From: Vicinamibacterales bacterium
GTDB lineage: Bacteria > Acidobacteriota > Vicinamibacteria > Vicinamibacterales > UBA2999
NCBI GenBank assembly: GCA_041394685.1
Contig: JAWKHU010000038.1
Span: forward strand, 130,087 to 194,086
Direction of reading: 5' to 3'
DNA length: 64,000 bases
Shown: positions 1 through 64,000 of the stretch, piece by piece
How positions within the stretch are numbered: the stretch's first letter is position 1
Layout of the letters: each line of letters begins with the position of its first letter
The notes under the pieces: generated by a model
Told to the model about the DNA's origin: nothing
Database searches by the model: none
What the model saw: the letters and a program-made list of their open reading frames with translations, nothing else
Translations under genes and position numbers: made by a program

Positions 1-1501
1 GGCGCAGCTCGAGAGCCGCGCACGACCGATCGTCCTCGTGCGCCGCCGCGAAGGGTCCGGTGTCTCGCCGCACGTGGCGCCGGGACAGGATCACCTCGGC
101 GTGATGCTGCCCTACTCGCCGCTCCATCACCTGCTGGTCACCGACGGGCCGTGGGTCCTGACGTCCGGCAATCGTTCGGACGAGCCCATCGCGCGCGACA
201 ACGACGAGGCTCGCACCCGCCTTGCGTCCCTTGCGGACGCGTTCCTGTTTCACGATCGCGACATCCACGCGGTGTGCGACGACTCGGTCGTGCGCGTGGC
301 TCGCGGCGCGCCACTTCCCATCAGGCGTTCGCGCGGCTTCGCTCCGTTTCCGGTCAGGCTGCCCTTCGAGGTGCCGCCGGTGCTCGCGGTCGGCGGGGAG
401 CTCAAGGCCACCTTCTGCGTGGCTGCCGGCCACGACGCCTACCTGAGCCAGCACATCGGCGACATGGAAACCGTCGAAACCCTCACCGCGTTCGAGCGCG
501 CGGTGGACCATCTCCTGCGCCTTTTCGACATCGCGCCGTCGGTGGTGGCCGTGGACCACCATCCCGGCTACCTGTCGTCGCAGTGGGGTTCCGCGTGGGC
601 CGCCGCGCGCGGGCTTCCGGTCGTGCGCGTGCAGCACCACCACGCCCACCACGCCGCCATCCTGGCCGAACACGGGATCGCACTGGACCAGCAGGCACTG
701 GGCCTCATCTTCGATGGCACCGGCTACGGCCTCGACGGCACCGTCTGGGGCGGTGAGGCACTGGCCGGCGGGTACACCGGCATCGAGCGCGCGGCGCGCC
801 TCGGGCTGACGCCGCTGCCTGCCAGCGACGCGGACGTTCGCCACGGCTTCCGGCTCGCGCTGGCACACCTCGCTGCCGCGGGGGTCGAGTGGGACGACGA
901 CCTCCCCCCGGTCCGCGCGTGCGCACCCGCGGATCGCGCGGTGCTCGCCCGCCGCTTCGCGCAGGGCATCGGCATGGTGGGGTCCAGCAGCATGGGCCGG
1001 CTCTTCGACGCGGTCGCCTCGCTCTGCGGCGTCCGCCACGCGTCCGCGTACGAGGCACAGGCGGCCATCGAGCTGGAGGCGGCCGCGCGCGGCATCGCCG
1101 ATGACGATGCGGGCGTGCGCTACGGGTTCGCACGGGTCGCCCTTGGCGGTCCGGTCGAGTGGCTCGCCGCCCCGCTCATCCACGCCATCGTGGACGACGT
1201 GCGCGCCGGTGTCAGCATCGGACGGATCTCGGCTCGGTTTCACGACGCGGTCGCACGGCTCGGCCTGCAGATGGCGCGCGACGCCCGCGCCACGGAGGGA
1301 GTGGACATCGTCGGGCTGTCGGGGGGCGTGTTCCAGAACGTGCGGCTGCTCGATCGAACGGTGGCACTGCTCGAGGCCGACGGGTTCCGCGTGCTCACGC
1401 ACCGGCTCGTGCCACCCAACGACGGCGGGCTGTCGCTCGGGCAGGCGGTGTACGCGGCGCAATCGGTACGGCTGCCGGCCGCAGCGCCGCCGGCAGCCTA
1501 G
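1..1501 (+). CDS. hypF: [NiFe]-hydrogenase maturation carbamoyltransferase HypF, C-terminal part (5' end outside window)
   Basis: ORF 38..1501 stays open to the window edge. It has the YrdC-like motif TSGNRSDEPI followed by the Kae1/ASKHA-like C-terminal domain (VQHHHAH, GLSGGVFQN, NDGGLSLGQA). Confidence 0.85.
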   Translation, partial: AQLESRARPIVLVRRREGSGVSPHVAPGQDHLGVMLPYSPLHHLLVTDGPWVLTSGNRSDEPIARDNDEARTRLASLADAFLFHDRDIHAVCDDSVVRVARGAPLPIRRSRGFAPFPVRLPFEVPPVLAVGGELKATFCVAAGHDAYLSQHIGDMETVETLTAFERAVDHLLRLFDIAPSVVAVDHHPGYLSSQWGSAWAAARGLPVVRVQHHHAHHAAILAEHGIALDQQALGLIFDGTGYGLDGTVWGGEALAGGYTGIERAARLGLTPLPASDADVRHGFRLALAHLAAAGVEWDDDLPPVRACAPADRAVLARRFAQGIGMVGSSSMGRLFDAVASLCGVRHASAYEAQAAIELEAAARGIADDDAGVRYGFARVALGGPVEWLAAPLIHAIVDDVRAGVSIGRISARFHDAVARLGLQMARDARATEGVDIVGLSGGVFQNVRLLDRTVALLEADGFRVLTHRLVPPNDGGLSLGQAVYAAQSVRLPAAAPPAA

Positions 1502-3891
1502 TCGCCCCGCAACGCGTCAGCGGGCGCCACGCGGCTGGCGCGCGCCGCGGGCCAGGCACACGCCAGCGTGGCAATGGCGACGACCACGACGGTGACGCCG
1601 GCATAGGTGAGTGTGTCGGTCGGCGCCACGCCGTAGAGCAGGCCCGACAGGACGCGTCCCACTGCCAACGCGCCGACGAGCCCCGCGGCAACACCGACGA
1701 CGGCGGGCCGGAGGCCATACCAGAGCATGAGCGCCACCACCTCGCGGCGGCGTGCGCCGAGTGCCATGCGGACGCCAATCTCGCGGGACCGCTGCGTCAC
1801 TGCGTAGGCCACCACCCCGTAGATGCCCACTGCCGCCAGGGTGACCGCCAGCAGCGCGAAGACGCCGATGAGGAACAGGTAGAAGCGGGGACGCGCCAGC
1901 GCGGCCTCTTCGAGCGCCGACAGCGTGCCGGGGAAGACGAGGGGCAGGCGTGCGTCGCGGCGGCGGACGACATCGCGGGCGGACGCGAGCACCTGAGCCG
2001 CCGGCAGCTGGCTCTGGACGACGAAGGTGACGGCACGCGTGCCGGCCTGGGCGTGTGGGACGGCCAACTCGGGGTCGGACTCGGCCTGGAGCCGCTGGGA
2101 CCGCACGTTGGCGGCCACGCCGACGATCTCGATCGGGTCGGTCGTGCCGAGGCGGATGGATCGGCCAACGGGATCCTCTCCTGGAAAGAACGTGTCGGCC
2201 AGCATACGGCTCACGATGGCCACGCGTGGAGCGGCGTCCCGATCGGCAGCGGTGAACGCGCGGCCGGACTCGATGGGGATCCCCATGACGGCGAAGTACC
2301 TGGCATCGACCACGCGGTAGAGGGCGTTGGGCATCTGGCCCGGGTCGGGCATCGGCCGATCGGTGCGGGTGAAATTGAGCACGTTCTCCGAGGGGCCGAG
2401 CGGAAGGCCCGCAATCCGCGCCACGGCGGACACACCCGGCATGGCCGCGAACGCGGTGTCGAGTTCGTCGAAGGTCCGCACGACCTGATCGTCCGGGTAG
2501 CGTGCCTGTGGAAGGGCCAGCAGGAACGTCGTGAGCCCCTCGGCGCGCCATCCCGGATCGATCCGCTGCTGCGCCGCGAGGCTCCGCCACAGGAGGCCGG
2601 CGCCGAGCAGCAGGAGGATCGAGAGTGCCACTTCGATGGTGAGCAGACCCGCGCGGCCGCGTCCCGGCCCCGATACCTGCCCTCGGTGGCCGAGGACGGC
2701 AGCCAGGGGCACCCGCGACAGCCGCAGCGACGGGCCGAAGCCGAAGAGCATGGTGGTCAGCGCGACGAGACCGAGCGCGAACACGAACGCCGGACCGTCG
2801 AACGCGATCTCGTCCAGGCGCGGCAGGTCCGGCGGGGCCAGCCACCGCAGCACGTCCACGCCCCACGCCGCGACGATGAGGCCGGCCGCGCCGCCGCCGA
2901 GCGCCAGCACGAAGTTCTCGGTGAGGAGGTAGGACACGACACCGCGGCGACCCGCGCCGAGTGCGGTCCGCACCGCCAGCTCGTTCTGCCGCGCGGCGCC
3001 TCGCACGAGCACGAGGTTGGCCACGTTGGCACAGGCGATGAGGAGCACCATCGCGACGGCACCGAGCAGGACGAGCACCGCCAGCCGCACGTCGCCCACC
3101 GTCCGCTCGTGCAGGGTCGTGACGTCCACGGTGACGTTCGCGTTGGCGTTCGGATACTCCGCTTCGAGCGCGCCGGCGATCGCCGTCAGCTCCGCCCGTG
3201 CCTCGTCCACCGTGGTGCCGTCAACGAGCCGCGCGATGCCGTTGGTGTAGTCACACGCCCGGCCGCAGTTCTCGTCGTCGTTCGCGAGCGGCATCCAGAG
3301 CTGGGCGCCCTCGGGGAAGTCGAAGCCCCGCGGCGCCACGCCCACGATGGGCCTCGGGCGTCCGCTCACCTCCACGACCTGCGAGAGCACGTCGGCTCGG
3401 CCGCCGAGCCGTTCCTGCCAGAACGCGTAGCTGACGACGATCGCCTCGGGCCCTCCGGCGCGATCCTCGCCGGCCGTGAACTCGCGGCCGACGACCGGGG
3501 CCGAGCGGAAGACGTGGAAGAAGTCCGTCGTCACCACGGCGGCATCGACGACCTCGGCGTCGCCCAGGTTGGTGACGATGAAGCGCGAACGAGCCCAGAG
3601 GGCCATGGACTGGACGGAGTGCGCCTGCTGCTTCCAGTCCAGGTAGTTGAGGTGGGAGACCGACCCGCTGACGGCGCGCTCGCCGCTGCCCTTCGTCACC
3701 TGTCCGATTGTGATCAGCCGGCTCGAGTCCGGGTACGGCAACGGCTTGACCAGCACCACGTAGGCGACGCTGAACAGGGCGGTGGTGGCGCCCACGCCCA
3801 GTGCGAGCGTCAGCACGGCAACCAGGGTGAAGGCGCGGTTGCGCATCAGCGTCCGGATGGCGACCTTGAGGTCCTGGCGAAGGCGGTCCAT
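1498..3891 (-). CDS. ADOP-family duplicated MacB/FtsX-like ABC permease (orphan, no adjacent ATPase)
   Basis: 836-aa ORF; the likely start is MDRLRQDLKVAIRTLMRN at 3891. An N-terminal TM is followed by a MacB-type periplasmic domain and an FtsX 4-TM module, then a second copy of the module ending in AARASRVAPADALRGD. Confidence 0.85.
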   Translation of the reverse strand: MDRLRQDLKVAIRTLMRNRAFTLVAVLTLALGVGATTALFSVAYVVLVKPLPYPDSSRLITIGQVTKGSGERAVSGSVSHLNYLDWKQQAHSVQSMALWARSRFIVTNLGDAEVVDAAVVTTDFFHVFRSAPVVGREFTAGEDRAGGPEAIVVSYAFWQERLGGRADVLSQVVEVSGRPRPIVGVAPRGFDFPEGAQLWMPLANDDENCGRACDYTNGIARLVDGTTVDEARAELTAIAGALEAEYPNANANVTVDVTTLHERTVGDVRLAVLVLLGAVAMVLLIACANVANLVLVRGAARQNELAVRTALGAGRRGVVSYLLTENFVLALGGGAAGLIVAAWGVDVLRWLAPPDLPRLDEIAFDGPAFVFALGLVALTTMLFGFGPSLRLSRVPLAAVLGHRGQVSGPGRGRAGLLTIEVALSILLLLGAGLLWRSLAAQQRIDPGWRAEGLTTFLLALPQARYPDDQVVRTFDELDTAFAAMPGVSAVARIAGLPLGPSENVLNFTRTDRPMPDPGQMPNALYRVVDARYFAVMGIPIESGRAFTAADRDAAPRVAIVSRMLADTFFPGEDPVGRSIRLGTTDPIEIVGVAANVRSQRLQAESDPELAVPHAQAGTRAVTFVVQSQLPAAQVLASARDVVRRRDARLPLVFPGTLSALEEAALARPRFYLFLIGVFALLAVTLAAVGIYGVVAYAVTQRSREIGVRMALGARRREVVALMLWYGLRPAVVGVAAGLVGALAVGRVLSGLLYGVAPTDTLTYAGVTVVVVAIATLACAWPAARASRVAPADALRGD

Positions 3892-4011
3892 GAACGCCCT
3901 GGATGGCAAGCGGCGTGCCGCCTGCGTCCGCTGCAAATCGGTCCACATCGCGACGCGGCAGCGGCCGCCGTGCCGCGCGCGGGATTCCGACTGGCCGCGT
4001 GCGGACACCGC

Positions 4012-5597
4012 TCAGCGGCAGTTGGCCTGATAGCGGCCAACCGCCGCCTGCAGGGGCCCCACCATCGCGGGGCGCTCACGCTGGGCGCGCGCCAGGAGCT
4101 CGCCCAGCCAGCGCACCGCCTCGTCGCACCGGCCGAGACCCGCCAGCGCGGCCGCGACGACGGTGCCGTCGGCGAGGTCGTGCGTGGTGTCGTACACGCT
4201 CCGGCCGAGCGTGAGGGCCCGGGCATAGTCGCGGCGATCGACGAGCGGCCCGGTGGCCAGGACCGATGCGAGCCGCGCGGCGATGCGGCCCTGGACGCGT
4301 CGGCCGCATGACCGCGCTCGAGGGCGGCGAGGGCCTCGGTGTGCCGGCCGAGTGCGGTGAGCGCTTCGACCTCACCAAGCCGCGCGTCCTCGTCGGCGGC
4401 GTCGAGTGCCAGGGCCTGCGCGAAGACGGCGCGGGCCTCGTCGTAGCGGCCCACGCGGCCGAGCTCGCGACCGAGCAGGTGCAGCGCCTCCGCGTCGCCG
4501 GGCGCCAGTTCCGCGAGATGCGTCAGGTGCCGGATGGCAGTGTCGTGCTCCGCGGCCTCCGATCGGAGGGCGGCCGCGTTGAAGAGCGCGGTTCGATGGT
4601 CGGGGTCGGCGGCCAGGACCGCATCGAACTGCTCCAGTGCACCTGTGCGGTCGCCGATGCGGCCGAGCGCGGTGCCGAGATTGACCCGCGCGATGAGATT
4701 GTCGGGTTCGGTCGCAAGCGCCCTGCGGAAGGCGGCCGCGGCCTCGTCGACCCGGCCGGCCGCGAACGCCACGCGACCGCGGACGATCGCGAGGCGAACA
4801 CCGCGCATGGTGTCGTCGAGGGAGTCGCGCAGGGGATCGGCAACCTTGACCCCCACGCTGCCCTGCCGGTCGAGCTCGGCCCGCGCCTCGTCGAGCCGGC
4901 CCAGCCCTCGATACGCCATGCCGAGCACGTAGTGCACGCGCGTGGCCGCGGGCACCTGCTGCAGTACGCGCGAGAACGCGTCAACGGCGCGCGCGAAGTC
5001 GCCGCGCGCCATGGCGACCTGTCCCACGCCGAATCGAGCGGCCGCCAGCTCCGGCTCGAGCGCGAGTGCCGCGTCGTAGGCCGCCTGGGCCTCGTCTCTC
5101 TGGTCCAGCGACAGATGCAGGTCGCCGAGGCGAACGAGCAGCGGCGCGTAGTCGGGCCGAATCGCGCGCGCGGCCGCGAAAGCCGCTTGCGCCTTCGCCG
5201 TGTCGTTCCGTTCCTGATGGAGGCAGCCCTGCAGGGAGGGCCAGCGGAAGTCGGCGGGGGCGAGCGCGCGCGCCGTGGCGTAGCTGGCCTCGGCGGCCTC
5301 CGTGAGCGCGTACGCGTGATAGGCCTGGGCCAGGTCGCCATGCGCATCGGCGCGGGTGGACGCCGCCGCACCATCCCGTTCGAGTGCCGCGACGGACTCC
5401 GCCAGGGCGCGGATGTGCTCCGCGACAGCAGGCTCGAGCGCATCGAGGCCGGCCGGAGGGACGACCACCGGCAACTGCCGGGACACCCGCGGCCCGGCAT
5501 CGGCCAGCGGTGTGACCGCGGCGCCACCCAGCAGCACGATCAGCGCGCCGACGCCGAGAGTGCTGACGGCCGCACGCCGATAGCGGGGTCTGTCCAT
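4012..5597 (-). CDS. TPR-repeat protein with N-terminal membrane anchor (one frame break near 4290 as sequenced)
   Basis: N-terminal TM is GVGALIVLLGGAAV, followed by a long run of TPR-like A/L/Y/G-rich repeats. After ...ALERGHAAD the main ORF turns into RS-rich nonsense. A plausible C-terminus (VYDTTHDLADGTVVAAALAGLGRCDEAVRWLGELL...QANCR) sits in ORF 4012..4197. Confidence 0.7.
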
Positions 5598-5606
5598 GTG
5601 CGCGTC

Positions 5607-7457
5607 CTACCGCACGGCCGTTCCGGCGCCCTGCTGCAGGGTCGTATAGGCGCCTTCGCGCAGCCCCGTCCAACGCTCCGTCTCACCCGACGGCCACCGC
5701 ACCCGCACCTCGCGCACACCCGACGATTCCAGGCCCGCGAGCACGCGCGGGTCGTGCGCGGACAGGTAGCCGCCATCCGTGTGCACGCGACGCCGCAGGG
5801 CGCGCCCGTCCGAGCGCACGACGATGACCTCCGCTCCGAGCATGTCGCGGGCGGGCGTCCGTCCGGCCAGCCGCAGGCCCACCCAGCGGGACTGGCCTGG
5901 GGTGTCGTTGCGCAGCACCCGCGCCGGGCCGTTGCTGTTGAGCAGCACGATGTCGGTGTCGCCGTCGTTGTCGAGGTCGCCGAGCGCCATGCCGCGGCTC
6001 ACCTCCGCCACGCGGAACGCCGGGCCGGCCTCAGCGGACGCGTCACGAAAGCGGCCGCCCGTGTGGATGAAGAGCTGAGTGGGCTGCGCGAGCGGATAGG
6101 GATCGCGCGGGTCGGTGGTGAGGCGCAGCACGGCGCCGTTGGCGGCCACCAGGTCGAGCCACCCGTCGTTGTTCACATCGGCCCACAATGTCCCGAAGCC
6201 GGTGTAGCGCGTGCCGAGCCCAAGCCCGGCCTCCCGCGTCCGATCCTCGAACACCGTCTTGCCGAGGTTCACGTACAGCGTGTTGGTCTCGTCCATCAGG
6301 TGCGTGAGGAAGATGTCGGGCCGGCCGTCGCCATTGAAATCCCCGGAGTCCACGCCCATGCCGGCTTCCGCCTGCCCGTCCCGGTTGAGGGCCGTGCCGC
6401 TCAGCAGTGCCGCGTTCTCGAACGTGCCGTCGTGACGGTTCATCCAGAGCTGGTTCTCGTAGCCGTCGTTGGCCACGTAGAGGTCCAGCCAGCCATCGCC
6501 GTCGAAGTCGTCGGCCACCACGCCGAGGCCGGCGCCGAACGCGCGCGCGATGCCGGCCGACGCCGTGACGTCCTGAAAGGTCCCATCACCCTTGTTGCGA
6601 TAGAGGATGTCGGGCACCGGCGGAAAGGACTTCGGGCCGCAGTAGTCGCGGGCGCTCGTGGCGGCGTAGCAGGCAGGCGGTCGCGCGAGATCCACCTCGA
6701 CATAGTTGGTGACGAACAGGTCGAGCCAGCCGTCGCGGTCGTAGTCCACGAACGACGCGCTCGTGCCCCAGCGCCGATCGCCCGTCCCCGAACGCGCGGT
6801 GGCGTCCTCGAAGCGGCCGCCGCCACGGTTCATCCACAACTGGTTGGCGCCAAGGTTGGTGATGGCAGGTCCACGCGGCCGTCGTTGTCCACGTCGCCGG
6901 CGGCCACTCCCATCCCGTAGCCACGCGCCTCGATCCCGCTCGCCGCGGTCACGTCAGTGAAGGTCAGGCGGGCCGACCCAGGCGCGAGGTCGTTGCGGTA
7001 GAGCCGTCCGGACGGCGGCTGCGCGCCGGTCCACGGCGTCAGCGTCTTCGCCGCATCGTCGGACGGCCGCAAGGTCGTGCCCTGCACGAGGAAGAGATCG
7101 AGATCGCCGTCGTTGTCGAAGTCGAACAGCGCGGCGCCGGAGCCGACTATCTCGGGATAGAGGTAGTCGCCGGTGAGGCCGTTGTAGTGACGGAAACGGA
7201 TGCCGGCCGCAGAGGTGATGTCGGTAAAGGTGGCGGGGGCCGCAGATGGCGCAGATGACACAGAGGCCGCAGATTGCGCGGAACTCGCAGAAGCCGCAGA
7301 TGGCGCAGATGACGCAGAGGCCGCAGATTGCGCGGATGACACAGGGGACGCAGATGGCGCAGATGGCGCGAATGAGGCGAAGGGGTGGAGGGTGCGAGGG
7401 GGCCACGCCCGAAACGGCGAGCACGAGGGCGACGATTGGGAGGGGAGGGCGGTGCAT
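5607..7457 (-). CDS. CRTAC1-family FG-GAP/VCBS repeat protein with ASPIC/UnbV C-terminal domain (frame breaks near 6850 and near 7385-7420)
   Basis: Repeats include FDFDNDGDLDLF, GDVDNDGRVDL, VDYDRDGWLDLFVTNY, DDFDGDGWLDLYVANDG, GDFNGDGRPDIF and GDLDNDGDTDIV. The C-terminus is ...GAEVIVV..GGYLSAHDPRV..VRVRWPSG. The gene is split over ORFs 5607..6839 and 6830..7342. The signal peptide MHRPPLPIVALVLAVSG (ATG at 7457) is in a third frame. Confidence 0.75.
7242..7385. repeat. Tandem 9-mer array, 16 units (GCAGATGGC/GCAGATGAC/GCAGAGGCC family) with a 54-bp higher-order period
   Basis: Read directly: gcagatggc gcagatgac acagaggcc gcagattgc gcggaactc gcagaagcc, repeated, then decaying (gcgaatgag gcgaagggg). 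On the minus strand it translates as a Ser/Ala linker between the signal peptide and the mature CRTAC1 domain. Confidence 0.9.
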
Positions 7458-7497
7458 CGTGAGGCGGGACGCGTGCCGGGTGGTCCGGCGCGTCGCG

Positions 7498-8208
7498 TTA
7501 CGGTGGCGGGGGCCGGCGCGGCGGGGCGGCGCGGCCGTCCGGGGGTTCGTTTGACGGGGGCGGCGCGGGGCTGGGCGCGGTGGATGGCACACCGGGGCGT
7601 GCGCCTTCGGGGCGACCGTTGCTCAGGCTTTCGGGGCGGGGTTCGGACGACGCGGCCGACGGCGTGCGGTCGGCGGGCGTGGCGCCGCCATCACGACCGT
7701 TCGCACGATTCTCCTTGTCTTCCGCAGAATCGGCGGCGGCGTCTGGCAGGTTGGTGACGAGGCTGTCTGGTTCGAACGCAGCATTCTCCGCGGCACCGAC
7801 GATCCGCTCGAGTACGGACGCCGGCGTCGTGCCCGCCGGCACGTCACCCTTGGCCAGCACCAGGATCAGATCGATATCCGATGCGCCGCCGGCGCCCGAG
7901 CGCCGGCGGGCGACGTAGCCGGCCGCGTCGCCGAAGATGGCGGCCAGCGCTTCGGCTTCGGGGACGGCGTGCAGCCGCATCGACAGGGTGCGTGCGCCCA
8001 GCAGGTCGGCATTGATCACGGTGGTGCCGCCGGCGCGGGACCATTCCTGCAGCACGCGCGTCGCCGGGATGTCGTCGGCCACCAGTGTCACGCGGCCGGC
8101 GTCGAACGACACGGCGAGCTGGCGGGCGTCGGCGCCCATCGACCATCCGGCCAGGATCGCCAGGGCAAACCCCACCAGTCGCCACGCCGGCGTGCTGCGC
8201 CGCTTCAT
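7498..8208 (-). CDS. Hypothetical secreted protein with Pro-rich C-terminal tail
   Basis: Likely start is MKRRSTPAWRLVGFALAILAGWSMGADA (signal peptide). A structured N-domain is followed by a low-complexity P/S/A tail. GC3-rich codon usage. No family recognised. Confidence 0.5.
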   Translation of the reverse strand: MKRRSTPAWRLVGFALAILAGWSMGADARQLAVSFDAGRVTLVADDIPATRVLQEWSRAGGTTVINADLLGARTLSMRLHAVPEAEALAAIFGDAAGYVARRRSGAGGASDIDLILVLAKGDVPAGTTPASVLERIVGAAENAAFEPDSLVTNLPDAAADSAEDKENRANGRDGGATPADRTPSAASSEPRPESLSNGRPEGARPGVPSTAPSPAPPPSNEPPDGRAAPPRRPPPP

Positions 8209-8224
8209 CCCGACGATTGTACCG

Positions 8225-9604
8225 CTACCGGTCCGCGGCCGCGGCCGGGCGGCCCGCCTCTTCGTGCAGCGGCATGCCACCCTGACACGTGGCCGCGTGC
8301 GCAGCGCGCTCCGCGACAAACCGCGCCAGCAGGTCGTTGCCGAGCTGGTTCAGATGGCAGCAGTCGTCGGCGTACACCGGCCTCGATTCCGTGTCGAACA
8401 GGTCCACCGCACTGGTGATGTCCACGCCCCTGGCGGCCAGCGCGGGCAGGCGTGCGAGCAGCCGCGGATACCCGGCGCGTGCGGCGTCGGCGTAGGGCGA
8501 CGCCGGATTGATCGCGACGCGGCGCTCCTCGTCACTGAACGGCTTGTGGGAGACGTACTGATTGGGCTGGATGACCTGCGCGGAGGGCACGCCTTCCGCG
8601 CAGAGCAGGTCGCGCACCTCGGCGGCCGCGCGTGCCCACAGCGAGACGGCGGCGTCCAGGTGGTCCGGGTCGTCCGCCGTGGCTCCGCGGCGCCAGGGCT
8701 CGAGGCGCAGGACGCCGTCCTGCGCACCGACATATTCGACCAGGGCGCGATTGGCCGCGGCGGCACTGCGTGCGGCCGCGTCGCGGCGCAGCCGGGCGAG
8801 AGCCAGACAGCGGCGGCTCGCGTCCGCGCCATCTGCGACTCGAAATCGCGATGCGCGCTGCCCGTCGCGCCGGGCGCGCACCACGAGTTCCAGCCGGTCG
8901 ATCAGCACGGCCTGCGCGTCGAGCAGGACTTCAGCGGCAGCAGCACCTGCGCTGGGGACGGACGGATCGATACCGCTCTGCACGTTGCCGGAGGCCAGCA
9001 CCACGTCGTTGAAGCCGTCCACCGTGACGGCGAGGATGCGCTGGCGCGCGCGCGCAGAGATAGGCGAGCACCGCCAGCGTCTGCGGCTGCTTGAACGCCC
9101 CTGCACGCCAGGTTGAGGATCTCGATGGGGCGCCCGCGCGGCGCCAGCTCAGCCGTGCAGCGAGCGCGGGTTCTCCTGGAGCATAGCCCACTGCGCCACC
9201 GACCCGCCGAGCACGGCGACGACAAACGTCTGCGCACCGGGCGCCGTCAGGTAGTCGGCCGTCGCGAAGAAGCCGAGGTTGTTGGCCCGTCGTGATGCCC
9301 ACTCCGGCGTCGCACCGTCGGTCGTCATGGCGTCGAGGCGCGAGCGGCCACCGCCTCCGCCACCGACTGCCCCGGCCGGCGGATGAAGCCGAGCACCGGA
9401 TGGAGCACCAGGCCCGGAGACGTCTCGGCGTCGGTCGCCTCACCGGCAACCGCGGCCAACGCGCCTGCCTGGCGCGCATCAAGACCCCGCCGTCGGGCCG
9501 CGCATACGCCCGAGGACGCCCGCCGCCTCGCACAGCAGCGCGATCGCAACCAGATTGACGGCGACACGACAGCCGCGACGCGAGGCACGCCTCACTGTTC
9601 TCAT
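8225..9604 (-). pseudogene. SGNH/GDSL-like hydrolase or acyltransferase-like membrane-anchored protein, fragmented over at least 4 frames as sequenced
   Basis: The largest piece (8225..9106) ends with a block-V-like DDCCHLNQLGNDLLA motif. Upstream pieces in other frames are NNLGFFATADYLTAPGAQTFVVAVLGGSVAQWAMLQENP, ELAPRGRPIEILNLA and the N-terminal TM VAVNLVAIALLCEAAGVLG. Confidence 0.4.
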
Positions 9605-10282
9605 GGGCAGCACACGCGGTGCGGTATACAGTCTGGAACCGCGTGTCCGACCACCAGAATACGGCCGACCGCCCGTGGCGCGCACGTCGGAGGCATGGGA
9701 CACCATCGGGCGGCTGCAGTTCGACTTCCTCGTGTCCCGAGGGCCTCAGGCCCGTCGCCGGCTGCTCGACGTGGTGCGGGTGCCTGCGGGGAGGCGTGCA
9801 CTTCGTCTCCTACCTCGCCGACGGCCACTACTTCGGCATGGACCGCAGCGAGGCACTGCTGGACGCGGGACGCGAGCACGAGCTGGCCGCCGAACGGCCG
9901 ATCGCCGCGTGACGCTGCTCTGCCGCGACGACTTCGCCTTCGGCGAGTTCGGCACGCTTCGACATGGCGCTGGCCCAGTCCGTCTTCACGCACCTTCGGA
10001 ACTCCATCCTTCGCTGTCTCGGAGATGCGGGCGGTGCTCGACGTGGACGGCCTCTTCTTCGCCACCTGGTTCGAGGACGCGGACGCTCGCACAAGACGAC
10101 GAGCATCACGCACGACCCGGGCGGCGTGACCACGTTCCCGGATCGGGATCCCTACCACTACGAGTTCTCCGTCTTCGAGGACCTCGCCCGCCGCGCCGGG
10201 CTCATCGTCGCGGACCTCGGCGCCTGGAACCACCCGCGCGCGCAACGGCTGATGGTGTTCCGGCGCCCGGAACTCCCGCTGA
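9603..10282 (+). CDS. Class I SAM-dependent methyltransferase (several frame breaks as sequenced; boundaries approximate)
   Basis: Pieces are SEAWDTIGRLQFDFLVSRG, GGVHFVSYLADGHYFGMDRSEALLDAGRE, FDMALAQSVFTHL and HDPGGVTTFPDRDPYHYEFSVFEDLARRAGL..AWNHPRAQRLMVFRRP. Confidence 0.55.
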
Positions 10283-11275
10283 TGCACGGCCCGTCGGCTC
10301 CCGCCCTCTCCGTCGTCGTTGTCGTGTTCGACATGGCGCGCGAGGCGCCGCGGACGCTCTTCACGCTGTCGCCGGCGTATCAGGGCCTGCCCGCCGACAC
10401 CTACGAGGTCATCGTCGTGGACAACGGCTCGTCGCCGCCGCTCGGGCGCGAGACCGCGGAGGCCGTCGCGGCAACGTGCGGTGCACGTGTACGTGGACGA
10501 CGCGGCACCGTCGCCTGCAGCCGCGCTGAACCTGGAAGCGTGCTGAACGCGCGGAGGGACTGATCAGGTTCATGGTGGACGGCGCGCGCATGCTGTCGCC
10601 GGGCGTTCTCGGCTACGCGCATCAGGCGGCCCGTGCCTATCGACGGCCGGTCGTGAGCACGCTGGGCTTTCACCTGGGCCACGAGCCCCAGGTGACCGCC
10701 ATGACAAGGGGCTACGACCAGGCCGTCGAGGACACCTTGCTCGACACCGTGGACTGGCGCGGCAACGGCTACGAGCTCTTCCGGATCTCGACGCCGGCAT
10801 CTCGTCCGGCCACGGCTGGTGGGGACCGCTCGCCGAGAGCAACTGCGTGTTCGTGACCCGCGACACCTTCGAGGCCCTCGGTGGCTTCGACGAGCGGTTC
10901 GACATGCCAGGCGGCGGGCTGGTGAACCTCGACTTCTACCGCCGCGCCTGCGAAGCTCCTGGGACCGAGCTGGTGGTCCTCCTCGGCGAGGGCTGCTTTC
11001 ACCAGTTCCACGGCGGCGCCATGACAGGACAGCGCATGGAAGACGTCGCCGCACGGTTCGCCACCCAGGACGCGCAGTACCGCGAGCTGCGTAGTGAACC
11101 GTACCGGCTGCCGCTGGTCCGCTGCGACTACATCGGTCACGCCCCGCCGGCGGCGCACGCCTCGCTGGCGGACGGCGTGGCCAGGTTCGAGGCGTTCCGG
11201 ACCGCCTCACCCGAAGACGCGCGGGCGTACGCCGCCGGGGCCACTTCCGCCCAACCGGCCGCAGCCGGCCACGGC
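10282..11275 (+). CDS. Family 2 glycosyltransferase (frame breaks near 10540 and 10850; may be fused to the following sulfotransferase)
   Basis: Pieces are LSVVVVVFDMAREAPRTLFTLSPAYQGLPADTYEVIVVDNGSSPPL, a mid piece GVLGYAHQAARAYRRPVVSTLGFHLG, then FVTRDTFEALGGFDERFDMPGGGLVNLDFYRRA (a DxD/ED-type GT2 core). Confidence 0.6.
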
Positions 11276-12004
11276 TCCTCAGCGCCAGGTCATCGTCGTC
11301 GGCATGCATCGCAGCGGCACGAGCATGCTGACCGGAAGCCTGCAGCAGGCGGGGCTGGTGCTCGGCGAGGTCGTCACCGAGGCCCCGCACAACGCCAAGG
11401 GCAACCGCGAGTATCCCGCCATCCTGCACATGCAGGAGGAGCTGCTCGTCGCGAGCGGTGGCTCGTGGGACCGGCCGCCAGCGGAGGTGCGCTGGGGAGT
11501 CGCGGCACCGCGCCGTGCGCGACCTCTTCATCGCGCGCTTCCGGACGAGCCGCTCTGGGGTTCAGGATCCGCGCACGCTGCTGACGCTCGAGGGGTGGCT
11601 CAGGCGCTGCCGTCCGCGGAGTTCGCCGGCATCTTCCGCCATCCGGCCCTGGTGGCGCGCTCCCTGCGCCGCCGCACTGGGCTCGACATGGACACGGGCC
11701 TCGAGCTCTGGCGCGTCTACAACACGCGGCTACTCGAGCTGCACCGCCGCCATGCGTTCCCGCTCATGGAGTTCACGACGACGCCGCGGAAGTTCGGCGG
11801 CAGATGGCGACGATGATCGCGCGGCTGGAGCTGCCGAACCGGCAGGCGCCGTCGTTCTTCGAGGACCGGTTGCGGACACGTCCCGCCGACGAGGCGCCGT
11901 TGCCGGACGCGGTGTCGAGGCTGTACGCGGAGCTGCGGGAGCGAGCGGGTACGCCCCGGCCGGCGCCCGATGAGCAGCCGGCCGGGAGTCGAACGGACGG
12001 TTAG
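11276..12004 (+). CDS. Sulfotransferase-family protein (frame breaks near 11520 and 11810; start uncertain)
   Basis: The 5'-PSB-type motif VIVVGMHRSGTSMLTGSL is followed by GNREYPAILHMQEELL, then FRHPALVARSLRRRTG..LELWRVYNTRLLELHRRHAFPLMEF. It is paralogous to the N-domain of 13859..15312. Confidence 0.55.
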
Positions 12005-13641
12005 CGCTGCGGCAGGCTGCGCTCGAGCGCCTCGAGCCGCATCTTCAGCGCGTCGAACTGCTGCTGCTGCTCGGTGAGCTGCCGCTGCAACTGCTCGATG
12101 TAGATGTGGGCCTTCTCCAGCTCGTTGAGCATGCCGGCGGCCTTGCGCCCGATGTTCCACGGCGCGTCCTCGGGTGTCGGCCCGACGGCCGGCAGGTAGC
12201 CGTTGCCCCACATCTCGGCCGCGTGATCCTCGATCGTGGGCATCGCGTAGTCCGGGTGGAACACACGGTCGCAGCCGTCCACGCCGCCGCCGCCGCCGTT
12301 GCCGTCGCTGCAGTTGCCACCGACGACCAGGTTGCCGCGGAGCGTGAGGTTGCCGCCGGTGTCCAGCGTGGCTTCCGTTGCGCCCGTGCCGCTCTTCGAG
12401 AACACGAGGGCCTCGCCGGCCGCTCGCATGCTCACGTTCCAGAAGCTGCTGTTGTTGCCGGCATCGAGCTGGAAGGCCACGTCCCCGTCGGAGTTCGCCA
12501 GCTTGAGGGCCGCGTTGCCGGTGCCGATGTTGCTCGCCGTGCCACGCACGTCGATCGGCGCTTGCGGGGTCGTCAGACCGAACCCGACGCGCCCCGTGGC
12601 GGAGATGTCCACGGCGCTCGTCGGCGCGCCCGGACGGACGCGGAACGGATAACGGTCACCGGCGGTGGAGTCGCGGACGAAGAAGTTGGCCTCGTTCCCG
12701 CCGATGTCCCATCGCTGCGCCGCAAAGCCGCCGGAGTTGTTCTGCTCCAGGCGCAGGGCGGGCGTGTTGCTGGTGTTGAAGTGGGCATCCAGCGCCGGCG
12801 AACTGGTGCGGAAACCGACGCGACCGGTGCTGTCCACGTACAGCGAACTGGTCGGGGAGTTGGCCTCCACGAGGAAGGGCGTCCGGCCGGCCGTCGAGTC
12901 CTCGACGGCGAAGTAGTTGGCGCCTCCGTTGGTCGTGTCGTTGATCACGATGCGCCAGTCGTTGGCCGGGAAGGTGCCGGTGGACGTGTCGTCGAAATGG
13001 ATGCGGAGGTTGTTCTCCCTCAGGCGGATCGAATCGGAGCCGAAGTTCTCCGGCACCACGCAGTCGACGCCCACGCAGGCAGCGTTGTAGACGTATAGGT
13101 TGTCGTTCGCGGTGAGGCTCGGCGAGTCGGTGCCGGCCAACGACGGCGGCACGCCGTCACCATCCGGGGCGGGAAGCGCCGTCTTCTCGTCGCTGCCCGG
13201 CTTCGGATACCGGCCGTTGAGCACGAACGCGTCGAGCGGCAGGCCGCCTACCGTCTCGGCATCGGCCGCCTTGAGCGCGTACGGCACGCTGGCCCAGAAG
13301 GAACGAGGGCCCTCGGGCGCGCCGTCCACCGAGATGCCCAGCCATCGAGCCTCGCCCTTGGTGAAGAGGTCCGAGGGCAGGCCCTCGGGCTGGGTGGCGC
13401 CGAGCAGGGTCGAGTACTGCCCGTTGGCGTCGAGCGCCAGCGCCTGGGTCTCACTCCAGATGGGGGCGCCGCCTTCCTTCTCGCTGTAGATCGCGAAGGT
13501 GATGGTGACGCCGCCAGCCAGCAGGTTGCCGCCGGCATCGCGGGCCACGCCCGAGGCGGGCACGACACGCGGAGGCGCCTGAGCAGACGTGGACTGCAGC
13601 CCCAGCAGCCCGATTCCGATGGCGATCAACAAGCCCTTCAT
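12001..13641 (-). CDS. Secreted tail-fibre-like repeat protein with C-terminal coiled coil
   Basis: Intact 546-aa ORF with a GGGAGGA RBS and signal peptide MKGLLIAIGIGLLGLQSTSAQA. It has repeated STGRVGFRTSSPA / ATGRVGFGLTTPQAPIDV beta-strand units typical of tail-fibre-domain proteins. The C-terminus is FHPDYAMPTIEDHAAEMWGNGYLPAV...LEKAHIYIEQLQRQL. Confidence 0.75.
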   Translation of the reverse strand: MKGLLIAIGIGLLGLQSTSAQAPPRVVPASGVARDAGGNLLAGGVTITFAIYSEKEGGAPIWSETQALALDANGQYSTLLGATQPEGLPSDLFTKGEARWLGISVDGAPEGPRSFWASVPYALKAADAETVGGLPLDAFVLNGRYPKPGSDEKTALPAPDGDGVPPSLAGTDSPSLTANDNLYVYNAACVGVDCVVPENFGSDSIRLRENNLRIHFDDTSTGTFPANDWRIVINDTTNGGANYFAVEDSTAGRTPFLVEANSPTSSLYVDSTGRVGFRTSSPALDAHFNTSNTPALRLEQNNSGGFAAQRWDIGGNEANFFVRDSTAGDRYPFRVRPGAPTSAVDISATGRVGFGLTTPQAPIDVRGTASNIGTGNAALKLANSDGDVAFQLDAGNNSSFWNVSMRAAGEALVFSKSGTGATEATLDTGGNLTLRGNLVVGGNCSDGNGGGGGVDGCDRVFHPDYAMPTIEDHAAEMWGNGYLPAVGPTPEDAPWNIGRKAAGMLNELEKAHIYIEQLQRQLTEQQQQFDALKMRLEALERSLPQR

Positions 13642-13858
13642 GCCAGACGTCCTCCCTCACCCGGACCGCGCACGTCCGTGCGCCGCCAGGTCACCCATCG
13701 CACCCGCGGACGAACGACCGTGATGGACGCCCGGACGGGTGCTGCTTCGGTCAGTATCGGCCATTCTCCGAGGAACTGTAGAGCTGTCGCGCGCCCGGCC
13801 GTTCATCGTGTGCAAACGCGGGGAACCGCGGGCGACACTACCAAGAGACGGGATTAAC

Positions 13859-15312
13859 ATGAGCGCGATGGCCGGCAATGCCCAGGGGCCGGAGTCCAGC
13901 CGCGCGCCGCTGACGGCACCCGTGTCGTCCACCGTGATCTGCGTGGTGGGCATGCACCGCAGCGGCACCTCGGTGGCCTCCCGCCTGTTGAACCTCGTCG
14001 GCGTGTTTCTCGGCGACCAGCGGTCGATGATGCGGCCCGCGGGCGACAATCCCACCGGGTTCTGGGAGCACGAGCCGATCATGGTCGTCAACGACCAGGT
14101 GCTCGAGCGATTCGGCGGGCGATGGGATGCGCCGCCCAGCCGGGCGCAGGATCCCGGGCTCGACGACCTGAAGCACCAGGCCCGCGAGCTCCTCGCCCGC
14201 GACTTCCACGCGGCTGCCCTGTGGGGCTTCAAGGATCCACGGACCGCCATCACCCTGCCGTTCTGGCAGGAGGTCATCGGGCCGATGCGCTACGTGGTCT
14301 GCCTCCGGAGCCCGGCCGCCGTCGTCGCATCGCTGGCCCGGCGCGACCGAATGCCCTCGGAGACCGCGGAACGCCTCTGGTTGCAGCACGTCCGCGGCTG
14401 CCTCGCCTACACGCGCCACCAGCCGCGCATGTTCCTCTACTACGACGACGTGCTCGACGACTGGAAGACGGAGCTCGGCCGGCTCGCCGCATTCGCCGGC
14501 GTACCCGACCGCGCCGACGACCCGCGCGTGCAGCGTGCCGTCAGCGGCTTCCTCGACCGCGAACTGGCGCACCACGATGGGTCCGCCGTGCTGCTGGCGG
14601 CAGACCGGCGCCTCTCGATGGCCACGACGGGCCTGTACCTGACCATTCGCGGGCTGGCGCCCCGCCACGCGCCCTCACCCACGGCCACGATCGACCACGC
14701 CGAGAGAGGCAGCGATCCCGACGACCTGCTGGACCTGCTGGCGACGCGCGCGCTCGACACCTTCGACGACGCCAGGGCGACCGCGGCCGACCGCGCGCGT
14801 CTGGCCGCGCAGGCGGACGCCCTGCAGGACGCGCTCCGCCAGATGCGGACGCGCACGGCGGAGCTGGATACGCGCCTCGCACGGCTCCAGGCGGACCGTG
14901 ACGCGATCGCAACCGAAGCCGGAGAGTGGCGGACCACGGCCGCGGCCGCGCAGGAGGCCGCCGCACGCCTCGAGGCCGAACGCGACCGCACGGCGGAGCA
15001 GTTGGCCGAGGCACACGCGTCGGCCGCCCGCCTCAGGGCGGAGCATGATGCGTTGATGGCGCGTGCGCGCAGCCTGGAGGACGGCCTTGCCGCGCTCGGC
15101 ACGTCCCTCGACGCCGTGACGACCGACCGTGACGGCCTGGCCGCGGCCCTGGTCCGAGCGGACGCCGAGTTGACCGAGATTCAGTCCAGCCGGGCGTGGA
15201 CGGCCGTCACCGCCGCGCGCACGGCCGTCGTCCGGCTCCTGCCGCGGGATCCCGACGGCGGCGGCAATACGACCGCGCCGTCGCGCGCCTGCCGGGACGT
15301 CCGCGGGCCTGA
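13859..15312 (+). CDS. Sulfotransferase domain fused to a long Ala/Arg-rich coiled-coil domain (frame break near 15235)
   Basis: N-domain motifs are VICVVGMHRSGTSVASRLL, FKDPRTAITLPFW and CLRSPAAVVASLARRD, followed by about 200 aa of heptad-like A/R/E/L sequence. The natural end ...GSRRRRQYDRAVARLPGRPRA-TGA (15310..15312) is in another frame. The ORF-track extension to 16090 is antisense read-through. Confidence 0.7.
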
Positions 15313-15325
15313 CGCGCCCGGCGGC

Positions 15326-16746
15326 TCAGCGCACCATGCGGCGGATGACGCCGTCGCCCTTGTTGATCATGAGGATCTGATCGTCGAGCGCCGCGTTCAG
15401 CCGCAGGTCGGCGCGCGTGGCTGGCGTCTTGCCCTGCGCCGCGTTGGTCTCCTGAATCACCTGCAGGAACGTCCGGTCGCCGGCAGGCGTGCGCACGAGG
15501 ACGCGCCGAATGGGATCCTGGCCGCCTTCGGGCAAGTCGTCGGCGCTCACGTAGAACATCTCGCCGCTCGGGTTGTCGGTGAAGAGGACGCGGTTGGCGA
15601 CCTGCGGAATGGCCGTCCCGCGGTAGATCACCAGGCCGCATGCCGCCGACTGCGGCTGCAGCAGAGGGTCGAGCTGCCCGTACTCCGCGAACGGGAACGT
15701 CACCGCCGGATCGCCGCGGCGTCCCTCGGCCTCCACCGCCTGCCGGCCGACGAACTGTACGAGCCCTCCCAGACGTTCCAACCGAGGTTGCCGCCCTTCG
15801 GCACCAGCGTCACCTTCTCGACGATGTTCTGGCCGATGTCGGCGAGGAAGAGGTTTCGCGTCTTCGCGTCCCACGCGAAGCGCTGGCGTTGCGGATGCCG
15901 TAGGCATAGATTTCGGGAGGGCCCCGGCGCGGGCGACGAAGGGATTGTCCGACGGGATGCCGCACTGCGTCGCATGCCCGTTGGTCCCGAGCGGGTCGAT
16001 GCGGAACATCTTGCCGAACGCCGAGCCGAGGTTCTGCGCCATGTTGAACGGATCGCCGCCACTGCCGCCGTCGGCGATGGTGATGAGTAGGAGGCCCGCC
16101 TCGGTGCTTCCCGCCGCGGCCGTGGGATCGAACGCGAGGTGGCCGGCGTTGTGGTTGGCGAAGGGCTGCCGGATGCGGAAGAGCACGCGCGGCGGTCCGC
16201 CGTCGTAGGTGGCCGCGGACGGATCCTTCGCCGTCCACTCGAGGAGGACCGTGTCGTGGGTGGGCTTGTCGCCGCCGGCAGGCAGGAAGTCCGGTTCCGG
16301 CGTCATGTTCGACGTGTCGGTGAACGTGTAGAACCTGCCGTAGCCCGGAGCGCCGGCGCGCCCGAACTGCGGATGGAACGTGAAGCTCTGGAACCCGCGT
16401 TCGCGACCCGACGATTGCACGGGATGCCCCCACGCAGACGCGTTGGTGTCCACATATAGCGCCACCGAGGCGCCGTCGTAGCTGACGCTGTAGAGCGGTC
16501 CGCGCATGTCGTTGACGAAGAGGCGCCGGGTCGTAGTCTCGTCCACCAGGTTCATCATGCGCGCCGCGACACCGTCGATGTCGGGCAGCCGGGCGAACTC
16601 CGACACGCCGACGCGAATGACGTCCCGATCGGTCGCGATCGGTCCGGGGAACGGATCGTTGGTCTGCCCTGGCGCAGCGTGCCGGGCGCACGGACGAACG
16701 CGGCGGCGAGGAGCGCGGACAGGAGCCGGGTGAGTGCGATGGGCAT
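15326..16746 (-). pseudogene. PQQ-dependent sugar (glucose/sorbosone) dehydrogenase, secreted; four frame breaks as sequenced
   Basis: The signal peptide MPIALTRLLSALLAAAFVRA is in ORF 16555..16746. The body is in 15326..17077 (NDMRGPLYSV, FHPQF, RIRQPFANHNAGHLAFDP, ADGGSGGDPFNMAQN). The central part is in two other frames (EIYAYGIRNA; RFAWDAKTRNLFLADIGQNIVEKVTLVPKGGNLGWNVWEG). Confidence 0.7.
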
Positions 16747-16761
16747 GGGGGAGTTTAGTCT

Positions 16762-16844
16762 GGGGCGTGGGGCGGGGGCGTGGGGCGTGGGGCGTGGGAC
16801 CTGGGGCTTGGGGCTTGGGGCTTGGGGCTTGGGGCCTGGGACTT
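16762..16844 (+). repeat. Tandem G-rich 7-mer array (GGGGCGT then GGGGCTT), 12 G-tracts
   Basis: Read directly: GGGGCGT GGGGC GGGGGCGT GGGGCGT GGGGCGT GGGACCT GGGGCTT x4 GGGGCCT GGGACTT. It lies in the 161-bp divergent spacer between the dehydrogenase start (16746, minus) and the propeller-gene start (16908, plus). Confidence 0.9.
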
Positions 16845-16907
16845 GAGCTAAGCTCGGCGCTGGTTCGTCCGGGCGCGCGCCCCCCTCGCCTGCCTCTGGA
16901 GGTCCAC

Positions 16908-19889
16908 ATGTCTTGCCTTCTCCGGCGCCTGGCCGGCATCGTCTGGATGCTGGCGCTCGTTCCCCACCCGGCCCTCGCGCAGTACGCCGAGACCGCGCGA
17001 ACGCTGCCGGTCGCCGACGGGCTCGTGTACACCGGCACCCAGATCGGGTCGCGCCTCTTCATCGGCGGGACGTTCACGCACGTCGCGCCGCCAACCGGCG
17101 GCGCCGCGGTGTTCGACGACGCCGATCAGCCCGTTCCGGGTAACTGGCCCGTCATCGGCGGCACCATCTCGCGCATCATCCCGGACACACTCGGCGGGTG
17201 GGTGGCCGTGGGTTCGTTCACCACGGTGAACGGGCAGCCGCACGCGGGGCTCGTGCACGTGACGGGCGCCGGCGAGGTGGACCCGCGGTTCCGCATCGTG
17301 GCCGATGGAGGCATCTCGTCCGTGGCGCTGGCGCACGGACGCCTCTACCTTGCCGGGCCCTTCACCACCGTGAACGGCGCTCCGCGCCGCGGCCTGGCCG
17401 CGCTCGACGCCTCGTCGGGTGCGCTGTTGGCGTGGGGACAGGCCTTCCAGGCCTTCGACATCAGCTTCGTCGCCGCGCTGGTGACCTCGTCCACCGGCGT
17501 CTACGTGAGCCTGACGGGTGCGCCGGGCGGCGGAACCTGGGGGCTCGCGGCCAGTGACGGCCACGTGCTCTTCCACCTGCCCATCATCTACGGGGCCCTT
17601 GCGCCCACCTCGACGCGTCTCTACGCCGCCGGCTACGTCCCCGCCGTGCAGCAGAATCGCGTCGTCGTCCTCGATCCGCAGACGGGCGCCGTCGATCCCT
17701 CGTGGGTGTCGCCCGTCCGGTTCCAGACCATCAGTACTACCAGCGGCGACCGCACGTTCTTCTCCCGCATGATCCTCGACGGCGACACGCTCTACGTGGC
17801 GGGGGCGTTTCGGACCGCCGGGGCGAGCCGGCAACACCTGATGGCGCTGAGCGCGTCGAGCGGCGCGCTGCTGCCCTGGCAGCCGGACGCCGCGTTCAAT
17901 CCGAGCAACGGGGTGCGCGACATCGTCCTGCTGCCGTCGCAGGTCATCGCCGTACACGAGAGCATCGGGTTCCCGGGACCGCTGCACGACGTCACGACAT
18001 TCGATCGGGTGAGCGCCGCCGCGACCCCTCGGCTCCTGCCCGTCTTCGGCAACGTCGCCACCGTCGCCCCGGTGGCCGCCGGAGTCGTGGTCGGCGGCAG
18101 CTTCGGCGGGTTCGGCGGAGAGGCGCGCGCCCAGCTCGCGGCCATCGACCTGGACACCGGCCTGCTCGACGCGTGGGCCCAACCGGCCGGCTCGCCGGCC
18201 AGCGTGATCGTGCTCGCCACGGATGGCGCCGCGCTCTTCGCGTGCCGCGTCCGGGACGTGGGCGGCCTGCCGCAGCCGACGATCGACAAGCTCGATGCCG
18301 ACGACGGCCACGTCGTGGCATCGCTCGACCTCGGTGGGCCGCTGGCGACGGCGCTGCTGCAGATGCGGGCCGCGGGCGGCCGCCTCTACGTCTGGGGGCT
18401 CTTCGACAGCCTGGGCGGACAGAGCCGCACCGGGCTGGCGGCCATCGACATCGCGACGTGGACGGTCCTGCCCTGGGCGCCCGCCACGGACAACCGGGTC
18501 TTCGATCTCGACGTGGTGGGCAACACCGTCTACCTGGCAGGCCACTTCTCCACCATCGACGCCACGCCGCGGCCGGGCCTGGCCGCGATCGACGCAACGA
18601 CCGGCGCGCTCCTGCCGTGGAACCCCGACGCCGACACGGCGCGGTTCTCCGGCGTTCGCGTCCGTGCCGGCCGTGTCCTCGTGAGCGGGGACTTCCGCCG
18701 AATCTCGGCCGTGCGCCGACGAGGGTTTGCCGCGCTGGACCCGGTGACGGCGGACGCCGACGCGTGGAATCCCGACTCGCCACCAGGATTCCCACAGGGG
18801 ATCAACGGCTTCGCGCTGGATGCCGCAGGCATCCTCTACGCGATGGGCGGGTTCTCCACGATCGTCGGCGGTCAACCCTCGGTCGGGCTCTTCGCCCTGT
18901 CGTCCGAGACCGGCCTCCGGCTGCCATGGCAGCCGCCCGGTCCCCTCTCGCTGAGCCGCGCGTCGGCGCTCCCGAGCTGTCTGCTTCTCGTCAGCGTCTC
19001 CCGGGTCGAGACGCCAATCCTGAACAGCTACGCCTGCCTGCCACCGCTGCCGCCGCCCACGAACGTATCCGCCAGCCTCTCGGGCGCGACGGCAACGCTG
19101 TCGTGGACGCCACCAGCGGCGGATGTGACCGGGTACCGCATCGAGGTCGGGCGCGGCGCCGGGCAGCGCGACCTGGCCACCGTGGCCGTGGATGCGGGCA
19201 CGACATCCGCATCGGGCTCCCTGCCGGCCGGTTCGTACGTCGCACGCATCCGCGCGGTGCACGGCGAGGTCGCCAGCATGCCCTCACCCGACGTGAGCTT
19301 CGCGGTCGCGCCGCCGGATGTACCGGGCATCCCGCTGGATCTCTCCGTGGCCACCGAGGGTCAGCGCGTGCGGTTCTCGTGGCGCCCGCCGACGGTCGGC
19401 ACGCCCGCCGGGTACCTCCTGGAAGTCGGCGTGGCTCCGGGCCGCGCGGACTTCGCGTCGCTCACGCTCCCGCCGACGTCCACGTTCGAGGTGCCCACCG
19501 CACCAACCGGCATCTACTGGGCGCGTCTCCGCGCGATCAACGCAGCCGGCGCCAGCGGGCCGTCGAACGAAGTCGTGATCAACGTCGACGGCAGCGCCGC
19601 GCCCTGCTCGCTACCCCCACTCGCACCCGCCGGCCTGGCGGCCAGTGTCACCGCGCGCGTCGTCACCCTCACCTGGATACCGGCCACGACGGGCGCCGTC
19701 TCCAACGCGCAGCGCATCGTTGTCGGGTCGGCCTCGGGACTGGACAATCTCGGCGTGTTCGAAGTGGCGGGTCCGGCCACGACGTTCAGCGCACCGGCGC
19801 CGCCGGGCACGCACTTCGTTCGCGTCTACGGGTTCAACGCGTGCGGCGCAAGCCCGTTCAGCAACGAAGTGCAGGTGGTCGTCCCGTGA
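16908..19889 (+). CDS. Secreted beta-propeller repeat protein (DUF5122/delta-60-like repeats) with three C-terminal FN3 domains
   Basis: Intact ORF with likely start MSCLLRRLAGIVWMLALVPHPALAQ after a TGGAGG RBS. About 12 repeats of the pattern G.V.ALA..G.LY.GG.F..V.G..R.GLAA.D..TGALL.W. Three FN3 modules have the W..P...Y..EVG...G and G.Y.ARIRA.N..G.S.PS..V signatures. Confidence 0.8.
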   Translation: MSCLLRRLAGIVWMLALVPHPALAQYAETARTLPVADGLVYTGTQIGSRLFIGGTFTHVAPPTGGAAVFDDADQPVPGNWPVIGGTISRIIPDTLGGWVAVGSFTTVNGQPHAGLVHVTGAGEVDPRFRIVADGGISSVALAHGRLYLAGPFTTVNGAPRRGLAALDASSGALLAWGQAFQAFDISFVAALVTSSTGVYVSLTGAPGGGTWGLAASDGHVLFHLPIIYGALAPTSTRLYAAGYVPAVQQNRVVVLDPQTGAVDPSWVSPVRFQTISTTSGDRTFFSRMILDGDTLYVAGAFRTAGASRQHLMALSASSGALLPWQPDAAFNPSNGVRDIVLLPSQVIAVHESIGFPGPLHDVTTFDRVSAAATPRLLPVFGNVATVAPVAAGVVVGGSFGGFGGEARAQLAAIDLDTGLLDAWAQPAGSPASVIVLATDGAALFACRVRDVGGLPQPTIDKLDADDGHVVASLDLGGPLATALLQMRAAGGRLYVWGLFDSLGGQSRTGLAAIDIATWTVLPWAPATDNRVFDLDVVGNTVYLAGHFSTIDATPRPGLAAIDATTGALLPWNPDADTARFSGVRVRAGRVLVSGDFRRISAVRRRGFAALDPVTADADAWNPDSPPGFPQGINGFALDAAGILYAMGGFSTIVGGQPSVGLFALSSETGLRLPWQPPGPLSLSRASALPSCLLLVSVSRVETPILNSYACLPPLPPPTNVSASLSGATATLSWTPPAADVTGYRIEVGRGAGQRDLATVAVDAGTTSASGSLPAGSYVARIRAVHGEVASMPSPDVSFAVAPPDVPGIPLDLSVATEGQRVRFSWRPPTVGTPAGYLLEVGVAPGRADFASLTLPPTSTFEVPTAPTGIYWARLRAINAAGASGPSNEVVINVDGSAAPCSLPPLAPAGLAASVTARVVTLTWIPATTGAVSNAQRIVVGSASGLDNLGVFEVAGPATTFSAPAPPGTHFVRVYGFNACGASPFSNEVQVVVP

Positions 19890-20020
19890 CACGAAGGGCA
19901 CGAAGGGGAGAACACGAAGGGGGGCACGGAGGACACGAAGAGCACGAAGGGGACGAAGGGCACGGAGGGCACGGAGAGCACAGGGGGCGCGGAGGGCGCG
20001 GAGGGCTCGAGGGGATCGAG
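19890..20020 (+). repeat. Tandem purine-rich 9-mer array (CACGAAGGG family), about 14 units, decaying 3'-ward
   Basis: It starts on the nucleotide after the TGA stop (19887..19889): cacgaaggg cacgaaggg ... cacggagga cacgaagag cacgaaggg gacgaaggg cacggaggg cacggagag cacaggggg cgcggaggg cgcggaggg ctcgagggg atcgagcgt. Confidence 0.9.
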
Positions 20021-20040
20021 CGTGGAGAACGTTCGCGTGT

Positions 20041-20367
20041 CTACGGGGCGGGGGCGATGGAGTCTACGACGAGCGTGGCGCCCGAGGCGTCCAGCGAACC
20101 TGTGACCACGACGCGGACGCCCGCGTAGGCGGCGGGGGCGTCCTGGTCGGAGAGTTGGTACACCCGGTCATCCGTCACCAGGACGTACGCGGCGTCGTGC
20201 TCGTCGTGACAGGCTTTCGTGCAGGCGGCATCGGTCGGGCCCATGCGCATGCCCGCGTGCGAGGTCTCGCACATGGCGTCGGAGATGATCCCCGTGAAGG
20301 TCCGCGACTGGACCGGGGCGGCTCCGAGGGAACACAGGGCGACGATACCGACGAGCGCAACTCTCAT
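20041..20367 (-). CDS. Small secreted Cys/His-containing protein, function unknown
   Basis: Likely start is MRVALVGIVALCSLGAAPVQS (signal peptide). The mature part is FTGIISDAMCETSHAGMRMGPTDAACTKACHDEHDAAYVLV.... Confidence 0.5.
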   Translation of the reverse strand: MRVALVGIVALCSLGAAPVQSRTFTGIISDAMCETSHAGMRMGPTDAACTKACHDEHDAAYVLVTDDRVYQLSDQDAPAAYAGVRVVVTGSLDASGATLVVDSIAPAP

Positions 20368-20428
20368 GCAGCCTCCGCGCGGGACGGCGGAGCATACCAT
20401 GGCCCCGCCGTCCCCCTGGCGCGGATGC

Positions 20429-20935
20429 TTAGCGGCAGTCGCCGAGGACCTTGACGTCCTTGACGTCGATGCGTCGCGCGACGATGTCGAACTCGCGATC
20501 GTCGTCACCGCGAGCGCTGCCGGACAACCACGTGTTCGGCACGCGGATCTTCTCCTCCTCGCCGTCGAGGTCCAGTTCGATCTCGGTGTAGTCGCCGTCG
20601 CGATCGATCTCCACCTCGCCCGTCTCGAAGTCCTTCAGCTCGCCCTTGAGCTCGACGCGCCGGCCGACGTGCGCCGCCAGGCTGTCGTCGTCGTCAATCC
20701 AGTAGAAGACACGGGACGAGGCCGCGGGGACCGGCATGCCGGCCGCCGCCAGCATGATGTCCCTGCGCGTCCACGCCAGTGTGCGTGACGCGTCGGGTGT
20801 GCCAGCGGCCTCCTGCAGGACGCAGCCGCTGATGGTGATGTCATCGTCGTCCACGGTGATCGACGGCTGTGCGGCCGCCGGCGCGGCGAGCATTGCCAGG
20901 AGCGGGAGCGCGAATCCGAAGTGCAGTGCCCTCAT
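20429..20935 (-). CDS. Secreted acidic hypothetical protein
   Basis: 168-aa ORF with signal peptide MRALHFGFALPLLAMLAAPAAAQ, Asp/Glu-rich beta-like segments and GC3-rich codons. No family recognised. Confidence 0.55.
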   Translation of the reverse strand: MRALHFGFALPLLAMLAAPAAAQPSITVDDDDITISGCVLQEAAGTPDASRTLAWTRRDIMLAAAGMPVPAASSRVFYWIDDDDSLAAHVGRRVELKGELKDFETGEVEIDRDGDYTEIELDLDGEEEKIRVPNTWLSGSARGDDDREFDIVARRIDVKDVKVLGDCR

Positions 20936-20948
20936 GTGAGTCCTCCTG

Positions 20949-21191
20949 CTACGCTTTCAGGTCGTCTGGACCGTGCGCACGACGGTTCGCATCGCGTTCA
21001 CGCCACGCGCCCTTCTCGGGCGCGGCCGGCTCGTCGTTGGCGTTGTCCGTCAGGCTGCGATTCGGGTCGACCGACGCCGACTCGTCAATCGCGGCGTCGT
21101 CGATGTCGATGGGCTTGTCGGTACGTTCCGTTGCCGCATCTGGCGAGCCGCCGTTCGATGTTGTCCGCTCCGATGGGATATGCCGTTCCAT
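20949..21191 (-). CDS. Small acidic hypothetical protein (weak call)
   Basis: MERHIPSERTT...DIDDAAIDESASVDPN.... Third positions are mostly G/C in this frame, and it ends 14 nt upstream of the next same-strand gene. Confidence 0.35.
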   Translation of the reverse strand: MERHIPSERTTSNGGSPDAATERTDKPIDIDDAAIDESASVDPNRSLTDNANDEPAAPEKGAWRERDANRRAHGPDDLKA

Positions 21192-21322
21192 GGCTGATCC
21201 GGGAGCAAGTCCGGTGCCGCCCCTCCCCACCGATGAGCTGTCGCGACGACCGTATGGACGCGGTGCTGACGCGGCGTGATAATGAGCCGCTCTTCATCCG
21301 GCGCGAGTACAGGAGGACGGCA

Positions 21323-23260
21323 ATGCGACGAACGCGAGCGTTGGCGACGTGTGCGGCGGTGGCGGCCTGGGCAACCGTGCTGGCGGCGTCGCAAGCCGGC
21401 CCATCGTCCAGCCGCCTGACGCTGGACCTGTACTGGGAGTACGAAACGGTGTCCGATCCGCGGCTGTCGCCGGACGGATCCGAGATTCTCTACACCCGCC
21501 AGTGGATCGACAAGCTGAACGACAAGCGCGAGTCGTCGCTGTGGATCATGAACGCGGACGGGTCGAAGAACCGCTTCCTGGTTCGCGGCAGCAACGCGCG
21601 CTGGTCACCGACCGGCGATCGCATCCTCTACACGGGACAGGGCGAGCCGAAGGGCACGCAGGTGTTCGTCCGATACATGGACGCGGAAGGCGCGACGACA
21701 CAGGTGACCCGTGTCGAGAAAGCCCCGGCCAGCGTCACCTGGTCCCCTGACGGCCAGTCGATCGCCTTCACGATGAAGGTCGAGAAGAAGAACACCTGGC
21801 CCATCGCGATGACGAAGGCGCCGGACGGCGCCAAGTGGACGGAGGCCCCGCGTATCGTCGAGCGGCTGGACTACCGCCAGGACCGCGAGGGCTTCACCGA
21901 CGATGGGTACCGGCACGTGTTCGTCGTGCCGGCCACGGGCGGCACCGCCCGCCAGCTCACCGACGGCGACTGGGACCACAACGGCGTGGAGTGGACGCCC
22001 GACAACGCCACGATTCTCTTCACTTCGCTGCGCGTCCCCGACGCGGACTACCAGTGGCGCGAGAGCGAGATCTACGCCGTATCCGTCGCCACCGGCACGA
22101 TCGCGCAACTGACGCGACGGAAGGGGCCCGACAGCAACCCGAAGGTGTCCCCGGACGGAAAGCGGGTGGCCTACACCGGCAACGACTGGTCAACGGACAC
22201 GTGGCGCGACACGAAGCTCTACGTGATGAACATCGACGGCAGCGGCGCGCAGCTGGTGTCGGGCGACTGGGATCGCTCACCGCAGAACATCGAGTGGAAG
22301 TCCGACGGCACCGGCCTGTATTTCAGCGCGCAGGACCAGGGCACGCAGAACCTCTACCTGCTGCCGCTGGCAGGGTCGCGGGCCGACGAGGTCCAGCCGG
22401 TGACCACGGGGACGCACATGCTGGCGGCCTCGACCTTCGCCAAGGGCAAGGCCGTGGGCGTCCGCAGCTCGTTCCAGGTGCCGCCGGACATCGTCACGTG
22501 GGACCTGGCGGCGCCGGAGCGCGTCACGCAGCTCACGCACGTGAACGACGACATCCTCGCCGGGCGCACGCTCGGGGAGGTGCACGAGATGTGGTACACC
22601 TCGCCGGATGGCGTGAAGGTGCAGGGCTGGTACATCACGCCGCCGGACTTCGACCCCTCGAAGAAGTACCCGATGCAGCTGCACATCCACGGCGGGCCGC
22701 ACGGGATGTACAACGTCGGCTTCAACTACGGCTGGCAGGAGATGGCGGCCAACGGCTACGTCATCCTCTACACCAACCCGCGCGGCAGCACCGGCTACGG
22801 CAGCGCGTTCGGCAACATGGTCATGCGCGCCTATCCGAGCAAGGACTACGACGACCTGATGGCAGGCGTCGACACCCTGATCGGCAAGGGCTTCGTGGAC
22901 ACGCAGAACATGTTCGTCACCGGATGCAGCGGAGGCGGCGTGCTGACGGCGTGGGTCGTCGGCAAGACCGATCGGTTTGCCGCCGCGTCGGCCAACTGCC
23001 CCGTCACCGACTGGCTGAGCTTCGTCGGCACCACCGACAGCGCCAGCTGGTACTACAACTTCGACAAGCTGCCCTGGGAGGATCCGTCCGAGCACCTGCG
23101 CCGCTCGCCGCTCACCTACGTGGGACAGGTCAAGACGCCGACGATGCTGATGACGGGCGTGCAGGACCTGCGGACGCCCATGCCGCAGACCGAGCAGTTC
23201 TACAGCGCGCTCAAGCTGCTGAAGGTGCCCACGGCGATGATCCGCTTCAACAACGAGTGA
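21323..23260 (+). CDS. S9 family serine peptidase (prolyl oligopeptidase/acylaminoacyl-peptidase type) ending at an in-frame TGA; homology continues to 23374
   Basis: AGGAGGA RBS and a signal peptide, then a beta-propeller N-domain (WSPDG repeats). The catalytic Ser is in GCSGGG and the Asp in GVQDLRTP. The ORF stops at ...RFNNE-TGA, and the same frame continues HGTTTTPSNFVRTQLYLRYWFDRH to a TGA at 23372..23374. Confidence 0.8.
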   Translation: MRRTRALATCAAVAAWATVLAASQAGPSSSRLTLDLYWEYETVSDPRLSPDGSEILYTRQWIDKLNDKRESSLWIMNADGSKNRFLVRGSNARWSPTGDRILYTGQGEPKGTQVFVRYMDAEGATTQVTRVEKAPASVTWSPDGQSIAFTMKVEKKNTWPIAMTKAPDGAKWTEAPRIVERLDYRQDREGFTDDGYRHVFVVPATGGTARQLTDGDWDHNGVEWTPDNATILFTSLRVPDADYQWRESEIYAVSVATGTIAQLTRRKGPDSNPKVSPDGKRVAYTGNDWSTDTWRDTKLYVMNIDGSGAQLVSGDWDRSPQNIEWKSDGTGLYFSAQDQGTQNLYLLPLAGSRADEVQPVTTGTHMLAASTFAKGKAVGVRSSFQVPPDIVTWDLAAPERVTQLTHVNDDILAGRTLGEVHEMWYTSPDGVKVQGWYITPPDFDPSKKYPMQLHIHGGPHGMYNVGFNYGWQEMAANGYVILYTNPRGSTGYGSAFGNMVMRAYPSKDYDDLMAGVDTLIGKGFVDTQNMFVTGCSGGGVLTAWVVGKTDRFAAASANCPVTDWLSFVGTTDSASWYYNFDKLPWEDPSEHLRRSPLTYVGQVKTPTMLMTGVQDLRTPMPQTEQFYSALKLLKVPTAMIRFNNE

Positions 23261-23380
23261 CACGGCACGACGACGACCCCGTCGAACTTCGTACGCACGC
23301 AGTTGTACCTGCGCTACTGGTTCGACCGGCACGCGCGCGGGCGCGAGGCCGCAACGTCCGGCCAGCCTCGCTGAGGCCGA

Positions 23381-24022
23381 TCAGTCGCGCGGAATCCCCT
23401 CGCGGTCCAGTGCCGCGGCAAAGGCGTCGAAGGTCGCCTCGGCCGCGCGCACGACCCGCACCTGCTCGGAGGGCGTGGCCGAGAGGCCGAAGTGTTCGAG
23501 CGCGGCGATGAAGCGGAACCAGGCCCCACCGGCCTTGCCGTCGTGCAGCCGCAGGTACGACACGTGCTCGGGCCCCAGGCCCAGGCCCCCAGTGACCGCC
23601 CGCGCGATGATCTCGCCCCCGAGGTGCGAGCCCTGAATCACGTAGGCGGCACCGAACGCGTCGGCGTCGTCGGTAATCTCCGGGACGTCGGGCGCCGGTG
23701 GCGCGGGTTCGGCCTCGAGGGCCGCCAGGTTCTGCAGCAGGCGCACGGCGCGCTCGCCCGCCGAGCGTGCGACGAACACGTAGCCCAGCTCCGCGGCCAG
23801 CGGCGGCTCCAGCGGCAGGACCACCGCGCTGGTGGCCCGGACGAACCTCCGGTACCGATCCAGCGTCAGGACGTCGGGATCGATGAGCCCGAGCCGTCGG
23901 TCCAGCGCACGGTGGCGGGACGAGGTCGCGTTCCGGAGCGATTGGAGCAGCCGTGCATGGCCCGCCAGCGGCGGGAGGGCGGTTTCGAGGCCGGTCATAC
24001 GAGGTCGCTTTGCACGGGTCAT
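23381..24022 (-). CDS. Heme oxygenase-like protein (BphO-type biliverdin-producing family)
   Basis: LLQSLRNATSSRHRALDRRL (proximal-His helix), AYVIQGSHLGG and WFRFIAALE. The start is either 24022 or 23998. Confidence 0.6.
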   Translation of the reverse strand: MTRAKRPRMTGLETALPPLAGHARLLQSLRNATSSRHRALDRRLGLIDPDVLTLDRYRRFVRATSAVVLPLEPPLAAELGYVFVARSAGERAVRLLQNLAALEAEPAPPAPDVPEITDDADAFGAAYVIQGSHLGGEIIARAVTGGLGLGPEHVSYLRLHDGKAGGAWFRFIAALEHFGLSATPSEQVRVVRAAEATFDAFAAALDREGIPRD

Positions 24023-24187
24023 GCCGCCGGTTTCCGCGGTTCCGGCGCCCGGTCGAACGCCGGCCGAGGTAACGCGTTGGCCCGAATGGGAGGCACCCTG
24101 CCCACACACAGCAGAGGCCGGCCCATGGCCGGGCTGGTTGTCGAGCGCCGGCGGCCCGGCGCCCGACACGTCCCGTGAGGAAAGGGC

Positions 24188-25831
24188 TCAGGGCAACCGC
24201 GCCTGCAGGGTCCGGCTGAAGACCGACAGGCCGTCGATATCCCGCAGGTCCACGGTGAGGTCGCCGCTGTGAGCGTTGATGTTCACCTCGCCGAAGAACT
24301 GGAGCCCGGCGTAGGGCGACAGGTTGGACTGCCCCGGCGGCGGCGCCTTGTAGAACACGACCTGCGGCCCGAACGTCCCGTCGAGCGTGTTGGGCCCGAA
24401 GCTGCCGGCATTGAGCGGGCCCGACACGAACTCCCAGAACCCGTCGAAGTACGGGAAGGCGGCACGGCCCGGATCGTAGTAGTGCGCGGCGCAGTAGTGC
24501 ACGTCGGCCGTCAGCCACACCACGTTGTGCACGCGCTTGTTCTTGAGGTACGCGAGCAGCTCGGCGAACTCCAGCTCGCGGCCCTTCGGCCCGCCGGGCT
24601 CGCCGTTGGCAATCGCTTCCCAGCGGGCCTCTCCGGACGGCGTCACGCCGTCACCCACGTTGAGACCGATGGGCATGTCGGCGGCCACCACCTTCCACGT
24701 GGCCCTCGAGTTCTTCAGCCCCGACTTGAGCCACTCCAGCTGCTCGCGGCCGAGGAACGCCGTCTGCTCGCTCGGGTACGGCTGCAGGTTCGCGGAGTTC
24801 GGGCCGCGGTAGGAGCGCATGTCGAGCACGAACAGGTCCAGGAGGGGACCGTAGCCGTAGCGGCGGTAGACACGCTGGCTCTCACGCACGTCGTACGACC
24901 ACATCGGCGCGTAGTCCAGGAACGCGCGCGCGCCACGGGCGATGAGCAGCGGCACGTTCTTCTCCGTGTATCGCGCATCGCCGGACAGATCCTTGGCGTC
25001 GGACCAGTTGTTGGTCACCTCGTGATCGTCCCACTGCCAGATCTGCGGCACTTCGGCGTTGAAGCGGCGGACGTTGGCGTCGAGCAGGTTGTACCGGTAC
25101 CGGCCGCGGAACTCGTCCAGCGTCTCGGCGACCTTCGACACCTCGGGCGTCACGAGGTTGGACCAGGGCTGCCCGCCCTCCGCGGTGGCCGACGAGGCGA
25201 TGGGTCCGTCGGCGTAGATGTTGTCCCCGCTGTGGACGAAGAAGTGGGGGTGCCGCAGGCGCATCGCCTCGTAGATCTTCATGCCGCCGAACGCCTCGTT
25301 GATGCCCCACCCCTGGCCCGCGGTGTCGCCGCCCCACACGAAGCGCAGGTCCGTGCCCTGGCGACCACGCCGGCCGCCCAGCTTGCGTTCGTTGTCCAGG
25401 CTGTCGGGAGGCACGATGAACCGGCCGGTGATCGGCTCGCTCAGCGCGCGGTCGTTCTCCAGGCCCTGGAACGCCACGCGGACGAACACCTCGGCGCCGG
25501 GCTCGAGCCCCGCAATCGCCTGCTTCGCCGTGAAGTCCGTGGTGTCGAGGGCGTGCGGGCCCACCATGCGACCGACCTGCGAGAACTGCTCGTCGTACGA
25601 CCACTCGACCAGCATGCGCGCCGGACGATCGCTGCGGCTCCAGACCACCACCGATCCATCGCCGGGATCTCCGAACTGCAGGCCCTGCAGTGCCTGCGGG
25701 CGCTCGGCCTGCGAGGCGATGATGGCGGGTGCTCCGCCGAGCGACCAGCGGGGGACGACGAGACCCGCGGCCGTGACGGCCGAGGTCTGCAGGAACCGAC
25801 GACGGGATGACGAGGGAACCGATTCGCTCAT
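24188..25831 (-). CDS. phoD: Alkaline phosphatase D family protein, Tat-exported
   Basis: Intact 547 aa. Tat signal is SSRRRFLQTSAVTAAG. PhoD motifs are FVHSGDNIYADG, WDDHEVTNNW and NVVWLTADVHYCAAH. Confidence 0.9.
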   Translation of the reverse strand: MSESVPSSSRRRFLQTSAVTAAGLVVPRWSLGGAPAIIASQAERPQALQGLQFGDPGDGSVVVWSRSDRPARMLVEWSYDEQFSQVGRMVGPHALDTTDFTAKQAIAGLEPGAEVFVRVAFQGLENDRALSEPITGRFIVPPDSLDNERKLGGRRGRQGTDLRFVWGGDTAGQGWGINEAFGGMKIYEAMRLRHPHFFVHSGDNIYADGPIASSATAEGGQPWSNLVTPEVSKVAETLDEFRGRYRYNLLDANVRRFNAEVPQIWQWDDHEVTNNWSDAKDLSGDARYTEKNVPLLIARGARAFLDYAPMWSYDVRESQRVYRRYGYGPLLDLFVLDMRSYRGPNSANLQPYPSEQTAFLGREQLEWLKSGLKNSRATWKVVAADMPIGLNVGDGVTPSGEARWEAIANGEPGGPKGRELEFAELLAYLKNKRVHNVVWLTADVHYCAAHYYDPGRAAFPYFDGFWEFVSGPLNAGSFGPNTLDGTFGPQVVFYKAPPPGQSNLSPYAGLQFFGEVNINAHSGDLTVDLRDIDGLSVFSRTLQARLP

Positions 25832-26114
25832 GACACGCTCCTGGGCAACTCATGCAGGCGGCCGGCGGACGCCTGGCGCAGGTCGCGCGGCGATCACCGG
25901 CCTGGCGGAGCGGGACACGCGGGGGTCGTGACCGCGCCCGATTCAGGCAGAGCCGACTGTAGAAAGCGCGTGTAACGTCGGAGGGAGCGAACGCTCGATG
26001 GCCGCGTAAAACTTCGCGGCCGTGCAGCCGCGCGCGTGGCGCCCAGGACCGGGCGGATGGCGGCCCGGTCACGCAAGTGCGCGCGACCGGGCCGGACTCA
26101 GCGGACGAGCGGGC

Positions 26115-27461
26115 TCAGATCCCGCCCGTGCAGCAGAGCACCGTGTACGCGACGGCCTCGCTGCGCACGTCGCCGTGGTCCTTGATGGTGTCGTCGGCGT
26201 TGATGTTGTTCACGGTGCCCGGCGCGAAGCGGTAGGCCGTGCCCTTCGGCCCCATCTTCGCGTCGTGTCCAGCCGCCTCGAGGGTGTGCTGCGCACCGTT
26301 GCGGCCCATGCCGCCGTAGGGGTCGTTCTGATCGCCCAGGGCCGCCGCCACCTGTCGCGCGATGCGCGAGGCCAGCGGGTAGGCCACGCCCACCGCCTGG
26401 TCGTTCTTCGTGTGGGTGATGACGATGGGGCCGGAGACGCGGGCGTCGGCCAGGACCGTCCGGTAGAAGCCCGCCTTGCCCTTGCCGTAGTCGGCCGAGA
26501 GCGCGTTGTGCGAGAACGCCGCCTGCAGGAGCGAGATCGTGACGTTGCCCGTCTGCTTGGCCAGCGCCGAAGCCGCGGCGGTGACCAGCCGGCCGCCGAA
26601 GCTGTGGCCGACGAAGTGGATGCGCAGCTCGGGGTGGGCCTTGCGGCATCGCGTGACGAGCCTGGCGACACCGGTGCTGCCGACCAGGCCCGCACGCTCC
26701 TTCATCTGGTAGTAGGTGACGAAGTTGGCGATGCGGCGCGCGGCGGCGGTGGCGCTCTCGACCATGTCGCGGAAGCCGGCCGCCCCGCCAGCCGGCGGGC
26801 CGAACGACGTGGCGCCCCCACCCTTCGGCTTCGGCTTCGGCGCCGTCACGCCCGCCGCCAGTGCCGTGAACAGCTTCTCGGCGTCCGCCTTCAGGAACTC
26901 CGCGGAGCCATCGTCCACCTCGCGGGCGCCCTTGCTCTTCGGCATGGTCGTGCGGAGGGCGGCAACGAAGGCCTTGCGTGCCGCTGCCGACGTTTCGAGC
27001 CTGGGAACCGCCTTGATCGCCCGGTCGATGGCCTTGACGCGGGAGGCCGGCTGCTCCTTGCCGCCGAGGCGGACGGGGTCGCGCTTCATGGCCTGCAGCA
27101 CCGCAATGAGCGCCTTGTCGCTGGCCTTCGTCGCGCTGGCGGCCCCGCCGCCGGGAATGAGCTCCGCGTCGGTGAACTTCTTGCTGGGCCAGAAAACCTG
27201 GCAGACCGCGTAGGTGCGTCCCTCGAGGGCCTTGATGGCCGGCGGTGCACCCGCCTTGCCGCGCGCGTCGAGCAGCTTCGAGATGTTGCCGACCAGCTCG
27301 TCGTAGAGCGTGCGTGCGTCGGCGATGTCGTTGTTCCAGCCGTGCGAGGCGACGATCAGGTCGGTGACGCCGTCGAGACCGGCGACCAGCGCGTCTGCCT
27401 GGGCGGGCTTGAACACCTCGCCGTCCTTGGTGAACTCGACATCGAAACGGGCGAGCGCCAT
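26115..27461 (-). CDS. Atypical alpha/beta hydrolase, DUF900-like, with a large insertion and a low-complexity linker
   Basis: The start ATG at 27461 follows a GAGGAGG RBS that overlaps the stop of the upstream subtilase. Motifs are LIVASHGWNND, VFWPSKKF and the nucleophile elbow FVGHSFGG. The linker is APKPKPKGGGATSFGPPAGGAAG. No signal peptide. The 703-aa ORF-track extension upstream is spurious. Confidence 0.65.
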   Translation of the reverse strand: MALARFDVEFTKDGEVFKPAQADALVAGLDGVTDLIVASHGWNNDIADARTLYDELVGNISKLLDARGKAGAPPAIKALEGRTYAVCQVFWPSKKFTDAELIPGGGAASATKASDKALIAVLQAMKRDPVRLGGKEQPASRVKAIDRAIKAVPRLETSAAARKAFVAALRTTMPKSKGAREVDDGSAEFLKADAEKLFTALAAGVTAPKPKPKGGGATSFGPPAGGAAGFRDMVESATAAARRIANFVTYYQMKERAGLVGSTGVARLVTRCRKAHPELRIHFVGHSFGGRLVTAAASALAKQTGNVTISLLQAAFSHNALSADYGKGKAGFYRTVLADARVSGPIVITHTKNDQAVGVAYPLASRIARQVAAALGDQNDPYGGMGRNGAQHTLEAAGHDAKMGPKGTAYRFAPGTVNNINADDTIKDHGDVRSEAVAYTVLCCTGGI

Positions 27462-27475
27462 GGCTGCAGTCCTCC

Positions 27476-29308
27476 TCACACCGACTGGATGGCCCGGATC
27501 AGGTCCACCAGGCCGTTGCCTTCGAAATACCGTTCGCGCCCGAGCGGCGTCGCCGTCGTCGTGAACACGCGCTTCACGTCCTGCGGCTTGCCGATGAACT
27601 CGCGGCGGATGGAGAGGAACGCGGCGATGGCGCCCGAGACGTGCGGCGCGGCCATCGAGGTGCCGCTGTCCTCCATGTAGTAGGCGGTGCGCTTGCTGCG
27701 GCGGCCGTGGCGGCCCGCCGAGGCGAGTGCCTGCGCCAGCTTGCGGCCGGCGCCGCACGACGAGATGCGCTCGCCCGGCGCCACGAGATCGGGCTTGATG
27801 CGCCCGTCGCCCGTCGGCCCCTTCGACGAGAAGTACGACACGCCGTAGGTGTGGGGAGAATCGCGATGGGTCGAGCCGACGGTGATGGCCTCGTCGGCAT
27901 TGCCGGGGTCGTTGATGGTGTTCGAGAGCCCGACCTTGGTATCGCGCGCCCACGCGCCGACGGTGCCATAGCCGGTGTTGCCCGCGGCGGCCACCACCAC
28001 GACGCCCGACTGGACGAGACGGTTCACCTCGGCGCAGAGCGGGCTCTGCCCGCAGGCGAACATCTCCGCGTCGAACTCGTAGCCGACGCTCAGGTTCACG
28101 CCGTGGACGCGCAGCAGCTTCGGGTTGTCGTTGAGCCGTTCGCGGATGTAGGCGAGGGCGCGGATGACGTCGCTCGACCGGCCATCGCCGGATCCGTCGA
28201 GCACGCGCAGGCTGATCAGCTTGCACTGCGGCGCCACGCCGCGGAACCGGCTCGGGTCCTTGTGCGGGATTGCCTCGTACTTGCTGCGCTCGCTCTCGAT
28301 CTGGTCGGTGTCCGCCTGGTCGATGCGCAGCACGCGCTCCAGCGAACAGACGGCGGCGTCCTTGCCGTCGGGCGCGCGACCCGCGATGATCCCCGCCACG
28401 TGCGTGCCGTGGCCGAGGTCGTCCACCAGGGCGAGGGCGCGATGGCGATCCAGGAGCTGCTGCCGCTGCTTGCGATCCTTCTCCGCATCGCCCGTGCTCC
28501 GGAGGAGCGAGGGATCCGGCAGGGGCCCCTCACCCGACGGCCCCGGATCCGAGATGAAGTACCGGTGGAGGTCCCGCACCTCGGGGTCGCGCAGCGTGCC
28601 CCCGTCGGCGGGACCGAAGTGGGGGTGCGTGGCGTCGATGCCCGAGTCGATCACGGCCCAGACGATGCCGCGGCCGCCGGCCTCGTAGGACTTGAGCGCC
28701 GCGTCCGCCTTGATGGTGGGCATGGAGCGGTAGATGTGGCCCTTGACCGGGAAATCGGGCCACAGCTTGTAGACGGCGCGGAACATCATCGAGTCGTACT
28801 GCGGCGAGCCCTTGACCTGCGTGCTCTCACGGTTGGCCCTGGCCGCCGCCTCGGTCGCCCGCCGGTCGTCCGCCACCAGCAGCGTGCGCCACTCGTCCAC
28901 CCGGAGACGCCAGGTGAAGTAGGTCTTGGCCAGCGGGATGGGCTCGGGCGCGTCGGGCAATACCTGCTCGTGGAGCTCGAGCAATGCGCCGGACGCGCCC
29001 TCGAGCCCGCCCATGTGCTGCAGGTTGAGCTCGATGACGTAGGGCCCGCGGCGATCGTGCTCGCTCTCGAGGTTCCACGACTTCCGCTTCTCCGGGTCGT
29101 ACAACTCCGGCGGCGCGAACATCTTCGAGAACCGGACGGTCAGGTCGGTGGCGTCGGCGCGCGTGCGTTCGCGCGGCGCGGGCGGCCCCTGCATGGGCGG
29201 CTTGCCGGACGCGGACGTGGCGCGGCGGCGGGCGGTGGCGGACCGGCGGGTGCCTTTGGCGGCCGACCGGCTGCCCCGCGTGGTCGTCGTCTTCTTCTTC
29301 TTGGCCAT
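27476..29308 (-). CDS. Cytoplasmic S8 (subtilisin-family) serine peptidase with basic disordered N-tail and unknown ~200-aa N-domain
   Basis: Intact 610 aa. Catalytic triad motifs are VIDSGID, HGTHVAG and GTSMAAPHVSG. The N-terminus MAKKKKTTTTRGSRSAAKGTRRSATARRR is not a signal peptide. There is an unusually long Asp-to-His spacer. Confidence 0.85.
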   Translation of the reverse strand: MAKKKKTTTTRGSRSAAKGTRRSATARRRATSASGKPPMQGPPAPRERTRADATDLTVRFSKMFAPPELYDPEKRKSWNLESEHDRRGPYVIELNLQHMGGLEGASGALLELHEQVLPDAPEPIPLAKTYFTWRLRVDEWRTLLVADDRRATEAAARANRESTQVKGSPQYDSMMFRAVYKLWPDFPVKGHIYRSMPTIKADAALKSYEAGGRGIVWAVIDSGIDATHPHFGPADGGTLRDPEVRDLHRYFISDPGPSGEGPLPDPSLLRSTGDAEKDRKQRQQLLDRHRALALVDDLGHGTHVAGIIAGRAPDGKDAAVCSLERVLRIDQADTDQIESERSKYEAIPHKDPSRFRGVAPQCKLISLRVLDGSGDGRSSDVIRALAYIRERLNDNPKLLRVHGVNLSVGYEFDAEMFACGQSPLCAEVNRLVQSGVVVVAAAGNTGYGTVGAWARDTKVGLSNTINDPGNADEAITVGSTHRDSPHTYGVSYFSSKGPTGDGRIKPDLVAPGERISSCGAGRKLAQALASAGRHGRRSKRTAYYMEDSGTSMAAPHVSGAIAAFLSIRREFIGKPQDVKRVFTTTATPLGRERYFEGNGLVDLIRAIQSV

Positions 29309-29516
29309 AGGCGTGAGGGGGCGAGGGACACGGATTCTGCGTGAACCCTTCTGATGGTGTCAACCGAACGCGCCAACGTTACAGGAGCCGCGCGTGCGAT
29401 GCCATCGCAACCCGACGGCCTGGCGGGCCGGGCGCCGTCGTCGGCCCCCGTCCACGCACCTCCGGCGGATGTGCGAAGATGCCCGTCGCCACCTCGACCC
29501 ATCACGGACCACGACC

Positions 29517-31121
29517 ATGCGCCAACTCCTGACCCTCGCCGCCCTCGTGACCGCCTCCATCGCCCTGTCGGCGCAGACACCCGCGCGAACGACGACGCTG
29601 GCCGGGCTCGACCCCGCCACCATCGGCCGCATCCGGACCGAGGCCACGCGGAGCTCGCAGGCGGTGGATCACATCTGGTGGCTGTCGGAGGTGTACGGCC
29701 CGAGGCCCACCGGGTCGCCCGCCTTCCAGCAGGCGTCGGAGTGGGCGATGAAGCGCTTCTCCGACTGGGGACTGTCCAACGTGCACCAGGAGCGCTTCCC
29801 GTTCGGCCAGGGATGGACCATCGAACGGTTCTCCGCGCACCTGGTGGCGCCGCAGACGCAGGCCTTCATCGGCGCGCCGCGCTGGTACTCCCCGTCGACG
29901 GACGGTCCGGTGCTCGCCGACGTGGTCCACGTGGACGCTCGCAGCGAGGCCGACCTGGCGAAGTACGCCGGGCAGCTGCGCGGCAAGATCGCCGTGATGC
30001 AGCCGGCCCGGCGCGTCCGCCTGCTGGACGGCCGCATCGTGCTCCGCATGGGGGATCAGGAGTGGGACGAGGCGATGCGCACGCCGATCGAGCCCGCCTC
30101 GGGCGGAGGGCCCGGCCAGGCGTTCCGCAACGCGCAGGCCTTCCAGCAGGCCGTCCAGACGTTCCTCGTGGCGGAAGGCGCCGCCGTGCTGCTCGAGCGC
30201 GGGTCCGACAACGACGAGACGCCGGGCGGCAGCGACCTGCCGTGGATGCAGCAGCGTGTGGACGGTGGGACCGTGTTCCCGACCAATGGCGGCAGCCGCG
30301 ACCCGGATGCCCCGAAGCCTGTGCGCCGTCGGCCACGTTTCGCCGCAGCGCACCGGCAACTGCGACCGTGCGGCTTCGTCGATCGCGCCCGTGCGGATGG
30401 AAGTGAACATCCAGACCCGGTTCCATCCCGAGACGGACCCGGCCGGCAACGCCATCAACACGATCGCGGAGATCCCGGGCACCGACCGCCGAGTGTCGTG
30501 ATCCTCGGCGCCCACTTCGACAGCCATCCCTACGCGGGCGGCGCCACCGACAACGCGACGGGCTCCTCGGCCATGATGGAGGCGGTCCGGGCGTCATCCG
30601 TGCCCTCGGCCTGAAGCCGCGCCGCACGATTCGCGTCGCCCTGGGCCGCCGAGGAGCAGGGGCTGCTGGGATCGCGCGCCCATGCGCAGCGCCACTTCTA
30701 CGACCCGCAGACGGGGAGGTGAAGCCCGATCACGCGCGCGTGGCCGCGCATACTTCAACCTCGACAACGGCACGGCCGCATTCGCGGCGTGTGGGGGCAG
30801 GGCAACCTCGGCGCCATGCCCATCCTCGAGCAGTGGGGCGTCGGTGCAGGACCTCGGCTTCAAGGCGGTCAGCCCGAGGAGCGTGACCTCCACCGACCAC
30901 GTGCCGTTCGACGCGGCGGGCCTGCCCGGCTTCCAGTTCATCCAGGAACGGCTCGAGCATCAGGCGCGCACGCACCATCTGAACATGATAACCTTCGATC
31001 ACGTGCAGGCCGAGGACCTGTGCAGGGGCGCGGTGGCCGCCGTGTTCGCAGGGCATGCGGCCAACTGGCCGGAAAAGCTCCCGCGAAGGCGATGCCGGCG
31101 CGCACGGGCACCGGGCAGTAG
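29517..31121 (+). pseudogene. M28 family aminopeptidase, secreted; at least 4 frame breaks as sequenced
   Basis: Signal peptide is MRQLLTLAALVTASIALSAQ. Pieces in different frames are VRMEVNIQTRFHPETDPAGNAINTIAEIPGTD, VILGAHFDSHPYAGGATDNATGSSAMMEAVR, AYFNLDNGT, and SVTSTDHVPFDAAGLPGFQFIQERLEHQARTHH. Confidence 0.65.
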
Positions 31122-31136
31122 CACGACGCGCTCGCG

Positions 31137-31880
31137 TCAGGGACTCTTGCGCCCGCCCGGGTAGTGCACCTGCCGGTCGTGGTTGATGGGCGACGCCAGC
31201 AGACGCCGCCGGTCAGCCGCCCGGCGCGGGCAAGCCCAGCGCCTGACCATCAACGTCTGCTCGAAGCGCGTGGCGCCCTCGTCCTCGAGGAACAGCCGCT
31301 CGTTGCCCGCCCGGGGTGATGAGGAGGTGGCCAGTTGGAGTAGTGCACTTCGCCCAGCGCGTAGGACACGCCCGCGTGGCTGCGATGTGGCGGCGATTCG
31401 CGTGCCCGGCCCGTCGGGGAAGCGCAGGCGAGGCGCCGCGCCGGATCGAGATTTCAGCAGGGCCTCCGGCCCCGGTGGTCGCCGTAGAACTCCGTGTAGG
31501 AGAGCTTGAGGCAGTCGTCGAGGCGTGGTTTCGTTCTGGAGGATCTCGACCGCCGAGGCCAGCAGGCCCGGCACGCGGGTCGGGAAGCCGTTCCGGCAGA
31601 GGCCGGGCGCGTCCTGCAGGAGCATGTCGTCCTCGAAGAACGCCGCGATCTCCGCGTCGGTCTGCTGCGCAACGTGTGGCGCACCAGGCGCGGCCGCCCA
31701 TGATGCCCAGTTGCCGTCGCTCACGCGCGAACCTGTAGCGCGCCGCCAGCTCGCGGTTGGCCGTGTGCCGACTCGTCGGTCGAGCTGTCGAGCAGGATGC
31801 GGCGCGCCGCCTGCGACGAGCGCGGGCTCGACGGCCGACGCGCTCGAACCATCGCGCGAGCTGCGCCGGCGCGTCGGCGA
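31137..31880 (-). pseudogene. Hypothetical protein, fragmented over several frames (weak call)
   Basis: Coding-like pieces are ILADAPAQLARWFERVG, TANRELAARYRFAR, SDGNWASWAAAPGAPHVAQQTDAEIAAFFEDDMLLQDAPG, LDDCLKLSYTEFYGDH and the end ...PINHDRQVHYPGGRKSP. No family recognised. Confidence 0.3.
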
Positions 31881-31883
31881 GGA

Positions 31884-34690
31884 TTTACACCGCGAGATGT
31901 CCTGAGGCCGCCTCGACGGCCGGGGCCGGCGTCACCCGCGTGCCGCGCTTCACCCGGCACGTCCATGCCGCCGGCGCGAAAGCAGGTCCGCGGCCAACGG
32001 TCGAGCTCGTGCTCCCGGCCGACGGCCTCGAAGTCGCGGTCCGTGATCTCACACCAGTTCCACAGCCGGCCGCGCATCGTCTGCTCGAAGGTGTCGGTCG
32101 AGGCCGCGTAGTCGTGGGCCATGACCAGATCGCCGGTCTTCAGGTACGGCGCCAGGCGCGTCACGTCCCCGAGCTTGTCCGGGCCGTCGCACACGAGCAG
32201 CGTGATGCCGGGCCCCTGGATCTCGCGGGCGATCTCGGCGGCGGCAAATGGCTCGGCGACGTCCCGGCGACGCGCGTCCACATCCAGCGGCTCGAACAGC
32301 GCGCGCGCCGCCGTGTCGTGCACGCTGCGATCGACGGTGACGAACCGGGCGCCGGTGACGCGCGCGTACAGGTGGAAGAGCACGGTGAGACCGCCGACGC
32401 CCGTGCCCAGTTCCACGATCCGCGCCACGCGACGTCCCTCGTCCTCCAGCGTCCGCAGGAGGCGATCGATGGCGAGGATGGCGTGCCGGTTCTGCATCAT
32501 CGGCAGGCCGAAGAACGTGGTGTGGCCGCGCTCGACGTCGTCCGGGACCTCGATGGGGTCCGCCTGCGCGGTGCGCACGGGAAACGGCACGACCTCGACC
32601 GCGCGCCGTTCCGGCGCCTGGCGTCGCCCGGCTGCCCGGCCGGCGAGGAGATCCTGGAAGAACGGTCCCAGCAGGCCATCGCGCTCGACGAGGTAGTGCG
32701 CGTACCGCGACGGCTCCCGGTACGCGAGCACGGTGAACAGGCTCTCCTCGGTGCCCATGAGCCCGCGCGCCAGCGTGTCGCGCCGGAGCGCCTCGAACTG
32801 CGCCTCCACCGCCGGAATCTCCTCCACGCGTCCACCGAAGAAGCCGCCGCGAACCACGCGGTCCACCATGGACACGCCTGCCAGCGCCGCGAGCGCGGGA
32901 CGTGGGAAGCCGTGTATCTCGTCACCGTCCGGGTAGGGATACTCCACCCAGAGGAAGGGGCCCGCGGCGTCGGCCAGGCGGCCGGCCAGCGCCGGCGCCT
33001 CGAACACGGCGCCGGGCACCGTGTGCACGAGGCCGGCGTCCACCCAGAACAGGTGACTGGCGCCGAAGGCGTTCGCGCGCGCGGCCTCGGCCAGCCAGCG
33101 CATCTTCGAGAAGACGAGCGCGTTGTAGTGCGCCAGGGCGGCCTGCGGACTGTCGGCCAGCCAGCCGGCCTGCGCGAGCCAGTTCGCGTCGGCCCGAATG
33201 CGCTGGATGTCGGCAAAGCCGTCCCCGGCCTCGAGATCCTCGGGCCGGACGAGCTCGAGCCGCGTGTTGGAGGGGTGCCGGTGCCGCCACACCAGGGCTT
33301 CGAGCCGCGGTTCGGCGTACACCACCATGGGCAGCGGCGTCTCGAGCAGTTGCTCGAAGAGCGGCAGGTAGTGCGCCTCGAAGGACCGGCCGAAGCCGCC
33401 GCCGAGGGCCTCGCGGCCCAGGTCCACGAGCGCGGTCACCAGGGTGACGGGCGGGTGGAGCGGCAGCACCGGCCCGTCGATGCGCTCGAGCCAGCCGCGT
33501 GTGTCGCTGACCGGCCACACCGTCCAGCTCGCCGGCGTGCGGTCGGTCTCGAAGGCACAGCGGATGACGGCGTGCGCGCCCGCATCCGCCAGCAGCGCGC
33601 GCACGCCCTCGCGGTCCACGTCCTGCCGCACGATCTCCAGGCCGTGCGCGTCGTGTACGCCGACGTACCAGAAGTGATAGTCGTGCACGTCGGCCGGCAG
33701 CCGGCGCTTCTCGATGGCCAGGTCGAGCGCGTAGCCGCGGATGCGGTCGGCCCAGCCCTCGTCCGCCGGCGGGTTCGGCGGCTCGAAGCCCGCGCGGGTG
33801 TACTCCTGCGCGCGACGCCGCGAGATGCTGACGCCCGCATACGCCTCGTACTCGTCGAACGTCCGCGCGACACCCAGCCCCAACCGCCCCGGCTCCGGCT
33901 GCGCCAGGAAGGCGGCCACCTTGTCGAGGCTGGCCCGATCGCGCGCGTGCCACGCCATCTCCACCTCGGGACCGCCGTCGTGGTCGGTCCAGTGCTTGTG
34001 CGGACGATAGGCGCGCGTGTACTCGTGCCAGACGATGACGTGGCGGGGGTGGAAGAGGTCGTAGCCGTGCGTGAAGGCGCGCACGGCCAGGGTGATCTCC
34101 TCACCCGTGAAGTAGAGGTCCGGGTCGTACGGCACGTCCTCGACGAAGCGGCCGGGGGCGAACAGGAAGTGCGCCGAGAGGAAGCGGGCGCGGGCCGGGC
34201 GAGACAATCGCTGCCAGTCGCGCAGCTCGCCGGGCCGGAAGAGGATGATGCCCTCGCTGGTGAACCGATCGAAGTTCATCTGCATGGGGACGTGCTCGCG
34301 CGCGTCCTCGTGCTCGGGATCGAACGGTGTCGCGGAGGTGGTCAGGATGGGCCGATCGGACGGGCACGATCGAGCTCGTCGATCGCCAGCTCGTCCCACC
34401 CGTCCGCGAAGCGGTGGTGCGAGTCCAGCTGCAGGTAGTAGTCCTCGCCCGCGTAGCGACCCATGATCTCGGCGCGCGCCCAGCACGCGCCGCGGCTGGC
34501 CTGCCAGGGACGTCGATGATGCGGAACCGGCCGTCCGCCGTCCACGGCAGGGGCGCCTCGTCGGCGCCGTGCTGCCAGCAGACGCCGAAGCGCAGGCGCT
34601 CGGGATGCCGGGCGCGCGCGTGCAATCCTCCACCGTCGGCACGAGCTGCGGGTCGCGATACGCCGCAATCGAGACGAAGATGGTCCGCAC
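31884..34690 (-). pseudogene. Three-domain enzyme: GlcNAc-transferase-like (PF11397-type) + HtrL/YibB-like + CmcI/class I methyltransferase-like; at least 3 N-terminal frame breaks; 3' end uncertain (31884 TAA or 31721 TGA)
   Basis: A GTG start follows a GAGGAGG RBS that overlaps the upstream stop. The N-domain pieces are IFVSIAAYRDPQLVPTVEDC, RLRFGVCWQHG and YYLQLDSHHRFADGWD, spread over three frames. The middle domain has VTLVTALVDLGRE...HLFWVDAGLVH. The C-terminal domain has IVELGTGVGGLTVLFHLYA...LLVCDGPDK. Confidence 0.6.
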
Positions 34691-34698
34691 CGTCCTCC

Positions 34699-36624
34699 TC
34701 AGAAGACGTCCACGCGCATGTCGGCCGTCGCCGGACCGATGCCCGCCACGTTCATCGCCCGCACGCGCACGTAGTAGGTGCCCGGAGGCGCGTTGGCGGC
34801 CACCAGCGACTCCTGCGGCGTCATCATCGTGCCCACGTCCGTGAGACCGATCTGCGATCCCACCTCGACGATGTAGTTGTCAACGGGACCGCCGGCCGAT
34901 GGTGCCTGCCACGCAAGCGTGACGGTGCGGCCCGTCAGCAGGTGTGTGAGGCCGTCGGGCGCGCCCGGCGGGGCCACGCTGGTGGACAGGGTGACGGCGA
35001 CGTCGTTGGAGGGCGCACCGGTACCGCAGGCGTTGAGCCCGCGCACGCGCAGGTAATAGGTCCCCGGAGGGCCCGTCGCCACCAGCGCCGGCAGGCCACC
35101 GATGTTGCGGCGGCCGTGCTCGACGCCGCCCGGCGTGGCTCCCACTTCGAGCAGGTAGGCAGTGGCTCCAGGCGCGGCGCCCAGTGCGAGCGACATCTGC
35201 AGGCCGTCCACCGTGGCCGCCAGCGGTCCGGGCGCCTGCGGCTCCGACATGCACCCGGTAGCGCCCAGCGTCACCAGCAGCTCGCTCGATGGCGGGCCGA
35301 GCCCGTATGCGTTTCGTCCCCGCACGCGCACGTAGTAGGTGCCGGCCGGCGCGTCGGCGTCGAAGGTGGTCGCCGCTCCCGCCGTGGCCTGGACCAGCAG
35401 GTTGCTTGCTCCAGCCACCGACCCCGCCTCGATGATGTAGTCGGCCGGAAGGCCGCCGGTGGTCGGCGGCAGCCACGACAGCCGCACGCGGAACGTCGTT
35501 GCGGTTGGCGAGTCGCCCATGCGGGCGATGCGCCCCTGCGCAGGCTGGAGCTGGTCGAACCCGAACGTGCGAATCGCGAAGCCCCAGGCCGCGTCTGCAC
35601 CAGGCGCGGTCACCGCCGCATCGCCTTGCTGACCCGCGACGGCATAGGACAACAGGAGGGGCGCACCGGGCACGCGCGAGAAGGTGGGTGACGGCGTCGG
35701 CGTAGGTATTGGAGTCGCCGACGGCGTCGGCGTCGGTACGGGAGTCGCCGACGGCGTCGGTGTCGGCACCGGGCTGGCCGATGGCGTCGGTGTCGGCACC
35801 GGACTCGCCGATGGCGTCGGCGTCGGCACCGGACTCGCCGATGGCGTCGGCGTCGGCACCGGACTCGCCGATGGCGTGGGGGTCGGCACCGGACTCGCGG
35901 AGGGCGTCGGTGTAGGCACCGGGCTCGCTGACGGCGTCGGCGTCGGCGTGACGTCGAAGTGATTGAACACGAGCGCGGGGCCCGCCTGCCCACCGTTCTC
36001 GCGGGAGGCCAGGAACATGCCGCCGTCGCCGCTGGTGGTCGTCCGGCGGATCCGGAACGTCGTGGCGCCGCCGTTGACCAGGGCGGTGACGTCGAAGCTC
36101 AGCTCTCCCGGGCCGGTGTAGCCGCCCTCGGCGCCCGGGGGCGTCCCGGCCGCCGTGTTGTTGAAGGTCGCGTCTCCCTCCGTCTGCGTCGTCGAACACG
36201 CTTCGGCCGTGATTGTCTCGAACGTGGGCGTGAAGTCGATGACCACCTGCGTCACCAGCGTGACCTCGTCGGCCGGGCCGTAGGTGGACAGCAGGGTCGA
36301 GACGGCGGTGGGGTCGAAGATCACCAGCGCATCGGCGCTGTCGGCGCCCTGCACCTCCACCGTCAGCTGCCCGTCGGTGCCGAAGTTGGTATCGGGCTGG
36401 TCCGACCGCAGCGTGGTGTCGCCGGCCACGTCGATCTGCCGCAGGACGGCGTGCGCGGCCGTCACGCCGAAGAGCGGCCCCAGGGCCGCACCGCCGACGA
36501 TGCGACTGAGGTAGCTGACGCCGCCAGAGGCGGTGAAGCCGGTGCCGCCGACGAGCCGCTGCACGAAGCCGCGACGGGACAGCGGATAGCGAGGCCGGGG
36601 ATCGCCGGGGCCGGATGTCTCCAT
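34699..36624 (-). CDS. Tat-exported DNRLRE-domain protein with Pro/Thr/Ser decapeptide linker and three FN3 domains
   Basis: Intact 641 aa. Twin-arginine motif is [17 protein letters not shown]-like motif is [21 protein letters not shown]. There are nine [10 protein letters not shown] repeats. Three FN3 modules carry [13 protein letters not shown] signatures. Confidence 0.8.
35683..35949 (-). repeat. In-frame 30-bp tandem repeat x9 encoding (TPTPSA[ST]P[VI]P)n linker
   Basis: Read directly. Several units differ only by synonymous changes (gcgagt versus gccagc for Ala-Ser) while the peptide stays identical. Confidence 0.9.
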
Positions 36625-36772
36625 GGTCGGGCGTATTATCGGACGCCGCGCGGACGGACGGCAGGGCCTCGGCGCGCGCGCCGGAGAATTCAGTGCAAGC
36701 CACTTCGGACGCCGCCCGACGGCCCGCCGTCGATCATCCCTTGCGTCGAGGCCGGGGTTCGCAGTGCGCTCT

Positions 36773-36930
36773 GTGACCGTGACGTTCGTCGTTCATCACG
36801 CGCATCGGGCCCATCACCACCGTTCCACGAACGGCCCGGCCGGACTGCGCGCGTAACACGACGAAGACATTCACGACGATTCGTTTCACGCGAAGGCCCG
36901 CTGGGAAACCAGCGGGCCTTTGTCGTTTCT
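36773..36930 (+). promoter_or_regulatory. Candidate his-operon leader: His-rich leader ORF (GTG 36773 or 36779 to TAA 36854..36856) plus terminator = putative attenuator
   Basis: The codons read GTG ACC GTG ACG TTC GTC GTT CAT CAC GCG CAT CGG GCC CAT CAC CAC CGT ... TAA, giving (M)[26 protein letters not shown] with 6 His in 9 codons. A small hairpin CCGTTC-CAC-GAACGG (36820..36834) follows, then the terminator. It lies 22 nt upstream of the hisI ATG. Confidence 0.6.
36893..36930 (+). terminator. Intrinsic terminator hairpin upstream of hisI
   Basis: A 12-bp stem AAGGCCCGCTGG / CCAGCGGGCCTT with a GAAA tetraloop, followed by TTGTCGTTTCT. Confidence 0.7.
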
Positions 36931-36951
36931 GGCCGGCAACCGGGAGTGGTT

Positions 36952-37312
36952 ATGGATTTCAGCAAGCTGGACGGGCTCATCCCCGCCGTCGTGCAGGACC
37001 GCACGAGCGGCGAGGTGTTGATGGTGGGTTTCATGAACGACGAGGCCTGGGCGATCACGCAGCGCACCGGGTACGTCACCTTCTTCAGCCGCACGCGCAA
37101 CACGCTCTGGACCAAGGGCGAGACCTCTGGCAACCGCCTGGCGGTAGCGGCAGATCTGGACCGACTGCGACGACGACACGGTGCTGGTGAAGGTGGACCG
37201 GGAAGGCGACGGAAACGTGTGCCACACCGGGCAGCGCTCGTGCTTCTACACGGAAGTGCCGCTGACCGGCGGCGGGCAGCCGGCGGCGGGCGCGGCGGGA
37301 GCAGCCCGATGA
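36952..37312 (+). CDS. hisI: Phosphoribosyl-AMP cyclohydrolase, monofunctional (one frame break near 37150)
   Basis: GGGAG RBS. The N-terminal part is [61 protein letters not shown]. In the next frame it continues [29 protein letters not shown]. The stop TGA overlaps the hisG ATG (ATGA). Confidence 0.8.
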
Positions 37313-38194
37313 AGCTGCGGCTCGGCATTCCCAAGGGCTCGCTCGAGCAGGCCACCGTCCAGCTCTTCCAGCGGGCGGGCTTCCAGGTGCTGGTCTCGTC
37401 GCGCTCCTACTTCCCCTCCATCGACGACCCCGAGATCGAGTGCATGCTGATCCGCGCGCAGGAGATGGCCCGCTACGTGGCCGACGGCATCCTCGACGCG
37501 GGCCTCACCGGCTTCGACTGGATTCGCGAGCACGAGATCGGCCACCCCGAGCAACCACCGCTGGTGCCGTCGCCGACCTCATCTACTCGAAACAGAGCTT
37601 CGGCAAGGTGCGCTGGGTGCTGGCCGCGCCGGAGGCTCCCCGTTCCAGACGGCAAAGGACTTCGAGGGCAAGCGCATCGCGACCGAGCTGGTGCGCGTGA
37701 CACGCGACTACTTCCAGCGCCACGGCGTGAACGTGGACGTCGAGTTCTCGTGGGGCGCCACCGAGGTCAAGCCGCCCGTGCTGGCCGACGCCATCGTCGA
37801 GGCCACCGAAACCGGGTCCACCCTGCGGGCCAACCGGCTCCGCATCCTGGACACGATCCTGGAGTCCAACACCCAGCTGATTGCCAACGACACAGCCATG
37901 GCCGACGACTGGAAGCGGACGAAGATCGAGAACCTCGCACTGCTGCTCAAGGCCGCGATAGAGGCACAGGGCCGCGTGGGGCTGATGCTCAACGTGCCGA
38001 AGGCGAGCCTCGACGAGGTGCTGGGCCTGCTGCCCGCCCTGCAGCGGCCCACGGTGAGCGCGCTCAGCGACCCCGAGTGGGTGGCCGTCAACACCATCCT
38101 GGAAGAGAAGACCGCGCGCGACCTGATCCCCAAGCTGAAGGCCGCCGGCGGACAAGGCATCGTGGAGTATCCGCTGACGAAGATCGTCATGTAG
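37309..38194 (+). CDS. hisG: ATP phosphoribosyltransferase, long form (two single-base frame breaks near 37540 and 37640)
   Basis: The protein is [20 protein letters not shown]...[15 protein letters not shown], then [22 protein letters not shown], then [25 protein letters not shown]...GLMLNVPK...EYPLTKIVM. The length of 886 nt equals 888 minus 2. Confidence 0.8.
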
Positions 38195-38250
38195 GAATTC
38201 AGAAGTCAGAATTCAGAATTCAGAAGTCAGAACGGAGAAGGCGGAGCACA
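38195..38250 (+). repeat. Tandem 7-mer array filling the hisG-hisD spacer (GAATTCA/GAAGTCA family, 8 units)
   Basis: GAATTCA GAAGTCA GAATTCA GAATTCA GAAGTCA GAACGGA GAAGGCG GAGCACA, running from the base after the hisG TAG to the A of the hisD ATG. The decayed 3' units supply the hisD RBS (GGAGAAGG). Confidence 0.9.
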
Positions 38251-39551
38251 TGATCCGGGTCGTTCCTTCCACCAATCGCAGGGCCGTGACGGCGCTGCTG
38301 TCCTCCACGCGGGTGCGCGACCGTGTCACCGACCGCAAGGCGGCCGCGATCGTCGAGCGCGTGCGCGCGGGCGGAGACCAGGCGTTGCGTGCCTGCGTGC
38401 GGGAGTTCGACGGCGTGTCCGGACCGCTGGAGATTCCGCGGGCACGCTGGGCGGAGGAGGCCGCGTCGGTTCCCGACGCCGTGCGTGAGGCCATTCGCAC
38501 GGCCGCCCGCCACATCCACCGGGTGGCCCGCGCGCAGGTGCCGCGCGGGTGGCGCGTGCGCGTCGAGCGCGGCGTCACCGTGGAGCAGCGCGTGGTGCCG
38601 CTGTCGCGCGTGGGCTGCTATGTCCCGGCCGGCCGGTATCCGCTGCCGTCGTCGCTGCTGATGACGGCGCTGCCCGCCAGGGCGGCCGGTGTGCCCGAGG
38701 TGATCGTGGCGTGCCCGCGGCCGGACGCCACCGTGTTCGCCGCGGCCATCGAAGCCGGCGTGGACCGCGTCTTTCGGATGGGCGGCGCCCACGCGATTGC
38801 GGCCCTGGCCTACGGCACGCGGAGCGTGCCGCGGGTGGACAAGATCGTGGGGCCGGGCAATCGCTGGGTCTCGGCGGCCAAGTCGCTCGTCACCGCGGAC
38901 TGCGCCATCGACTTCTATGCGGGCCCGACCGAGATCCTCGTGCTCGCGTCGAAGACCCCGCCGGCGTGGGTGGCAGCCGATCTCATTGCCCAGGCCGAGC
39001 ACGATCCGGACGCCCGGGCCGTGTGCGTCACCACGAGCCAGGCGTACGCCAACCGGATCGCGGCCGAAGTGGCCGCCCAGCTCCCCGCCACCGGGCCCGC
39101 GGCCACCTCGCTGGCGCGCCACGGCGGCATCATCGTCGCGCGCTCCCAGCGGGAGGCCGTGGATCTCGCCAACCAGGCGGCTTCCGAGCACCTGGTCGTG
39201 GAGAGCGACGCCGTCGCGGAGCAGATCGTGAACGCGGGCGCGATATTCGTGGGGAGCTGGACCGCCCAGGTGGCGGGCGACTACGCCATCGGCTCGAACC
39301 ACGTGCTGCCGACGGCCGGCGCGGGACGCTACCGCGGCGGGCTGAACGCCGCGGACTTCGTGAAGCTGATCTCCGTGCAGCGCGCCACGGAGCGGGGCCT
39401 GCGGGCCATTGCCGGCGCCGTGACGACGCTGGCGCGAGCCGAGGGCCTGGAGGGACACGCTCGGTCCATCGACGTGCGCATGGGGACCGGCACGCCGCCA
39501 CGAGCCGCACGCGGGGCGCGCGCGACAGCAGGGACGGAGACGACGCGATGA
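38250..39551 (+). CDS. hisD: Histidinol dehydrogenase
   Basis: Intact 433 aa with motifs [27 protein letters not shown] and EGLEGHARS. Confidence 0.9.
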
Positions 39552-40625
39552 CGAGGATACAGGGAGTGCCCGACCTGGGACCTGGGCTCAGGCTGCACCT
39601 GAACGAGAACACCGGCGGCTGTTCGCCGCGCGTGGTGGAGGCCGTCCGCGGATTCACCGCGGAGCGCCTGGCGCTGTGCCCGGACTTCACCGACGCCGTC
39701 ATGGAAACGGCCGCCTTCCTCGGGGTGGACGCCGACCGCCTGGTGCTCACCAACGGGTTGGACGAGGGCATCCTGCTCGCGTCGATCGCCTACACGGTGC
39801 CGCGCGCGCCGGAAGCACTCGTCGAGCTCGGCGCCCCGCTCGTGGTGCTGTCGGGTGTGCCGGAGGTCGTCGTGGCGCTGCCGACCTTCGAGCCGTACTG
39901 CACGCAGCCAGGGGCATGGGGGCGCGCGTCGTCTCGGTGCCCGCCGCGCCCGACTACGCGTTTCCACTCGAGGGCATGCTGCGGGCCATCACGCCGAACA
40001 CGCGGCTCGTCTACGTGAACTCTCCGAACAACCCCACCGGCCAGGTGGTCCCCGCCGACGCCATTCGCGCGGTGGCGGCCGCGGCCGGCCACGCTCTGGT
40101 GTTCGTGGACGAGGCGTAGCCCACGACTTCGCCGGCGAGAACTTCCTCGCCGAGGCGGCCGCGTTCCCCAACGTGCTGATCGGACGGACGTTCTCGAAGG
40201 CGTTCGGCCTGGCGGGCATGCGCGTCGGGGTGATGGCGGCGTCGCCGGCCGTGCTGGAGCCCATCCGGCGCGTCATGCCGCTCTTCAACCTGAACGTGGT
40301 CGCCGTGGCGGCGCTGCGGGCGGCGTTGGCCGATCCCGACTACCGGGCGTGGTATCTCGAGCAGGCCGCGGCGTCGAAGGCCCTCGTCTACGAGACGTGC
40401 GAGCGCCTCGGTCTTCGCTGCTGGCCGAGCGCGGCCAACTTCGTCCTGATCGATGGCGGCGACCGGGCAAGAGCGCTCGTCGCCGGCCTGATCGCGCGCG
40501 GCGTGTTCGTTCGCGACCGCACCGCCGATCCCTCGTGCCCGAACTGCTTCCGGCTGACGGCCGGCGTGGTCGAGCACACCCGGCGTGCCGTGGAGGCACT
40601 GGAGGCCGTATGCGCCGCGGCGTGA
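39548..40625 (+). CDS. hisC: Histidinol-phosphate aminotransferase (two single-base frame breaks near 39900 and 40115)
   Basis: ATGA overlap with hisD. Pieces are [25 protein letters not shown], and in a third frame [15 protein letters not shown] (the PLP-Lys motif). The length of 1078 nt equals 1080 minus 2. Confidence 0.8.
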
Positions 40626-41197
40626 CCGACCGCCGCACGGCGGAAACCCAGATTCGTGTCTCTATCTCGCTGGACGGGACGGGACGCTTCGACAACCGCA
40701 CGGGCATCCGCTTCCTGGACCACATGCTGGATCTCGTGGCACGGCACGGCGGTTTCGACCTGTCGGTGCGGGCGACCGGGGACCTGGACGTGGACCAGCA
40801 CCACACCGTCGAGGACGCGGGGATTGCCCTGGGCGAGGCGGTCTCGAAGGCGCTGGGCACGCGGCGCGGCATCAACCGGGCCGGCTACTTCGTCATGCCG
40901 ATGGACGAAACGCTGGCCGTGGCCGCCATCGACCTGAGCGGCCGGCCGCACACCGTCGTGGACACGCGCGTACGGGTCCGCCTGGTTGGGGACCTGCAGA
41001 CGGAGCTGGTGTACGACTTCTTCGAGGGCTTCGCGATGGGCGCGCGTGCCAACGTGCACCTGAAGGTGCTGTATGGCCGCTCGAACCATCACAAGATCGA
41101 GGCCTGCTTCAAGGCCTTCGGCCGCGCACTGCGCGTGGCCTGCGCGAAGGACAAGCGGCTGGCGAAGATGCTGCCCAGCACGAAAGGGCTGCTGTGA
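40610..41197 (+). CDS. hisB: Imidazoleglycerol-phosphate dehydratase
   Basis: Intact 195 aa: [49 protein letters not shown] and [16 protein letters not shown]. Confidence 0.9.
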
Positions 41198-41829
41198 TTG
41201 CACTGGTCGACTACGGCGCCGGCAACCTTACCTCGGTGCGCAAGGCGCTCGGCGCCATCGGTGCGTCGTTCTGGACGCCCGCGGCGCCGTCGGAGATTGC
41301 CGATGCGGCAGCGGTGGTCGTACCCGGGGTCGGGCACTTCAGCGCCACAGCGGCGCTGGACGAACCGTGGCGCGACGCGATTCGACGCGCACTTGCCGGC
41401 GGACGCCCGCTGCTCGGCATCTGCGTCGGCCTGCAGTGGCTGTTCGACGGCTCCACCGAGGCGCCAGACGTCCCCGGTCTTGGCGTGGTCGCGGGCACGT
41501 GCCGCCACCTGGGCGACCGGGACCCGGACGCGCGGACGGATGCCGGCGCCGACGGACTGAAGATTCCGCACGTCGGCTGGAACGACCTCACGTTCCCTCG
41601 CCCCACGCGCCTGTTCGACGGCCTCGCCGATGGCACGCAGGTGTACTTCACGCACTCGTTCGCGGCGCCCGTGGTGGCCGCGACCGCGGCCGTCACCACT
41701 TACGGCGTCGCGTTCAGCGCCGCCGTCGAGGACGGCCTGGTGTCCGGCGTGCAGTTCCACCCCGAGAAGTCCGGCGACGCGGGGCTTCGCATCCTGCGCA
41801 ACTGGGCCGCTGATACGGGCCGCAGATGA
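41194..41829 (+). CDS. hisH: Imidazole glycerol phosphate synthase, glutamine amidotransferase subunit
   Basis: The GTG start overlaps the hisB stop (GTGA). Motifs are [33 protein letters not shown] and VQFHPEKSG. The stop TGA (41827..41829) lies inside the first repeat unit. Confidence 0.85.
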
Positions 41830-42149
41830 CGCAGATAGCGCAGATGGCGCAGGGGCCGCAGATGACGCAGATGGCGCAGGGGCCGCAGATGGCGCAGATG
41901 ACGCAGAGGAGGCAGAGGAGGCAGAGGCGGCAGAGGCGGCAGAGGAACCTCGGGAGGGGACTCGAGGCGGCCAGGACCTCTCTGTCGGCTCCACATGCAT
42001 TGATGACGATGACGCCTACGCCCTCACCCTCTGGTCTTGATCCGTGGCATCCGTGGCATTCGCGCCCTCTGCGCTATCTGCGTCATCTGCGGCCTCCGCG
42101 CCCTCTGCGGCCTCTGTGCCATCTGCGGCCTCTGCGCCATCTGCGGCTC
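41822..42149. repeat. Inverted-arm tandem 9-mer element filling the hisH-hisF spacer (14 units, ~92-nt core, 12 inverted units)
   Basis: The left arm at 41822..41947 is GCAGATGAC GCAGATAGC GCAGATGGC GCAGGGGCC ... GCAGAGGCG GCAGAGGAA. The right arm at 42042..42149 is CCGTGGCAT CCGTGGCAT TCGCGCCCT CTGCGCTAT CTGCGTCAT CTGCGGCCT ... CTGCGCCAT CTGCGGCTC, the reverse-complement family. It is the same family as 7242..7385. Confidence 0.9.
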
Positions 42150-42163
42150 CAGGGATCGCGCTG

Positions 42164-42928
42164 ATGCTGTCCAAGCGCATCATTGCCTGTCTCGACGTCC
42201 GCGACGGTCTCGTCGTCAAGGGCATCAACTTCGAGGGGCTCCGCGAGGCGGGCGATCCGGCTGCCCTCGCGCGACGCTACAACGTCGAGGGCATCGACGA
42301 GATCGTGATCCTCGACGTGACGGCCACCATCGAGGCCCGCCAGGCGCGGGCGCACACCATTGCGGCCGTCGCTGGGGAGATCTTCCTGCCGCTCTGTGTC
42401 GGCGGCGGCATCCGCACCGAAGACGACGCCGCGGCGGCGGTCGAGGCGGGGGCCGACAAGGTGAGCCTCAATACTGCGGCGCTGCAGAACCCGGCGCTGA
42501 TCACGACGCTGGCGCGGCGCTACGGCAGCCAGGCGGTCATCGTCGCCGTGGACGCCAAGCGCCAGGACGGCCGGTTTGCCGTCTACGCGCGGAGCGGACA
42601 GGCCGAGACGCCGAAGGACGCCGTGGACTGGGCGCGGGAGGCGACCGATCGCGGCGCCGGAGAGATTCTGCTGACCTCGATCGACAAGGACGGTACGCGC
42701 AGCGGGTTCGACTGCGAGATGACGGCGGCGGTGTCGTCGGCGGTCAACATCCCGGTCATCGCCTCCGGCGGCGCCGGCAGCTTCGCGCACTTCGCCGAGG
42801 TGTTCACCGACGGCCGCGCGGACGCGGCGCTGGCGGCGTCCATCTTCCACTTCAACGAGCACAGCGTCGAGGCACTGAAGCAGTTCCTCCACGCGCGCCA
42901 CATCCCCGTACGGTTGCCCCCATGCTGA
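42164..42928 (+). CDS. hisF: Imidazole glycerol phosphate synthase, cyclase subunit
   Basis: MLSKRIIACLDVRDGLVVKGINFEGLREAGDP..., motifs GGGIRT and ASGGAG. The ORF-track start at 42044 is read-through of the repeat. Confidence 0.9.
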   Translation: MLSKRIIACLDVRDGLVVKGINFEGLREAGDPAALARRYNVEGIDEIVILDVTATIEARQARAHTIAAVAGEIFLPLCVGGGIRTEDDAAAAVEAGADKVSLNTAALQNPALITTLARRYGSQAVIVAVDAKRQDGRFAVYARSGQAETPKDAVDWAREATDRGAGEILLTSIDKDGTRSGFDCEMTAAVSSAVNIPVIASGGAGSFAHFAEVFTDGRADAALAASIFHFNEHSVEALKQFLHARHIPVRLPPC

Positions 42929-43644
42929 TTCCGTCCATCGACCTCCAGAACGGCCGCGTCGTGCAGCTCGTGCAGGGCGAGACGCTGGCCATTGCGAGCG
43001 ATGACATCGATGCCTGGATCGCGAAGTTCTCGCGCTTCCCGAAGGTGCAGCTCATCGATCTCGACGCCGCGATGTCCCGCGGCAACAACGATGCACTCGT
43101 GCGGCGGATCGCGGCCGTCCTGCCCTGCCGCGTCGGCGGCGGCGTGCGCACGGTGGGCCGCGCCGAGGAACTGCTGGCGGCGGGCGCGCAGGCGGTCATT
43201 GCCGGGTCGGGCCTCTTCCGCGGACCGGGCCAGTGGGGCGATGCGTCCGGCGGGGCGCCGCCGCCTGCCGCGGTGGTCAACCACGAGTTCGCCGAGGCGC
43301 TCGCCACCACCGTGGGTGCCGATCGCGTGATCGCCGCGGTGGACGCGCGCGGCGGCCGCGTGGTCATTCATGGGTGGAAGACGGCGCTTCCATTGAGCCC
43401 GGTGGACGCGGTGCAGCTACTGGACCGCCACTGCGGCGAGTTCCTCTACACGCACGTGGACAAGGAAGGGCTGATGCAGGGCACCGACATGGACGCCATC
43501 CGCGCGGTGCGCGACGCGACGAGCCGCCGCGTCACCGCGGCCGGGGGCATCACCACGCAGGAGGAAATCGCCGCCCTCGACGCCCTCGGCGTCGACGCGG
43601 TCGTCGGGATGGCGATCTATACGGGCACATTGGCGGTCGATTGA
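42922..43644 (+). CDS. hisA: HisA-type ProFAR isomerase (HisA/HisF family TIM barrel)
   Basis: The start overlaps the hisF end. Sequence is MLIPSIDLQNGRVVQLVQGE, then LIDLDAA, GGGVRT, YTHVDKEGLMQG and AAGGITT. 240 aa. Confidence 0.8.
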   Translation: MLIPSIDLQNGRVVQLVQGETLAIASDDIDAWIAKFSRFPKVQLIDLDAAMSRGNNDALVRRIAAVLPCRVGGGVRTVGRAEELLAAGAQAVIAGSGLFRGPGQWGDASGGAPPPAAVVNHEFAEALATTVGADRVIAAVDARGGRVVIHGWKTALPLSPVDAVQLLDRHCGEFLYTHVDKEGLMQGTDMDAIRAVRDATSRRVTAAGGITTQEEIAALDALGVDAVVGMAIYTGTLAVD

Positions 43645-43646
43645 CT

Positions 43647-43681
43647 TTCTTAATTCTGAATTCTGAATTCTGAATTCAGAA
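43647..43681. repeat. Tandem 7-mer array, inverse orientation (TTCTGAA family, 5 units) ending in a 14-bp perfect palindrome
   Basis: TTCTTAA TTCTGAA TTCTGAA TTCTGAA TTCAGAA, starting 2 nt after the hisA TGA. The palindrome TTCTGAATTCAGAA is at 43668..43681. It lies between convergent genes. Confidence 0.9.
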
Positions 43682-44250
43682 GCGCCCCTGACCGCCTCGC
43701 TGAGCGTATCGAGCAGCACCTGATCGCGGGCTTCGGCACGGTCACCGGGCTGCGCGCCCCACGTTTCGTCCAGCGCCGTCATGGTCCTCGCGACGCATCC
43801 CGCGTCGCAGGGCGCCAGCCCCCGCTGCGTGCTGAGCGAAGAGGCCCGGGCGGAAAGGGCGGCGAACCAACGGTCGAACAGCGACGTCTCGTATTCGGCG
43901 GAGCGGTTGCCCGGCTCCCACTTCAGGAGCCGATCCATGGCCTGGACGACCTGCGGGTCCACGGGCTTGCGCTTGCTGAGCGTGACCGAGAACACGGTCG
44001 TCGGCTGGCCGGTGAACGGCGAGTTGGGCGCGCCGCCGCCGACCTGGGTGTCCACGGGCGCCTCGACGCGCTGCTTGACGTCCTCGAGCAGCGGGATGAT
44101 GGCGCGCGCGGCGTCGGTACGTGCAGCCAGCGTTGCGGTATCCACCTCGATCGGCGTCGGTTGCTGGGCCCGGGCGCGGGTGGCCAGGGGCGCTGCTGCC
44201 AGGGCGATGAACGCCGCGATCGTGATGGTCGAGACGGATGGCTGCCTCAT
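43655..44250 (-). CDS. Hypothetical secreted protein (3' end uncertain)
   Basis: The start is MRQPSVSTITIAAFIALAAAPLATRARAQQ (signal peptide). The ORF formally runs to 43417 through the 7-mer array and 228 nt antisense into hisA, which looks non-coding. The true stop is probably at or just after the repeat. Confidence 0.45.
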
Positions 44251-44342
44251 GCGTGAGCTCCTGACTTCCACTACACCATGATTTGGCAGGCCGGGGAAGA
44301 GAGACGGATCGAGGAGACGAGGCCCGCGGGTAGAATCCGCGG

Positions 44343-45089
44343 GTGGCCGTCGGCTACCGCCCGCTCCTGCAGACACAGCGCGACCTCTACGCCCTTCCGC
44401 GAGACCTGTCGCGGTTCCGCGCCTACCTTGCCACGCTGCGCGATGAGGCGACCGGCGAGATGGCGCTCCCGCTGTCGGCGATGAACCCCATGGGCAAGGA
44501 CCACGTGCCCGCGCTGCTGGACGCGTATCTCGCGCTCGGGGCCGACGACATCGGCGCCCGCGCCGCCGCGGAGGCCGGCGCTGTATCCGCCAGCGAACCC
44601 GGAGCGGTGGAGGCCACCCTGGTCGTCTCCGACGACCTGCACGGCGGCTGGACGAATCGGTGGGCCAGCGAGTTCGGCCATCGATTCGAGTGCCAGGCCA
44701 TGATCACGCGCGGATGGGCAGTGGGCATCCTGTGGACGTCCGAGCCGGCATCGGCCGACGCGGCCCGTCGGGCGGTGCTGACCGCCATCCACCGGTTCGC
44801 CTACGTCCGCGCCCACGGGACGCCGACGACGCTGCGGGACATGCTCGCGCAGGAGGGCCACGTGATGGCACTCGGAGAGGACGCCACTCCCCGTCTCGAC
44901 GCCGAGGACCTGGCCTACACACGCGAGGTGATTGGCCCCCACCTCGACGCCACGGATCGCGCCACGCAGATGGCGTGCTGCTTCGGCGACGCCTGCGCCC
45001 GCGCACTGGGTTACGACCCCATGGGGCTGTCGGACCGCGCGGGCTTCGCGCTGGCCCTGGCCGACTACGCCGCGGTCCGATCGCGATAG
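44343..45089 (+). CDS. Conserved-looking hypothetical protein
   Basis: Intact 248-aa ORF with GC3-rich codon usage and a balanced composition. No family recognised. Confidence 0.55.
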   Translation: MAVGYRPLLQTQRDLYALPRDLSRFRAYLATLRDEATGEMALPLSAMNPMGKDHVPALLDAYLALGADDIGARAAAEAGAVSASEPGAVEATLVVSDDLHGGWTNRWASEFGHRFECQAMITRGWAVGILWTSEPASADAARRAVLTAIHRFAYVRAHGTPTTLRDMLAQEGHVMALGEDATPRLDAEDLAYTREVIGPHLDATDRATQMACCFGDACARALGYDPMGLSDRAGFALALADYAAVRSR

Positions 45090-45127
45090 GCCGCGTTTTT
45101 CCTCGCCCGGAGCTGGAGGCTGACCTC

Positions 45128-47566
45128 ATGCACGCCGATCTCATCGCCGCCCTGCGATCGCTCTCCGGTTCGAAGACCTACTCGCTGGTCGCGCTGCTCG
45201 TGCTGGCGCTGGGCATCGGCTCCGCCACCGCCATCTTCTCCGTCGTGGACGCCGTCGTCATCCGCGCGCTGCCGTTCGACGAACACGACCGGCTCGTCGC
45301 CGTCGGCGAGCGCCACCCCCCGCGCCCGGGCGCGGAGCCCGCGTCGGATCCGCTGGCCCTCGACAGCGCCTCGCCGCAGAACTACCTCGACTGGGCCGAA
45401 CGCCAGGAGGTCTTCGAGTCCGTCGCGGCGCTCACGCGTGGAAGCGCGGTCCTCCAGGAGCCGGGAGCGGCACCCGAGGACGTGCCGGTGCTCCGCACGA
45501 CGGCTGGCTTCTTCGACGTCCTCGGCGTCTCGCTGGCGATCGGTCAGCCCTACGCGGCGGACAACGAAATCGACGGGCGCCATCGCGTCGTCGTCCTCAG
45601 CGACGGGTTCTGGCGTCAGCGCTTCGGCGGCGATCCCGCGGTCGTCGGCCGCACGCTTCCCCTCGACGGCGACAGGTTCGAGATCCTGGGCGTGACACCG
45701 CCCGGGTTCGCGTACCCGCTCGCATCGGGCCGGCCCACCGATCTGTACCTGCCCTACGTCGTCCCCGAGAGCGAGCGCATCCGCAGGCCAGGCTGGGTCA
45801 GCGTCTATCTCCAGACCATTGCCCGGCTCCGGCCCGGCGTGTCGATCACCCAGGCGCAGGCGCAGATGGATACCATCGCCGCCTCACTCACGGCGGAGCA
45901 CCCGGACTGGAACAAGGACTCCTTCGTCGGCGTGCGGCCGCTGCACGATCACATCGTCGGCGCGTCCACGCAGTCGTGGATGACGATGCTCCTGGCGGCC
46001 TCGGGCGTGCTGCTGGCCATCGTGTGTGTGAACGTGGCCATGCTGCAGCTGGCGCGAGCGTCAACCCGCACGCGCGATCTCGGGGTGCGGGCGGCGCTCG
46101 GTGCGGGCCGTGGGCGGCTGATCCGCCAGGTGCTGGTCGAGAACCTGATCCTCGCGCTTGCCGGGGCCGCCCTTGGCGCGCTGATCGCCTGGTGGGGCGT
46201 GTGGATCCTCAAGGCGGCCATGCCGGCCAGTGTGCCGCGCGTCAGCGCGATTGCGCTGAACCTGCGCGTGCTGGCCGTGACCGGCCTCACGTCCGTGCTG
46301 GCTGGCGTCGCCTTCGGCCTCGGCCCGGCCCTGCGCCTGTCGAGGCCGAACCTCGTGACGGTCCTGAAGAGCGGGGCTCGAGGCACGGCCGGACGGGAGC
46401 ATCATCGTACGCACGGCATCTTGATCGTGGCCGAGGTCGCGCTCGCGGTGGTGCTGCTCGTCGGCGCCGCGCTGTTCGCCGCGAGCTTTGCCCGCGTGGT
46501 GCGCATCGAGCCGGGATTCGACACGAGCCAGGTGCTCACCGCCCAGATCTACCCTCAGGACATCCTGCCGGGCCAGCCGCCGCCGGACATGCGGGCACAG
46601 TTGATGGAACTGGCGGACCGCGCCTCGACGGAACCCGGTGTCGTCGGCGCTGCCGTCGTCAACGGCGGCATCCCGCTCGGCGCCGGCATGTGGACGACGA
46701 CGCTGCGCGTGCCCGGACATGTCGTGGACGGGCCGTCCACGGTCAGCGTGCGCGTCGTCACCGCCGCCTATCACGACGTGCTGCGGATTCCACTCCGGAG
46801 CGGCCGCCTCTTCAGCGACGACGACCGCGAGGGCGCGCCGAGGGCGCTCATCATCAACGAGTCCGCCGCGCGCATGTTCTTTCCGTCGGAGTCGCCGCTC
46901 GGACGCACCGCCACCTTCTCCGATCAGCCATGGACGATCGTCGGCGTGGTCGGTGACATCCACCAGACCGACCTCGAGATCGACCCGCGGCCCGAGATCT
47001 ACGTGCCGCTCGCGCAGTTCGGCCAGGGCACGGGCGAACTGCTGATCCGGACCGCCGGCGACCCATTGGCCGTGCTGCCACGCATGCGGACCGTCGTGTC
47101 GCAGGTGCTGCCGGGCGTTCCGCTGCGGAACGTGCGCACCCTCGACCAGCTGCTGGCGGGCCGCCTGGCGCAGCGCAGCCTGAGCATGATGCTGTTCAGC
47201 CTCTTCGGCGTGCTGGGGCTGGTGATCTCGGCCGTGGGCATCTACGGGATGCTGGCGCAGGTCGTCACCGATCGCACGCGGGAGATCGGCGTGCGCATGG
47301 CACTCGGGGCGTCGCGAGGGTCGGTGGTCCTCATGGTGACGCGGCGGGCTGGGGCACTGGTGGCGCTGGGGCTGGCGGCGGGCAGCGCGCTGGCCTGGTC
47401 CGCGGCCGACGGCGCGCAGCCCTTCCTCTACGACCTGGAGGCCACCGACGCCAAGGCGTTTGCCGTCTCCCTCGGGATCCTGGCGATGGCCGCCGTCGCG
47501 GCGTCGGCCATCCCGGCCCGTCGCGCGGCCAGCGTGGACCCGGCGGAGGCGCTGCGGGCCGAGTGA
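45128..47566 (+). CDS. ADOP-family duplicated MacB/FtsX-like ABC permease (second copy, orphan)
   Basis: GGAGG RBS. The start is MHADLIAALRSLSGSKTYSLVALLVLALGIGSATAIFSVVDAVV. Two FtsX modules are present, and the C-terminus is IPARRAASVDPAEALRAE. It is a paralogue of 1498..3891. Confidence 0.85.
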   Translation: MHADLIAALRSLSGSKTYSLVALLVLALGIGSATAIFSVVDAVVIRALPFDEHDRLVAVGERHPPRPGAEPASDPLALDSASPQNYLDWAERQEVFESVAALTRGSAVLQEPGAAPEDVPVLRTTAGFFDVLGVSLAIGQPYAADNEIDGRHRVVVLSDGFWRQRFGGDPAVVGRTLPLDGDRFEILGVTPPGFAYPLASGRPTDLYLPYVVPESERIRRPGWVSVYLQTIARLRPGVSITQAQAQMDTIAASLTAEHPDWNKDSFVGVRPLHDHIVGASTQSWMTMLLAASGVLLAIVCVNVAMLQLARASTRTRDLGVRAALGAGRGRLIRQVLVENLILALAGAALGALIAWWGVWILKAAMPASVPRVSAIALNLRVLAVTGLTSVLAGVAFGLGPALRLSRPNLVTVLKSGARGTAGREHHRTHGILIVAEVALAVVLLVGAALFAASFARVVRIEPGFDTSQVLTAQIYPQDILPGQPPPDMRAQLMELADRASTEPGVVGAAVVNGGIPLGAGMWTTTLRVPGHVVDGPSTVSVRVVTAAYHDVLRIPLRSGRLFSDDDREGAPRALIINESAARMFFPSESPLGRTATFSDQPWTIVGVVGDIHQTDLEIDPRPEIYVPLAQFGQGTGELLIRTAGDPLAVLPRMRTVVSQVLPGVPLRNVRTLDQLLAGRLAQRSLSMMLFSLFGVLGLVISAVGIYGMLAQVVTDRTREIGVRMALGASRGSVVLMVTRRAGALVALGLAAGSALAWSAADGAQPFLYDLEATDAKAFAVSLGILAMAAVAASAIPARRAASVDPAEALRAE

Positions 47567-47573
47567 TCGGCGA

Positions 47574-48854
47574 TCAGGCCGCGCGCTCGAGCACGTTCCC
47601 GCCGTAGCGCTCGACCCAGAGGCTGCCGATCAGCGCGAGCAGGCCGCAGGCCATCATCACGTAGGCGGGAGACACCGGCGTGCCCGTCCGCCCGATGAGC
47701 GTCGTCGCGACGAGCGGCGCGGTCCCGCTGAAGAGCGTGAAGCTCACGTTGAACGCCAGCGCCACGCCCGTGAAGCGGATGCGGGTGGGGAAGAGGTCGG
47801 TCAGCAGCACCGCGAACGATCCGTTGGTCAGCCCGGCGATCAGGCCGGCAGCCACGCACAGCAACGTCAGATCGATCGACCGGTCCGCGAGCGCGGCGTA
47901 GAAGGGCCACGCGAACGCGATCAGGAGCGCCACACCCGTCCGGAGCAGGTAGCGGGGCGCCACGCGGTCGGCCAGCCAGCCCACCGACAGGATGCCCGCC
48001 GCCGACGCCAGCACGCCCACCGTCTGGGAAAACACCGCCTGGCGCGGGTCGTAGGAGAGCACCGCCGTCAAGTACGCGGGCAGGTGCGAGAAGAACAGCC
48101 CGTTGAACGCGCCGGTGCCGGCCAGCAGCGCGCACCCGACGAGGACCTGCGCCGTGTGCGTGCGCAGCAGTTCACGGAAGGGTTGTCGCGACGCCAGGCT
48201 CTTCATCCGCTCGAACTCCGGCGACTCCTCGAGCGACCGCCGCAGCACGAAGCTCAGCACGCCCCCGAGCCCGCCCAGCACGAACGCGATGCGCCAGCCG
48301 TAGAGCGGCACCATCGCCGGGTCCAGGAAGGTCCGCACCGACAAACTCACCCCCGTGGCCACGGCCACCCCCATCGTCACGCACGCGAAGACCACGCCGC
48401 AGACGAAGGGGGCGATGCGCGGCGCGGTTTCGACGACGTAGGTGAGCGCGCCGGGCAGCTCGCCGCCGAGACAGAAGCCCTGGATGATGCGGAGCAGCAC
48501 CATGAGCAGGCTCGCCGCCACTCCCCACTGCGCGAAGGACGGCACGAGCCCCATGCCGAGCGTCGCGCCCGACATCACGAACACCGACCAGAGGAACACC
48601 GTCCGGCGTCCGTAGCGGTCGCCGTAGTGGGCCAGCACCACGCCGCCGATCGGACGCGCGAAGTAGCCGACCGCAAAGGTCCCGAACGACGCCATCAGCG
48701 AGGCCAGCGGGTCGGCGGCCGGAAACACCGCGTCGGCGATGTCCTTGGCGAAGATGCCGAAGATGACGAAATCGTAGAACTCCAGCGTGCCGCCCAGGCT
48801 GGCGAGCAGGACGATGCGCCAGCCGGCGGCGGTGATGCGGTCGGTCGGGGACAT
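47574..48854 (-). CDS. MFS transporter, metabolite:H+ symporter (ProP/KgtP-like) family
   Basis: The start is MSPTDRITAAGWRIVLLASLGGTLEFYDF. Motif GDRYGRR is present, with 12 predicted TM segments. Confidence 0.85.
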   Translation of the reverse strand: MSPTDRITAAGWRIVLLASLGGTLEFYDFVIFGIFAKDIADAVFPAADPLASLMASFGTFAVGYFARPIGGVVLAHYGDRYGRRTVFLWSVFVMSGATLGMGLVPSFAQWGVAASLLMVLLRIIQGFCLGGELPGALTYVVETAPRIAPFVCGVVFACVTMGVAVATGVSLSVRTFLDPAMVPLYGWRIAFVLGGLGGVLSFVLRRSLEESPEFERMKSLASRQPFRELLRTHTAQVLVGCALLAGTGAFNGLFFSHLPAYLTAVLSYDPRQAVFSQTVGVLASAAGILSVGWLADRVAPRYLLRTGVALLIAFAWPFYAALADRSIDLTLLCVAAGLIAGLTNGSFAVLLTDLFPTRIRFTGVALAFNVSFTLFSGTAPLVATTLIGRTGTPVSPAYVMMACGLLALIGSLWVERYGGNVLERAA

Positions 48855-48889
48855 GCAGCGAGGATTGTAACGGCTGGCCGCGCGGGGCG

Positions 48890-49828
48890 TTACCGCATCT
48901 TTGCCAGCGCGGCGAGGATCGCGCGGGCGGCCGCGGCGCCCGCTGCCGTCGGCGACGCGTCCATCGACAGCGCCGCGTGGAGGCTGCGCATCACCTGGCG
49001 CGCGTTCTCGACGCGGACGAACTGCGCCGGCTGCACCATGGGCCCGCGAGCCCACAGCTCTTCGTAGTCGCCGAGCCAGCGGGCGAGCCACGCGTCAAGG
49101 GCGGGCGGATCGACTTCCCCCCGGCGCACCGTGGCGTGCAGCGCGAGCGCCATGCGGTCGTTCTCGCCCCACGTGAACACGGCATCCGCCTGGTGGATCT
49201 TGCCCGAGACGGCATCGAGCAGGCGAACGCCGCTGCCGGCTGCCAGCTTCGGGCTGCGTGCGAGGAACTTGAGCAGATCCGCGGTGTGGGCGACGCTGTG
49301 CATCCACCCGTGCTCCGCGTCGAATCCTCGCAGGTCGCGCTCGCGGGCGAAGTAGTCGAGCGCACGGTCAAGGAGGGCCTGCACCTCGCGCGGGTCGAAC
49401 ACCGGCCGCGTCAGGTCGGCGGCCGCCGCCACCGACAGGCACAGGGCCGAGAAGCTGCGGAGATAGATCGTGTCCGTGCCGGCCTCGCCGAGACCGACGT
49501 CGAGGTTGCGGCTCCACATCGCGACGACCTGCCGGACCTCGTCCGGGGAGAGCCGGCGATCGCGCAGCAGCCAGCGCTCGGCGGCGCCGTAGGCCACGTC
49601 GTCGCGGAGGACCGGGTCGGGGGAGCCGAGCAGCGCGTTCATCTCCGTGAGGAGTTCGACGGCCGTGCTCCCGGCCGGCACCTCGAACCCACCGCCGGCG
49701 AGCGCGACCCAGAACGCCCGATCGTGGGCGGCCGCCGGCTGCGCGCCGGCGCGTCCGGCAAGTCCCAGGATGGCCCCGAGCAGGAGCACTGCTGCGCGCA
49801 CGACCACACGATGCCTCGAGGACCCCAT
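48890..49828 (-). CDS. DUF2785-like secreted protein
   Basis: The start is MGSSRHRVVVRAAVLLLGAILGLAGRAGA. The body is helical repeat, with LGSPDPVLRDDVAYGAAERWL and GWMHSVAHTADLLKFLA. The 722-aa ORF-track extension is spurious. Confidence 0.6.
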   Translation of the reverse strand: MGSSRHRVVVRAAVLLLGAILGLAGRAGAQPAAAHDRAFWVALAGGGFEVPAGSTAVELLTEMNALLGSPDPVLRDDVAYGAAERWLLRDRRLSPDEVRQVVAMWSRNLDVGLGEAGTDTIYLRSFSALCLSVAAAADLTRPVFDPREVQALLDRALDYFARERDLRGFDAEHGWMHSVAHTADLLKFLARSPKLAAGSGVRLLDAVSGKIHQADAVFTWGENDRMALALHATVRRGEVDPPALDAWLARWLGDYEELWARGPMVQPAQFVRVENARQVMRSLHAALSMDASPTAAGAAAARAILAALAKMR

Positions 49829-49867
49829 GGACCGACGGCGATGATAGCGCGTCGGGGCGGGGCTATC

Positions 49868-50833
49868 ATGCCGCCCATGCGCGTGCTCCGACTCAGCCTG
49901 CTCATCGCCCTCGTGGCCGCCATCCCGGGCCTGGCGGCCCAGCCGTCCGGCACCCTGACGATCACGCTGCTCGGCACGGGAAACCCGAGGCCCAACCTCG
50001 ATCGCTTCGGCCCCTCCATCCTGGTCGAGGCCGGGGACGTGCGCCTGCTGTTCGATGCGGGGCGAGGCAGCGCCCAGCGCCTCTTCGAGATCGGGGCGCG
50101 CGACTCGCTCGTGGGCGTTGACGCGGTGTTCTTCACTCACCTGCACTCCGATCACGTGGTGGGCCTGCCCGATCTGTGGCTCACCAGCTGGGTCTTCGGG
50201 CGGAGCCGGGCACTCGAGGTCGCCGGTCCGCCGGGCACGGCGGAGATGGCCGGACACCTCGAACAGGCCTACGCGTGGGACATCGACATGCGGTCGAAGG
50301 ACGAAGGGTTTCCGCGCGAGGGCGTGCGGCTCGCTGCCCGCAACGTCCAGCCAGGCGCCGTGTTCGAGAAGTCGGGCGTGAGGGTGACGGCGTTCGCCGT
50401 CGATCACGGCGGCGTCACGACACCCGCCTATGGCTACCGCGTGGACTATCGGGGACGCTCGGCCGTCTTCAGCGGCGACACGCGCTCCTTCGAGCCCATC
50501 GTGGAGCACGCCAGGGGCGTGGACGTGCTCGTGCACGAAGTGATCAGTCCGGAGGTGGAGATGCGCCGCGCGCAGGTGCCGGACCCGAAGGCGCTCGAGC
50601 GCATCCTCGCCCACCACACCTCTCCCGAGCAGGTGGGTGCCCTCCTGAGCCGCATCCGGCCGCGGCTGGCCGTGTACTCGCACATCGTGCCGTCTCCGGC
50701 GACGGCCGAGGATCTGGTGGCCCCGACACGCCGGACCTACGACGGTCCCCTGGCAGTGGGCTACGACCTCATGACGATCGTGATCGGCGACACAATCGAC
50801 GTGTATCCGCGGCGCACGCTGAGCGACAAGTAG
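49868..50833 (+). CDS. MBL-fold metallo-hydrolase (RNase Z/BN-like), secreted
   Basis: A signal peptide is followed by LLGTGNPRPN, the zinc motif FFTHLHSDHVVGL, and the later HEV and H residues. Confidence 0.8.
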   Translation: MPPMRVLRLSLLIALVAAIPGLAAQPSGTLTITLLGTGNPRPNLDRFGPSILVEAGDVRLLFDAGRGSAQRLFEIGARDSLVGVDAVFFTHLHSDHVVGLPDLWLTSWVFGRSRALEVAGPPGTAEMAGHLEQAYAWDIDMRSKDEGFPREGVRLAARNVQPGAVFEKSGVRVTAFAVDHGGVTTPAYGYRVDYRGRSAVFSGDTRSFEPIVEHARGVDVLVHEVISPEVEMRRAQVPDPKALERILAHHTSPEQVGALLSRIRPRLAVYSHIVPSPATAEDLVAPTRRTYDGPLAVGYDLMTIVIGDTIDVYPRRTLSDK

Positions 50834-50855
50834 GGCGCCCGCATAGAATGCGGCC

Positions 50856-51338
50856 ATGGCCGCATCCGCCGATTCGATCCGCGAGCACCTGGTCCGCGCG
50901 CTGGAATGGAAGGAAGCGCACGCGAGCTTCGAGCAGGCGGTCGAGGGACTGCCCGCCGACCGCCGTGGCGCACGCGCGCCGGGGTTCGAGCACTCGCCGT
51001 GGCAACTCGTCGAGCACCTGCGCATCGCGCAGGACGATCTCCTGGATTTCTGCGTCAACCCGCACTACACCCACGACCGGCAGTGGCCCGACGACTACTG
51101 GCCCCGCCATCCCGAGCCACCCAGCGAGGTCGCGTGGACCGACAGCCTTGCCGCATTCGCGGCCGCGCGCGAGCGGCTCGTCGGCGTGGTGCGCACGGCC
51201 CCGGACCTCTCGGCGCTGGTGCCGACCGGCAGCGGTCAGCAGACCATCCTGCGCGCGGTGCTCCTCGTGCTCGATCACAACGCCTACCACGTCGGCCAGA
51301 TCGTGGCGGTGCGTCGGGCGTTGGGCCTCTGGGGCTGA
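50856..51338 (+). CDS. DinB-family protein
   Basis: 160 aa. It has the four-helix DinB pattern with conserved His residues (SPWQLVEHLRIAQDD, LDHNAYHVGQIVAVRR). Confidence 0.75.
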   Translation: MAASADSIREHLVRALEWKEAHASFEQAVEGLPADRRGARAPGFEHSPWQLVEHLRIAQDDLLDFCVNPHYTHDRQWPDDYWPRHPEPPSEVAWTDSLAAFAAARERLVGVVRTAPDLSALVPTGSGQQTILRAVLLVLDHNAYHVGQIVAVRRALGLWG

Positions 51339-51377
51339 CGGGCGCCACGAGCGGCGCGGGAGAAGGACGCCGCCGGC

Positions 51378-51608
51378 CTAGAGGAAGCCGAGCAGGCTGG
51401 CCAGGGCGCGCCCCACGGCCTTCACCAGCGCTTCGGCCACCGGCATGAGGCTGTTCTCGGCGGCCACGTCAGCCGCCACACCGGGATCCGTCACGAGCAG
51501 CCAGGTGCCTGCCGCCGCGACGGGAGCCAGGCACGCCGCGATCAGGCCGACGGTCGTGAGCGCGGCCAGGGTGCGGGAGCGGCGGAGAGGCTGGGTGGGA
51601 CGATCCAT
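51378..51608 (-). CDS. Small membrane protein (weak call)
   Basis: MDRPTQPLRRSRTLAALTTVGLIAACLAPVAAAGTWLLV... contains one TM. No homology recognised. Confidence 0.35.
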   Translation of the reverse strand: MDRPTQPLRRSRTLAALTTVGLIAACLAPVAAAGTWLLVTDPGVAADVAAENSLMPVAEALVKAVGRALASLLGFL

Positions 51609-51881
51609 CGGTAGCGGTCCTACCAGCTTAGAGCGAGCATCGTGCCAAATGGTTGGGAGCGGCCCAACGCGCTCTGCCACAACGGCTTAGCGGATTTCTG
51701 GTCAGTCGCAGGCGCACGGCCAATGTCCGTTTCCGGGACTGTGCCGTCTGGCCCGGGGCAGGTCCCGCCGGCCGGGTGGACATCCAGAAAGCCCCCGCCC
51801 GCGATGTCGAGAAGCGCCCGGCGGCTCCGACTCCACCACACACACCCCGAGCGGACAGCTCGGGCATTCCAGGAGACCCCG

Positions 51882-52286
51882 ATGAAGTACATGCTGATGA
51901 TGCACGTCCCCGGCCAGGGCCCCTACGCCATCATGTCGTGGCCGAAGGAAGACATCCAGGCGCACATCGCGTTCATGATCGATCTCAACCGGCGTCTGAG
52001 TGCCAGCGGCGAGCTGGTCGGCGCCGAAGGCCTGGCCTTCCCCGATCAGGCACGCATCGTCAGGGCCGGGGACGGCGGCGAGCCGGTGACCGACGGCGTG
52101 TTTCCCGAGACCAAGGAGTTCCTGGTGGGCTACTGGATCGTGGACGTCGAGTCGCCGGAGCGTGCGTACGCGATTGCGGCCGAGGCCTCGTCGGCACCCG
52201 GCCAGGGCGGCGCGCCCCTGCGCATGCCGATCGAGGTGCGGCAGGTGATGGCCGGGCCGCCGTCGGACGAGACGCCGGGCGCATGA
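51882..52286 (+). CDS. YCII-related / DGPF-domain protein
   Basis: MKYMLMMH..., with the DGPF-like motif DGVFPETKEFLVGYWIVDV. ATGA overlap with the sigma factor gene. Confidence 0.8.
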   Translation: MKYMLMMHVPGQGPYAIMSWPKEDIQAHIAFMIDLNRRLSASGELVGAEGLAFPDQARIVRAGDGGEPVTDGVFPETKEFLVGYWIVDVESPERAYAIAAEASSAPGQGGAPLRMPIEVRQVMAGPPSDETPGA

Positions 52287-53545
52287 CCCCGCGGCTGGAC
52301 GAGGACGGCCAGCGCCTGCTGCGCGAGCTGGCGCCACGGGTGCTCGCCATCCTCGTCCGGCGGTATCGCGACTTTTCGGGCTGCGAGGATGCGGCGCAGG
52401 AAGCCCTGATCGCCGCCGCCCGGCAGTGGCCGTCGGAAGGCAGGCCCGACCATCCGCTGGCCTGGCTCGTACGCGTGGCCACCCGGCGCCTCACCGACCA
52501 GATCCGCGCGGACGCGGCGCGGCGGCATCGCGAACACCTCGTCGTCAGCCTGGTACCGGCCGAATCGCAGATTGCGCTGGCCGCCGACGCGGGGGGCCGC
52601 GACGAGCGGGACGAGACGCTGGACCTGTACTTCATGTGCTGCCACCCGGCGCTGACGCCGGCGTCTCAAGTGGCGCTGACGCTGCGTGCCGTGGGCGGGC
52701 TCACGACGGCCGAGATCGCGCGGGCGTTCTACGTGCCCGAGTCCACGATGGCGCAGCGCTTGAGCCGGGCGAAGCAGGCCATCCGTGCGGCCGGCCGCGC
52801 CTTCGAGCCGCTCGAGTCGGCGGGCCGCGATGCCCGATTGCCGCGCGTGCTCCAGATCCTCTACCTGATCTTCAGCGAGGGATACGCTTCCAGCTCGGGC
52901 TCGACGGTCTATCGCGTGGACCTGTCGGCGGAAGCCATCCGGGTGGTGCGGCTCCTGCTGACCCTCGTACCGGACCATGCGGAGGTGGAAGGCCTGCTGG
53001 CGCTGATGCTGCTGACCGATGCCAGGCGCGCGGCCCGGATCGGCGCGCTCGGCGAGCTCGTGCCTCTCGACGCCCAGGACCGATCGCAGTGGCATGGCCT
53101 CGCCATCGCCGAAGGCACGGCGCTGCTCTGCGCGGCGTTCGGGCGAGGGGCCCCGGGCCCGTATCAGGTGCAGGCCGCCATCGCCGCCCTGCACGACGAG
53201 GCGCCGTCGTTCGACGCCACGGACTGGCCGCAGATCGTCGCGCTCTACGACGTGCTGATCGGCATGCAGGACTCGCCCGGCGCGCGCCTCAGCCGCGCCA
53301 TTGCCTTCGCCATGGTGCACGGTCCGCGCGCAGGACTCGCCGCGCTGGAGGACCTGGAAGCGGATCCCCGCCTGCACGGGTCCGCTCGCGTGGAGGGCGC
53401 GCGAGCCCACCTGCTGGAGCGCGCCGGAGAGACCGCCGCGGCCGTGGACGCCTATCGCCGGGCCGCCCGAGGCACGACGAGCACCGCGGAACGCGACTAC
53501 CTCCTGCTCCACGCGGCGGAGCTCGCCGGCCGGCTCGGCCGCTGA
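52283..53545 (+). CDS. ECF sigma factor with C-terminal TPR-like extension (ECF42-type)
   Basis: Sigma2 region is EDAAQEALIAAARQWP. Sigma4 region is LTTAEIARAFYVPESTMAQRLSRAK. A ~200-aa helical-repeat C-terminal extension follows. No anti-sigma gene is adjacent. Confidence 0.8.
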   Translation: MTPRLDEDGQRLLRELAPRVLAILVRRYRDFSGCEDAAQEALIAAARQWPSEGRPDHPLAWLVRVATRRLTDQIRADAARRHREHLVVSLVPAESQIALAADAGGRDERDETLDLYFMCCHPALTPASQVALTLRAVGGLTTAEIARAFYVPESTMAQRLSRAKQAIRAAGRAFEPLESAGRDARLPRVLQILYLIFSEGYASSSGSTVYRVDLSAEAIRVVRLLLTLVPDHAEVEGLLALMLLTDARRAARIGALGELVPLDAQDRSQWHGLAIAEGTALLCAAFGRGAPGPYQVQAAIAALHDEAPSFDATDWPQIVALYDVLIGMQDSPGARLSRAIAFAMVHGPRAGLAALEDLEADPRLHGSARVEGARAHLLERAGETAAAVDAYRRAARGTTSTAERDYLLLHAAELAGRLGR

Positions 53546-53637
53546 TGGCGCTGGACAGCCACGCGCTTCTCGCCAGAGACTAGTCGGTGCGCGCCACTCA
53601 CGGTGCCGCACCAATGGCCCTCTCAGCGGAGACACCC

Positions 53638-54516
53638 ATGGCCGACGACACCCGCCCGTCAGAATCCCCGGACTACTCCCGTCGCGACTTCGTCGGCATG
53701 TCGGTCGCCGCGGGCCTGGCCGCCGCCACCGGTAATCTCCACGCGCAATCCGGCGTCGTCGAGACCATGGTGGACGTGAAGACGGCCGATGGTACCTGCG
53801 ATGCCGCGTTCATCCACCCTGCGAGCGGCGCCCACCCGGCCGTGATCATCTGGCCCGACGCGTTCGGGCTGCGCGCGTCGATGCGCGACATGGGCAAGCG
53901 CCTGGCTGCGGCGGGCTACACGGTGCTCGTACCCAACCCGTACTACCGCGCGACCAAGGCGCCTGGCATCCAGATGGAAGGCTTCAGCTTCCAGAACCAG
54001 GACAACATGGCGGCGCTGCGGAAGCTGATGGGCGGCATCGGCGCGTCCGGGGCCGCGGAGAAGGACGCGGCGGCCTTCGTGGCGTTCCTCGACGCGCAGC
54101 CGCAGGTGGACAAGGCCAGGAAGATCGGGACCCAGGGCTACTGCATGGGCGGTCCGCTGGTGTTCCGGACCATGGCGGCCGTACCCGGTCGGCTCGGCGC
54201 GGGCGGGTCGTTCCACGGCGGTGGGCTGGTGACGCAGGCGCCCGACAGCCCGCACACCCTCATCCCGAAGATGAAGGGCCGGCTCTACGTCGCGGTGGCC
54301 TCCAACGACGATGCACGGCAGCCGGACGCGAAGGATACGCTGAAGGCGGCGTTTGCGGCGGCGAAGGTGCCGGCGGAGGTGGAGGTGTACCAGAGCCTGC
54401 ACGGCTGGTGCGTGCCCGACATGCCGGCCGAGGCCGGCAAGCCCATCTACAACGAGCCCGAGGCCGAGAAGGCCTGGGCCAAGCTCCTGGCGCTCTACAA
54501 GAGCGCCCTGGTGTAA
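53638..54516 (+). CDS. Dienelactone hydrolase family protein, Tat-exported
   Basis: Tat motif is SRRDFVGMSVAAGLAAA. Family motifs are IIWPDAFG, the nucleophile GYCMGG, and HGW near the C-terminus. Confidence 0.8.
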   Translation: MADDTRPSESPDYSRRDFVGMSVAAGLAAATGNLHAQSGVVETMVDVKTADGTCDAAFIHPASGAHPAVIIWPDAFGLRASMRDMGKRLAAAGYTVLVPNPYYRATKAPGIQMEGFSFQNQDNMAALRKLMGGIGASGAAEKDAAAFVAFLDAQPQVDKARKIGTQGYCMGGPLVFRTMAAVPGRLGAGGSFHGGGLVTQAPDSPHTLIPKMKGRLYVAVASNDDARQPDAKDTLKAAFAAAKVPAEVEVYQSLHGWCVPDMPAEAGKPIYNEPEAEKAWAKLLALYKSALV

Positions 54517-54564
54517 GACCGAACGAGTACGCGCCACGGCGCATTCATCAACGGAGTCCCTGCT

Positions 54565-55101
54565 ATGAAGAGTGTTCTGATGCGGTCCTGCGGTGCGGTG
54601 GTTGGCGCCGCGGTGCTGGTGTGGTCGATGTCGGGTGCGGCCAGTGCGCAGATGGGGGGCGGCAAGGCCGAACTCAAGGATGCGAAGGGGGCAACGGTCG
54701 GCACGGCCACCCTCACCGACACGCCCAACGGCGTGCTCATCCACCTGATGTTGACGAGCGGGCCGGCCGGCACGCACGCCTTCCACGTCCACGCCGTCGG
54801 CAAGTGCGAGGCCCCGGGCTTCACCTCCGCGGGCGGCCACTTCAACCCGGCGGGCGTCCCCCACGGGATCGAGGTGAAGGGCGGCGGCCACGCGGGTGAC
54901 CTGCCCAACATCCACGTCCCCGCCGACGGGAAGCTCGACGTCGAGATCCTGGCGCGCGGCACGACCCTGTCGGGCGGCAGCAACGCCATCATGGATGCCG
55001 ATGGCGGCGCGCTGGTGATTCATGCCACCGGCGACGACTACAAGACCGACCCCTCCGGCGCGGCCGGCGATCGCCTCGCCTGCGGCGTCGTCATGAAGTA
55101 G
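54565..55101 (+). CDS. sodC: Periplasmic Cu/Zn superoxide dismutase
   Basis: A signal peptide is followed by HAFHVHAVGKC, GGHFNP, HAGDLPN and DPSGAAGDRLACGVV. Confidence 0.9.
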   Translation: MKSVLMRSCGAVVGAAVLVWSMSGAASAQMGGGKAELKDAKGATVGTATLTDTPNGVLIHLMLTSGPAGTHAFHVHAVGKCEAPGFTSAGGHFNPAGVPHGIEVKGGGHAGDLPNIHVPADGKLDVEILARGTTLSGGSNAIMDADGGALVIHATGDDYKTDPSGAAGDRLACGVVMK

Positions 55102-55122
55102 CGCGCGGTCGAACCACGGCGA

Positions 55123-55144
55123 GCCGGGACGTCCTTGTCCCGGC
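55123..55144 (+). terminator. GC hairpin after sodC (no U-tract; weak terminator candidate)
   Basis: GCCGGGAC-gtcctt-GTCCCGGC, 22 nt downstream of the sodC stop. Confidence 0.3.
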
Positions 55145-55223
55145 CGCCAACTCCCTACCCAGAGCAAAGCCGGCTCGGAACCCGTATTCGACACGGGACT
55201 TGACGTCAGGGAACTGCAGGCTG

Positions 55224-55261
55224 TATTGTCGCGTATAGCTAATTAGCCGGTCGCGACAATA
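55224..55261 (+). promoter_or_regulatory. Nested palindromes abutting the ArsR-family gene start: candidate autoregulatory operator
   Basis: TATTGTCGCG (55224..55233) and CGCGACAATA (55252..55261) form a perfect 10-bp inverted repeat. They flank an inner palindrome GCTAATTAGC. The region is an AT-rich island ending 1 nt before the ATG at 55263. Confidence 0.6.
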
Positions 55262-55262
55262 C

Positions 55263-55610
55263 ATGACAGACCAACTGAGCCTGACCTTCGCCGCGCTTGC
55301 CGATCCCACCCGGCGCGGCATCCTCGCCCGCCTGGCGGACGGCGACGCCACCGTGAACGAGCTCGCCGAGCCCTTCGACCTCACGCTCCCCACCGTGTCC
55401 AAGCACCTCAAGGTGCTGCAACGGGCCGGACTGGTGACGCAGACGCGCAAGGCCCAGTGGCGGCCCTGCCACCTGGAGCCGGCCCCGCTCAAGGACGTGG
55501 CCGACTGGGTGGACCGCTACCGCCGCATGTGGGACAGCCGCTTCGAACAGCTCGACGCCTTCCTCGTCGAGCTCGCACGAAAGGAGACCAACGATGAACG
55601 CCAGCGCTAG
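55263..55610 (+). CDS. ArsR/SmtB-family transcriptional regulator
   Basis: FAALADPTRRGILARLADGDATVNELAEPFDLTLPTVSKHLKVLQRAGLV is a winged helix-turn-helix. Confidence 0.85.
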   Translation: MTDQLSLTFAALADPTRRGILARLADGDATVNELAEPFDLTLPTVSKHLKVLQRAGLVTQTRKAQWRPCHLEPAPLKDVADWVDRYRRMWDSRFEQLDAFLVELARKETNDERQR

Positions 55611-56115
55611 TCAGCAGAGCGATACGCGCCACGTGGGCGCGATGTCCATCAGGGTGCGGTCCGACCTCGAGATCGAGATGCGCCGCACGTTTGCCTTCCC
55701 CCGCCGCCTCGTCTTCGAGGCGCACAGCAAGCCGGAGTACATCAGTCGCTGGTGGGGACCGCGCGGCAGCGAACTCATCAGCTGCGACATGGACTTTCGC
55801 CCGGGCGGCGCGTGGCGCTTCGTGGTCGGGAAGCCCGGCGGGCAGCAGTACGCGTTCCGCGGCGAGTACAAGGAAGTCGTCCCGCCCGAGCGCCTCGTCT
55901 ACACCTTCGAGTTCGAGGGCATGCCCGGATCGATCACCGTGGACGCGATCACCTTCACCGAGCACGAGGGGCACACCACGCTCACCTGCGTCAGCCGGAT
56001 GGACTCGATCGAAGCCCGCGACGCCATGCTGGCCTCCGGCATGGAGAAAGGCGCGGCCGAAACCTACGACCGGCTGGAGGAAATGCTCGGGGGGATCTCG
56101 GGGAATTCAGAATGA
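55594..56115 (+). CDS. SRPBCC / Aha1-domain protein
   Basis: It overlaps the arsR-like gene by 17 nt. Sequence pieces are FAFPRRLVFEAHSKPEYISRWWGP, GGAWRFV and YKEVVPPERLVYTFEFEG. Confidence 0.8.
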   Translation: MNASASQQSDTRHVGAMSIRVRSDLEIEMRRTFAFPRRLVFEAHSKPEYISRWWGPRGSELISCDMDFRPGGAWRFVVGKPGGQQYAFRGEYKEVVPPERLVYTFEFEGMPGSITVDAITFTEHEGHTTLTCVSRMDSIEARDAMLASGMEKGAAETYDRLEEMLGGISGNSE

Positions 56116-56216
56116 AGAAGTCAGAATTCAGAAGGGCCGTTGGCCGACCTCGGCTTTGTGCCTTTTGCCTTCTGCCTTCTTGATTTCGGCATTCTGCATT
56201 CTGAATTCTGAATTCC
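56103..56216. repeat. Inverted-arm tandem 7-mer element (GAATTCA/GAAGTCA family)
   Basis: The left arm is GAATTCA GAATGAA GAAGTCA GAATTCA GAAGG (56103..56135) and contains the SRPBCC stop codon. After a ~25-nt core comes the right arm CCTTTTG CCTTCTG CCTTCTT GATTTCG GCATTCT GCATTCT GAATTCT GAATTCC (56161..56216). The outer ends GGGAATTC...GAATTCCC are complementary. Confidence 0.9.
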
Positions 56217-56233
56217 CAGCAGGAGCACACGCG

Positions 56234-56734
56234 ATGCAGATGACCGAATTCTTCCTGACCACGTTCGACCGCGAAGTCGAGCGCAGCCGGCATGCACTTC
56301 AACAATTTCCCTCGGGCAAGCGCGACTGGAAGCCGCACGACAAGTCCATGCCGTTCGGCTACCTCTCGGACATCGTGGCCACGATCCCGTCGTGGTTCGC
56401 GATGATGATCACCCGGGACGAGCTCGACATCGCGCCGAAGGACGGCCAGTCCTCCGGCCGCCGCCGAGCCAGACCGCGGATGAGTTCGTGGCCGCGCTGG
56501 ACACGGCGGCCGCGGAGGCGCGGGCCGCGATCCGGCACGACCGACGCCCACCGGCCACCACGTGGCGGCTGCTGGCGGGCGACGTCGCGGCCGAGCAGCC
56601 CCGCTACGAGATGATCCAGACACCTTCGGCCACTGGGCACATCATCGCGGTCAGATGACGGTTACCTGCGGCTGCTCGGGGCCACGGTGCCCGCCATCTA
56701 CGGTCCCTCGGCCGACGACCGCCGCTTCGCCTGA
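56234..56734 (+). pseudogene. DinB-family protein, about 3 frame breaks as sequenced
   Basis: The sequence is MQMTEFFLTTFDREVERSRHALQQFPSGKRDWKPH...IPSWFAMMITRDELD, then in other frames ADEFVAALDTAAAEARAAI, and DTFGHWAHHRGQMTV...PAIYGPSADDRRFA-TGA (56732..56734). Confidence 0.55.
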
Positions 56735-56786
56735 TCTTCCGCCCGGTGCGCCTCGGCTACACTCTCCCCCAACAGCCGGAGGCCCG

Positions 56787-57926
56787 ATGACCGAGTCACG
56801 ACGTCCCATCAGCCGCCGCCGCTTCGGCGCCACCGTTGGCGCCGGAGCGGGCGCCCTCCTCGCCGCGTCCCGCCCGGGCGCCGCGCAGTCCTCGCAGGCG
56901 GACGGCTCCGTCTACACCCGCGGCATCGTCATCGACGCGCTGGCGAACCCGGGGTCGATGAACGTGTCGTGGCCACCCCGGGGACCGCTCTCGCCCACCC
57001 AGCGCGAAGCCATCCGCTCGTCGGGCATCACCGCCATCAACGTCACCGTCAGCGCCGACGACTTCGAGACGACGACGCGCAACATCGCCCTGCCACAGGG
57101 CGAGGCCGACCGCTATCCCGACCTGCTGTCGGTCGTGCGGCGCCACGCGGACATCGCCCGCGCGAAGGCCGACGGCACCCTCGGGTTGATCCTGGGATTC
57201 CAGAACACCGAGATGCTCGGCCGCGACCTGTCACGCGTGGACGTCTTCTACCGGCTCGGCATCCGCATCATCCAGCTCACCTACAACGATCGCAACCTGC
57301 TGGGCGACGGCTGCCTCGAACCCGGCAACGCCGGCCTCAGCCGCTACGGCCACGAGGTGGTTGAGCGGATGAACAGCCTCGGCATCGCGGTGGACCTGAG
57401 CCACTGCGGCACCCGGACGACGGCCGACGGGATCGCGGCCTCGACGAAGCCTCCGCTCATCACCCACAGCGGCTGCCGCGAGGTCTACCGACACCCGCGG
57501 AGCAAGGAAGACCGGGAGCTGAAGGCGATGGCCGACAAGGGCGGCGTGGTGGGCATCTACTTCATGCCCTTCATCGGGCCCGGGCCAGGGGCGCCATCCG
57601 TCGAGATGCTGATGCGCCAGATCGATCACGCCATCTCGGTGTGCGGCGAGGACCACGTCGGCATCGGCAGCGACCTCAGCACCGCGCCGATCGAGGAGAC
57701 GCCGGAATACCTGGCCGAGGCGCGGCGCTTCGTGGACGGCCGCAAGGCGCGCGGGATCTCGGCCCCGGACGAGGACCGGCCGCTCTTCATCGCCGAGCTC
57801 AATCACTCGCGCCGCATCGAGGGCGTCGCGCGCGGCCTGCAGCAGCGCAAATACGCCCCGGCGGTGATCGAGAAGATCATCGGCGGCAACTTCCACCGCG
57901 TGTTCAAGGAGATCTGGACACTCTGA
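56787..57926 (+). CDS. M19 family membrane dipeptidase, Tat-exported
   Basis: Tat motif is SRRRFGATVGAGAGALL. Family motifs are IIQLTYNDRNLLGDG, VDLSHCG, ITHSGCREV and GIGSDL. Confidence 0.85.
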   Translation: MTESRRPISRRRFGATVGAGAGALLAASRPGAAQSSQADGSVYTRGIVIDALANPGSMNVSWPPRGPLSPTQREAIRSSGITAINVTVSADDFETTTRNIALPQGEADRYPDLLSVVRRHADIARAKADGTLGLILGFQNTEMLGRDLSRVDVFYRLGIRIIQLTYNDRNLLGDGCLEPGNAGLSRYGHEVVERMNSLGIAVDLSHCGTRTTADGIAASTKPPLITHSGCREVYRHPRSKEDRELKAMADKGGVVGIYFMPFIGPGPGAPSVEMLMRQIDHAISVCGEDHVGIGSDLSTAPIEETPEYLAEARRFVDGRKARGISAPDEDRPLFIAELNHSRRIEGVARGLQQRKYAPAVIEKIIGGNFHRVFKEIWTL

Positions 57927-57956
57927 GCGCCCGGTGCTCCGGACGGCCCCCGGACG

Positions 57957-60272
57957 TCAGTCCTTCGGCGTGCCGAGCGCCTCGCGAATCGTGCCGAGGA
58001 GCACGGCCGGCGTGAACGGCTTCTGCACGAACGCCAGCGTCGCGTCGCGGACGCCCTCGGCCAGGCGCTGGTCGTTGGTGAAGCTCGACATGTAGACCAC
58101 GCGGAGCCCCGGCAGGCTGGCGACGAGCCGATCCGCCAGCTCGTGACCGCCCATGTCCGGCATCTGCATGTCGGTCAGCACCAGATGGATGCGCTCCCGG
58201 TAGCTGGCGGCCAGCCCGATGGCCTGCGGCCCGCTCCCGGCCTCGAGGACGGTGTACCCGTGCCGCCGCAGGATCTCCCCGACCACGGCGCGGACGTCCT
58301 GCTGATCGTCCACCACGAGGATGGTCTCGGTGCCGCCGCCGGCCTCGGTGGTCGGCACCAGGTTGGGGCGGCGAAGCTCCGGGAGATTCGTCACGGGGAA
58401 CGACACCCTGAAGGTCGAGCCGACGCCGACCGTGCTCTCCACCTGGATGGCGCCCTGGTTCTGCTTGACGATGCCGTAGACGGTCGCGAGGCCGAGCCCC
58501 GTGCCCTTGCCCGTGCCCTTCGTCGTGAAGAAGGGCTCGAACACCCGCTTCATCGTTTCCTCGTCCATCCCGGTGCCGGTGTCCGAGACGACCAGCATCA
58601 CGTGCGGCGTCTCGGCCTGCGGGGTGTCGGCGCCTTCGGGCGCGACGTTGAGGGTTTCGATGGTGAGCCGGCCGCCGCCGGGCATGGCGTCGCGCGCGTT
58701 GAGGATCAGGTTCATCACGACCTGCTCCATCTGGCCCGCGTCGGCGCGGATGCGCCCGAGCGAGTCCGCCAGGCGCACGTCGAGCGCGATCGACTTGCCG
58801 AGCGCGCGGCGCAGCAGGTTCTGGACGCTGCGGACGGCGTCGTTGAGGTCCACGTCCTGCGGCTGGAGGATCTGCCGCCGGCTGAAGGCCAGGAGCTGGC
58901 GCGTCAGCGTCTCGGCGGTGCGGGCGGCCTGGCGGATCTGATCGACGTCCGGATGCGAGGGATGATCCGCACCGAGATCCTCGAGCAGCAGATCGCTGAA
59001 GCCGAGGATGGCCGACAGCAGGTTGTTGAAGTCGTGGGCGATGCCACCGGCGAGCCGGCCGATCGCTTCCATCTTCTGTGACTGCTGCAGTTCCTCGTCG
59101 CTGCGGCGTGTCTCGGTGATGTCCTCGGCCAGGGCCACCATGCGCTGCACCTGCCCGTTCTGCGATCGCACCGGGAACGCCCGTGTCCGGATCCAGCACC
59201 AGCTGCGATCCGGCCGCTCGATGCGGAAGACGTCCACCGTCGGTTCGCCAGCGGCGATGCGGATCTGGTTGTCGAGGACGCCCTGCCGGTCGTCGGGGTG
59301 AATGGTGTGGAACCAGAGGGTCTGGTCGTCGAACGCCTCCTGCGTCGGGCGGCCCCAGATCTGTTCCCACGCGCCGCTCAGGTAGATGGGGCGGAACGAC
59401 GGCAGTTCCGTGATGATGAAGGCCTCGTTGATGTGATCGGCGAGGAGGCGGAAGCGCTCCTCGCTGACCCGCAGGTCGGCCTCCATCTGCTTGCGGGCGG
59501 TGATGTCCACCACCGTCTCGAGCACTGCCGGCTCGTCGTCCCACACGACGGGCGAGGTGATGCAGTCGAGCCAGATGCGGGTGCCGTCGTGCCGGATGCA
59601 CCGGACCTCGAACCTGACGGCATCGGGCGTGCCCCTGGACCTCGCCTCGACGAACTGCTCGAGGCGGGCGCGATCGTCGGGGTCGATGAAGGTCCAGATG
59701 CTCGTGCCCTCGAGCGCGTCGGCGCCGGGCGCGCCCAGCATCCGCGCGAACGCGGGATTGGCAAAACGGATGGTGCCGCCGGCATGAATCAGGATGCCCT
59801 GGATGGAGCCTTCCACCAGGCTGCGGTACCGGCGCTCGCTCAGGCCGAGCTGTGCGGTCACCGCGTAGCGCTCGACGGCGTAGCGCAGCGACTGGTACAG
59901 CGCGCGGCCGTCCACCTGGCCCTTGACGAGATAGTCCTGCGCTCCCTCGCGGACGGCGCTGGCGGCCACCTGTTCGTCGGCGAGTCCCGTCAACACGACG
60001 ATCGGGACGCGCGACGCACCGGCGCGGGCCCGTACGAAGGTCTCCAGCCCCTGGCTGTCCGGCAGGCTCAGGTCGAGAAGGATCGCGTTGAAGTTCTGCG
60101 TCTCGAGAAAGGTGAGCGCCTCGCGAAGCTTCGTCGCGTGCGTCACCGCGATCTCGTCGTCGTGCTCCTCCCGCAGGTACTCGCGCACGAGACGCGCGTC
60201 CGCCGGGTTGTCCTCGACGAGGAGGATGGAGAAGTCCACCCCAGCCGCGCGCTGGAGCTGCTGGGGCGTCAT
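57957..60272 (-). CDS. Hybrid sensor histidine kinase: REC - 3x PAS - HisKA - HATPase - REC
   Basis: Intact 771 aa. The N-terminal REC is ILLVEDNPADARL..LDLSLPD. HisKA is GGIAHDFNNLL. HATPase is DTGTGMD..GLGLATVYG. The C-terminal REC is ILVVDDQQD..TDMQMPDMGG. ATGA overlap with the upstream RR gene. Confidence 0.85.
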   Translation of the reverse strand: MTPQQLQRAAGVDFSILLVEDNPADARLVREYLREEHDDEIAVTHATKLREALTFLETQNFNAILLDLSLPDSQGLETFVRARAGASRVPIVVLTGLADEQVAASAVREGAQDYLVKGQVDGRALYQSLRYAVERYAVTAQLGLSERRYRSLVEGSIQGILIHAGGTIRFANPAFARMLGAPGADALEGTSIWTFIDPDDRARLEQFVEARSRGTPDAVRFEVRCIRHDGTRIWLDCITSPVVWDDEPAVLETVVDITARKQMEADLRVSEERFRLLADHINEAFIITELPSFRPIYLSGAWEQIWGRPTQEAFDDQTLWFHTIHPDDRQGVLDNQIRIAAGEPTVDVFRIERPDRSWCWIRTRAFPVRSQNGQVQRMVALAEDITETRRSDEELQQSQKMEAIGRLAGGIAHDFNNLLSAILGFSDLLLEDLGADHPSHPDVDQIRQAARTAETLTRQLLAFSRRQILQPQDVDLNDAVRSVQNLLRRALGKSIALDVRLADSLGRIRADAGQMEQVVMNLILNARDAMPGGGRLTIETLNVAPEGADTPQAETPHVMLVVSDTGTGMDEETMKRVFEPFFTTKGTGKGTGLGLATVYGIVKQNQGAIQVESTVGVGSTFRVSFPVTNLPELRRPNLVPTTEAGGGTETILVVDDQQDVRAVVGEILRRHGYTVLEAGSGPQAIGLAASYRERIHLVLTDMQMPDMGGHELADRLVASLPGLRVVYMSSFTNDQRLAEGVRDATLAFVQKPFTPAVLLGTIREALGTPKD

Positions 60273-60709
60273 GAATAGGGTCTCAGCAGCCGGGCGTTGC
60301 TCAGCCAGAACTGCTCGATGGCGTGGACGGACGCGAAGAACTGGTCCAGGTCCACGGGTTTGGTGATGACGGCGTTGGCGCCGACCCGGTAGCTGCGGAA
60401 GATGTCGGCCTCCGCGCGCGAGGTGGTGAGCACGACCACGGGGATGTGGCGGAGCATGTCGTCGGTCTTGATGGCCTCCAGCACCTCCCGGCCATCCATT
60501 TTCGGGAGGTTGAGGTCGAGCAGGATCAGGTCAGGCATCGGGTCCGGGTTGTCCACGGCCCTGAGCACGCGCATCGCCTCCTGGCCGTCCCTCGCCACGC
60601 GCAGGCGGCTCTGGACGCTGCTCTGGCGCAGCGCCTCGACTGTGAGCCGGACGTCGGCGGGGTTGTCCTCGACGAGCAGGATCTCGATGGGCGCGGTGGC
60701 GGTCTGCAT
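60269..60709 (-). CDS. Stand-alone receiver-domain response regulator (Rcp-like)
   Basis: The start is MQTATAPIEILLVEDNPADVRL, followed by LLDLNLPKMDG, VVVLTTS and ITKP. Confidence 0.85.
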   Translation of the reverse strand: MQTATAPIEILLVEDNPADVRLTVEALRQSSVQSRLRVARDGQEAMRVLRAVDNPDPMPDLILLDLNLPKMDGREVLEAIKTDDMLRHIPVVVLTTSRAEADIFRSYRVGANAVITKPVDLDQFFASVHAIEQFWLSNARLLRPYS

Positions 60710-60716
60710 GACGGTC

Positions 60717-62179
<1,463 letters not shown>

Positions 62180-62321
62180 CGACTAATCTCGACTTATATA
62201 CCGCTCTTTCGCCCTGAGATCACCCCGTCGTCAGCGGATATCTGCATCCATTTGCGCACTCTCTCGTCCCCGGACAGGAAATCCGGGTCGGCGCGTCCAA
62301 TCTCATGTAGAAATCAGGCAC

Positions 62322-63482
62322 GTGACCGCAGATACCACCCCACCGCGAGCCCTGATCGTCGACGACGACGAGCAGGTGCTGTTCGTGCACCAGCGGGTGC
62401 TGAAGATGGGCGGGTTCGACGTCGAGACCGCCGCCAGCGGCAACGCGGCGATGGACGCCCTGCGCCGCACCCAGTTCGACGTGGTCCTCAGCGACATCGA
62501 CATGCCGGGCATGGACGGCATCCGGCTCCTGGAGCAGGTCCGGTCGCACGACGTCGATGTCCCCGTGATCCTCATCACCGGTGCGCCCACGCTCGAGACA
62601 GCGGTGCAGGCGCTCGACCGCGGCGCGCTGCGCTACTTGTCCAAACCGACGCCGCTGCCCGAGCTCCTGAAGGTGGCGCGCGACGCCGTCCGGCTCCATC
62701 GCATCGCCAAGGCCAAGCGCGAGGCGCTGGCGCTCCTCGACGGCGCCGGTCACTTCGCCGGAGACCACGCCGGCCTCAAGGTCAGCTTCGAACGGGCCAT
62801 GGACACCATGCGCATGGCCTACCAGCCGATCGTCTCGTGGTCGAAGCGATCCGTCGTGGCCTACGAAGCCCTGCTGCGATCGTCCGAGCCCAACCTGCCG
62901 TCGCCCGCGGCCGTCCTCGACGCGGCCGAGCGGCTGGACCGCGTCCACGCCCTGGGCCGGCGCCTCCGCAGCCTGGCGGTGTCGTCGATCGACCGCCTGC
63001 CGCACTCGGCGACGCTCTTCCTCAACATCCACCCTCACGACCTGCTGGACGAGGAGTTGCACAACCCGCGCGGCGAGATCGCGCGCGCGGCCGAGCGCGT
63101 CACGCTCGAGGTGACCGAGCGTGCGTCGCTCGAGACCGTCGAGGACGTCCGCACGCGGCTGGCCTCCATCCGCCAGCGCGGCTTCCGCCTGGCCCTGGAC
63201 GACTTCGGCGCCGGCTTCGGCGGGCTGACCAGCTTCGCCCTGCTGGAGCCGGAGGTCGTCAAGATCGACAACCGCCTGGTCCGCGGCATCGAGCGCGAGC
63301 CCGTCAAGTGGAACCTCGTGAAGACGATGACGAACATGTGCAACGAGCTCGGCATCACCGTCATCGCCGAGGGCATCGAGACCGTCGCGGAGCGCGACGA
63401 GATCGCGCGCGCGGGCTGCGACCTCATGCAGGGCTACCTCTTCGCCGCGCCGTCCGAGACCTTCGGGACGGTCGCGTTCTAG
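62322..63482 (+). CDS. Response regulator with EAL (c-di-GMP phosphodiesterase) output domain
   Basis: GTG start. The REC domain is ALIVDDDEQVL..LSDIDMPGMDG. The EAL domain has YEALLR, LFLNIHP, LEVTE, ALDDFGAG and QGYLF. Confidence 0.85.
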   Translation: MTADTTPPRALIVDDDEQVLFVHQRVLKMGGFDVETAASGNAAMDALRRTQFDVVLSDIDMPGMDGIRLLEQVRSHDVDVPVILITGAPTLETAVQALDRGALRYLSKPTPLPELLKVARDAVRLHRIAKAKREALALLDGAGHFAGDHAGLKVSFERAMDTMRMAYQPIVSWSKRSVVAYEALLRSSEPNLPSPAAVLDAAERLDRVHALGRRLRSLAVSSIDRLPHSATLFLNIHPHDLLDEELHNPRGEIARAAERVTLEVTERASLETVEDVRTRLASIRQRGFRLALDDFGAGFGGLTSFALLEPEVVKIDNRLVRGIEREPVKWNLVKTMTNMCNELGITVIAEGIETVAERDEIARAGCDLMQGYLFAAPSETFGTVAF

Positions 63483-63484
63483 CG

Positions 63485-64000
63485 TCAGAGAAAATAGAAG
63501 GTCATCGCGAGGATCGTGTAGATCGCCAGCAGCTGCACGCCCTCGAACCAGTGCGTGCGCCCATCCAGCACGAGGTAGGACACGGCCATCACCGACAGCA
63601 TGACGGCCGACACCTCGAGGACGGTGAACTCGAGCCCGAGCGGGTGGCCGATGAGGTGGCCCGCGATCACCAGCACCGGCGCCACGAAGAGCGCAATCTG
63701 CATCGCCGACCCCATGGCGATGCCCAGAGCCAGGTCCATCTTGCCCTTGCGGGCGACGAGGATCGCGGTGGAGTGCTCGGCGGCGTTCCCCACCACCGCA
63801 ATCACGATCACGCCCATGAAGACCTTGCCGAGCCCCAGCTCGGTGCCCGCCTCGTCAACGGCCCCGACGAGGAACTCGCTCACCAGCCCGACGGCCGACG
63901 CCGCGCCCAGTAGCGTGACGAGGCTCCGCGCCATCGACCAGGGCGGCTCACCGCTCTCCCCTGCCGCCTCGCCCTCCTGCGCGTCCGCGTCCTCGCTTGC
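63485..64000 (-). CDS. CaCA-family Ca2+/cation:H+ antiporter, C-terminal half (5' end outside window)
   Basis: The alpha-2 repeat is [18 protein letters not shown]. An acidic loop ([15 protein letters not shown]) lies at the window edge. The ORF stays open to position 64000. Confidence 0.8.

Follow-up and report, generated by a model that had tools for sequence, protein, structure and literature searches.

Heptanucleotide arrays on either side of hisD-hisA in a Vicinamibacterales genome as probable independent members of a class of intergenic repeats

Intergenic arrays of heptanucleotides, inverted pairs included, are a described class (PMC4692102, PMC4679880). Described examples include the LSSR heptanucleotides with the cyanobacterial STRR (Mrazek 2007 and Mazel 1990, as far as they are quoted in PMC4679880 and PMC4692102), the GGGAATC repeats of Xanthomonas and GGGGAYT repeats of Nostoc (Rehm et al. 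2015, PMC4692102), and the TAACTGA direct repeats of marine Beggiatoaceae, Cyanobacteria and Bacteroidetes (MacGregor 2015, PMC4679880). For the last of these, binding of S1, Csp or CsrA has been proposed (PMC4679880).

The window considered here is the whole 64-kb stretch of DNA analysed, from the MAG of a Vicinamibacterales soil bacterium whose HisD protein is MEZ5285186.1. Two heptamer arrays lie on either side of the genes hisD-hisC-hisB-hisH-hisF-hisA, whose names and order, given by an initial annotation that regarded the arrays as a mutually inverted bracket, are correct (Pfam, NCBIfam). We consider it probable that the his arrays are two independent members of a class of intergenic arrays with units of 7-9 nt, and that the bracketing is coincidental; they would bracket hisD-hisA only because they are located in two spacers of one operon. 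It is likewise likely that the class occupies intergenic spacers throughout this genome and those of its relatives, the evidence from the source genome being drawn from the 64-kb window. The features of the locus are as follows.

38195-38249, plus strand: 5' array, five GAATTCA/GAAGTCA units from the first base past the hisG TAG
38250-43644, plus strand: bracketed gene block hisD-C-B-H-F-A (Pfam, NCBIfam; tblastn against relatives)
38250-39551, plus strand: hisD
about 39557-40625, plus strand: hisC, frame-shifted in this assembly
about 40610-41197, plus strand: hisB
41197-41829, plus strand: hisH, stop TGA at 41827-41829
41821-42147, strand-neutral: hisH-hisF arrays, of the same class as the his arrays, inside the bracketed block
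42164-42928, plus strand: hisF
42925-43644, plus strand: hisA
43647-43681, plus strand: 3' array, TTCTTAA (TTCTGAA)x3 TTCAGAA, starting 2 nt past the hisA stop
43668-43681, strand-neutral: perfect 14-bp palindrome TTCTGAATTCAGAA

The hisG-hisD spacer, between the hisG stop (TAG, 38192-38194) and the hisD ATG starting at 38250, is 55 bp long and reads GAATTCA GAAGTCA GAATTCA GAATTCA GAAGTCA GAACGGA GAAGGCG GAGCAC. It had been described as filled by 7-mers, the decayed last units of which supply the hisD ribosome-binding site. The array is indeed present and the Shine-Dalgarno sequence, GGAGAAGG at 38234-38241, is within the GAACGGA GAAGGCG GAGCAC segment that follows the five units. The final GGAGCAC, however, may be the ancestral spacer of 8-9 nt rather than a decayed unit, judging by the 8-9-nt spacers of relatives (GAGATCACC, GAGACCACC and GAGCCGAC). 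The local RNA fold of the 5' array is not significant (z = -1.1).

At the other end the hisA stop (TGA, 43642-43644) is followed by CT and then by the 3' array, which spans the gap up to the point where homology of the convergent minus-strand gene stops (tblastn against relatives). Both arrays are non-coding: the 5' array lies in the hisG-hisD spacer, the 3' array in the gap from the hisA stop to where the convergent homology ends. The inverse array and the palindrome that ends it were read as annotated, the palindrome arising from a single T-to-A change of the seventh or 'spacer' base that separates palindromic GAATTC hexamers. TRF assigns copy numbers of 5.4 and 5.0 to the two his arrays with 90-92% match, and each carries at least three head-to-tail 7-nt units above chance. 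A two-unit pattern gives 15 matches as against 0.02 expected, placing the repeat unit far above chance. The window has 12 GAATTC sites, 10 of them in these arrays, against an expected total of 3.6.

The his arrays are complementary without mismatch over a run of at most 20 nt, TCAGAATTCAGAATTCAGAA, which slightly exceeds the minimum of 18 that had been claimed. The inversion itself is weak. Gapless matches number 29/35 in inverted and 27/35 in direct orientation; the two are nearly alike because GAATTC is palindromic and they differ only at every seventh base. The 'mutual inversion' is likely to be the outcome of a coin flip, decided by one base per unit.

Nor is the pair unique, real though both arrays are, since GAATTCA units form a local inverted pair at a third site in the window. 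This and the other arrays in the window are listed below.

7241-7369, plus strand: solitary array of CGCAGATGG x14, from the 9-mer family of the hisH-hisF arrays
16761-16840, plus strand: heptamer array (TGGGGCG/TGGGGCT)x11 between divergent genes
19890-20014, plus strand: array (CACGAAGGG)x14, its first base directly after a TGA stop
56103-56216, strand-neutral: third GAATTCA site, a local inverted pair forming one hairpin (-50.2 kcal/mol, z = -2.95)

The pair at 56103-56216 has the form usual for local pairs: its forward arm (56103-56134) is separated from its reverse arm (56191-56216) by a core that holds nested TGCCTTC-type units and a small GC hairpin. It is flanked by a gene of the AHSA1/SRPBCC family and, downstream, by an unrelated gene. 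Within the bracketed block, the 334-bp hisH-hisF spacer holds (CGCAGATGR)n/(GCAGAGGMG)n at 41821-41946, the first unit of which contains the hisH stop TGA, opposed by inverse arrays at 42062-42147. The RNA of 41815-42165 folds as a single hairpin (-219.7 kcal/mol, z = -8.8) with a stem of about 90 bp. The solitary array at 7241-7369 is complementary to 42062-42147, 34.7 kb away, with a predicted duplex of -150.9 kcal/mol. That arrays so far apart can give -151 kcal/mol implies that strong complementarity is automatic for arrays of this class.

A set of 84 related his loci, with HisD 57-80% identical, provides the comparison with other genomes. The gene order hisG-hisD-...-hisA is ancestral and shared by all relatives, while the 3' flank of hisA is a synteny breakpoint among them. 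The hisG-hisD junction ranges from a 4-nt overlap up to 193 bp, being a spacer of 8-9 bp in the three closest relatives. Where expanded, it holds other units (CACGAAGG, CACGGAGA, GGGTCTTG, GGGCTTG, TCAGGGA and more), the first of which occupies the spacer in several relatives. GGGGCTT-type units, as in the 16761-16840 array, also recur in relatives. Arrays of many different units occupy different junctions across the 84 loci, and related genomes differ in whether an array is present, in its unit and in its copy number. At neither the hisG-hisD nor the hisA 3' junction is GAATTCA found in any of the 84 loci, a comparison in which a recent lineage-specific function would be invisible because HisD identity to even the nearest relatives is only about 80%.

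Orientation was counted for 137 arrays in 85 loci (745 kb). Pairs with an identical unit more than 600 bp apart comprise 20 inverted and 23 direct, whereas within 600 bp there are nine inverted and two direct; inversion is preferred only among local pairs. As far as the available sequence allows, kilobase-range orientation is random, which the initial annotation had itself said would count against its proposal. Among the possible consequences listed there, independent local roles are favoured by the other arrays in the window, the lack of conservation and this random orientation.

How do these arrays compare with those described? In common with LSSR and STRR, tandem 7-nt units occur in non-coding spacers, one unit is present at many loci, and copy number and position differ between relatives. 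Here the host is an acidobacterium with 71% G+C, units of 8 and 9 nt are intermixed and the whole spacer is often filled. The named STRR units are CCCCAGT, TTGGTCA and CAACAGT, and GAATTCA is not known to be one of the named units. Assignment to the cyanobacterial STRR in the strict sense, a named heptamer in a heterocystous cyanobacterium, was rejected, given a Vicinamibacterales host and a GAATTCA unit. The Xanthomonas and Nostoc repeats are also intergenic heptamer arrays near gene ends, with some inverted pairs that give stem-loops or cruciforms. However, GGGAATC and GGGGAYT are G-rich and quadruplex-forming, GAATTCA is an AT-rich unit based on a palindromic hexamer, and the positions of the his arrays are not conserved among the available relatives. 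TAACTGA resembles GAATTCA in being one heptamer common to distant phyla, and its arrays lie directly upstream of start codons, overlapping the expected ribosome-binding region, much as the hisD 5' array does. The TAACTGA arrays have nearly all one orientation to the downstream gene, with one inverted set only, whilst for GAATTCA arrays both orientations are seen and hairpin pairs are common.

If the two his arrays are independent members of the class, replication slippage would create such arrays and alter their length in place, growth halting at constrained sequence such as stop codons and ribosome-binding sites, and fold-back template switching may generate or homogenise local inverted partners. 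Slippage alone does not account for the unit repertoire common to several genomes. Any function of the arrays would be local. Immediately before the hisD ribosome-binding site, the 5' array might provide a leader that is rich in AU and mostly unstructured, possibly a site for standby or S1 binding in a genome of 71% G+C, and the 3' array might provide a modest hairpin where two convergent transcripts have their 3' ends. REP/BIME elements are dispersed intercistronic and 3'-terminal hairpin repeats of operons, first seen in histidine operons, with a local effect on mRNA stability; these palindromic elements of enterobacterial operons were reportedly described by Higgins et al. in 1982 and Stern et al. 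in 1984. By analogy, local array hairpins most plausibly work in the same way, acting locally on mRNA. A REP, in contrast, is a single imperfect palindrome, about 35 nt long, that has a conserved consensus and is spread by a RAYT transposase; it is not a tandem array of 7-9-nt units.

A three-unit GAATTCA pattern matches more than 119 loci, in Cyanobacteria, Bacteroidota, Acidobacteriota, Planctomycetota, Verrucomicrobiota, Clostridia and others. In other genomes 98 arrays stand alone, whereas a local partner accompanies 43. Arrays more than 600 bp apart are ordered forward-reverse in 3 cases, reverse-forward in 11, forward-forward in 18 and reverse-reverse in 11, but local pairs across phyla are forward-then-reverse by 37 to 4 (13 to 0 for exact units), so orientation is not always neutral. 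This arm order is fixed in at least eight phyla, Vicinamibacterales have a unit repertoire in common (CACGAAGG, CACGGAGA, GGGTCTTG, GGGCTTG, CGCAGATG and AGAA-phased units) at positions that are not conserved, and array starts fall 0-2 nt from stop codons. It is possible, if unlikely, that the 7-9-nt arrays constitute a cross-phylum class of intergenic hairpin-forming repeats, actively generated or selected and not passive products of slippage. Taken together, these three observations would then point to a mechanism or binding factor that is sequence-specific and so far undescribed. Distant complementary arrays, the his pair among them, could then occasionally serve as RNA 'velcro'.

The suggestion that the palindrome suits a bidirectional terminator, which would make the 3' array an intrinsic terminator for hisA and the convergent gene, appears doubtful. 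The array does lie between convergent genes and forms a 10-bp hairpin on either strand (-11.6 kcal/mol, z = -4.6), and in other genomes GAATTCA arms are often found on either side of a GC-rich hairpin, with T-rich sequence after it. However, a Rho-independent terminator calls for a G+C-rich stem of at least five pairs and a U tract. Here the stem is AU-rich, two of its ten pairs being G-C, the plus strand continues GCGCCCC with no U tract, and the GC core seen in local GAATTCA units elsewhere is missing. A scan of 36500-45500 returned no terminator-like sites.

Long-range pairing was another proposed consequence. In the RNase III stalks flanking 16S and 23S rRNA, complementary segments kilobases apart pair on one transcript, and to our knowledge these stalks are the only well-established bacterial model for long-range pairing of the kind proposed. 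We regard it as improbable that the his arrays pair likewise in the his mRNA, in a stem of ~34 bp looping out hisD-hisA. Were they to do so, stability, processing or hisD translation would be controlled, the last being conceivable because 2 nt separate the end of the duplex from the hisD Shine-Dalgarno sequence. RNA-RNA interaction prediction indicates that pairing is energetically feasible, with a duplex of -43.4 kcal/mol and a cofold of -43.6 as opposed to -19.9 kcal/mol for separate folds, a net gain of about -24 kcal/mol once local folds are paid for. Both arrays are non-coding on one strand, and the 3' array is the best partner of the 5' array anywhere in 36.5-45 kb. Pairing is nevertheless not exclusive, since competing partners in the window are nearly equal (-34.7 and -38.4 kcal/mol for the arms at 56 kb, -33.8 kcal/mol for self-pairing) and the 3' array folds into its own hairpin. 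It is not compensated, the GAAGTCA variants being plain mismatches, nor conserved, the arrangement being kept in none of 84 related loci, and kilobase-range pairs display no bias of orientation. In addition, the hisH-hisF hairpin (-220 kcal/mol) is a likely site of cleavage or pausing that would separate the ends, and the 5' array would lie between a terminating and an initiating ribosome. The rRNA stalks are conserved, co-varying and on untranslated RNA, whereas the his pair is unconserved, uncompensated and around translated genes.

Slightly less probable still is that the arrays belong to a miniature transposable element as its terminal inverted repeats, in which case the his pair would be a split element or two insertions. 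Local forward-core-reverse units do resemble small elements with inverted ends, arm polarity is strict, the GAATTCA unit is common to many phyla and arrays mark variable junctions. Against this, the cores of the 28 local units compared are mostly unrelated, even inside one genome, core length runs from 15 to about 400 bp, and neither target-site duplication nor transposase was seen. The hisG-hisD adjacency is ancestral, so that no insertion of the his block into an element took place, and the short spacer of relatives, GAGATCA(CC), matches the unit at 5/7 positions, compatible with origin in place.

Least probable is that the inverted arrays are a recombination substrate by which the 5.4-kb block flips or is excised: the block is flanked by 20 bp of inverted identity, but in E. 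coli this is at or below the minimal efficient length for RecA-dependent recombination, the genes between the arrays are all his, profile searches (Pfam, NCBIfam) found no recombinase domain in them or in flanking ORFs, a flip would detach hisD-hisA from hisI-hisG and the promoter, gene order is ancestral in all relatives, and the arrays are almost as similar in direct orientation.

The genomes of Nostoc and Calothrix contain abundant GAATTCA arrays. The order of the his pair is forward then reverse, as in local GAATTCA pairs.

The spacer between hisG and hisD carries a run of heptamers in the GAATTCA, or forward, orientation (the 5′ array) and a run in the inverse orientation (the 3′ array) follows hisA. 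Both were read directly in the sequence of the window as the initial annotation had described them, and the order hisD-hisC-hisB-hisH-hisF-hisA matches annotation with Pfam and NCBIfam. These two resources identify hisG, hisD, hisC, hisB, hisH and hisF; the top-scoring family for the last gene is HisA, yet the score falls under the NCBIfam cut-off. The relevant features of the window are as follows.

38192-38194, hisG stop codon TAG; the 5′ array begins at the next base
Between the hisG stop and the hisD ATG, 5′ array: GAATTCA GAAGTCA GAATTCA GAATTCA GAAGTCA GAACGGA GAAGGCG GAGCAC
38250, hisD start codon ATG, directly after GAGCAC
41821-41946 and 42062-42147, period-9 arrays inside the bracketed block
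43642-43644, hisA stop codon TGA, followed by CT and then the 3′ array
43647-43681, 3′ array: TTCTTAA TTCTGAA TTCTGAA TTCTGAA TTCAGAA
56103-56216, third GAATTCA site, in the spacer between an AHSA1/SRPBCC-family gene and an unrelated gene
7241-7369, 16761-16840 and 19890-20014, period-7 or period-9 arrays elsewhere in the window

Tandem Repeats Finder assigns copy numbers of 5.4 and 5.0 to the 5′ and 3′ arrays, respectively. A two-unit GAATTCA pattern gives 15 matches in the window where 0.02 are expected; ten of the 12 GAATTC sites lie inside GAATTCA arrays and four of the six AT-rich islands are such arrays. The longest exact complementary run between the two his arrays is 20 contiguous nt, in agreement with the 18 nt or more first reported. 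Because GAATTC is its own reverse complement, orientation is set by one base in seven, (GAATTC-A)n in the forward and (GAATTC-T)n in the inverse array, and the perfect 14-bp palindrome TTCTGAATTCAGAA represents a single switch of the seventh base of the unit. Aligned without gaps in its best register, the 35-nt 5′ array agrees with the 3′ region at 29 positions when inverted but also at 27 when direct, so that the description of the arrays as mutually inverted holds only in part.

Similar structures occur elsewhere in the window. The site at 56.1 kb has forward and reverse arms approximately 60 nt apart, predicted to form one hairpin of -50.2 kcal/mol. The 334-bp hisH-hisF spacer (within 41815-42165) consists of forward and inverse 9-mer arrays (CGCAGATGR and GCAGAGGMG), which are predicted to fold together as one hairpin (-219.7 kcal/mol, z = -8.8), with the hisH stop codon placed within the first 9-mer unit; in relatives hisH and hisF overlap or have a 54-bp spacer. 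Arrays begin 0-2 nt from stop codons, or include them, at hisG, hisH, hisA, the gene ending at 19889 and the AHSA1 gene. Between the 9-mer array at 7241 and that at 42062, over a distance of 34.7 kb, a duplex of -151 kcal/mol is predicted. An Rfam search gave no match anywhere in the window.

The HisD sequence is identical to MEZ5285186.1 from a Vicinamibacterales metagenome-assembled genome, and identity does not exceed 80% for the next best proteins. Comparisons were made with four long contigs and 80 metagenome loci from relatives at this level of HisD identity (80% or less), to which the order hisI-G-D-C-B-H-F-A is common. GAATTCA was found at the hisG-hisD or hisA 3′ junction in none of these loci. 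In the three closest relatives the hisG-hisD spacer is just 8-9 bp (GAGATCACC, GAGCCGAC, GAGACCACC) and in two of them hisA is not followed by any array. The hisG-hisD junction varies across approximately 65 loci, the extremes being a 4-nt overlap and 193 bp; expanded examples are filled by arrays of other units (including CACGAAGG, CACGGAGA, GGGTCTTG, GGGCTTG and TCAGGGA), often as local inverted pairs around a core. Several units are common to different genomes and the window, at differing positions. The GGAGCAC preceding the hisD ATG in the window is similar to the short spacer of the relatives, a likeness suggesting that an expansion of approximately 46 bp, lying between the stop codon and an ancestral spacer, produced the 5′ array. 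The gene adjoining hisA differs between relatives and the 3′ array is therefore located at a synteny breakpoint.

The unit repertoire shared at non-homologous positions by Vicinamibacterales-like genomes comprises CACGAAGG, CACGGAGA, GGGTCTTG, GGGCTTG, CGCAGATG and AGAA-phased units; it was seen at 19890-20014, 16761-16840 and 7241-7369 of the window and in the relatives' his loci L121, L123-L125, L128, L139-L141, L146, L150 and L153. In L120-L123 a GTCGGGA array keeps the same position upstream of hisI. Heptamer or octamer arrays are also present within the hisH coding region (L120 13352-13408, L121 13341-13370, L123 13320-13414), where they appear as an insertion in a variable loop, with extra residues there in HisH of L123. 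Coding sequence, too, may therefore tolerate arrays.

Could the two arrays act together? Long-range pairing within the his mRNA was put forward in the initial annotation; a functional role of this kind is improbable. The predicted duplex has an energy of -43.4 kcal/mol, the cofold -43.6 kcal/mol against -19.9 kcal/mol for the two separate folds, and within 36.5-45 kb no partner for the 5′ array scores better than the 3′ array; on these predictions pairing is feasible. It is not exclusive, however. Duplexes are also predicted between the 5′ array and the 3′ arm at 56 kb (-34.7 kcal/mol), between the his 3′ array and the 5′ arm of the same 56-kb unit (-38.4 kcal/mol) and between two copies of the his 3′ array (-33.8 kcal/mol), which forms a hairpin of its own besides. 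The two GAAGTCA units introduce mismatches without compensation and nothing of the pairing is conserved among relatives. In addition the stem of approximately 90 bp between hisH and hisF, likely a site of RNase III cleavage or of pausing, would part the two ends, and the 5′ array would be located between a terminating and an initiating ribosome. A role of the 3′ array as a bidirectional terminator is also unlikely. A hairpin is predicted on both strands (10 bp, -11.6 kcal/mol, z = -4.6) but it is AU-rich, with neither a G+C-rich stem nor a U tract, and a scan of 36.5-45.5 kb revealed no terminator-like sites. Inversion of the 5.4-kb block, also suggested at the outset, is very unlikely, since exact identity extends over just 20 bp, no recombinase gene lies within or next to it and the gene order is ancestral.

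Orientation was considered in a clade sample of 85 loci, 745 kb in total, with 137 arrays. Pairs of the same unit more than 600 bp apart are inverted in 20 cases and direct in 23, a random orientation that, as far as this sample goes, speaks against a joint role of the two arrays, whilst pairs within 600 bp are inverted in nine cases and direct in two. In L123 the 8-mer CCCCAAGA / GGGTCTTG occurs in alternating orientation before hisI (8108-8261), between hisG and hisD (9818-9929, 14 copies) and at the hisD-hisC junction (11264-11325), so inverse arrays bracket hisI-hisG and hisD there too. Bracketing of genes by inverse arrays is a frequent by-product of this class of array. A terminator-like polarity, with the 5′ arm always purine-rich and the 3′ arm pyrimidine-rich, failed at 4 to 4 in Vicinamibacterales arrays.

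A scan for three perfect GAATTCA units, with one genome per species, returned at least 119 loci, L001-L119 (examples are L115 3208-3315, L017 6049-6139 and L089 6824-7083). Those listed come from Nostocales, Bacteroidota, Acidobacteriota, Gemmatimonadaceae, Planctomycetota, Verrucomicrobiota, Clostridia, candidate phyla and others, with G+C contents of 33-69%. Orientation was assigned by a best-fit classifier and verified with exact regular expressions. Among the matches listed, adjacent arrays within 600 bp are arranged forward-then-reverse in 37 cases and reverse-then-forward in four; with exact units the counts are 13 and 0. The forward strand of GAATTCA has no stop codon in any frame, whereas TGA is present in all frames of the reverse strand. 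In the local units listed, the two arms are usually predicted to fold onto each other and enclose cores of 15-400 bp, so that pairing normally takes the form of a local hairpin unit, as at 56.1 kb. The cores are mostly unrelated to one another among these matches, which speaks against a single MITE family, and the local units are not clearly concentrated at convergent junctions (17 tandem, six convergent, four divergent). Solitary arrays are commoner in the same set, 98 against 43. The listed pairs more than 600 bp apart are forward-reverse in three cases, reverse-forward in 11, forward-forward in 18 and reverse-reverse in 11; forward-then-reverse pairs of the gene-bracketing kind are not over-represented.

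The evidence best supports the view that the two his arrays belong independently to a described class of intergenic heptanucleotide arrays and bracket the genes by coincidence; the bracket should accordingly be regarded neither as an operon-level regulatory device nor as an invertible segment. The class comprises long simple sequence repeats, the STRR of cyanobacteria, TAACTGA in Beggiatoaceae and GGGAATC in Xanthomonas, the last with inverted pairs included (PMC4692102, PMC4679880). Literature searches with the GAATTCA unit gave primer matches only, and the literature searched held no account of such arrays from Acidobacteriota. An ARG box or a Fur-like 7-1-7 binding site was rejected because neither the spacing nor the occurrence of the unit at unrelated loci agrees with it. 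Arrays of this kind would originate by slippage and symmetric local pairs by fold-back template switching. The 5′ array may serve hisD translation as an AU-rich standby site and the 3′ array may act as a 3′-end hairpin.

The bracket as originally posed thus matters little. Of wider relevance is that soil Acidobacteriota of the order Vicinamibacterales are dense in 7-9-nt arrays, approximately one per 5 kb in his regions, which repeatedly remodel the intercistronic spacers of an essential operon, at times into hairpins of -50 to -220 kcal/mol, and that GAATTCA arrays, with a fixed order of their arms, turn up across many phyla. The pattern offers a testable handle on an old question, the over-representation of heptanucleotide arrays in bacterial intergenic DNA.

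Gene ends were taken from direct reading of the sequence, with Pfam and tblastn as a check, GC3-based frame calls near arrays being too noisy to use. hisI, hisG and hisC (36952-38194, 39557-40625) each carry one or two frame switches despite 74-92% identity to relatives, and these are therefore probably indel errors of long-read metagenome assembly, not pseudogenes. Gene calls are likewise fragmented in the relatives L120 and L121. A minus-strand ORF convergent on hisA (43417-44376) has homologues in two relatives, the similarity ending exactly at the array boundary. The remainder, with no stop before the 3′ array, consists of that array and approximately 76 codons antisense to hisA. The gene encodes a secreted protein that carries a signal peptide and matches no Pfam family; L121 and L123 have an additional gene of 141-143 amino acids between hisA and the homologue of this gene. 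At 35690-35947 a 30-nt unit, GACGGCGTCGGCGTCGGCACCGGACTCGCC, is repeated 8.6 times with 89% match and, the period being a multiple of three, probably codes on one strand for a protein segment of repetitive sequence.

Follow-up and report, generated by a model that had tools for sequence, protein, structure and literature searches.

How did 334 nt of short tandem repeats come to lie between hisH and hisF of a Vicinamibacterales his operon, and how can the operon accommodate them? In the window, i.e. the whole 64,000-nt stretch of DNA that was analysed (all features given here lie on the + strand), hisH encodes the glutamine amidotransferase subunit (41194..41829; Pfam GATase, 2.6e-15, translation and relatives) and hisF the cyclase subunit (42164..42928; Pfam His_biosynth, 2.3e-75, with an identical (100%) protein in an NCBI Vicinamibacterales MAG). 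The hisH stop codon TGA (41827-41829) falls within the first 9-mer of the array, GCAGA-TGA-C, and the hisF ATG follows at 42164 after a gap of 334 nt. An earlier reading made from the sequence only had described the remaining his junctions as overlapping or abutting, which is true of hisD/hisC (ATGA), hisB/hisH (GTGA) and hisF/hisA (ATGCTGA) but not of hisG-hisD, where a 55-nt spacer is built of a 7-mer array. Of a kind of repeat that has hardly been described and that fills spacers throughout Vicinamibacterales, an order of soil Acidobacteria, the hisH-hisF element is the largest example found.

Architecture of the hisH-hisF element

The coordinates and anatomy of the array are essentially those of the sequence-only reading. 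The left arm (41822..41947; TRF scores 105-131, unit parsing) is purine-rich and consists of 14 in-phase tandem 9-mers in the order GCAGATGAC, GCAGATAGC, GCAGATGGC, GCAGGGGCC, a 27-nt higher-order duplicate, two copies of GCAGAGGAG, two copies of GCAGAGGCG and GCAGAGGAA. It is followed by a unique core of 92 nt (41948..42039; copy searches), which in the predicted fold is a loop region with small local hairpins. No second copy of the core was found in the window or in 1.3 Mb of related loci, and an exact scan of metagenome contigs with a core 24-mer gave no match; the core being unique, nothing here points to a MITE whose body is conserved. The right arm (42040..42150; TRF, unit parsing and contig L201) is pyrimidine-rich and carries about 12 inverse 9-mers, the number counted before within the slightly narrower limits 42042-42149, reading ATCCGTGGC twice ... 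ATCTGCGTC ATCTGCGGC ... CATCTGCGGC TCC. Its 3' boundary, CATCTGCGGCyCyrGrG, is common to the hisH-hisF arrays of two related loci (L016 and L020) and in part to that of a third (L004). In many registers the complementarity of the arms is 75-82%, and they contain a perfect inverted block of 27 nt (41818-41844 with 42068-42094) that includes a unique ATAGC variant.

The sequences flanking the arms also resemble each other. The left junction copy is the native hisH 3' end, CATCCTGCGCAACTGGGCCGCTGATACGGGCC (41790..41821; local alignment to 42138-42172), and the right junction copy, CATCTGCGGCTCCAGGGATCGCGCTGATGCTGTCC (42138..42172; alignment), joins the last unit to a degenerate hisH 3'-end copy and to the start of hisF. 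In the window this similarity over ~35 nt barely reaches significance (local alignment score 10, shuffle P = 0.04); at the analogous hisH-hisF array of L016, which has a repeat of the hisF start, the flank similarity reaches P = 0.0065, and a flank-duplication test of six hisF-hisA hairpins was not significant. The direct repeats CGCTGATAC (41808-41816) and CGCTGATGC (42159-42167), which match at 8 of 9 positions 351 nt apart, sit 5-8 nt outside the arms and, as had been observed, do not abut them. Their earlier, tentative interpretation as a 9-nt target-site duplication is not supported as it stands: they are the best-matching part of the longer junction similarity, which looks more like a gene-junction duplication or microhomology-guided copying than like a transposase footprint.

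What would such a sequence do in RNA? Folding of 41800-42175 in silico yields -231.8 kcal/mol as compared to -174.3 +/- 5.4 for shuffled sequences (z = -10.6; 0 of 100 shuffles as good) and a predicted hairpin of 106 pairs, bearing out the suggested long hairpin within the polycistronic mRNA, which could exceed 100 bp. At the predicted stem base, the left strand of which consists of the last 9 hisH codons, 41802-41828 pairs with 42120-42152. The SD-like CAGGGA of the right junction copy is paired there as well, and the predicted probability of being unpaired is 0.01-0.2 at 42149-42156. The element is extragenic and lies between co-directional operon genes, from which context its transcription would follow. 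A terminator scan of 41600-42400 returned no terminator-like site, and the stem is followed by GGGATCGCGCTGATG; lacking a U-tract the stem is not an intrinsic terminator. A promoter scan of the element found none, and Rfam gave 0 matches in the window at gathering thresholds, the best sub-threshold match being a plant miRNA hairpin (26.5 bits versus a threshold of 137).

The junction and the array class in Vicinamibacterales

In 66 related loci the hisH-hisF gap mostly measures -11 to +30 nt, and relatives with an empty site read AAC TGG .. GAT GCT xTC TAA across the hisF ATG. Empty sites are the rule, as expected of an insert, and the array is missing from the close relatives L202 and L203 (HisF identity 90%) and L204 (88%); in P0007 (HisF identity 90%) the gap measures 136 nt. 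The same 9-mer family occurs at hisH-hisF in L004, L016 and L020, there as a single arm only, and other unit families occupy this junction in L205, L061, L030, L034, L011 and L050. Precedents for junction duplication are found in L025 and L008, and concerted evolution is seen in the orthologous arrays of L006 and L009. Some hisF-hisA arrays persist across genera, several of them keeping a 39-41-nt spacer. This comparison shows that hisH ancestrally overlapped or abutted hisF, and that the 334-nt insert is lineage-specific, its right, pyrimidine-rich arm being common to some relatives.

The window holds at least five further arrays of this kind, which the earlier claim had left unmentioned, and TRF distinguishes at least four unrelated unit families within the 64 kb. 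A second array of the same 9-mer family, a single arm with a 54-nt higher-order period (7241..7369; TRF), has an exact stretch of 28 nt in common with the hisH-hisF left arm. The 7-mer array GAATTCA/GAAGTCA that fills the hisG-hisD spacer (38195..38239; TRF and sequence) belongs to the same class and another family. An inverse 7-mer array of TTCTGAA (43647..43681; TRF and sequence) begins 2 nt past the hisA stop codon, and a hairpin of the TTCTGAA-type 7-mer family, GAATTCAGAA.. / ..TTCTGAATTC (56105..56215; sequence and TRF), lies between two co-directional genes. No transposase, RAYT or nuclease gene is among the 25 listed of 52 Pfam families matched in 37 window genes.

Array density amounts to 23.5 per 100 kb in related loci versus 5.2 in the outgroup. 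With genes called by a log-odds gene caller, 157 of 279 arrays fall in non-coding DNA, which makes up only ~15% of the sequence. Array periods rank 7 > 9 ~ 8, indicating that the arrays are not codon-bound. They are found mostly in spacers, often spanning the distance from stop codon to start codon, and 53 of them have an inverted partner, versus 1 in the control. About a third of the arrays form hairpins, which usually fill the spacer and in which the purine-rich arm usually comes first; among single arms, purine-rich ones prevail after stop codons (21:3) and pyrimidine-rich ones before start codons (12:4). Further copies with inverted arms, for which the sequence-only reading had proposed to search, do exist: related genomes (1.3 Mb) have 40 pairs, the his element being the largest. 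Sharing of a unit family between arrays in different spacers amounts to 19% within a genome, far above the 4.4% between genomes (P = 7.5e-8), and the likeness of units between genomes is near the estimate for unrelated sequences.

A metagenome scan with two consecutive 9-mer units matched at least 120 contigs, most of which contain 2-3 units only and many of which are probably chance or coding matches (chance expectation ~100, an estimate). Unit sharing detected through a search for units cannot prove homology; informative are only the 24 of 120 listed double-unit contigs that have inverse units downstream (cores 12-430 nt), as compared to 4 with the opposite order. Inverted complementarity often extends past the 9-mers into lineage-specific flanks. 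Two metagenome contigs, L149 and L088, have a GxxExxY gene (TIGR04256) between such arms; no GxxExxY gene was found in any Vicinamibacterales locus, and the hisH-hisF core contains no such ORF.

Origin, spread and persistence

How did the element arise and why does it persist? The perfect 27-nt block with its unique variant shows that the left arm was copied, in inverted orientation, from part of the right arm. Higher-order periods of 27 and 18 nt, runs of identical units and the six-unit offset of the 27-nt block show that each arm then grew on its own through tandem duplications, one to three units at a time. The reading we favour, with confidence that is about evenly balanced, is that a DNA-level, slippage-expanded palindromic repeat colonised the hisH-hisF junction, where the operon tolerates it because, by folding, it takes itself out of the mRNA, as one member of a class that we would call 'tandem-repeat-armed hairpins' and that populates intergenic spacers across Vicinamibacterales. 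Briefly, the array could have been copied from another genomic array or amplified from a duplicated junction segment, either route perhaps helped by hisH's own ...ATC CTG CGC AAC TGG..., which resembles the unit. It would have grown by replication slippage, the second arm would have been born through strand-switch (fold-back) synthesis, and the whole would persist mainly as 'selfish' or neutral sequence at the level of DNA. In the transcript the predicted stem of ~106 bp would loop out the 334 nt and bring the hisH stop codon beside the hisF start codon, which we propose as the reason why the operon tolerates the array. The last 9 hisH codons would pair with, and thereby bury, the ribosome-binding region of hisF, and in the predicted fold ribosomes finishing hisH would open the buried region, such that translational coupling would survive. 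As a possible side effect the stem may act as 3' exonuclease barrier or RNase III site between hisDCBH and hisFA. Some counterpoints should be noted. No mechanism of inter-locus copying was identified, and the exact placement at stop and start codons, the purine-first rule and the 39-41-nt hisF-hisA spacers hint at function rather than mere tolerance.

Alternatively, the hairpin could be a selected RNA element whose purine arm follows the hisH stop codon and whose pyrimidine arm precedes the hisF start codon, a reading that is possible and that we rather doubt. It might enforce translational coupling, or serve as a REP/BIME-like or RNase III site that sets the stabilities of hisDCBH versus hisFA; single pyrimidine-rich arrays before start codons would then serve as leaders or stand-by sites, with the purine arm as anti-sequence to them. 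Consistent with this reading are the very stable predicted stem, at the base of which the end of the hisH reading frame is paired with the ribosome-binding region of hisF, the arrays abutting stop and start codons across the order with their marked polarity, the hairpins that usually fill spacers, and the persistence of hisF-hisA arrays across genera. Moreover, a role in translational regulation has been suggested for heptamer repeats close to start codons, both in Beggiatoaceae (PMC4679880) and in Nostoc (bioRxiv 10.1101/2022.06.06.494920). However, the array is not conserved at hisH-hisF, most relatives lacking it, including those with 88-90% HisF identity, and the purine-first rule is strand-symmetric and thus does not require transcription; absence of the U-tract removes a role in termination. 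The mismatches between the arms (G.U 17 versus A.C 22, only 39 being informative) reveal no G.U excess on the sense strand and the minimum free energies of the hairpins no advantage of sense over antisense, so that selection for RNA structure is not demonstrated; counts and energies together suggest a DNA-level signature.

It is unlikely that the element is non-autonomous and mobile, MITE-like or an emptied gene cassette, and was inserted in a hisH/hisF overlap with the tandem 9-mers as terminal inverted repeats and CGCTGATRC as 9-bp target duplication. The flanking 8/9 direct repeat and the analogous repeat of the hisF start in L016 would fit such an insertion, yet the direct repeat does not abut the arms and belongs to the longer junction similarity, and the hisF-hisA hairpins are without flanking duplications. 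The preferred order of the inverse units in the metagenome (24 versus 4 contigs) and the unit families common to several loci of one genome also point towards mobility; against this, matches in unrelated contigs are partly a consequence of the unit-based search, and inverted complementarity often runs beyond the 9-mers. The bracketed GxxExxY gene of L149 and L088 would fit a cassette, but the Vicinamibacterales loci have no such gene, the listed Pfam families of the window include no transposase, and the core is unique wherever it was searched for.

A wider idea, which we consider improbable though worth stating, is that Vicinamibacterales, and possibly Geobacter and others, build intercistronic spacers from self-propagating short tandem arrays with a fixed purine-to-pyrimidine polarity. 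The pyrimidine array would be the leader of the downstream cistron, masked by the purine array after the upstream stop codon, and the pair would constitute a modular, evolvable device for translational coupling or mRNA processing that can be placed between any two genes, the his element being an over-expanded instance.

It is very unlikely, in our view, that the units are sites recognised by a DNA- or RNA-binding protein, the inverted arms being two opposed clusters of them. Fixed unit length, helical-repeat-like periods of 7-9 nt, genome-specific unit families and the intrinsic polarity of the arms would suit such sites, as would the Geobacter annotation with IHF/HU as a guess (PMC2700814). 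But this guess was never put to test, no candidate protein was found, and with units nearly unrelated between genomes and several families in one 64-kb window the reading needs many different proteins.

The gap is also filled exactly by an ORF of 112 codons (41826..42164; translation), which overlaps the hisH stop codon by ATGA and the hisF start codon by TGATG; this exact stop-to-start ORF is absent from the sequence-only reading. That it encodes a small repetitive protein of 112 amino acids, translationally coupled between HisH and HisF, is hardly credible. The exact bounds and the 9-nt period, which preserves the reading frame, speak for the protein; its GC3 of 0.76 and coding log-odds of -5.2, as compared to 0.86-0.91 and +23 to +68 in the his genes, and the lack of a match in Pfam and NCBIfam speak against it. 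Moreover, intergenic arrays of the class mostly have period 7 or 8, and in 71% G+C DNA about one case in ten should, by estimate, show an open frame as long as 116 codons, with repeats doing so more often. We judge the ORF to be a non-coding by-product of a 9-nt period in DNA of this composition.

Finally, mis-joining or over-expansion of repeats in an error-prone long-read MAG has next to no likelihood: apparent frameshifts in hisC, hisG and hisI of the window indicate that the assembly contains indel errors, and those in hisC and hisG make the exact unit copy number less certain than the architecture, but the 9-nt phase stays unbroken through the 14 left-arm units, related arrays occupy hisH-hisF in independent assemblies (L004, L016, L020 and L205), and an independent short-read JGI contig, L201, begins within the right arm and reads GCGCCATCTGCGGCTCCtGGGATCGCGCTGATG-hisF with one SNP, confirming the right-hand junction. 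The array is not an assembly artefact, a doubt that had been raised from the start.

Why does the class matter? A functional class would give bacteria a new, very simple means of wiring the expression of neighbouring genes, and this in Acidobacteriota, a phylum where molecular genetics hardly exists. If instead the class is selfish DNA, it shows how an insert of >300 nt can be lodged in an essential biosynthetic operon without breaking it, and the birth of a repeat, its inverted duplication and its growth by slippage can be followed clearly at a junction of known ancestral state. In practice, the arrays break short-read assemblies at gene junctions (L201 and L205) and create spurious ORFs, and they would serve as strain-typing markers for uncultured soil Acidobacteria.

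Comparison with known systems

Some familiar repeat systems were considered and rejected. CRISPR arrays have repeats of 24-48 nt with unique spacers of similar size, whereas the 9-mers are contiguous and without spacers. DnaA-box or iteron arrays were likewise rejected for the his element, as was a G-quadruplex, the his units not being G-runs.

REP/BIME sequences of enterobacteria and pseudomonads are extragenic, transcribed, hairpin-forming and often intercistronic, occur in many copies and can stabilise mRNA 3' ends. REPINs combine two inverted repeats in one hairpin, and REPs have one conserved sequence of ~25-35 nt per genome that is mobilised by a RAYT (Y1) transposase. The functional resemblance to REP/BIME suggested at first holds for position and shape, the his element being extragenic, predicted to form a hairpin (106 pairs, z = -10.6) and situated between co-directional operon genes, but there is no single palindrome conserved across copies. 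Its arms are arrays of short tandem units of up to 126 nt, several unrelated unit families coexist in the window, loci share the unit family only, and the core is unique; RAYT is not among the 25 listed of the 52 Pfam families. MITEs such as Correia/NEMIS, RUP and ERIC have a conserved body, defined termini and a fixed target duplication. Like these the repeats are small, non-coding, intergenic, presumably co-transcribed and hairpin-folding, and the his element has terminal inverted repeats (75-82% complementary, with the 27-nt perfect block). Flanking duplications accompany MITEs in some cases; the his element has its 8/9 direct repeat 5-8 nt outside the arms. In contrast, its core was found once only across the window, the 1.3 Mb of relatives and the metagenome 24-mer scan, and only the unit family is shared.

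The STRR of cyanobacteria and the TAACTGA repeats of Beggiatoaceae also consist of short tandem units, of 7 nt, are mostly intergenic, often lie few nt from a start codon and are abundant in particular lineages, and translational regulation has been proposed for them. They are direct repeats, with one indirect repeat among 170 sets in a Beggiatoa genome (MacGregor 2015, PMC4679880), whereas a third of the Vicinamibacterales arrays are inverted pairs, with very diverse units, common periods of 8 and 9 and genomes of ~70% G+C. The his element, with its 9-nt unit and inverted pairs, falls outside their definition, and the 7-mer arrays of the window fit better.

The intervening sequences of 23S rRNA, e.g. 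the IVS of Coxiella burnetii, lie in rRNA and are excised by RNase III (PMC4990558). By analogy only, the his element would resemble them as a stem-folding insert that joins its two ends and is tolerated by the host RNA. Some IVS carry a small ORF, and GxxExxY genes in the metagenome are flanked by the same 9-mer arms. IVS stems, however, are not tandem arrays, and the his core is without an S23p or GxxExxY ORF.

Among published systems the closest analogue is a set of uncharacterised paired tandem-repeat sites in Geobacter metallireducens, which Aklujkar et al. (2009, PMC2700814) annotated in three classes (1-3) as 'paired global-regulator binding sites'. These are intergenic and consist of 3-5 tandem units of 7, 8 or 9 nt, paired on opposite strands at variable distance; they appear in a supplementary annotation only, with IHF/HU binding as a guess (PMC2700814). 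Geobacter belongs to another phylum, its arms have 3-5 units compared to 12-14 in the his element, and a polarity rule, junction analysis and evolutionary dynamics are not reported there (PMC2700814). The his element nevertheless has the same tandem units of 7-9 nt in two opposite-strand clusters, at a variable distance and in intergenic position. Furthermore, units of the CACGGAG type in Vicinamibacterales relatives are similar to the class 2 unit TCTCCGTS[Y], and the class 3 unit MTYCTGA is the heptamer of the TTCTGAA/TCAGAAK arrays in the window.

Anatomy of the hisH-hisF element

Pfam and NCBIfam matches place a his operon of hisG (ending at 38194), hisD (38250-39551), hisC (39548-40625), hisB (ending at 41197), hisH (41194-41829), hisF (42164-42928) and hisA (42922-43644) on the plus strand. 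The sequence-only reading had stated that the genes otherwise overlap or abut; from hisD to hisA every junction overlaps by 4-7 nt, with the sole exception of hisH-hisF, where the gap is 334 nt. Its description of this spacer was essentially correct in coordinates and unit parsing: the left arm (41822-41947, plus strand) consists of 14 in-phase 9-mers of the GCAGATGRC family, the first of which contains the hisH stop, and is followed on the same strand by a core of 92 nt (41948-42039) and a right arm of 12 inverse 9-mers (42040-42150). Complementarity between the arms amounts to 75-82% in many registers. The predicted RNA fold of the region has an energy of -231.8 kcal/mol versus -174.3 +/- 5.4 kcal/mol for shuffles (z = -10.6), and with slightly more flank 106 inter-arm pairs are predicted (70 G-C, 27 A-U, 9 G-U), supporting the suggestion of a long imperfect RNA hairpin.

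The assembly of the window is not clean. hisC (39548-40625) is split among three frames, the N- and C-terminal parts of hisG (37450-38194) lie in differing frames, and hisI (about 37020-37150) yields a truncated Pfam match, the latter two with a frameshifted look; these breaks are either assembly indel errors or pseudogenes in an otherwise intact operon. The array itself, for which an assembly artefact had been considered, is real. The independent short-read JGI contig L201, encoding a near-identical HisF, starts within the right arm and has the same last units and junction with one SNP, breaking off inside the arm as is typical of short-read assemblies at repeats, and four further independent assemblies carry related arrays at the hisH-hisF junction.

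A single ORF (41826-42164) fills the gap exactly, overlapping its neighbours as ATGA on one side and TGATG on the other, yet a coding gene was rejected, since the composition is non-coding (GC3 0.76 and log-odds -5.2; the his genes have 0.86-0.91 and +23 to +68). The ORF matched no Pfam or NCBIfam family, and scans of the hisH-hisF region gave no promoter-like or terminator-like site and no Rfam family.

The junction in relatives and the repeat class in Vicinamibacterales

The source organism belongs to the Vicinamibacterales (Acidobacteriota). In agreement with the earlier suggestion of an insertion, empty sites exist: across 66 related loci, hisH and hisF are mostly -11 to +30 nt apart, and in several relatives (AAC TGG .. 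GAT GCT xTC TAA) hisH runs 11 nt into hisF. Among the relatives compared as DNA, the closest, L202 and L203 (90% HisF identity) and L204 (88%), lack an array at the junction, and another relative at 90% HisF identity has a gap of 136 nt. Comparison of these sequences thus indicates that the array is an insert. In the related loci L004, L016 and L020 the his 9-mer family is found at the junction as a pyrimidine-type single arm, with a 3' boundary (CATCTGCGGCyCyrGrG) resembling that of the window, whereas other relatives have unrelated families there: CCTTCGTG arrays in L205 and L061, CTTCTAA in L030, TCCCTGA in L034, and full hairpins of ACACTGAAG in L011 and ACGCGGAGG in L050. The junction was thus colonised repeatedly. 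In L011 (2300-2500) hisH is open in frame through the 160-nt hairpin array (ACACTGAAG / CTTCAGTGT) into hisF, and the locus may encode HisH fused to HisF by a linker that the repeats encode. In L203 (980-1010) hisH is short of about 200 nt mid-gene, by real deletion or assembly collapse. The his operons of the MAGs L028, L041 and L042, titled Cyanobacteriota, 'uncultured cyanobacterium' and Bifidobacteriaceae, encode HisF 74-80% identical to that of the window; these MAGs are probably mislabelled or mis-binned.

Across 70 Vicinamibacterales sequences (1.34 Mb), arrays with a period of 5-12 and at least three copies reach a density of 23.5 per 100 kb versus 5.2 in an outgroup of 11 loci. Non-coding DNA, roughly 15% of the total, holds 157 of the 279 arrays of period 6-10, and many arrays begin 0-7 nt from a stop codon or finish just before a start codon. 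The periods of intergenic arrays are mainly 7 (83 arrays), 9 (33) and 8 (30), and thus independent of codons. Within 500 nt, 53 intergenic arrays had a reverse-complement partner, versus 1 in a reversed-sequence control. Other inverted-arm copies, which the sequence-only reading had left to a wider search, do occur: 40 inverted pairs were found in these loci, mostly with loops of 0-65 nt, and the largest of them is the his element. Hairpins with short-tandem-repeat arms form a lineage-wide class, of which the his element is the most extreme example seen.

Unit sequences are very diverse, and between genomes they match about as often as we estimate unrelated sequences would. Of array pairs from different spacers of the same genome, 19% belong to a common family, versus 4.4% of those between genomes (odds ratio 5.1, P = 7.5e-8), and orthologous arrays change in concert, with an identical T/G difference in every unit between the loci L006 and L009. 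The hisF-hisA spacers of L006, L009, L007, L020 and L032 have a common length of 39-41 nt and differing array periods (7 versus 9).

The class shows a robust purine/pyrimidine polarity. About 17 hairpins have a purine-rich left arm and 4 a pyrimidine-rich one; among the metagenome contigs listed with the GCAGATGRC double unit, inverse units lie downstream in 24 and upstream in 4. Single arms at most 12 nt after a stop are purine-rich in 21 cases versus 3, and those at most 30 nt before a start are pyrimidine-rich in 12 versus 4. Selection against purine units resembling ATG, GTG or SD sequences shortly before genuine start codons may cause this polarity, which is strand-symmetric and therefore alone cannot choose between RNA and DNA.

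The window holds further arrays. A second array of the his 9-mer family (7241-7369) lies within a minus-strand gene (about 5607-7460), between a signal-peptide-like start (MHRPPLPIVALVLAVSGVAPS, in a differing frame) and a mature domain resembling CRTAC1/FG-GAP, in the frame of which it reads as a Ser/Ala-rich linker, suggesting that such arrays may also be translated. Fourteen CACGAAGGG-type 9-mers (19890-20014) start right after the stop of gene 16908-19889; the inverse of this family is the CCTTCGTG found upstream of hisF in L205 and L061. Between two divergent genes lie 11.6 copies of the G-rich 7-mers TGGGGCG/TTGGGGC (16761-16840), which could form a G-quadruplex. A GAATTCA/GAAGTCA 7-mer array before hisD (38195-38239) and its inverse after hisA (43647-43681) bracket the whole hisD-hisA block in opposite orientation, 5.4 kb apart, and a hairpin of this 7-mer is found at 56105-56215. 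A tandem repeat of 30-nt period (35690-35947; 8.6 copies, 89% identity) lies inside the minus-strand gene 34699-36564.

Origin of the element and possible effects of its RNA

How did the element arise? The best explanation, to which roughly even chances are given, is colonisation and slippage at the DNA level, tolerated because the insert folds on itself. Both arms contain a 27-nt perfect inverted block (41818-44 / 42068-94), which alone holds ATAGC variants. In the left arm this block lies at the outer edge, whereas in the right arm six units separate it from the outer end; the arms are thus mutual copies that each grew on its own afterwards. Slippage or unequal exchange would be expected to leave such marks as the higher-order periods of 27 and 18 nt seen here and the runs of identical units (GCAGAGGAG x2, GCAGAGGCG x2). 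The pyrimidine unit CATCTGCGS resembles the conserved hisH codons ATC CTG CGC. The array at 7241-7369, 34 kb away, has a 28-nt exact stretch in common with the element; this second same-family array and the unrelated families at the same junction elsewhere disfavour a purely local origin and point to copying between loci. From these end states we infer that an array would have been copied between loci, helped by microhomology and with duplication of the junction, and would then have grown by slippage and one inverted duplication.

The imperfect 9-nt flanking repeat, read earlier as a possible target-site duplication, is present and proved to be the core of a longer similarity (shuffle P 0.04) between the hisH 3' end (41790-41821, CATCCTGC-GCAACTGGG--C-CGCTGATACGGGCC) and the right junction (42138-42172, CAT-CTGCGGCTCCAGGGATCGCGCTGATGCTGTCC); the analogous comparison in L016 gave P = 0.0065. 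The hisF-hisA spacers of the related loci L025 (10756-10850) and L008 (10795-10900), devoid of short-unit arrays, are tandem duplications of the overlapping junction itself and show directly how genes that overlap can come apart.

In the predicted fold the last hisH codons (41802-41828) pair with 42120-42152 at the stem base, the SD-like CAGGGA ahead of hisF is nearly always base-paired (P unpaired 0.01-0.2), and A and T of the hisF start codon are mostly free. Such a geometry would loop out the insert, and ribosomes ending hisH would open the hisF initiation region, an attractive route to keeping the ancestral coupling. An RNA effect is plausible; tests for RNA-level selection were negative, as the sense transcript had no consistent advantage in stability over the antisense (9 versus 10) and sense-strand arm mismatches were G.U-compatible in 17 cases versus 22 A.C (P = 0.52; 4 versus 4 in the his element alone). 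Both results leave the complementarity of the arms explained by DNA-level copying. The main rival, a hairpin selected for translational coupling or RNA processing, is considered rather unlikely. A mobile element is improbable: a second copy of the core was absent from the window, from 1.3 Mb of relatives and from a metagenome scan for exact matches, so that a conserved multi-copy body was rejected, and among the 25 listed Pfam families of 37 window genes, where 27 further families matched, there was no transposase, RAYT or nuclease cassette.

Altogether, the observation of the sequence-only reading stands and its interpretation is supported in part. The single hisH-hisF locus is not a new mechanism; what is poorly known and directly testable is the class, its polarity rule and its placement from stop to start.

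Comparison with known systems

In metagenome contigs, his-type 9-mer arms bracket GxxExxY (TIGR04256) genes (L149, L088) or lie near them (L104, L117). GCAGATGAC arrays flank or adjoin such genes in L088 (6900-7930), L149 (3885-4360), L117 (1-500) and L104; L088 has many modules of ~39 nt (GATCCGCAGATGACGCAGATGACGCAGAGGGGGAAGGGC) around its gene, and L117 has tandem partial GxxExxY cassettes. The arm-bracketed genes recall the stem-bounded 23S rRNA intervening sequences (PMC4990558), a link that stays an analogy since the Vicinamibacterales loci contain no GxxExxY gene. Tandem heptamers near starts, with no established function, were described in Beggiatoaceae (PMC4679880) and cyanobacteria (bioRxiv 10.1101/2022.06.06.494920). 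The closest published description, supplementary to the Geobacter metallireducens genome paper, is that of 'paired sites on opposite strands' in which GTTGCTYN, TCTCCGTS[Y] or MTYCTGA units stand in tandem and which the authors guessed to be IHF/HU sites (PMC2700814); its MTYCTGA unit ('class 3') equals the heptamer of the window arrays at 38195-38239 and 43647-43681.

Follow-up and report, generated by a model that had tools for sequence, protein, structure and literature searches.

In a soil Acidobacterium (a Vicinamibacterales MAG), two opposed runs of a 7-base repeat, able to form a single long hairpin, fill the spacer that separates a pair of co-directional genes. This element, located at 56101-56217 of the window, i.e., the whole 64-kb stretch of DNA that was analysed, is a real structured repeat. 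It is a palindromic ('hairpin-form') long simple-sequence repeat, in which degenerate 7-nt arrays flank a short GC-rich core, and it belongs to the widespread bacterial class, known since 1990, of intergenic heptanucleotide tandem repeats (PMC4692102, PMC4679880, PMC3488679). This is illustrated by the head-to-tail iteration of the 7-nt unit in at least three copies (exact parsing, and TRF rows within 56116-56215), by the TGA stop codon inside the left arm and by the scattered arrays of shared or related 7-nt units in the window, which are far above chance. The element is not a canonical terminator, a MITE or a member of an Rfam family. As a whole, we moderately favour the explanation that it is a REP-like mRNA hairpin within an operon, made by slippage and having a small selected effect. 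The features of the locus and the related arrays of the window are the following.

16761-16840, other 7-mer array (TRF)
38195-38239, plus strand, sister array hisG/hisD, GAATTCA/GAAGTCA, approximately 6 units, without inverted partner
41821-42147, plus strand, 9-mer element hisH/hisF, 327 nt, (CGCAGATGR)n, 115-nt core and inverted array
43647-43681, minus strand, sister array, five GAATTCA units on the minus strand
55200-55229, promoter-like site
55263-55610, plus strand, ArsR-type HTH gene, its 3' end overlapping the start of the SRPBCC gene
55594-56115, plus strand, upstream SRPBCC/AHSA1-family gene, 100% identity of its product with a protein that has the annotation 'MAG: Vicinamibacterales bacterium'
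56101-56217, whole element, five GAAKTCA-type 7-mers, 25-nt GC-rich core, eight inverted 7-mers
56101-56135, plus strand, left (5') arm, GG GAATTCA GAATGAA GAAGTCA GAATTCA GAAGG, purine-rich, five units
56113-56115, plus strand, TGA stop of the SRPBCC/AHSA1 gene, supplied by variant unit 2 (GAATGAA) inside the left arm
56136-56160, no strand, core, 25 nt, 68% GC
56142-56155, core mini-hairpin, GGCCG-ACCT-CGGCT, 5 bp, then TTTGTG
56161-56217, plus strand, right (3') arm, CCTTTTG CCTTCTG CCTTCTT GATTTCG GCATTCT GCATTCT GAATTCT GAATTCCC, pyrimidine-rich, eight units
56221-56225, plus strand, Shine-Dalgarno-like (SD) AGGAG, immediately 3' of the hairpin base, 3 nt past the right arm
56234-56236, plus strand, downstream ATG (dinB), 16 nt past the end of the right arm
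56234-56735, plus strand, downstream DinB-family gene with at least 3 frameshifts in the assembly, stitched frames matching Pfam DinB PF05163 (E 3.7e-10)

Much of this layout had been described in a sequence-only reading. Its parsing of the two arms into 7-mers around a core of approximately 25 nt is an exact string match to the sequence, and its start of the element at 56101 holds, the end being at 56217 and not at 56218. The right arm is indeed close to the next ATG, at a distance of 16 nt instead of the 17 nt given. As was also recognized, the left arm contains the final codons of the upstream gene with its TGA, and the outermost 8 nt, GGGAATTC/GAATTCCC, pair without a mismatch. They are part of an outer helix of 13 bp. 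The C-terminus of the SRPBCC protein is 2-3 residues longer than that of its homologs, with the array-encoded N-S-E at its end. The units are very degenerate (GAATTCA, GAATGAA, GAAGTCA, GAAGGCA, CAAAAGG), those of the right arm drift in sequence stepwise from the core to the outside, and the arms have unequal lengths, 35 nt on the left and 57 nt on the right. Period-7 arrays were called by TRF at 56116-56134, 56154-56203 and 56191-56215, and depending on the register the inverted arms are complementary over 33 nt at 82% or over 42 nt at 74%. The contrast in composition that had been pointed out is clear as well, with a GC content of 47.9% for the element (40% and 44% for the arms, 68% for the core) against 70.8% for the window. 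A second copy of the core was not found in the window (allowing up to 3 mismatches) or in 201 fetched loci. The mini-hairpin of the core is followed by TTTGTGCCTTTTG. Altogether, in an arsR-SRPBCC-dinB gene string the element takes up the intercistronic spacer completely, and as only 16 nt are left to the ATG, with the SD in between, a promoter has no room there. Apart from the dinB frameshifts, this assembly shows switches of the coding frame in the hisC region.

The RNA fold of the element has an energy of -50.2 kcal/mol on the plus strand (z -2.95) and -47.1 on the minus strand (z -3.5), and the DNA fold has a z of -3.55. In the 64-kb window, six period-7 segments were observed while 0.12 are expected from Markov-1 simulations, and 10 of the 12 GAATTC sites fall within the three GAATTCA arrays. 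Shuffling the order of the units within the arms yields folds that are as stable as the real one; fine-tuned pairing of the arms is therefore rejected. Besides the 7-mers and 9-mers, no conserved palindromic unit was seen in the 64-kb window. At gathering thresholds, the search of the window against Rfam yielded 0 matches, and in E-value mode the hits around the element did not exceed 17 bits, which is chance level. A CRISPR array is excluded, because the units are contiguous without spacers.

The window also holds two further GAATTCA arrays and several 9-mer arrays. The reading of the element as one of a series would have lost its basis if no further copies existed; this is not the case, since GAAKTCA arrays were found at 38195-38239, at 43647-43681 and in many other bacteria. 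The first base of the array at 38195-38239 directly follows the hisG TAG (38192-38194), and its end lies 10 nt before the hisD ATG (38250). The array at 43647-43681 has on one side a His_biosynth-family gene, which ends at 43645, and on the other a convergent ORF of the minus strand. The succession of array, core and inverted array is shared with the 9-mer element at 41821-42147, as had been proposed, and the latter folds with an MFE of -216 kcal/mol (z -8.5). The hisH stop TGA is inside the first unit of this 9-mer element, its right arm stops 16 nt short of the hisF ATG (42164) and an AGGGA (SD) is present at 42152, so the stop-to-SD geometry is common to the hisH/hisF hairpin and the SRPBCC/dinB element. 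As the hisG/hisD and hisH/hisF positions are operon-internal, the elements there would have to be transcribed through. The window also contains repeat units unrelated to those of the element, namely CGCAGATGR, CACGAAGGG and TGGGGCG.

Arrays of three GAAKTCA units were found at no fewer than 120 loci of Cyanobacteria, Acidobacteriota, Bacteroidota, Planctomycetes and others, with a locus GC content of 27-71%, and many Nostoc, Okeania and Moorena genomes contain them. More than 100 independent assemblies, isolate genomes among them, carry arrays that have both the units and the architecture in common. Approximately a fifth of the arrays (27/125) have an inverted partner, and 98/125 are without a hairpin. 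In Cyanobacteria, Acidobacteriota and other groups, the purine-rich arm is the 5' one in all scored GAAKTCA hairpins of genome contigs (27:0), as well as in those of viral contigs, both for GAAGTCA (2:0) and for an unrelated heptamer (3:0). This polarity is equally strict within Cyanobacteria, which are not known to have Rho, and avoidance of C-rich Rho-loading sites as a general cause of the polarity is for that reason rejected. In Nostoc, hairpin elements with near-identical ends are present at several loci. A marked relation to stop codons, which the earlier reading had suggested recording, emerged for the single arrays: 20 of the 71 lie within 30 nt after a stop codon on the same strand, versus 4 in antisense orientation. 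Other heptamers adjoining stops have a purine-rich sense strand in 35/46 cases. For hairpins in co-directional gene contexts, the sense-strand folds were not clearly more stable than the antisense ones (8 versus 5), which gives no clear sign of selection on the RNA. Within one mismatch of GAAKTCA, 29 distal arrays were counted versus 5 expected for composition-matched units. In viral contigs, threefold GAAGTCA occurs 56 times versus 2-18 times for four permuted controls, and is thus 3-28 times (approximately 5-fold) commoner. Threefold GAATTCA, with 9 occurrences in viral contigs, is no commoner than the permuted controls, and all four control heptamers likewise form threefold arrays there, by which the idea of one universal motif is weakened. 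The clustering around GAAKTCA and the excess of threefold GAAGTCA point to a sequence preference beyond slippage alone.

After the stop codon of the nearest available SRPBCC ortholog (79% aa), no array was found, and the downstream gene is a different one. Virtually no 7- or 9-mer arrays are present in 80 metagenomic homolog loci (287 kb, at most 65% identical), while the 64-kb window, by contrast, has its six period-7 segments in addition to long 9-mer arrays. The element appears to be lineage-specific and fast-evolving, not a conserved regulator of its flanking genes. Most likely, it arose through slippage. Replication slippage would have expanded 7-nt units on both flanks of a small pre-existing stem-loop, and the stepwise drift of the units from the core and their unequal gain (5 versus 8) may be signs of this process. 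The strict purine-arm-first rule is not predicted by neutral slippage.

According to the REP-like explanation, the element would be transcribed within a polycistronic mRNA and this mRNA would fold into a long imperfect stem-loop, resembling the action of REPs in enterobacteria. The stem-loop could form a barrier against 3'-to-5' decay of the upstream cistrons, and possibly a substrate for a double-strand RNase. Ribosomes terminating at the embedded TGA would each have to melt the hairpin, which would keep stop and start spatially close and make dinB initiation dependent on upstream translation. Because any repeat register pairs, the stem would be robust to changes in copy number. The selected effect of the element is probably small. 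Single arrays of the same unit family occur without a hairpin, which indicates that the hairpin is not the sole reason for the existence of the arrays. The enterobacterial REP and BIME sequences are reportedly extragenic palindromes located after stop codons and inside operons. They are said to be transcribed and to stabilise upstream cistrons by means of mRNA stem-loops, and those at most approximately 15 nt from the stop codon reportedly interfere with termination. REPs are conserved 35-40-nt units that are copied by RAYT transposases. The present element differs from them, as it has only a 7-mer as conserved unit, no second core copy in the window or the 201 loci and no transposase next to it. 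The likeness to REPs therefore concerns a possible mode of action only and does not make the element a member of that family.

The sequence-only reading implied a role in bidirectional termination, and a non-canonical bidirectional terminator or attenuator is indeed an alternative, albeit an unlikely one. The purine 5' arm, the core hairpin and the pyrimidine 3' arm would then mimic the A-tract, stem and U-tract of a terminator, and the stem would zip, whichever way transcription runs, at the moment when RNA polymerase rests on a weak rY:dR hybrid. The strict purine-5' polarity (27:0, 3:0) agrees with this, being the sole orientation with a weak hybrid under the closing hairpin, as do the presence of TTTGTGCCTTTTG after the core mini-hairpin and the adjoining stop codons. 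Canonical terminator-like sites are moreover rarer than chance (5 versus approximately 14 expected in 60 kb of the window), so the host genome may rely on other signals. However, no terminator was called at the element (55000-57000 scanned), and instead of the stem and U-tract of an intrinsic terminator there is a core stem of only 5 bp with the tail TTTGTGCC. Neither does the element seem to mark the end of a transcription unit, as its 3' arm is 16 nt from the ATG and 3 nt from the SD, without a promoter-like site or room for one. Inside a biosynthetic operon, the hisH/hisF spacer shows this same geometry and the hisG/hisD spacer a single array; if termination were efficient at these places, essential genes would be shut off. 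In Xanthomonas, transcription mostly passes through related repeats (PMC4692102), and the 98 hairpin-less family arrays are likewise at odds with termination. There is a slim chance that palindromic 7-mer and 9-mer arrays constitute a general polarity-constrained RNA or DNA class at gene ends, acting as register-independent 'zipper' terminators or insulators, or as coupling devices opened by ribosomes. Such arrays might replace canonical terminators in genomes without these, and a dedicated mechanism, not neutral slippage, might build them.

It is quite improbable that the arrays are tandem sites on DNA or mRNA for a trans-acting protein that recognises the heptamer as its unit, for which ribosomal protein S1, cold-shock proteins or a nucleoid protein are candidates, with the hairpin being incidental. 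A binding partner would fit the recurrence of one heptamer across many phyla at 27-71% GC, the clustering of distal arrays around GAAKTCA, the 3- to 28-fold higher frequency of threefold GAAGTCA and the fixed orientation relative to stop codons, and has also been proposed for TAACTGA (PMC4679880) and for Nostoc heptamers (10.1101/2022.06.06.494920). It fits less well with the strong degeneracy of the units at 56101-56217, with the unrelated units in the same window and with the controls, as threefold GAATTCA does not exceed them and every control heptamer forms arrays; in addition, the arrays have no linked candidate gene. Insertion of a MITE- or REPIN-like mobile element with heptamer-built terminal inverted repeats after the SRPBCC gene is highly improbable. 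Terminal inverted repeats are present (GGGAATTC/GAATTCCC in the 13-bp outer helix), the fixed arm polarity (27:0) is as expected of a transposed unit, the near-identical ends in Nostoc are in line with mobility and the nearest ortholog is without the element. This candidate was nevertheless rejected, since the flanks, ...GATCTCG and AGCAGGAG..., contain no direct repeat and hence no target-site duplication, and neither the window, with up to 3 mismatches allowed, nor the 201 loci contain a further core. Furthermore, the arms have a tandem structure and unequal lengths (35 versus 57 nt), the same units form single arrays nearby, and the element was not seen to have a transposase or RAYT gene as neighbour. 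The chance that misassembly in a low-quality, indel-rich MAG created the element is close to negligible. The three or more frameshifts in dinB and the frame switches in the hisC region imply that unit counts could be slightly off, but arrays with these units and this architecture recur in over 100 assemblies that are independent of one another, isolate genomes among them, and ordered inverted arrays are not producible by indel errors.

Of the unexplained repeats in bacterial genomes, heptanucleotide arrays belong to the most common. They are also a source of contamination in gene calls, namely of pseudo-peptides of the 'SEFRIQN' or 'PSAFCLL' type, because the sense strand of an array is without stop codons and ORFs run into it. 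The locus described here is an Acidobacterial example with a very clean geometry, having the stop inside one arm and the SD just past the other. Any functional or mutational model has to account for two rules, i.e., a purine-rich sense array right after the stop and a purine-rich arm first in hairpins. Should the rules reflect function, the arrays would offer operons a cheap and evolvable tuning of expression. Should slippage and purifying selection alone be behind them, the finding is an ordinary one.

No description of heptanucleotide tandem repeats in Acidobacteriota was found in the literature. Such repeats are known as STRRs in Cyanobacteria and as long simple sequence repeats in bacteria (LSSRs; Mazel 1990, Mrazek 2007, as summarised in PMC4679880 and PMC4692102). 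According to these summaries, they consist of intergenic tandem 7-nt units in approximately 3-20 copies, each genome having numerous arrays and several types of unit, their distribution over lineages is patchy and polymerase slippage is their proposed origin (PMC4679880, PMC4692102). The present arrays resemble them in being tandem intergenic 7-mers with several unit types in one genome. They differ by their host, a Vicinamibacterales (Acidobacteriota) of 71% GC, and by the 9-mer arrays of the same layout that coexist with the 7-mers in the window. One example is provided by the GGGAATC and GGGGA(C/T)T repeats of Xanthomonas and Nostoc, which prefer co-directional spacers (Rehm et al. 2015, PMC4692102). 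GGGAATC repeats are located at most 50 bp away from the stop codon, in the sense strand, sometimes overlapping it, are mostly transcribed, include inverted copies able to form stem-loops and vary in length among close relatives (PMC4692102). The position of the GAAKTCA arrays relative to stop codons and their inverted copies agree with this. The GGGAATC-type units are G-rich and assemble into G-quadruplexes, four units being preferred, whereas GAAKTCA is without G-tracts and G-quadruplex formation is thus not applicable to it. The TAACTGA repeats of Beggiatoaceae, Cyanobacteria and Bacteroidetes are intergenic, and a post-transcriptional role has been proposed for them (MacGregor 2015, PMC4679880). 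Like GAAKTCA, TAACTGA is an intergenic heptamer common to distant phyla, but its repeats are mostly direct, lie just 5' of start codons and have stop codons within the unit. In the P6b hairpin of the Nostoc trnL intron (2002, as described in PMC3488679), both arms are pairing degenerate heptanucleotide repeats, and P6b is described as varying by unit number and by apical non-repeat inserts (PMC3488679). Although this hairpin has other unit sequences and resides inside a group I intron instead of between protein genes, it shares with the SRPBCC/dinB element the architecture of a hairpin with degenerate heptanucleotide arms.

The 7-mer element, a pair of inverted heptamer arrays, is an Acidobacterial heptanucleotide tandem repeat in its hairpin form, and is assigned to this long-known class because its properties are those of published heptanucleotide repeats. 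Its sequence, read over 55500-56900, and its parsing into units agree exactly, by string equality, with the sequence-only reading. The location given there was also right, except that the last base is 56217 instead of 56218, and the gap to the next ATG is short as described, measuring 16 rather than 17 nt.

Features at the locus of the 7-mer element
55200-55229, promoter-like site before the ArsR-type gene, the sole one in the region
55263-55610, ArsR-type regulator gene, its end overlapped by the SRPBCC gene
55594-56115, AHSA1/SRPBCC-family gene, upstream of the element
56101-56217, 7-mer element
left arm, GG GAATTCA GAATGAA GAAGTCA GAATTCA GAAGG
core, 25 nt, 68% GC
right arm, CCTTTTG CCTTCTG CCTTCTT GATTTCG GCATTCT GCATTCT GAATTCT GAATTCCC
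56221-56225, AGGAG after the right arm, followed by the ATG at 56234

The left arm had been said to contain the last codons and the stop of the upstream gene, which is indeed the case. The stop codon of the SRPBCC gene, TGA at 56113-56115, is supplied by the variant unit GAATGAA. A 100% identical protein carries the annotation 'MAG: Vicinamibacterales bacterium', which places the window in an Acidobacterium. Homologs have the C-terminus ...LEELLASLGA or similar and the protein in the window ends in ...LEEMLGGISGNSE; the array therefore encodes its final residues. Across 287 kb from 80 metagenomic loci, whose SRPBCC homologs reach at most 65% identity, two minimal 7-mer arrays were found, none of them after the gene, and the locus of a 79% ortholog has no array. 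The element has thus been added in a particular lineage and does not belong to the conserved make-up of the operon. The downstream gene does belong to the DinB family, since its stitched frames match Pfam DinB over residues 11-162 (E 3.7e-10). It is interrupted by several frameshifts (at least three, spread over three reading frames, 56234-56735), and represents either a pseudogene or indel errors of the assembly. The coding frame also switches in the presumed hisC region (39500-40600), which suggests indel errors in the assembly and not a pseudogene. Because of such frameshifts, whether from an indel-rich assembly or from pseudogenes, repeat unit counts may be slightly off.

Chance cannot account for the 7-mer element. 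The window contains six period-7 segments versus 0.12 in Markov-1 simulations, and 10 of its 12 GAATTC sites fall in three arrays. Tandem Repeats Finder (TRF) detects period-7 arrays over 56116-56215, and a repeat finder pairs the inverted arms over 33 nt (82% complementarity) or 42 nt (74%), according to the register. The contrast with the GC-rich background holds as well (47.9% GC, with arms of 40% and 44%, against 70.8% for the window). On both strands the RNA is predicted to fold into a single long imperfect hairpin (-50.2 kcal/mol, z -2.95, and -47.1 kcal/mol, z -3.5); folded as DNA, the element has a z of -3.55. Both arms repeat units of a single family in tandem, in unequal numbers (5 versus 8), and the units drift outward from the core, from CCTTTTG over CCTTCTG, CCTTCTT, GATTTCG and GCATTCT to GAATTCT. 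Shuffles of unit order reach the observed fold energy in 17.5% of cases for both arms and in 60% for the right arm only; since they fold as stably as the real element, the stem is register-independent and not fine-tuned.

Arrays elsewhere in the window (TRF)
7238-7369, 9-mer array, CGCAGATGG x14, in frame in a minus-strand ORF
16761-16840, G-rich TGGGGCG/TGGGGCT array, ~11 units, in a divergent spacer
19890-20014, (CACGAAGGG)n array, ~14 units, starting on the base after a TGA
38195-38239, GAATTCA/GAAGTCA array, starting immediately 3' of the hisG stop and ending 10 nt before the hisD ATG
41821-42147, 9-mer inverted element (CGCAGATGR), 327 nt, between hisH and hisF
43647-43681, minus strand, GAATTCA x5 array between convergent genes

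The 9-mer element sits inside the histidine operon, between two genes whose products form one enzyme. It folds with an MFE of -216 kcal/mol (z -8.5). The TGA that ends hisH falls within the first of its units, and 16 nt, AGGGA among them, separate its right arm from the hisF ATG (42164). The architecture that it had been said to share with the 7-mer element is borne out in array plan and stop-to-RBS geometry: each of two independent elements fills exactly the stretch between a stop codon and the ribosome-binding site that follows it.

The TGA before the (CACGAAGGG)n array ends a 1051-codon stop-to-stop ORF (16734-19889), and this array, which has no inverted partner, fills the spacer up to a convergent gene. 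The TGGGGCG array is flanked by a minus-strand gene start at ~16746 and a plus-strand start at 16908. The minus-strand ORF with the CGCAGATGG array begins with the signal-peptide-like MHRPPLPIVALVLAVSG at ~7457; if translated, the array gives a Cys-rich 'AICAICVPC' stretch, and it may instead be a 5'-UTR with the true start downstream. Another minus-strand ORF (43417-44376, good GC3) crosses the GAATTCA array (…RGASEFRIQNSELRKS…) uninterrupted and goes on antisense to a his gene. Gene callers will carry ORFs on across forward-oriented arrays, since none of the frames of such an array contains a stop. A 30-nt tandem repeat at 35690-35947 (GACGGCGTCGGCGTCGGCACCGGACTCGCC, 8.6 copies, 89% identity) has no relation to either the 7-mers or the 9-mers of the window and is probably a coding repeat.

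Both the arrays and the hairpins recur elsewhere, which bears out the recurrent structured element that had been proposed. A scan of 185,579 species genomes with GAAKTCA x3, three copies of the unit consensus, gave at least 120 loci; the census that the sequence-only reading had called for turns up further arrays both in the window and in other bacteria. Among the matches listed, the hosts include Nostoc, Okeania, Moorena, Crocosphaera and many Acidobacteriota (another Vicinamibacterales included), as well as Bacteroidota, Verrucomicrobia, Planctomycetes, Nitrospirota, Clostridia and Alphaproteobacteria, with locus GC ranging from 27 to 71%. An inverted array within 250 nt, counted as a hairpin partner, accompanies 27 of the 125 perfect arrays listed (~25 distinct elements). 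In all 27 of these matches the partner is found 3' and never 5' of the arm with GAAKTCA (Cyanobacteria 14:0, Acidobacteriota 7:0), and gapped direct partners are few. In viral contigs the same polarity is seen for GAAGTCA (2:0) and for the unrelated heptamer GTGACAA (3:0). Of 71 single intergenic arrays among the matches listed, 20 lie at most 30 nt after a same-strand stop, whereas 4 follow the stop of an antisense gene, 2 flank an antisense start and none precedes a start on the sense strand. When other heptamers adjoin a stop, 35 of 46 have a purine-rich sense strand, and G exceeds C in 35 versus 10. The rarer layout, pyrimidine-rich before a start, occurs again in Vicinamibacterales (Fu_MAG_63, L034, 4282-4321), where a CTTCTGA array, antisense of the GAAKTCA family, is placed between co-directional genes, its end 14 nt from the ATG of the downstream one.

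Hairpins at seven Nostoc loci (L006, L019, L024, L043, L058, L061, L086), from various positions and strains, have near-identical ends (...TGAAGAA GAATTCAGAAGTCAGAATTCAGGAGTCAGAAT left, ATTCTGACTCCTGACTCCTGAATTCTGTTYGAT right) around variable, structured cores. They look like a dispersed, possibly mobile family, and a copying mechanism may lie behind them, given the conserved ends across loci. For the 7-mer element itself a MITE was rejected: terminal inverted repeats are present, but the borders show no target-site duplication, and the core has no further copy in the window or in the 201 fetched loci.

We consider one joint proposal somewhat probable. Slippage would have expanded units on either side of a small stem-loop. 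The element would be transcribed within an arsR-SRPBCC-dinB mRNA, as a REP-like stem-loop that shields the upstream cistrons from 3' exonucleases and may be a target of double-strand RNase cleavage. Ribosomes that terminate at the TGA inside it would have to melt the stem-loop, which would leave stop and next start near in space and couple dinB initiation to upstream translation. The absence of a sense-strand bias in hairpin stability (8 versus 5) and the existence of GAAKTCA-type arrays without a hairpin count against a selected RNA role, and the strict polarity, with the purine-rich arm first, is not expected under neutral slippage.

With this polarity the closing hairpin forms over a weak rY:dR hybrid whichever way transcription runs. 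Moreover, window 1-60000 shows no sign of classical intrinsic terminators, as hairpin-plus-U-tract sites are rarer than chance (5 versus ~14 expected in shuffled sequence). For these two reasons a non-canonical terminator or attenuator is kept as the main rival, albeit an unlikely one: no terminator-like site is called at the element, there is no space for a promoter before dinB, and sister elements are operon-internal. The same observations exclude a canonical terminator and speak against the bidirectional terminator implied earlier for this operon-internal site. Avoidance of Rho loading was dropped as a cause, because the polarity is equally strict in Cyanobacteria, which are not known to have Rho. 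A dedicated protein binding the heptamer arrays is a minor rival and seems distinctly improbable, as the 'vocabulary' of units appears broad. Judged from array counts, a preference toward GAAKTCA does seem to exist, although a soft one. Distal arrays at the listed loci are within one mismatch of GAAKTCA in 29 cases versus 5 expected for composition-matched units, and GAAGTCA x3 occurs in 56 viral-contig stretches versus 2, 16, 6 and 18 for four permutations. However, GAATTCA x3 occurs in only 9 such stretches, and all four permuted heptamers form arrays there as well.

The locus is ordinary for its class, and offers experimental handles: a stop in one arm, a Shine-Dalgarno sequence right after the other, and two polarity rules. 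The element has no match in Rfam, and our literature search returned no account of GAAKTCA arrays, nor of such repeats in Acidobacteria. According to PMC4679880 and PMC4692102, heptamers are the commonest class of Mrazek's 'long simple sequence repeats', and polymerase slippage was proposed as the origin of these and of cyanobacterial STRRs. In a 2022 preprint the role of Nostoc heptamers is still called speculative and their partner unidentified (10.1101/2022.06.06.494920). The GGGAATC repeats of Xanthomonas prefer co-directional spacers, lie at most 50 bp after a sense-strand stop or overlap it, also have inverted copies, are mostly transcribed and differ in length between close relatives (PMC4692102). 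The 7-mer element resembles them in its position next to or overlapping a stop, its co-directional spacer and its inverted copies, and the TGGGGCG array shares G-quadruplex potential with published Xanthomonas and Nostoc repeats. Likewise, the trnL intron of Nostoc has a P6b stem that forms a hairpin with arms made of degenerate heptanucleotide repeats (PMC3488679), as in the 7-mer element.
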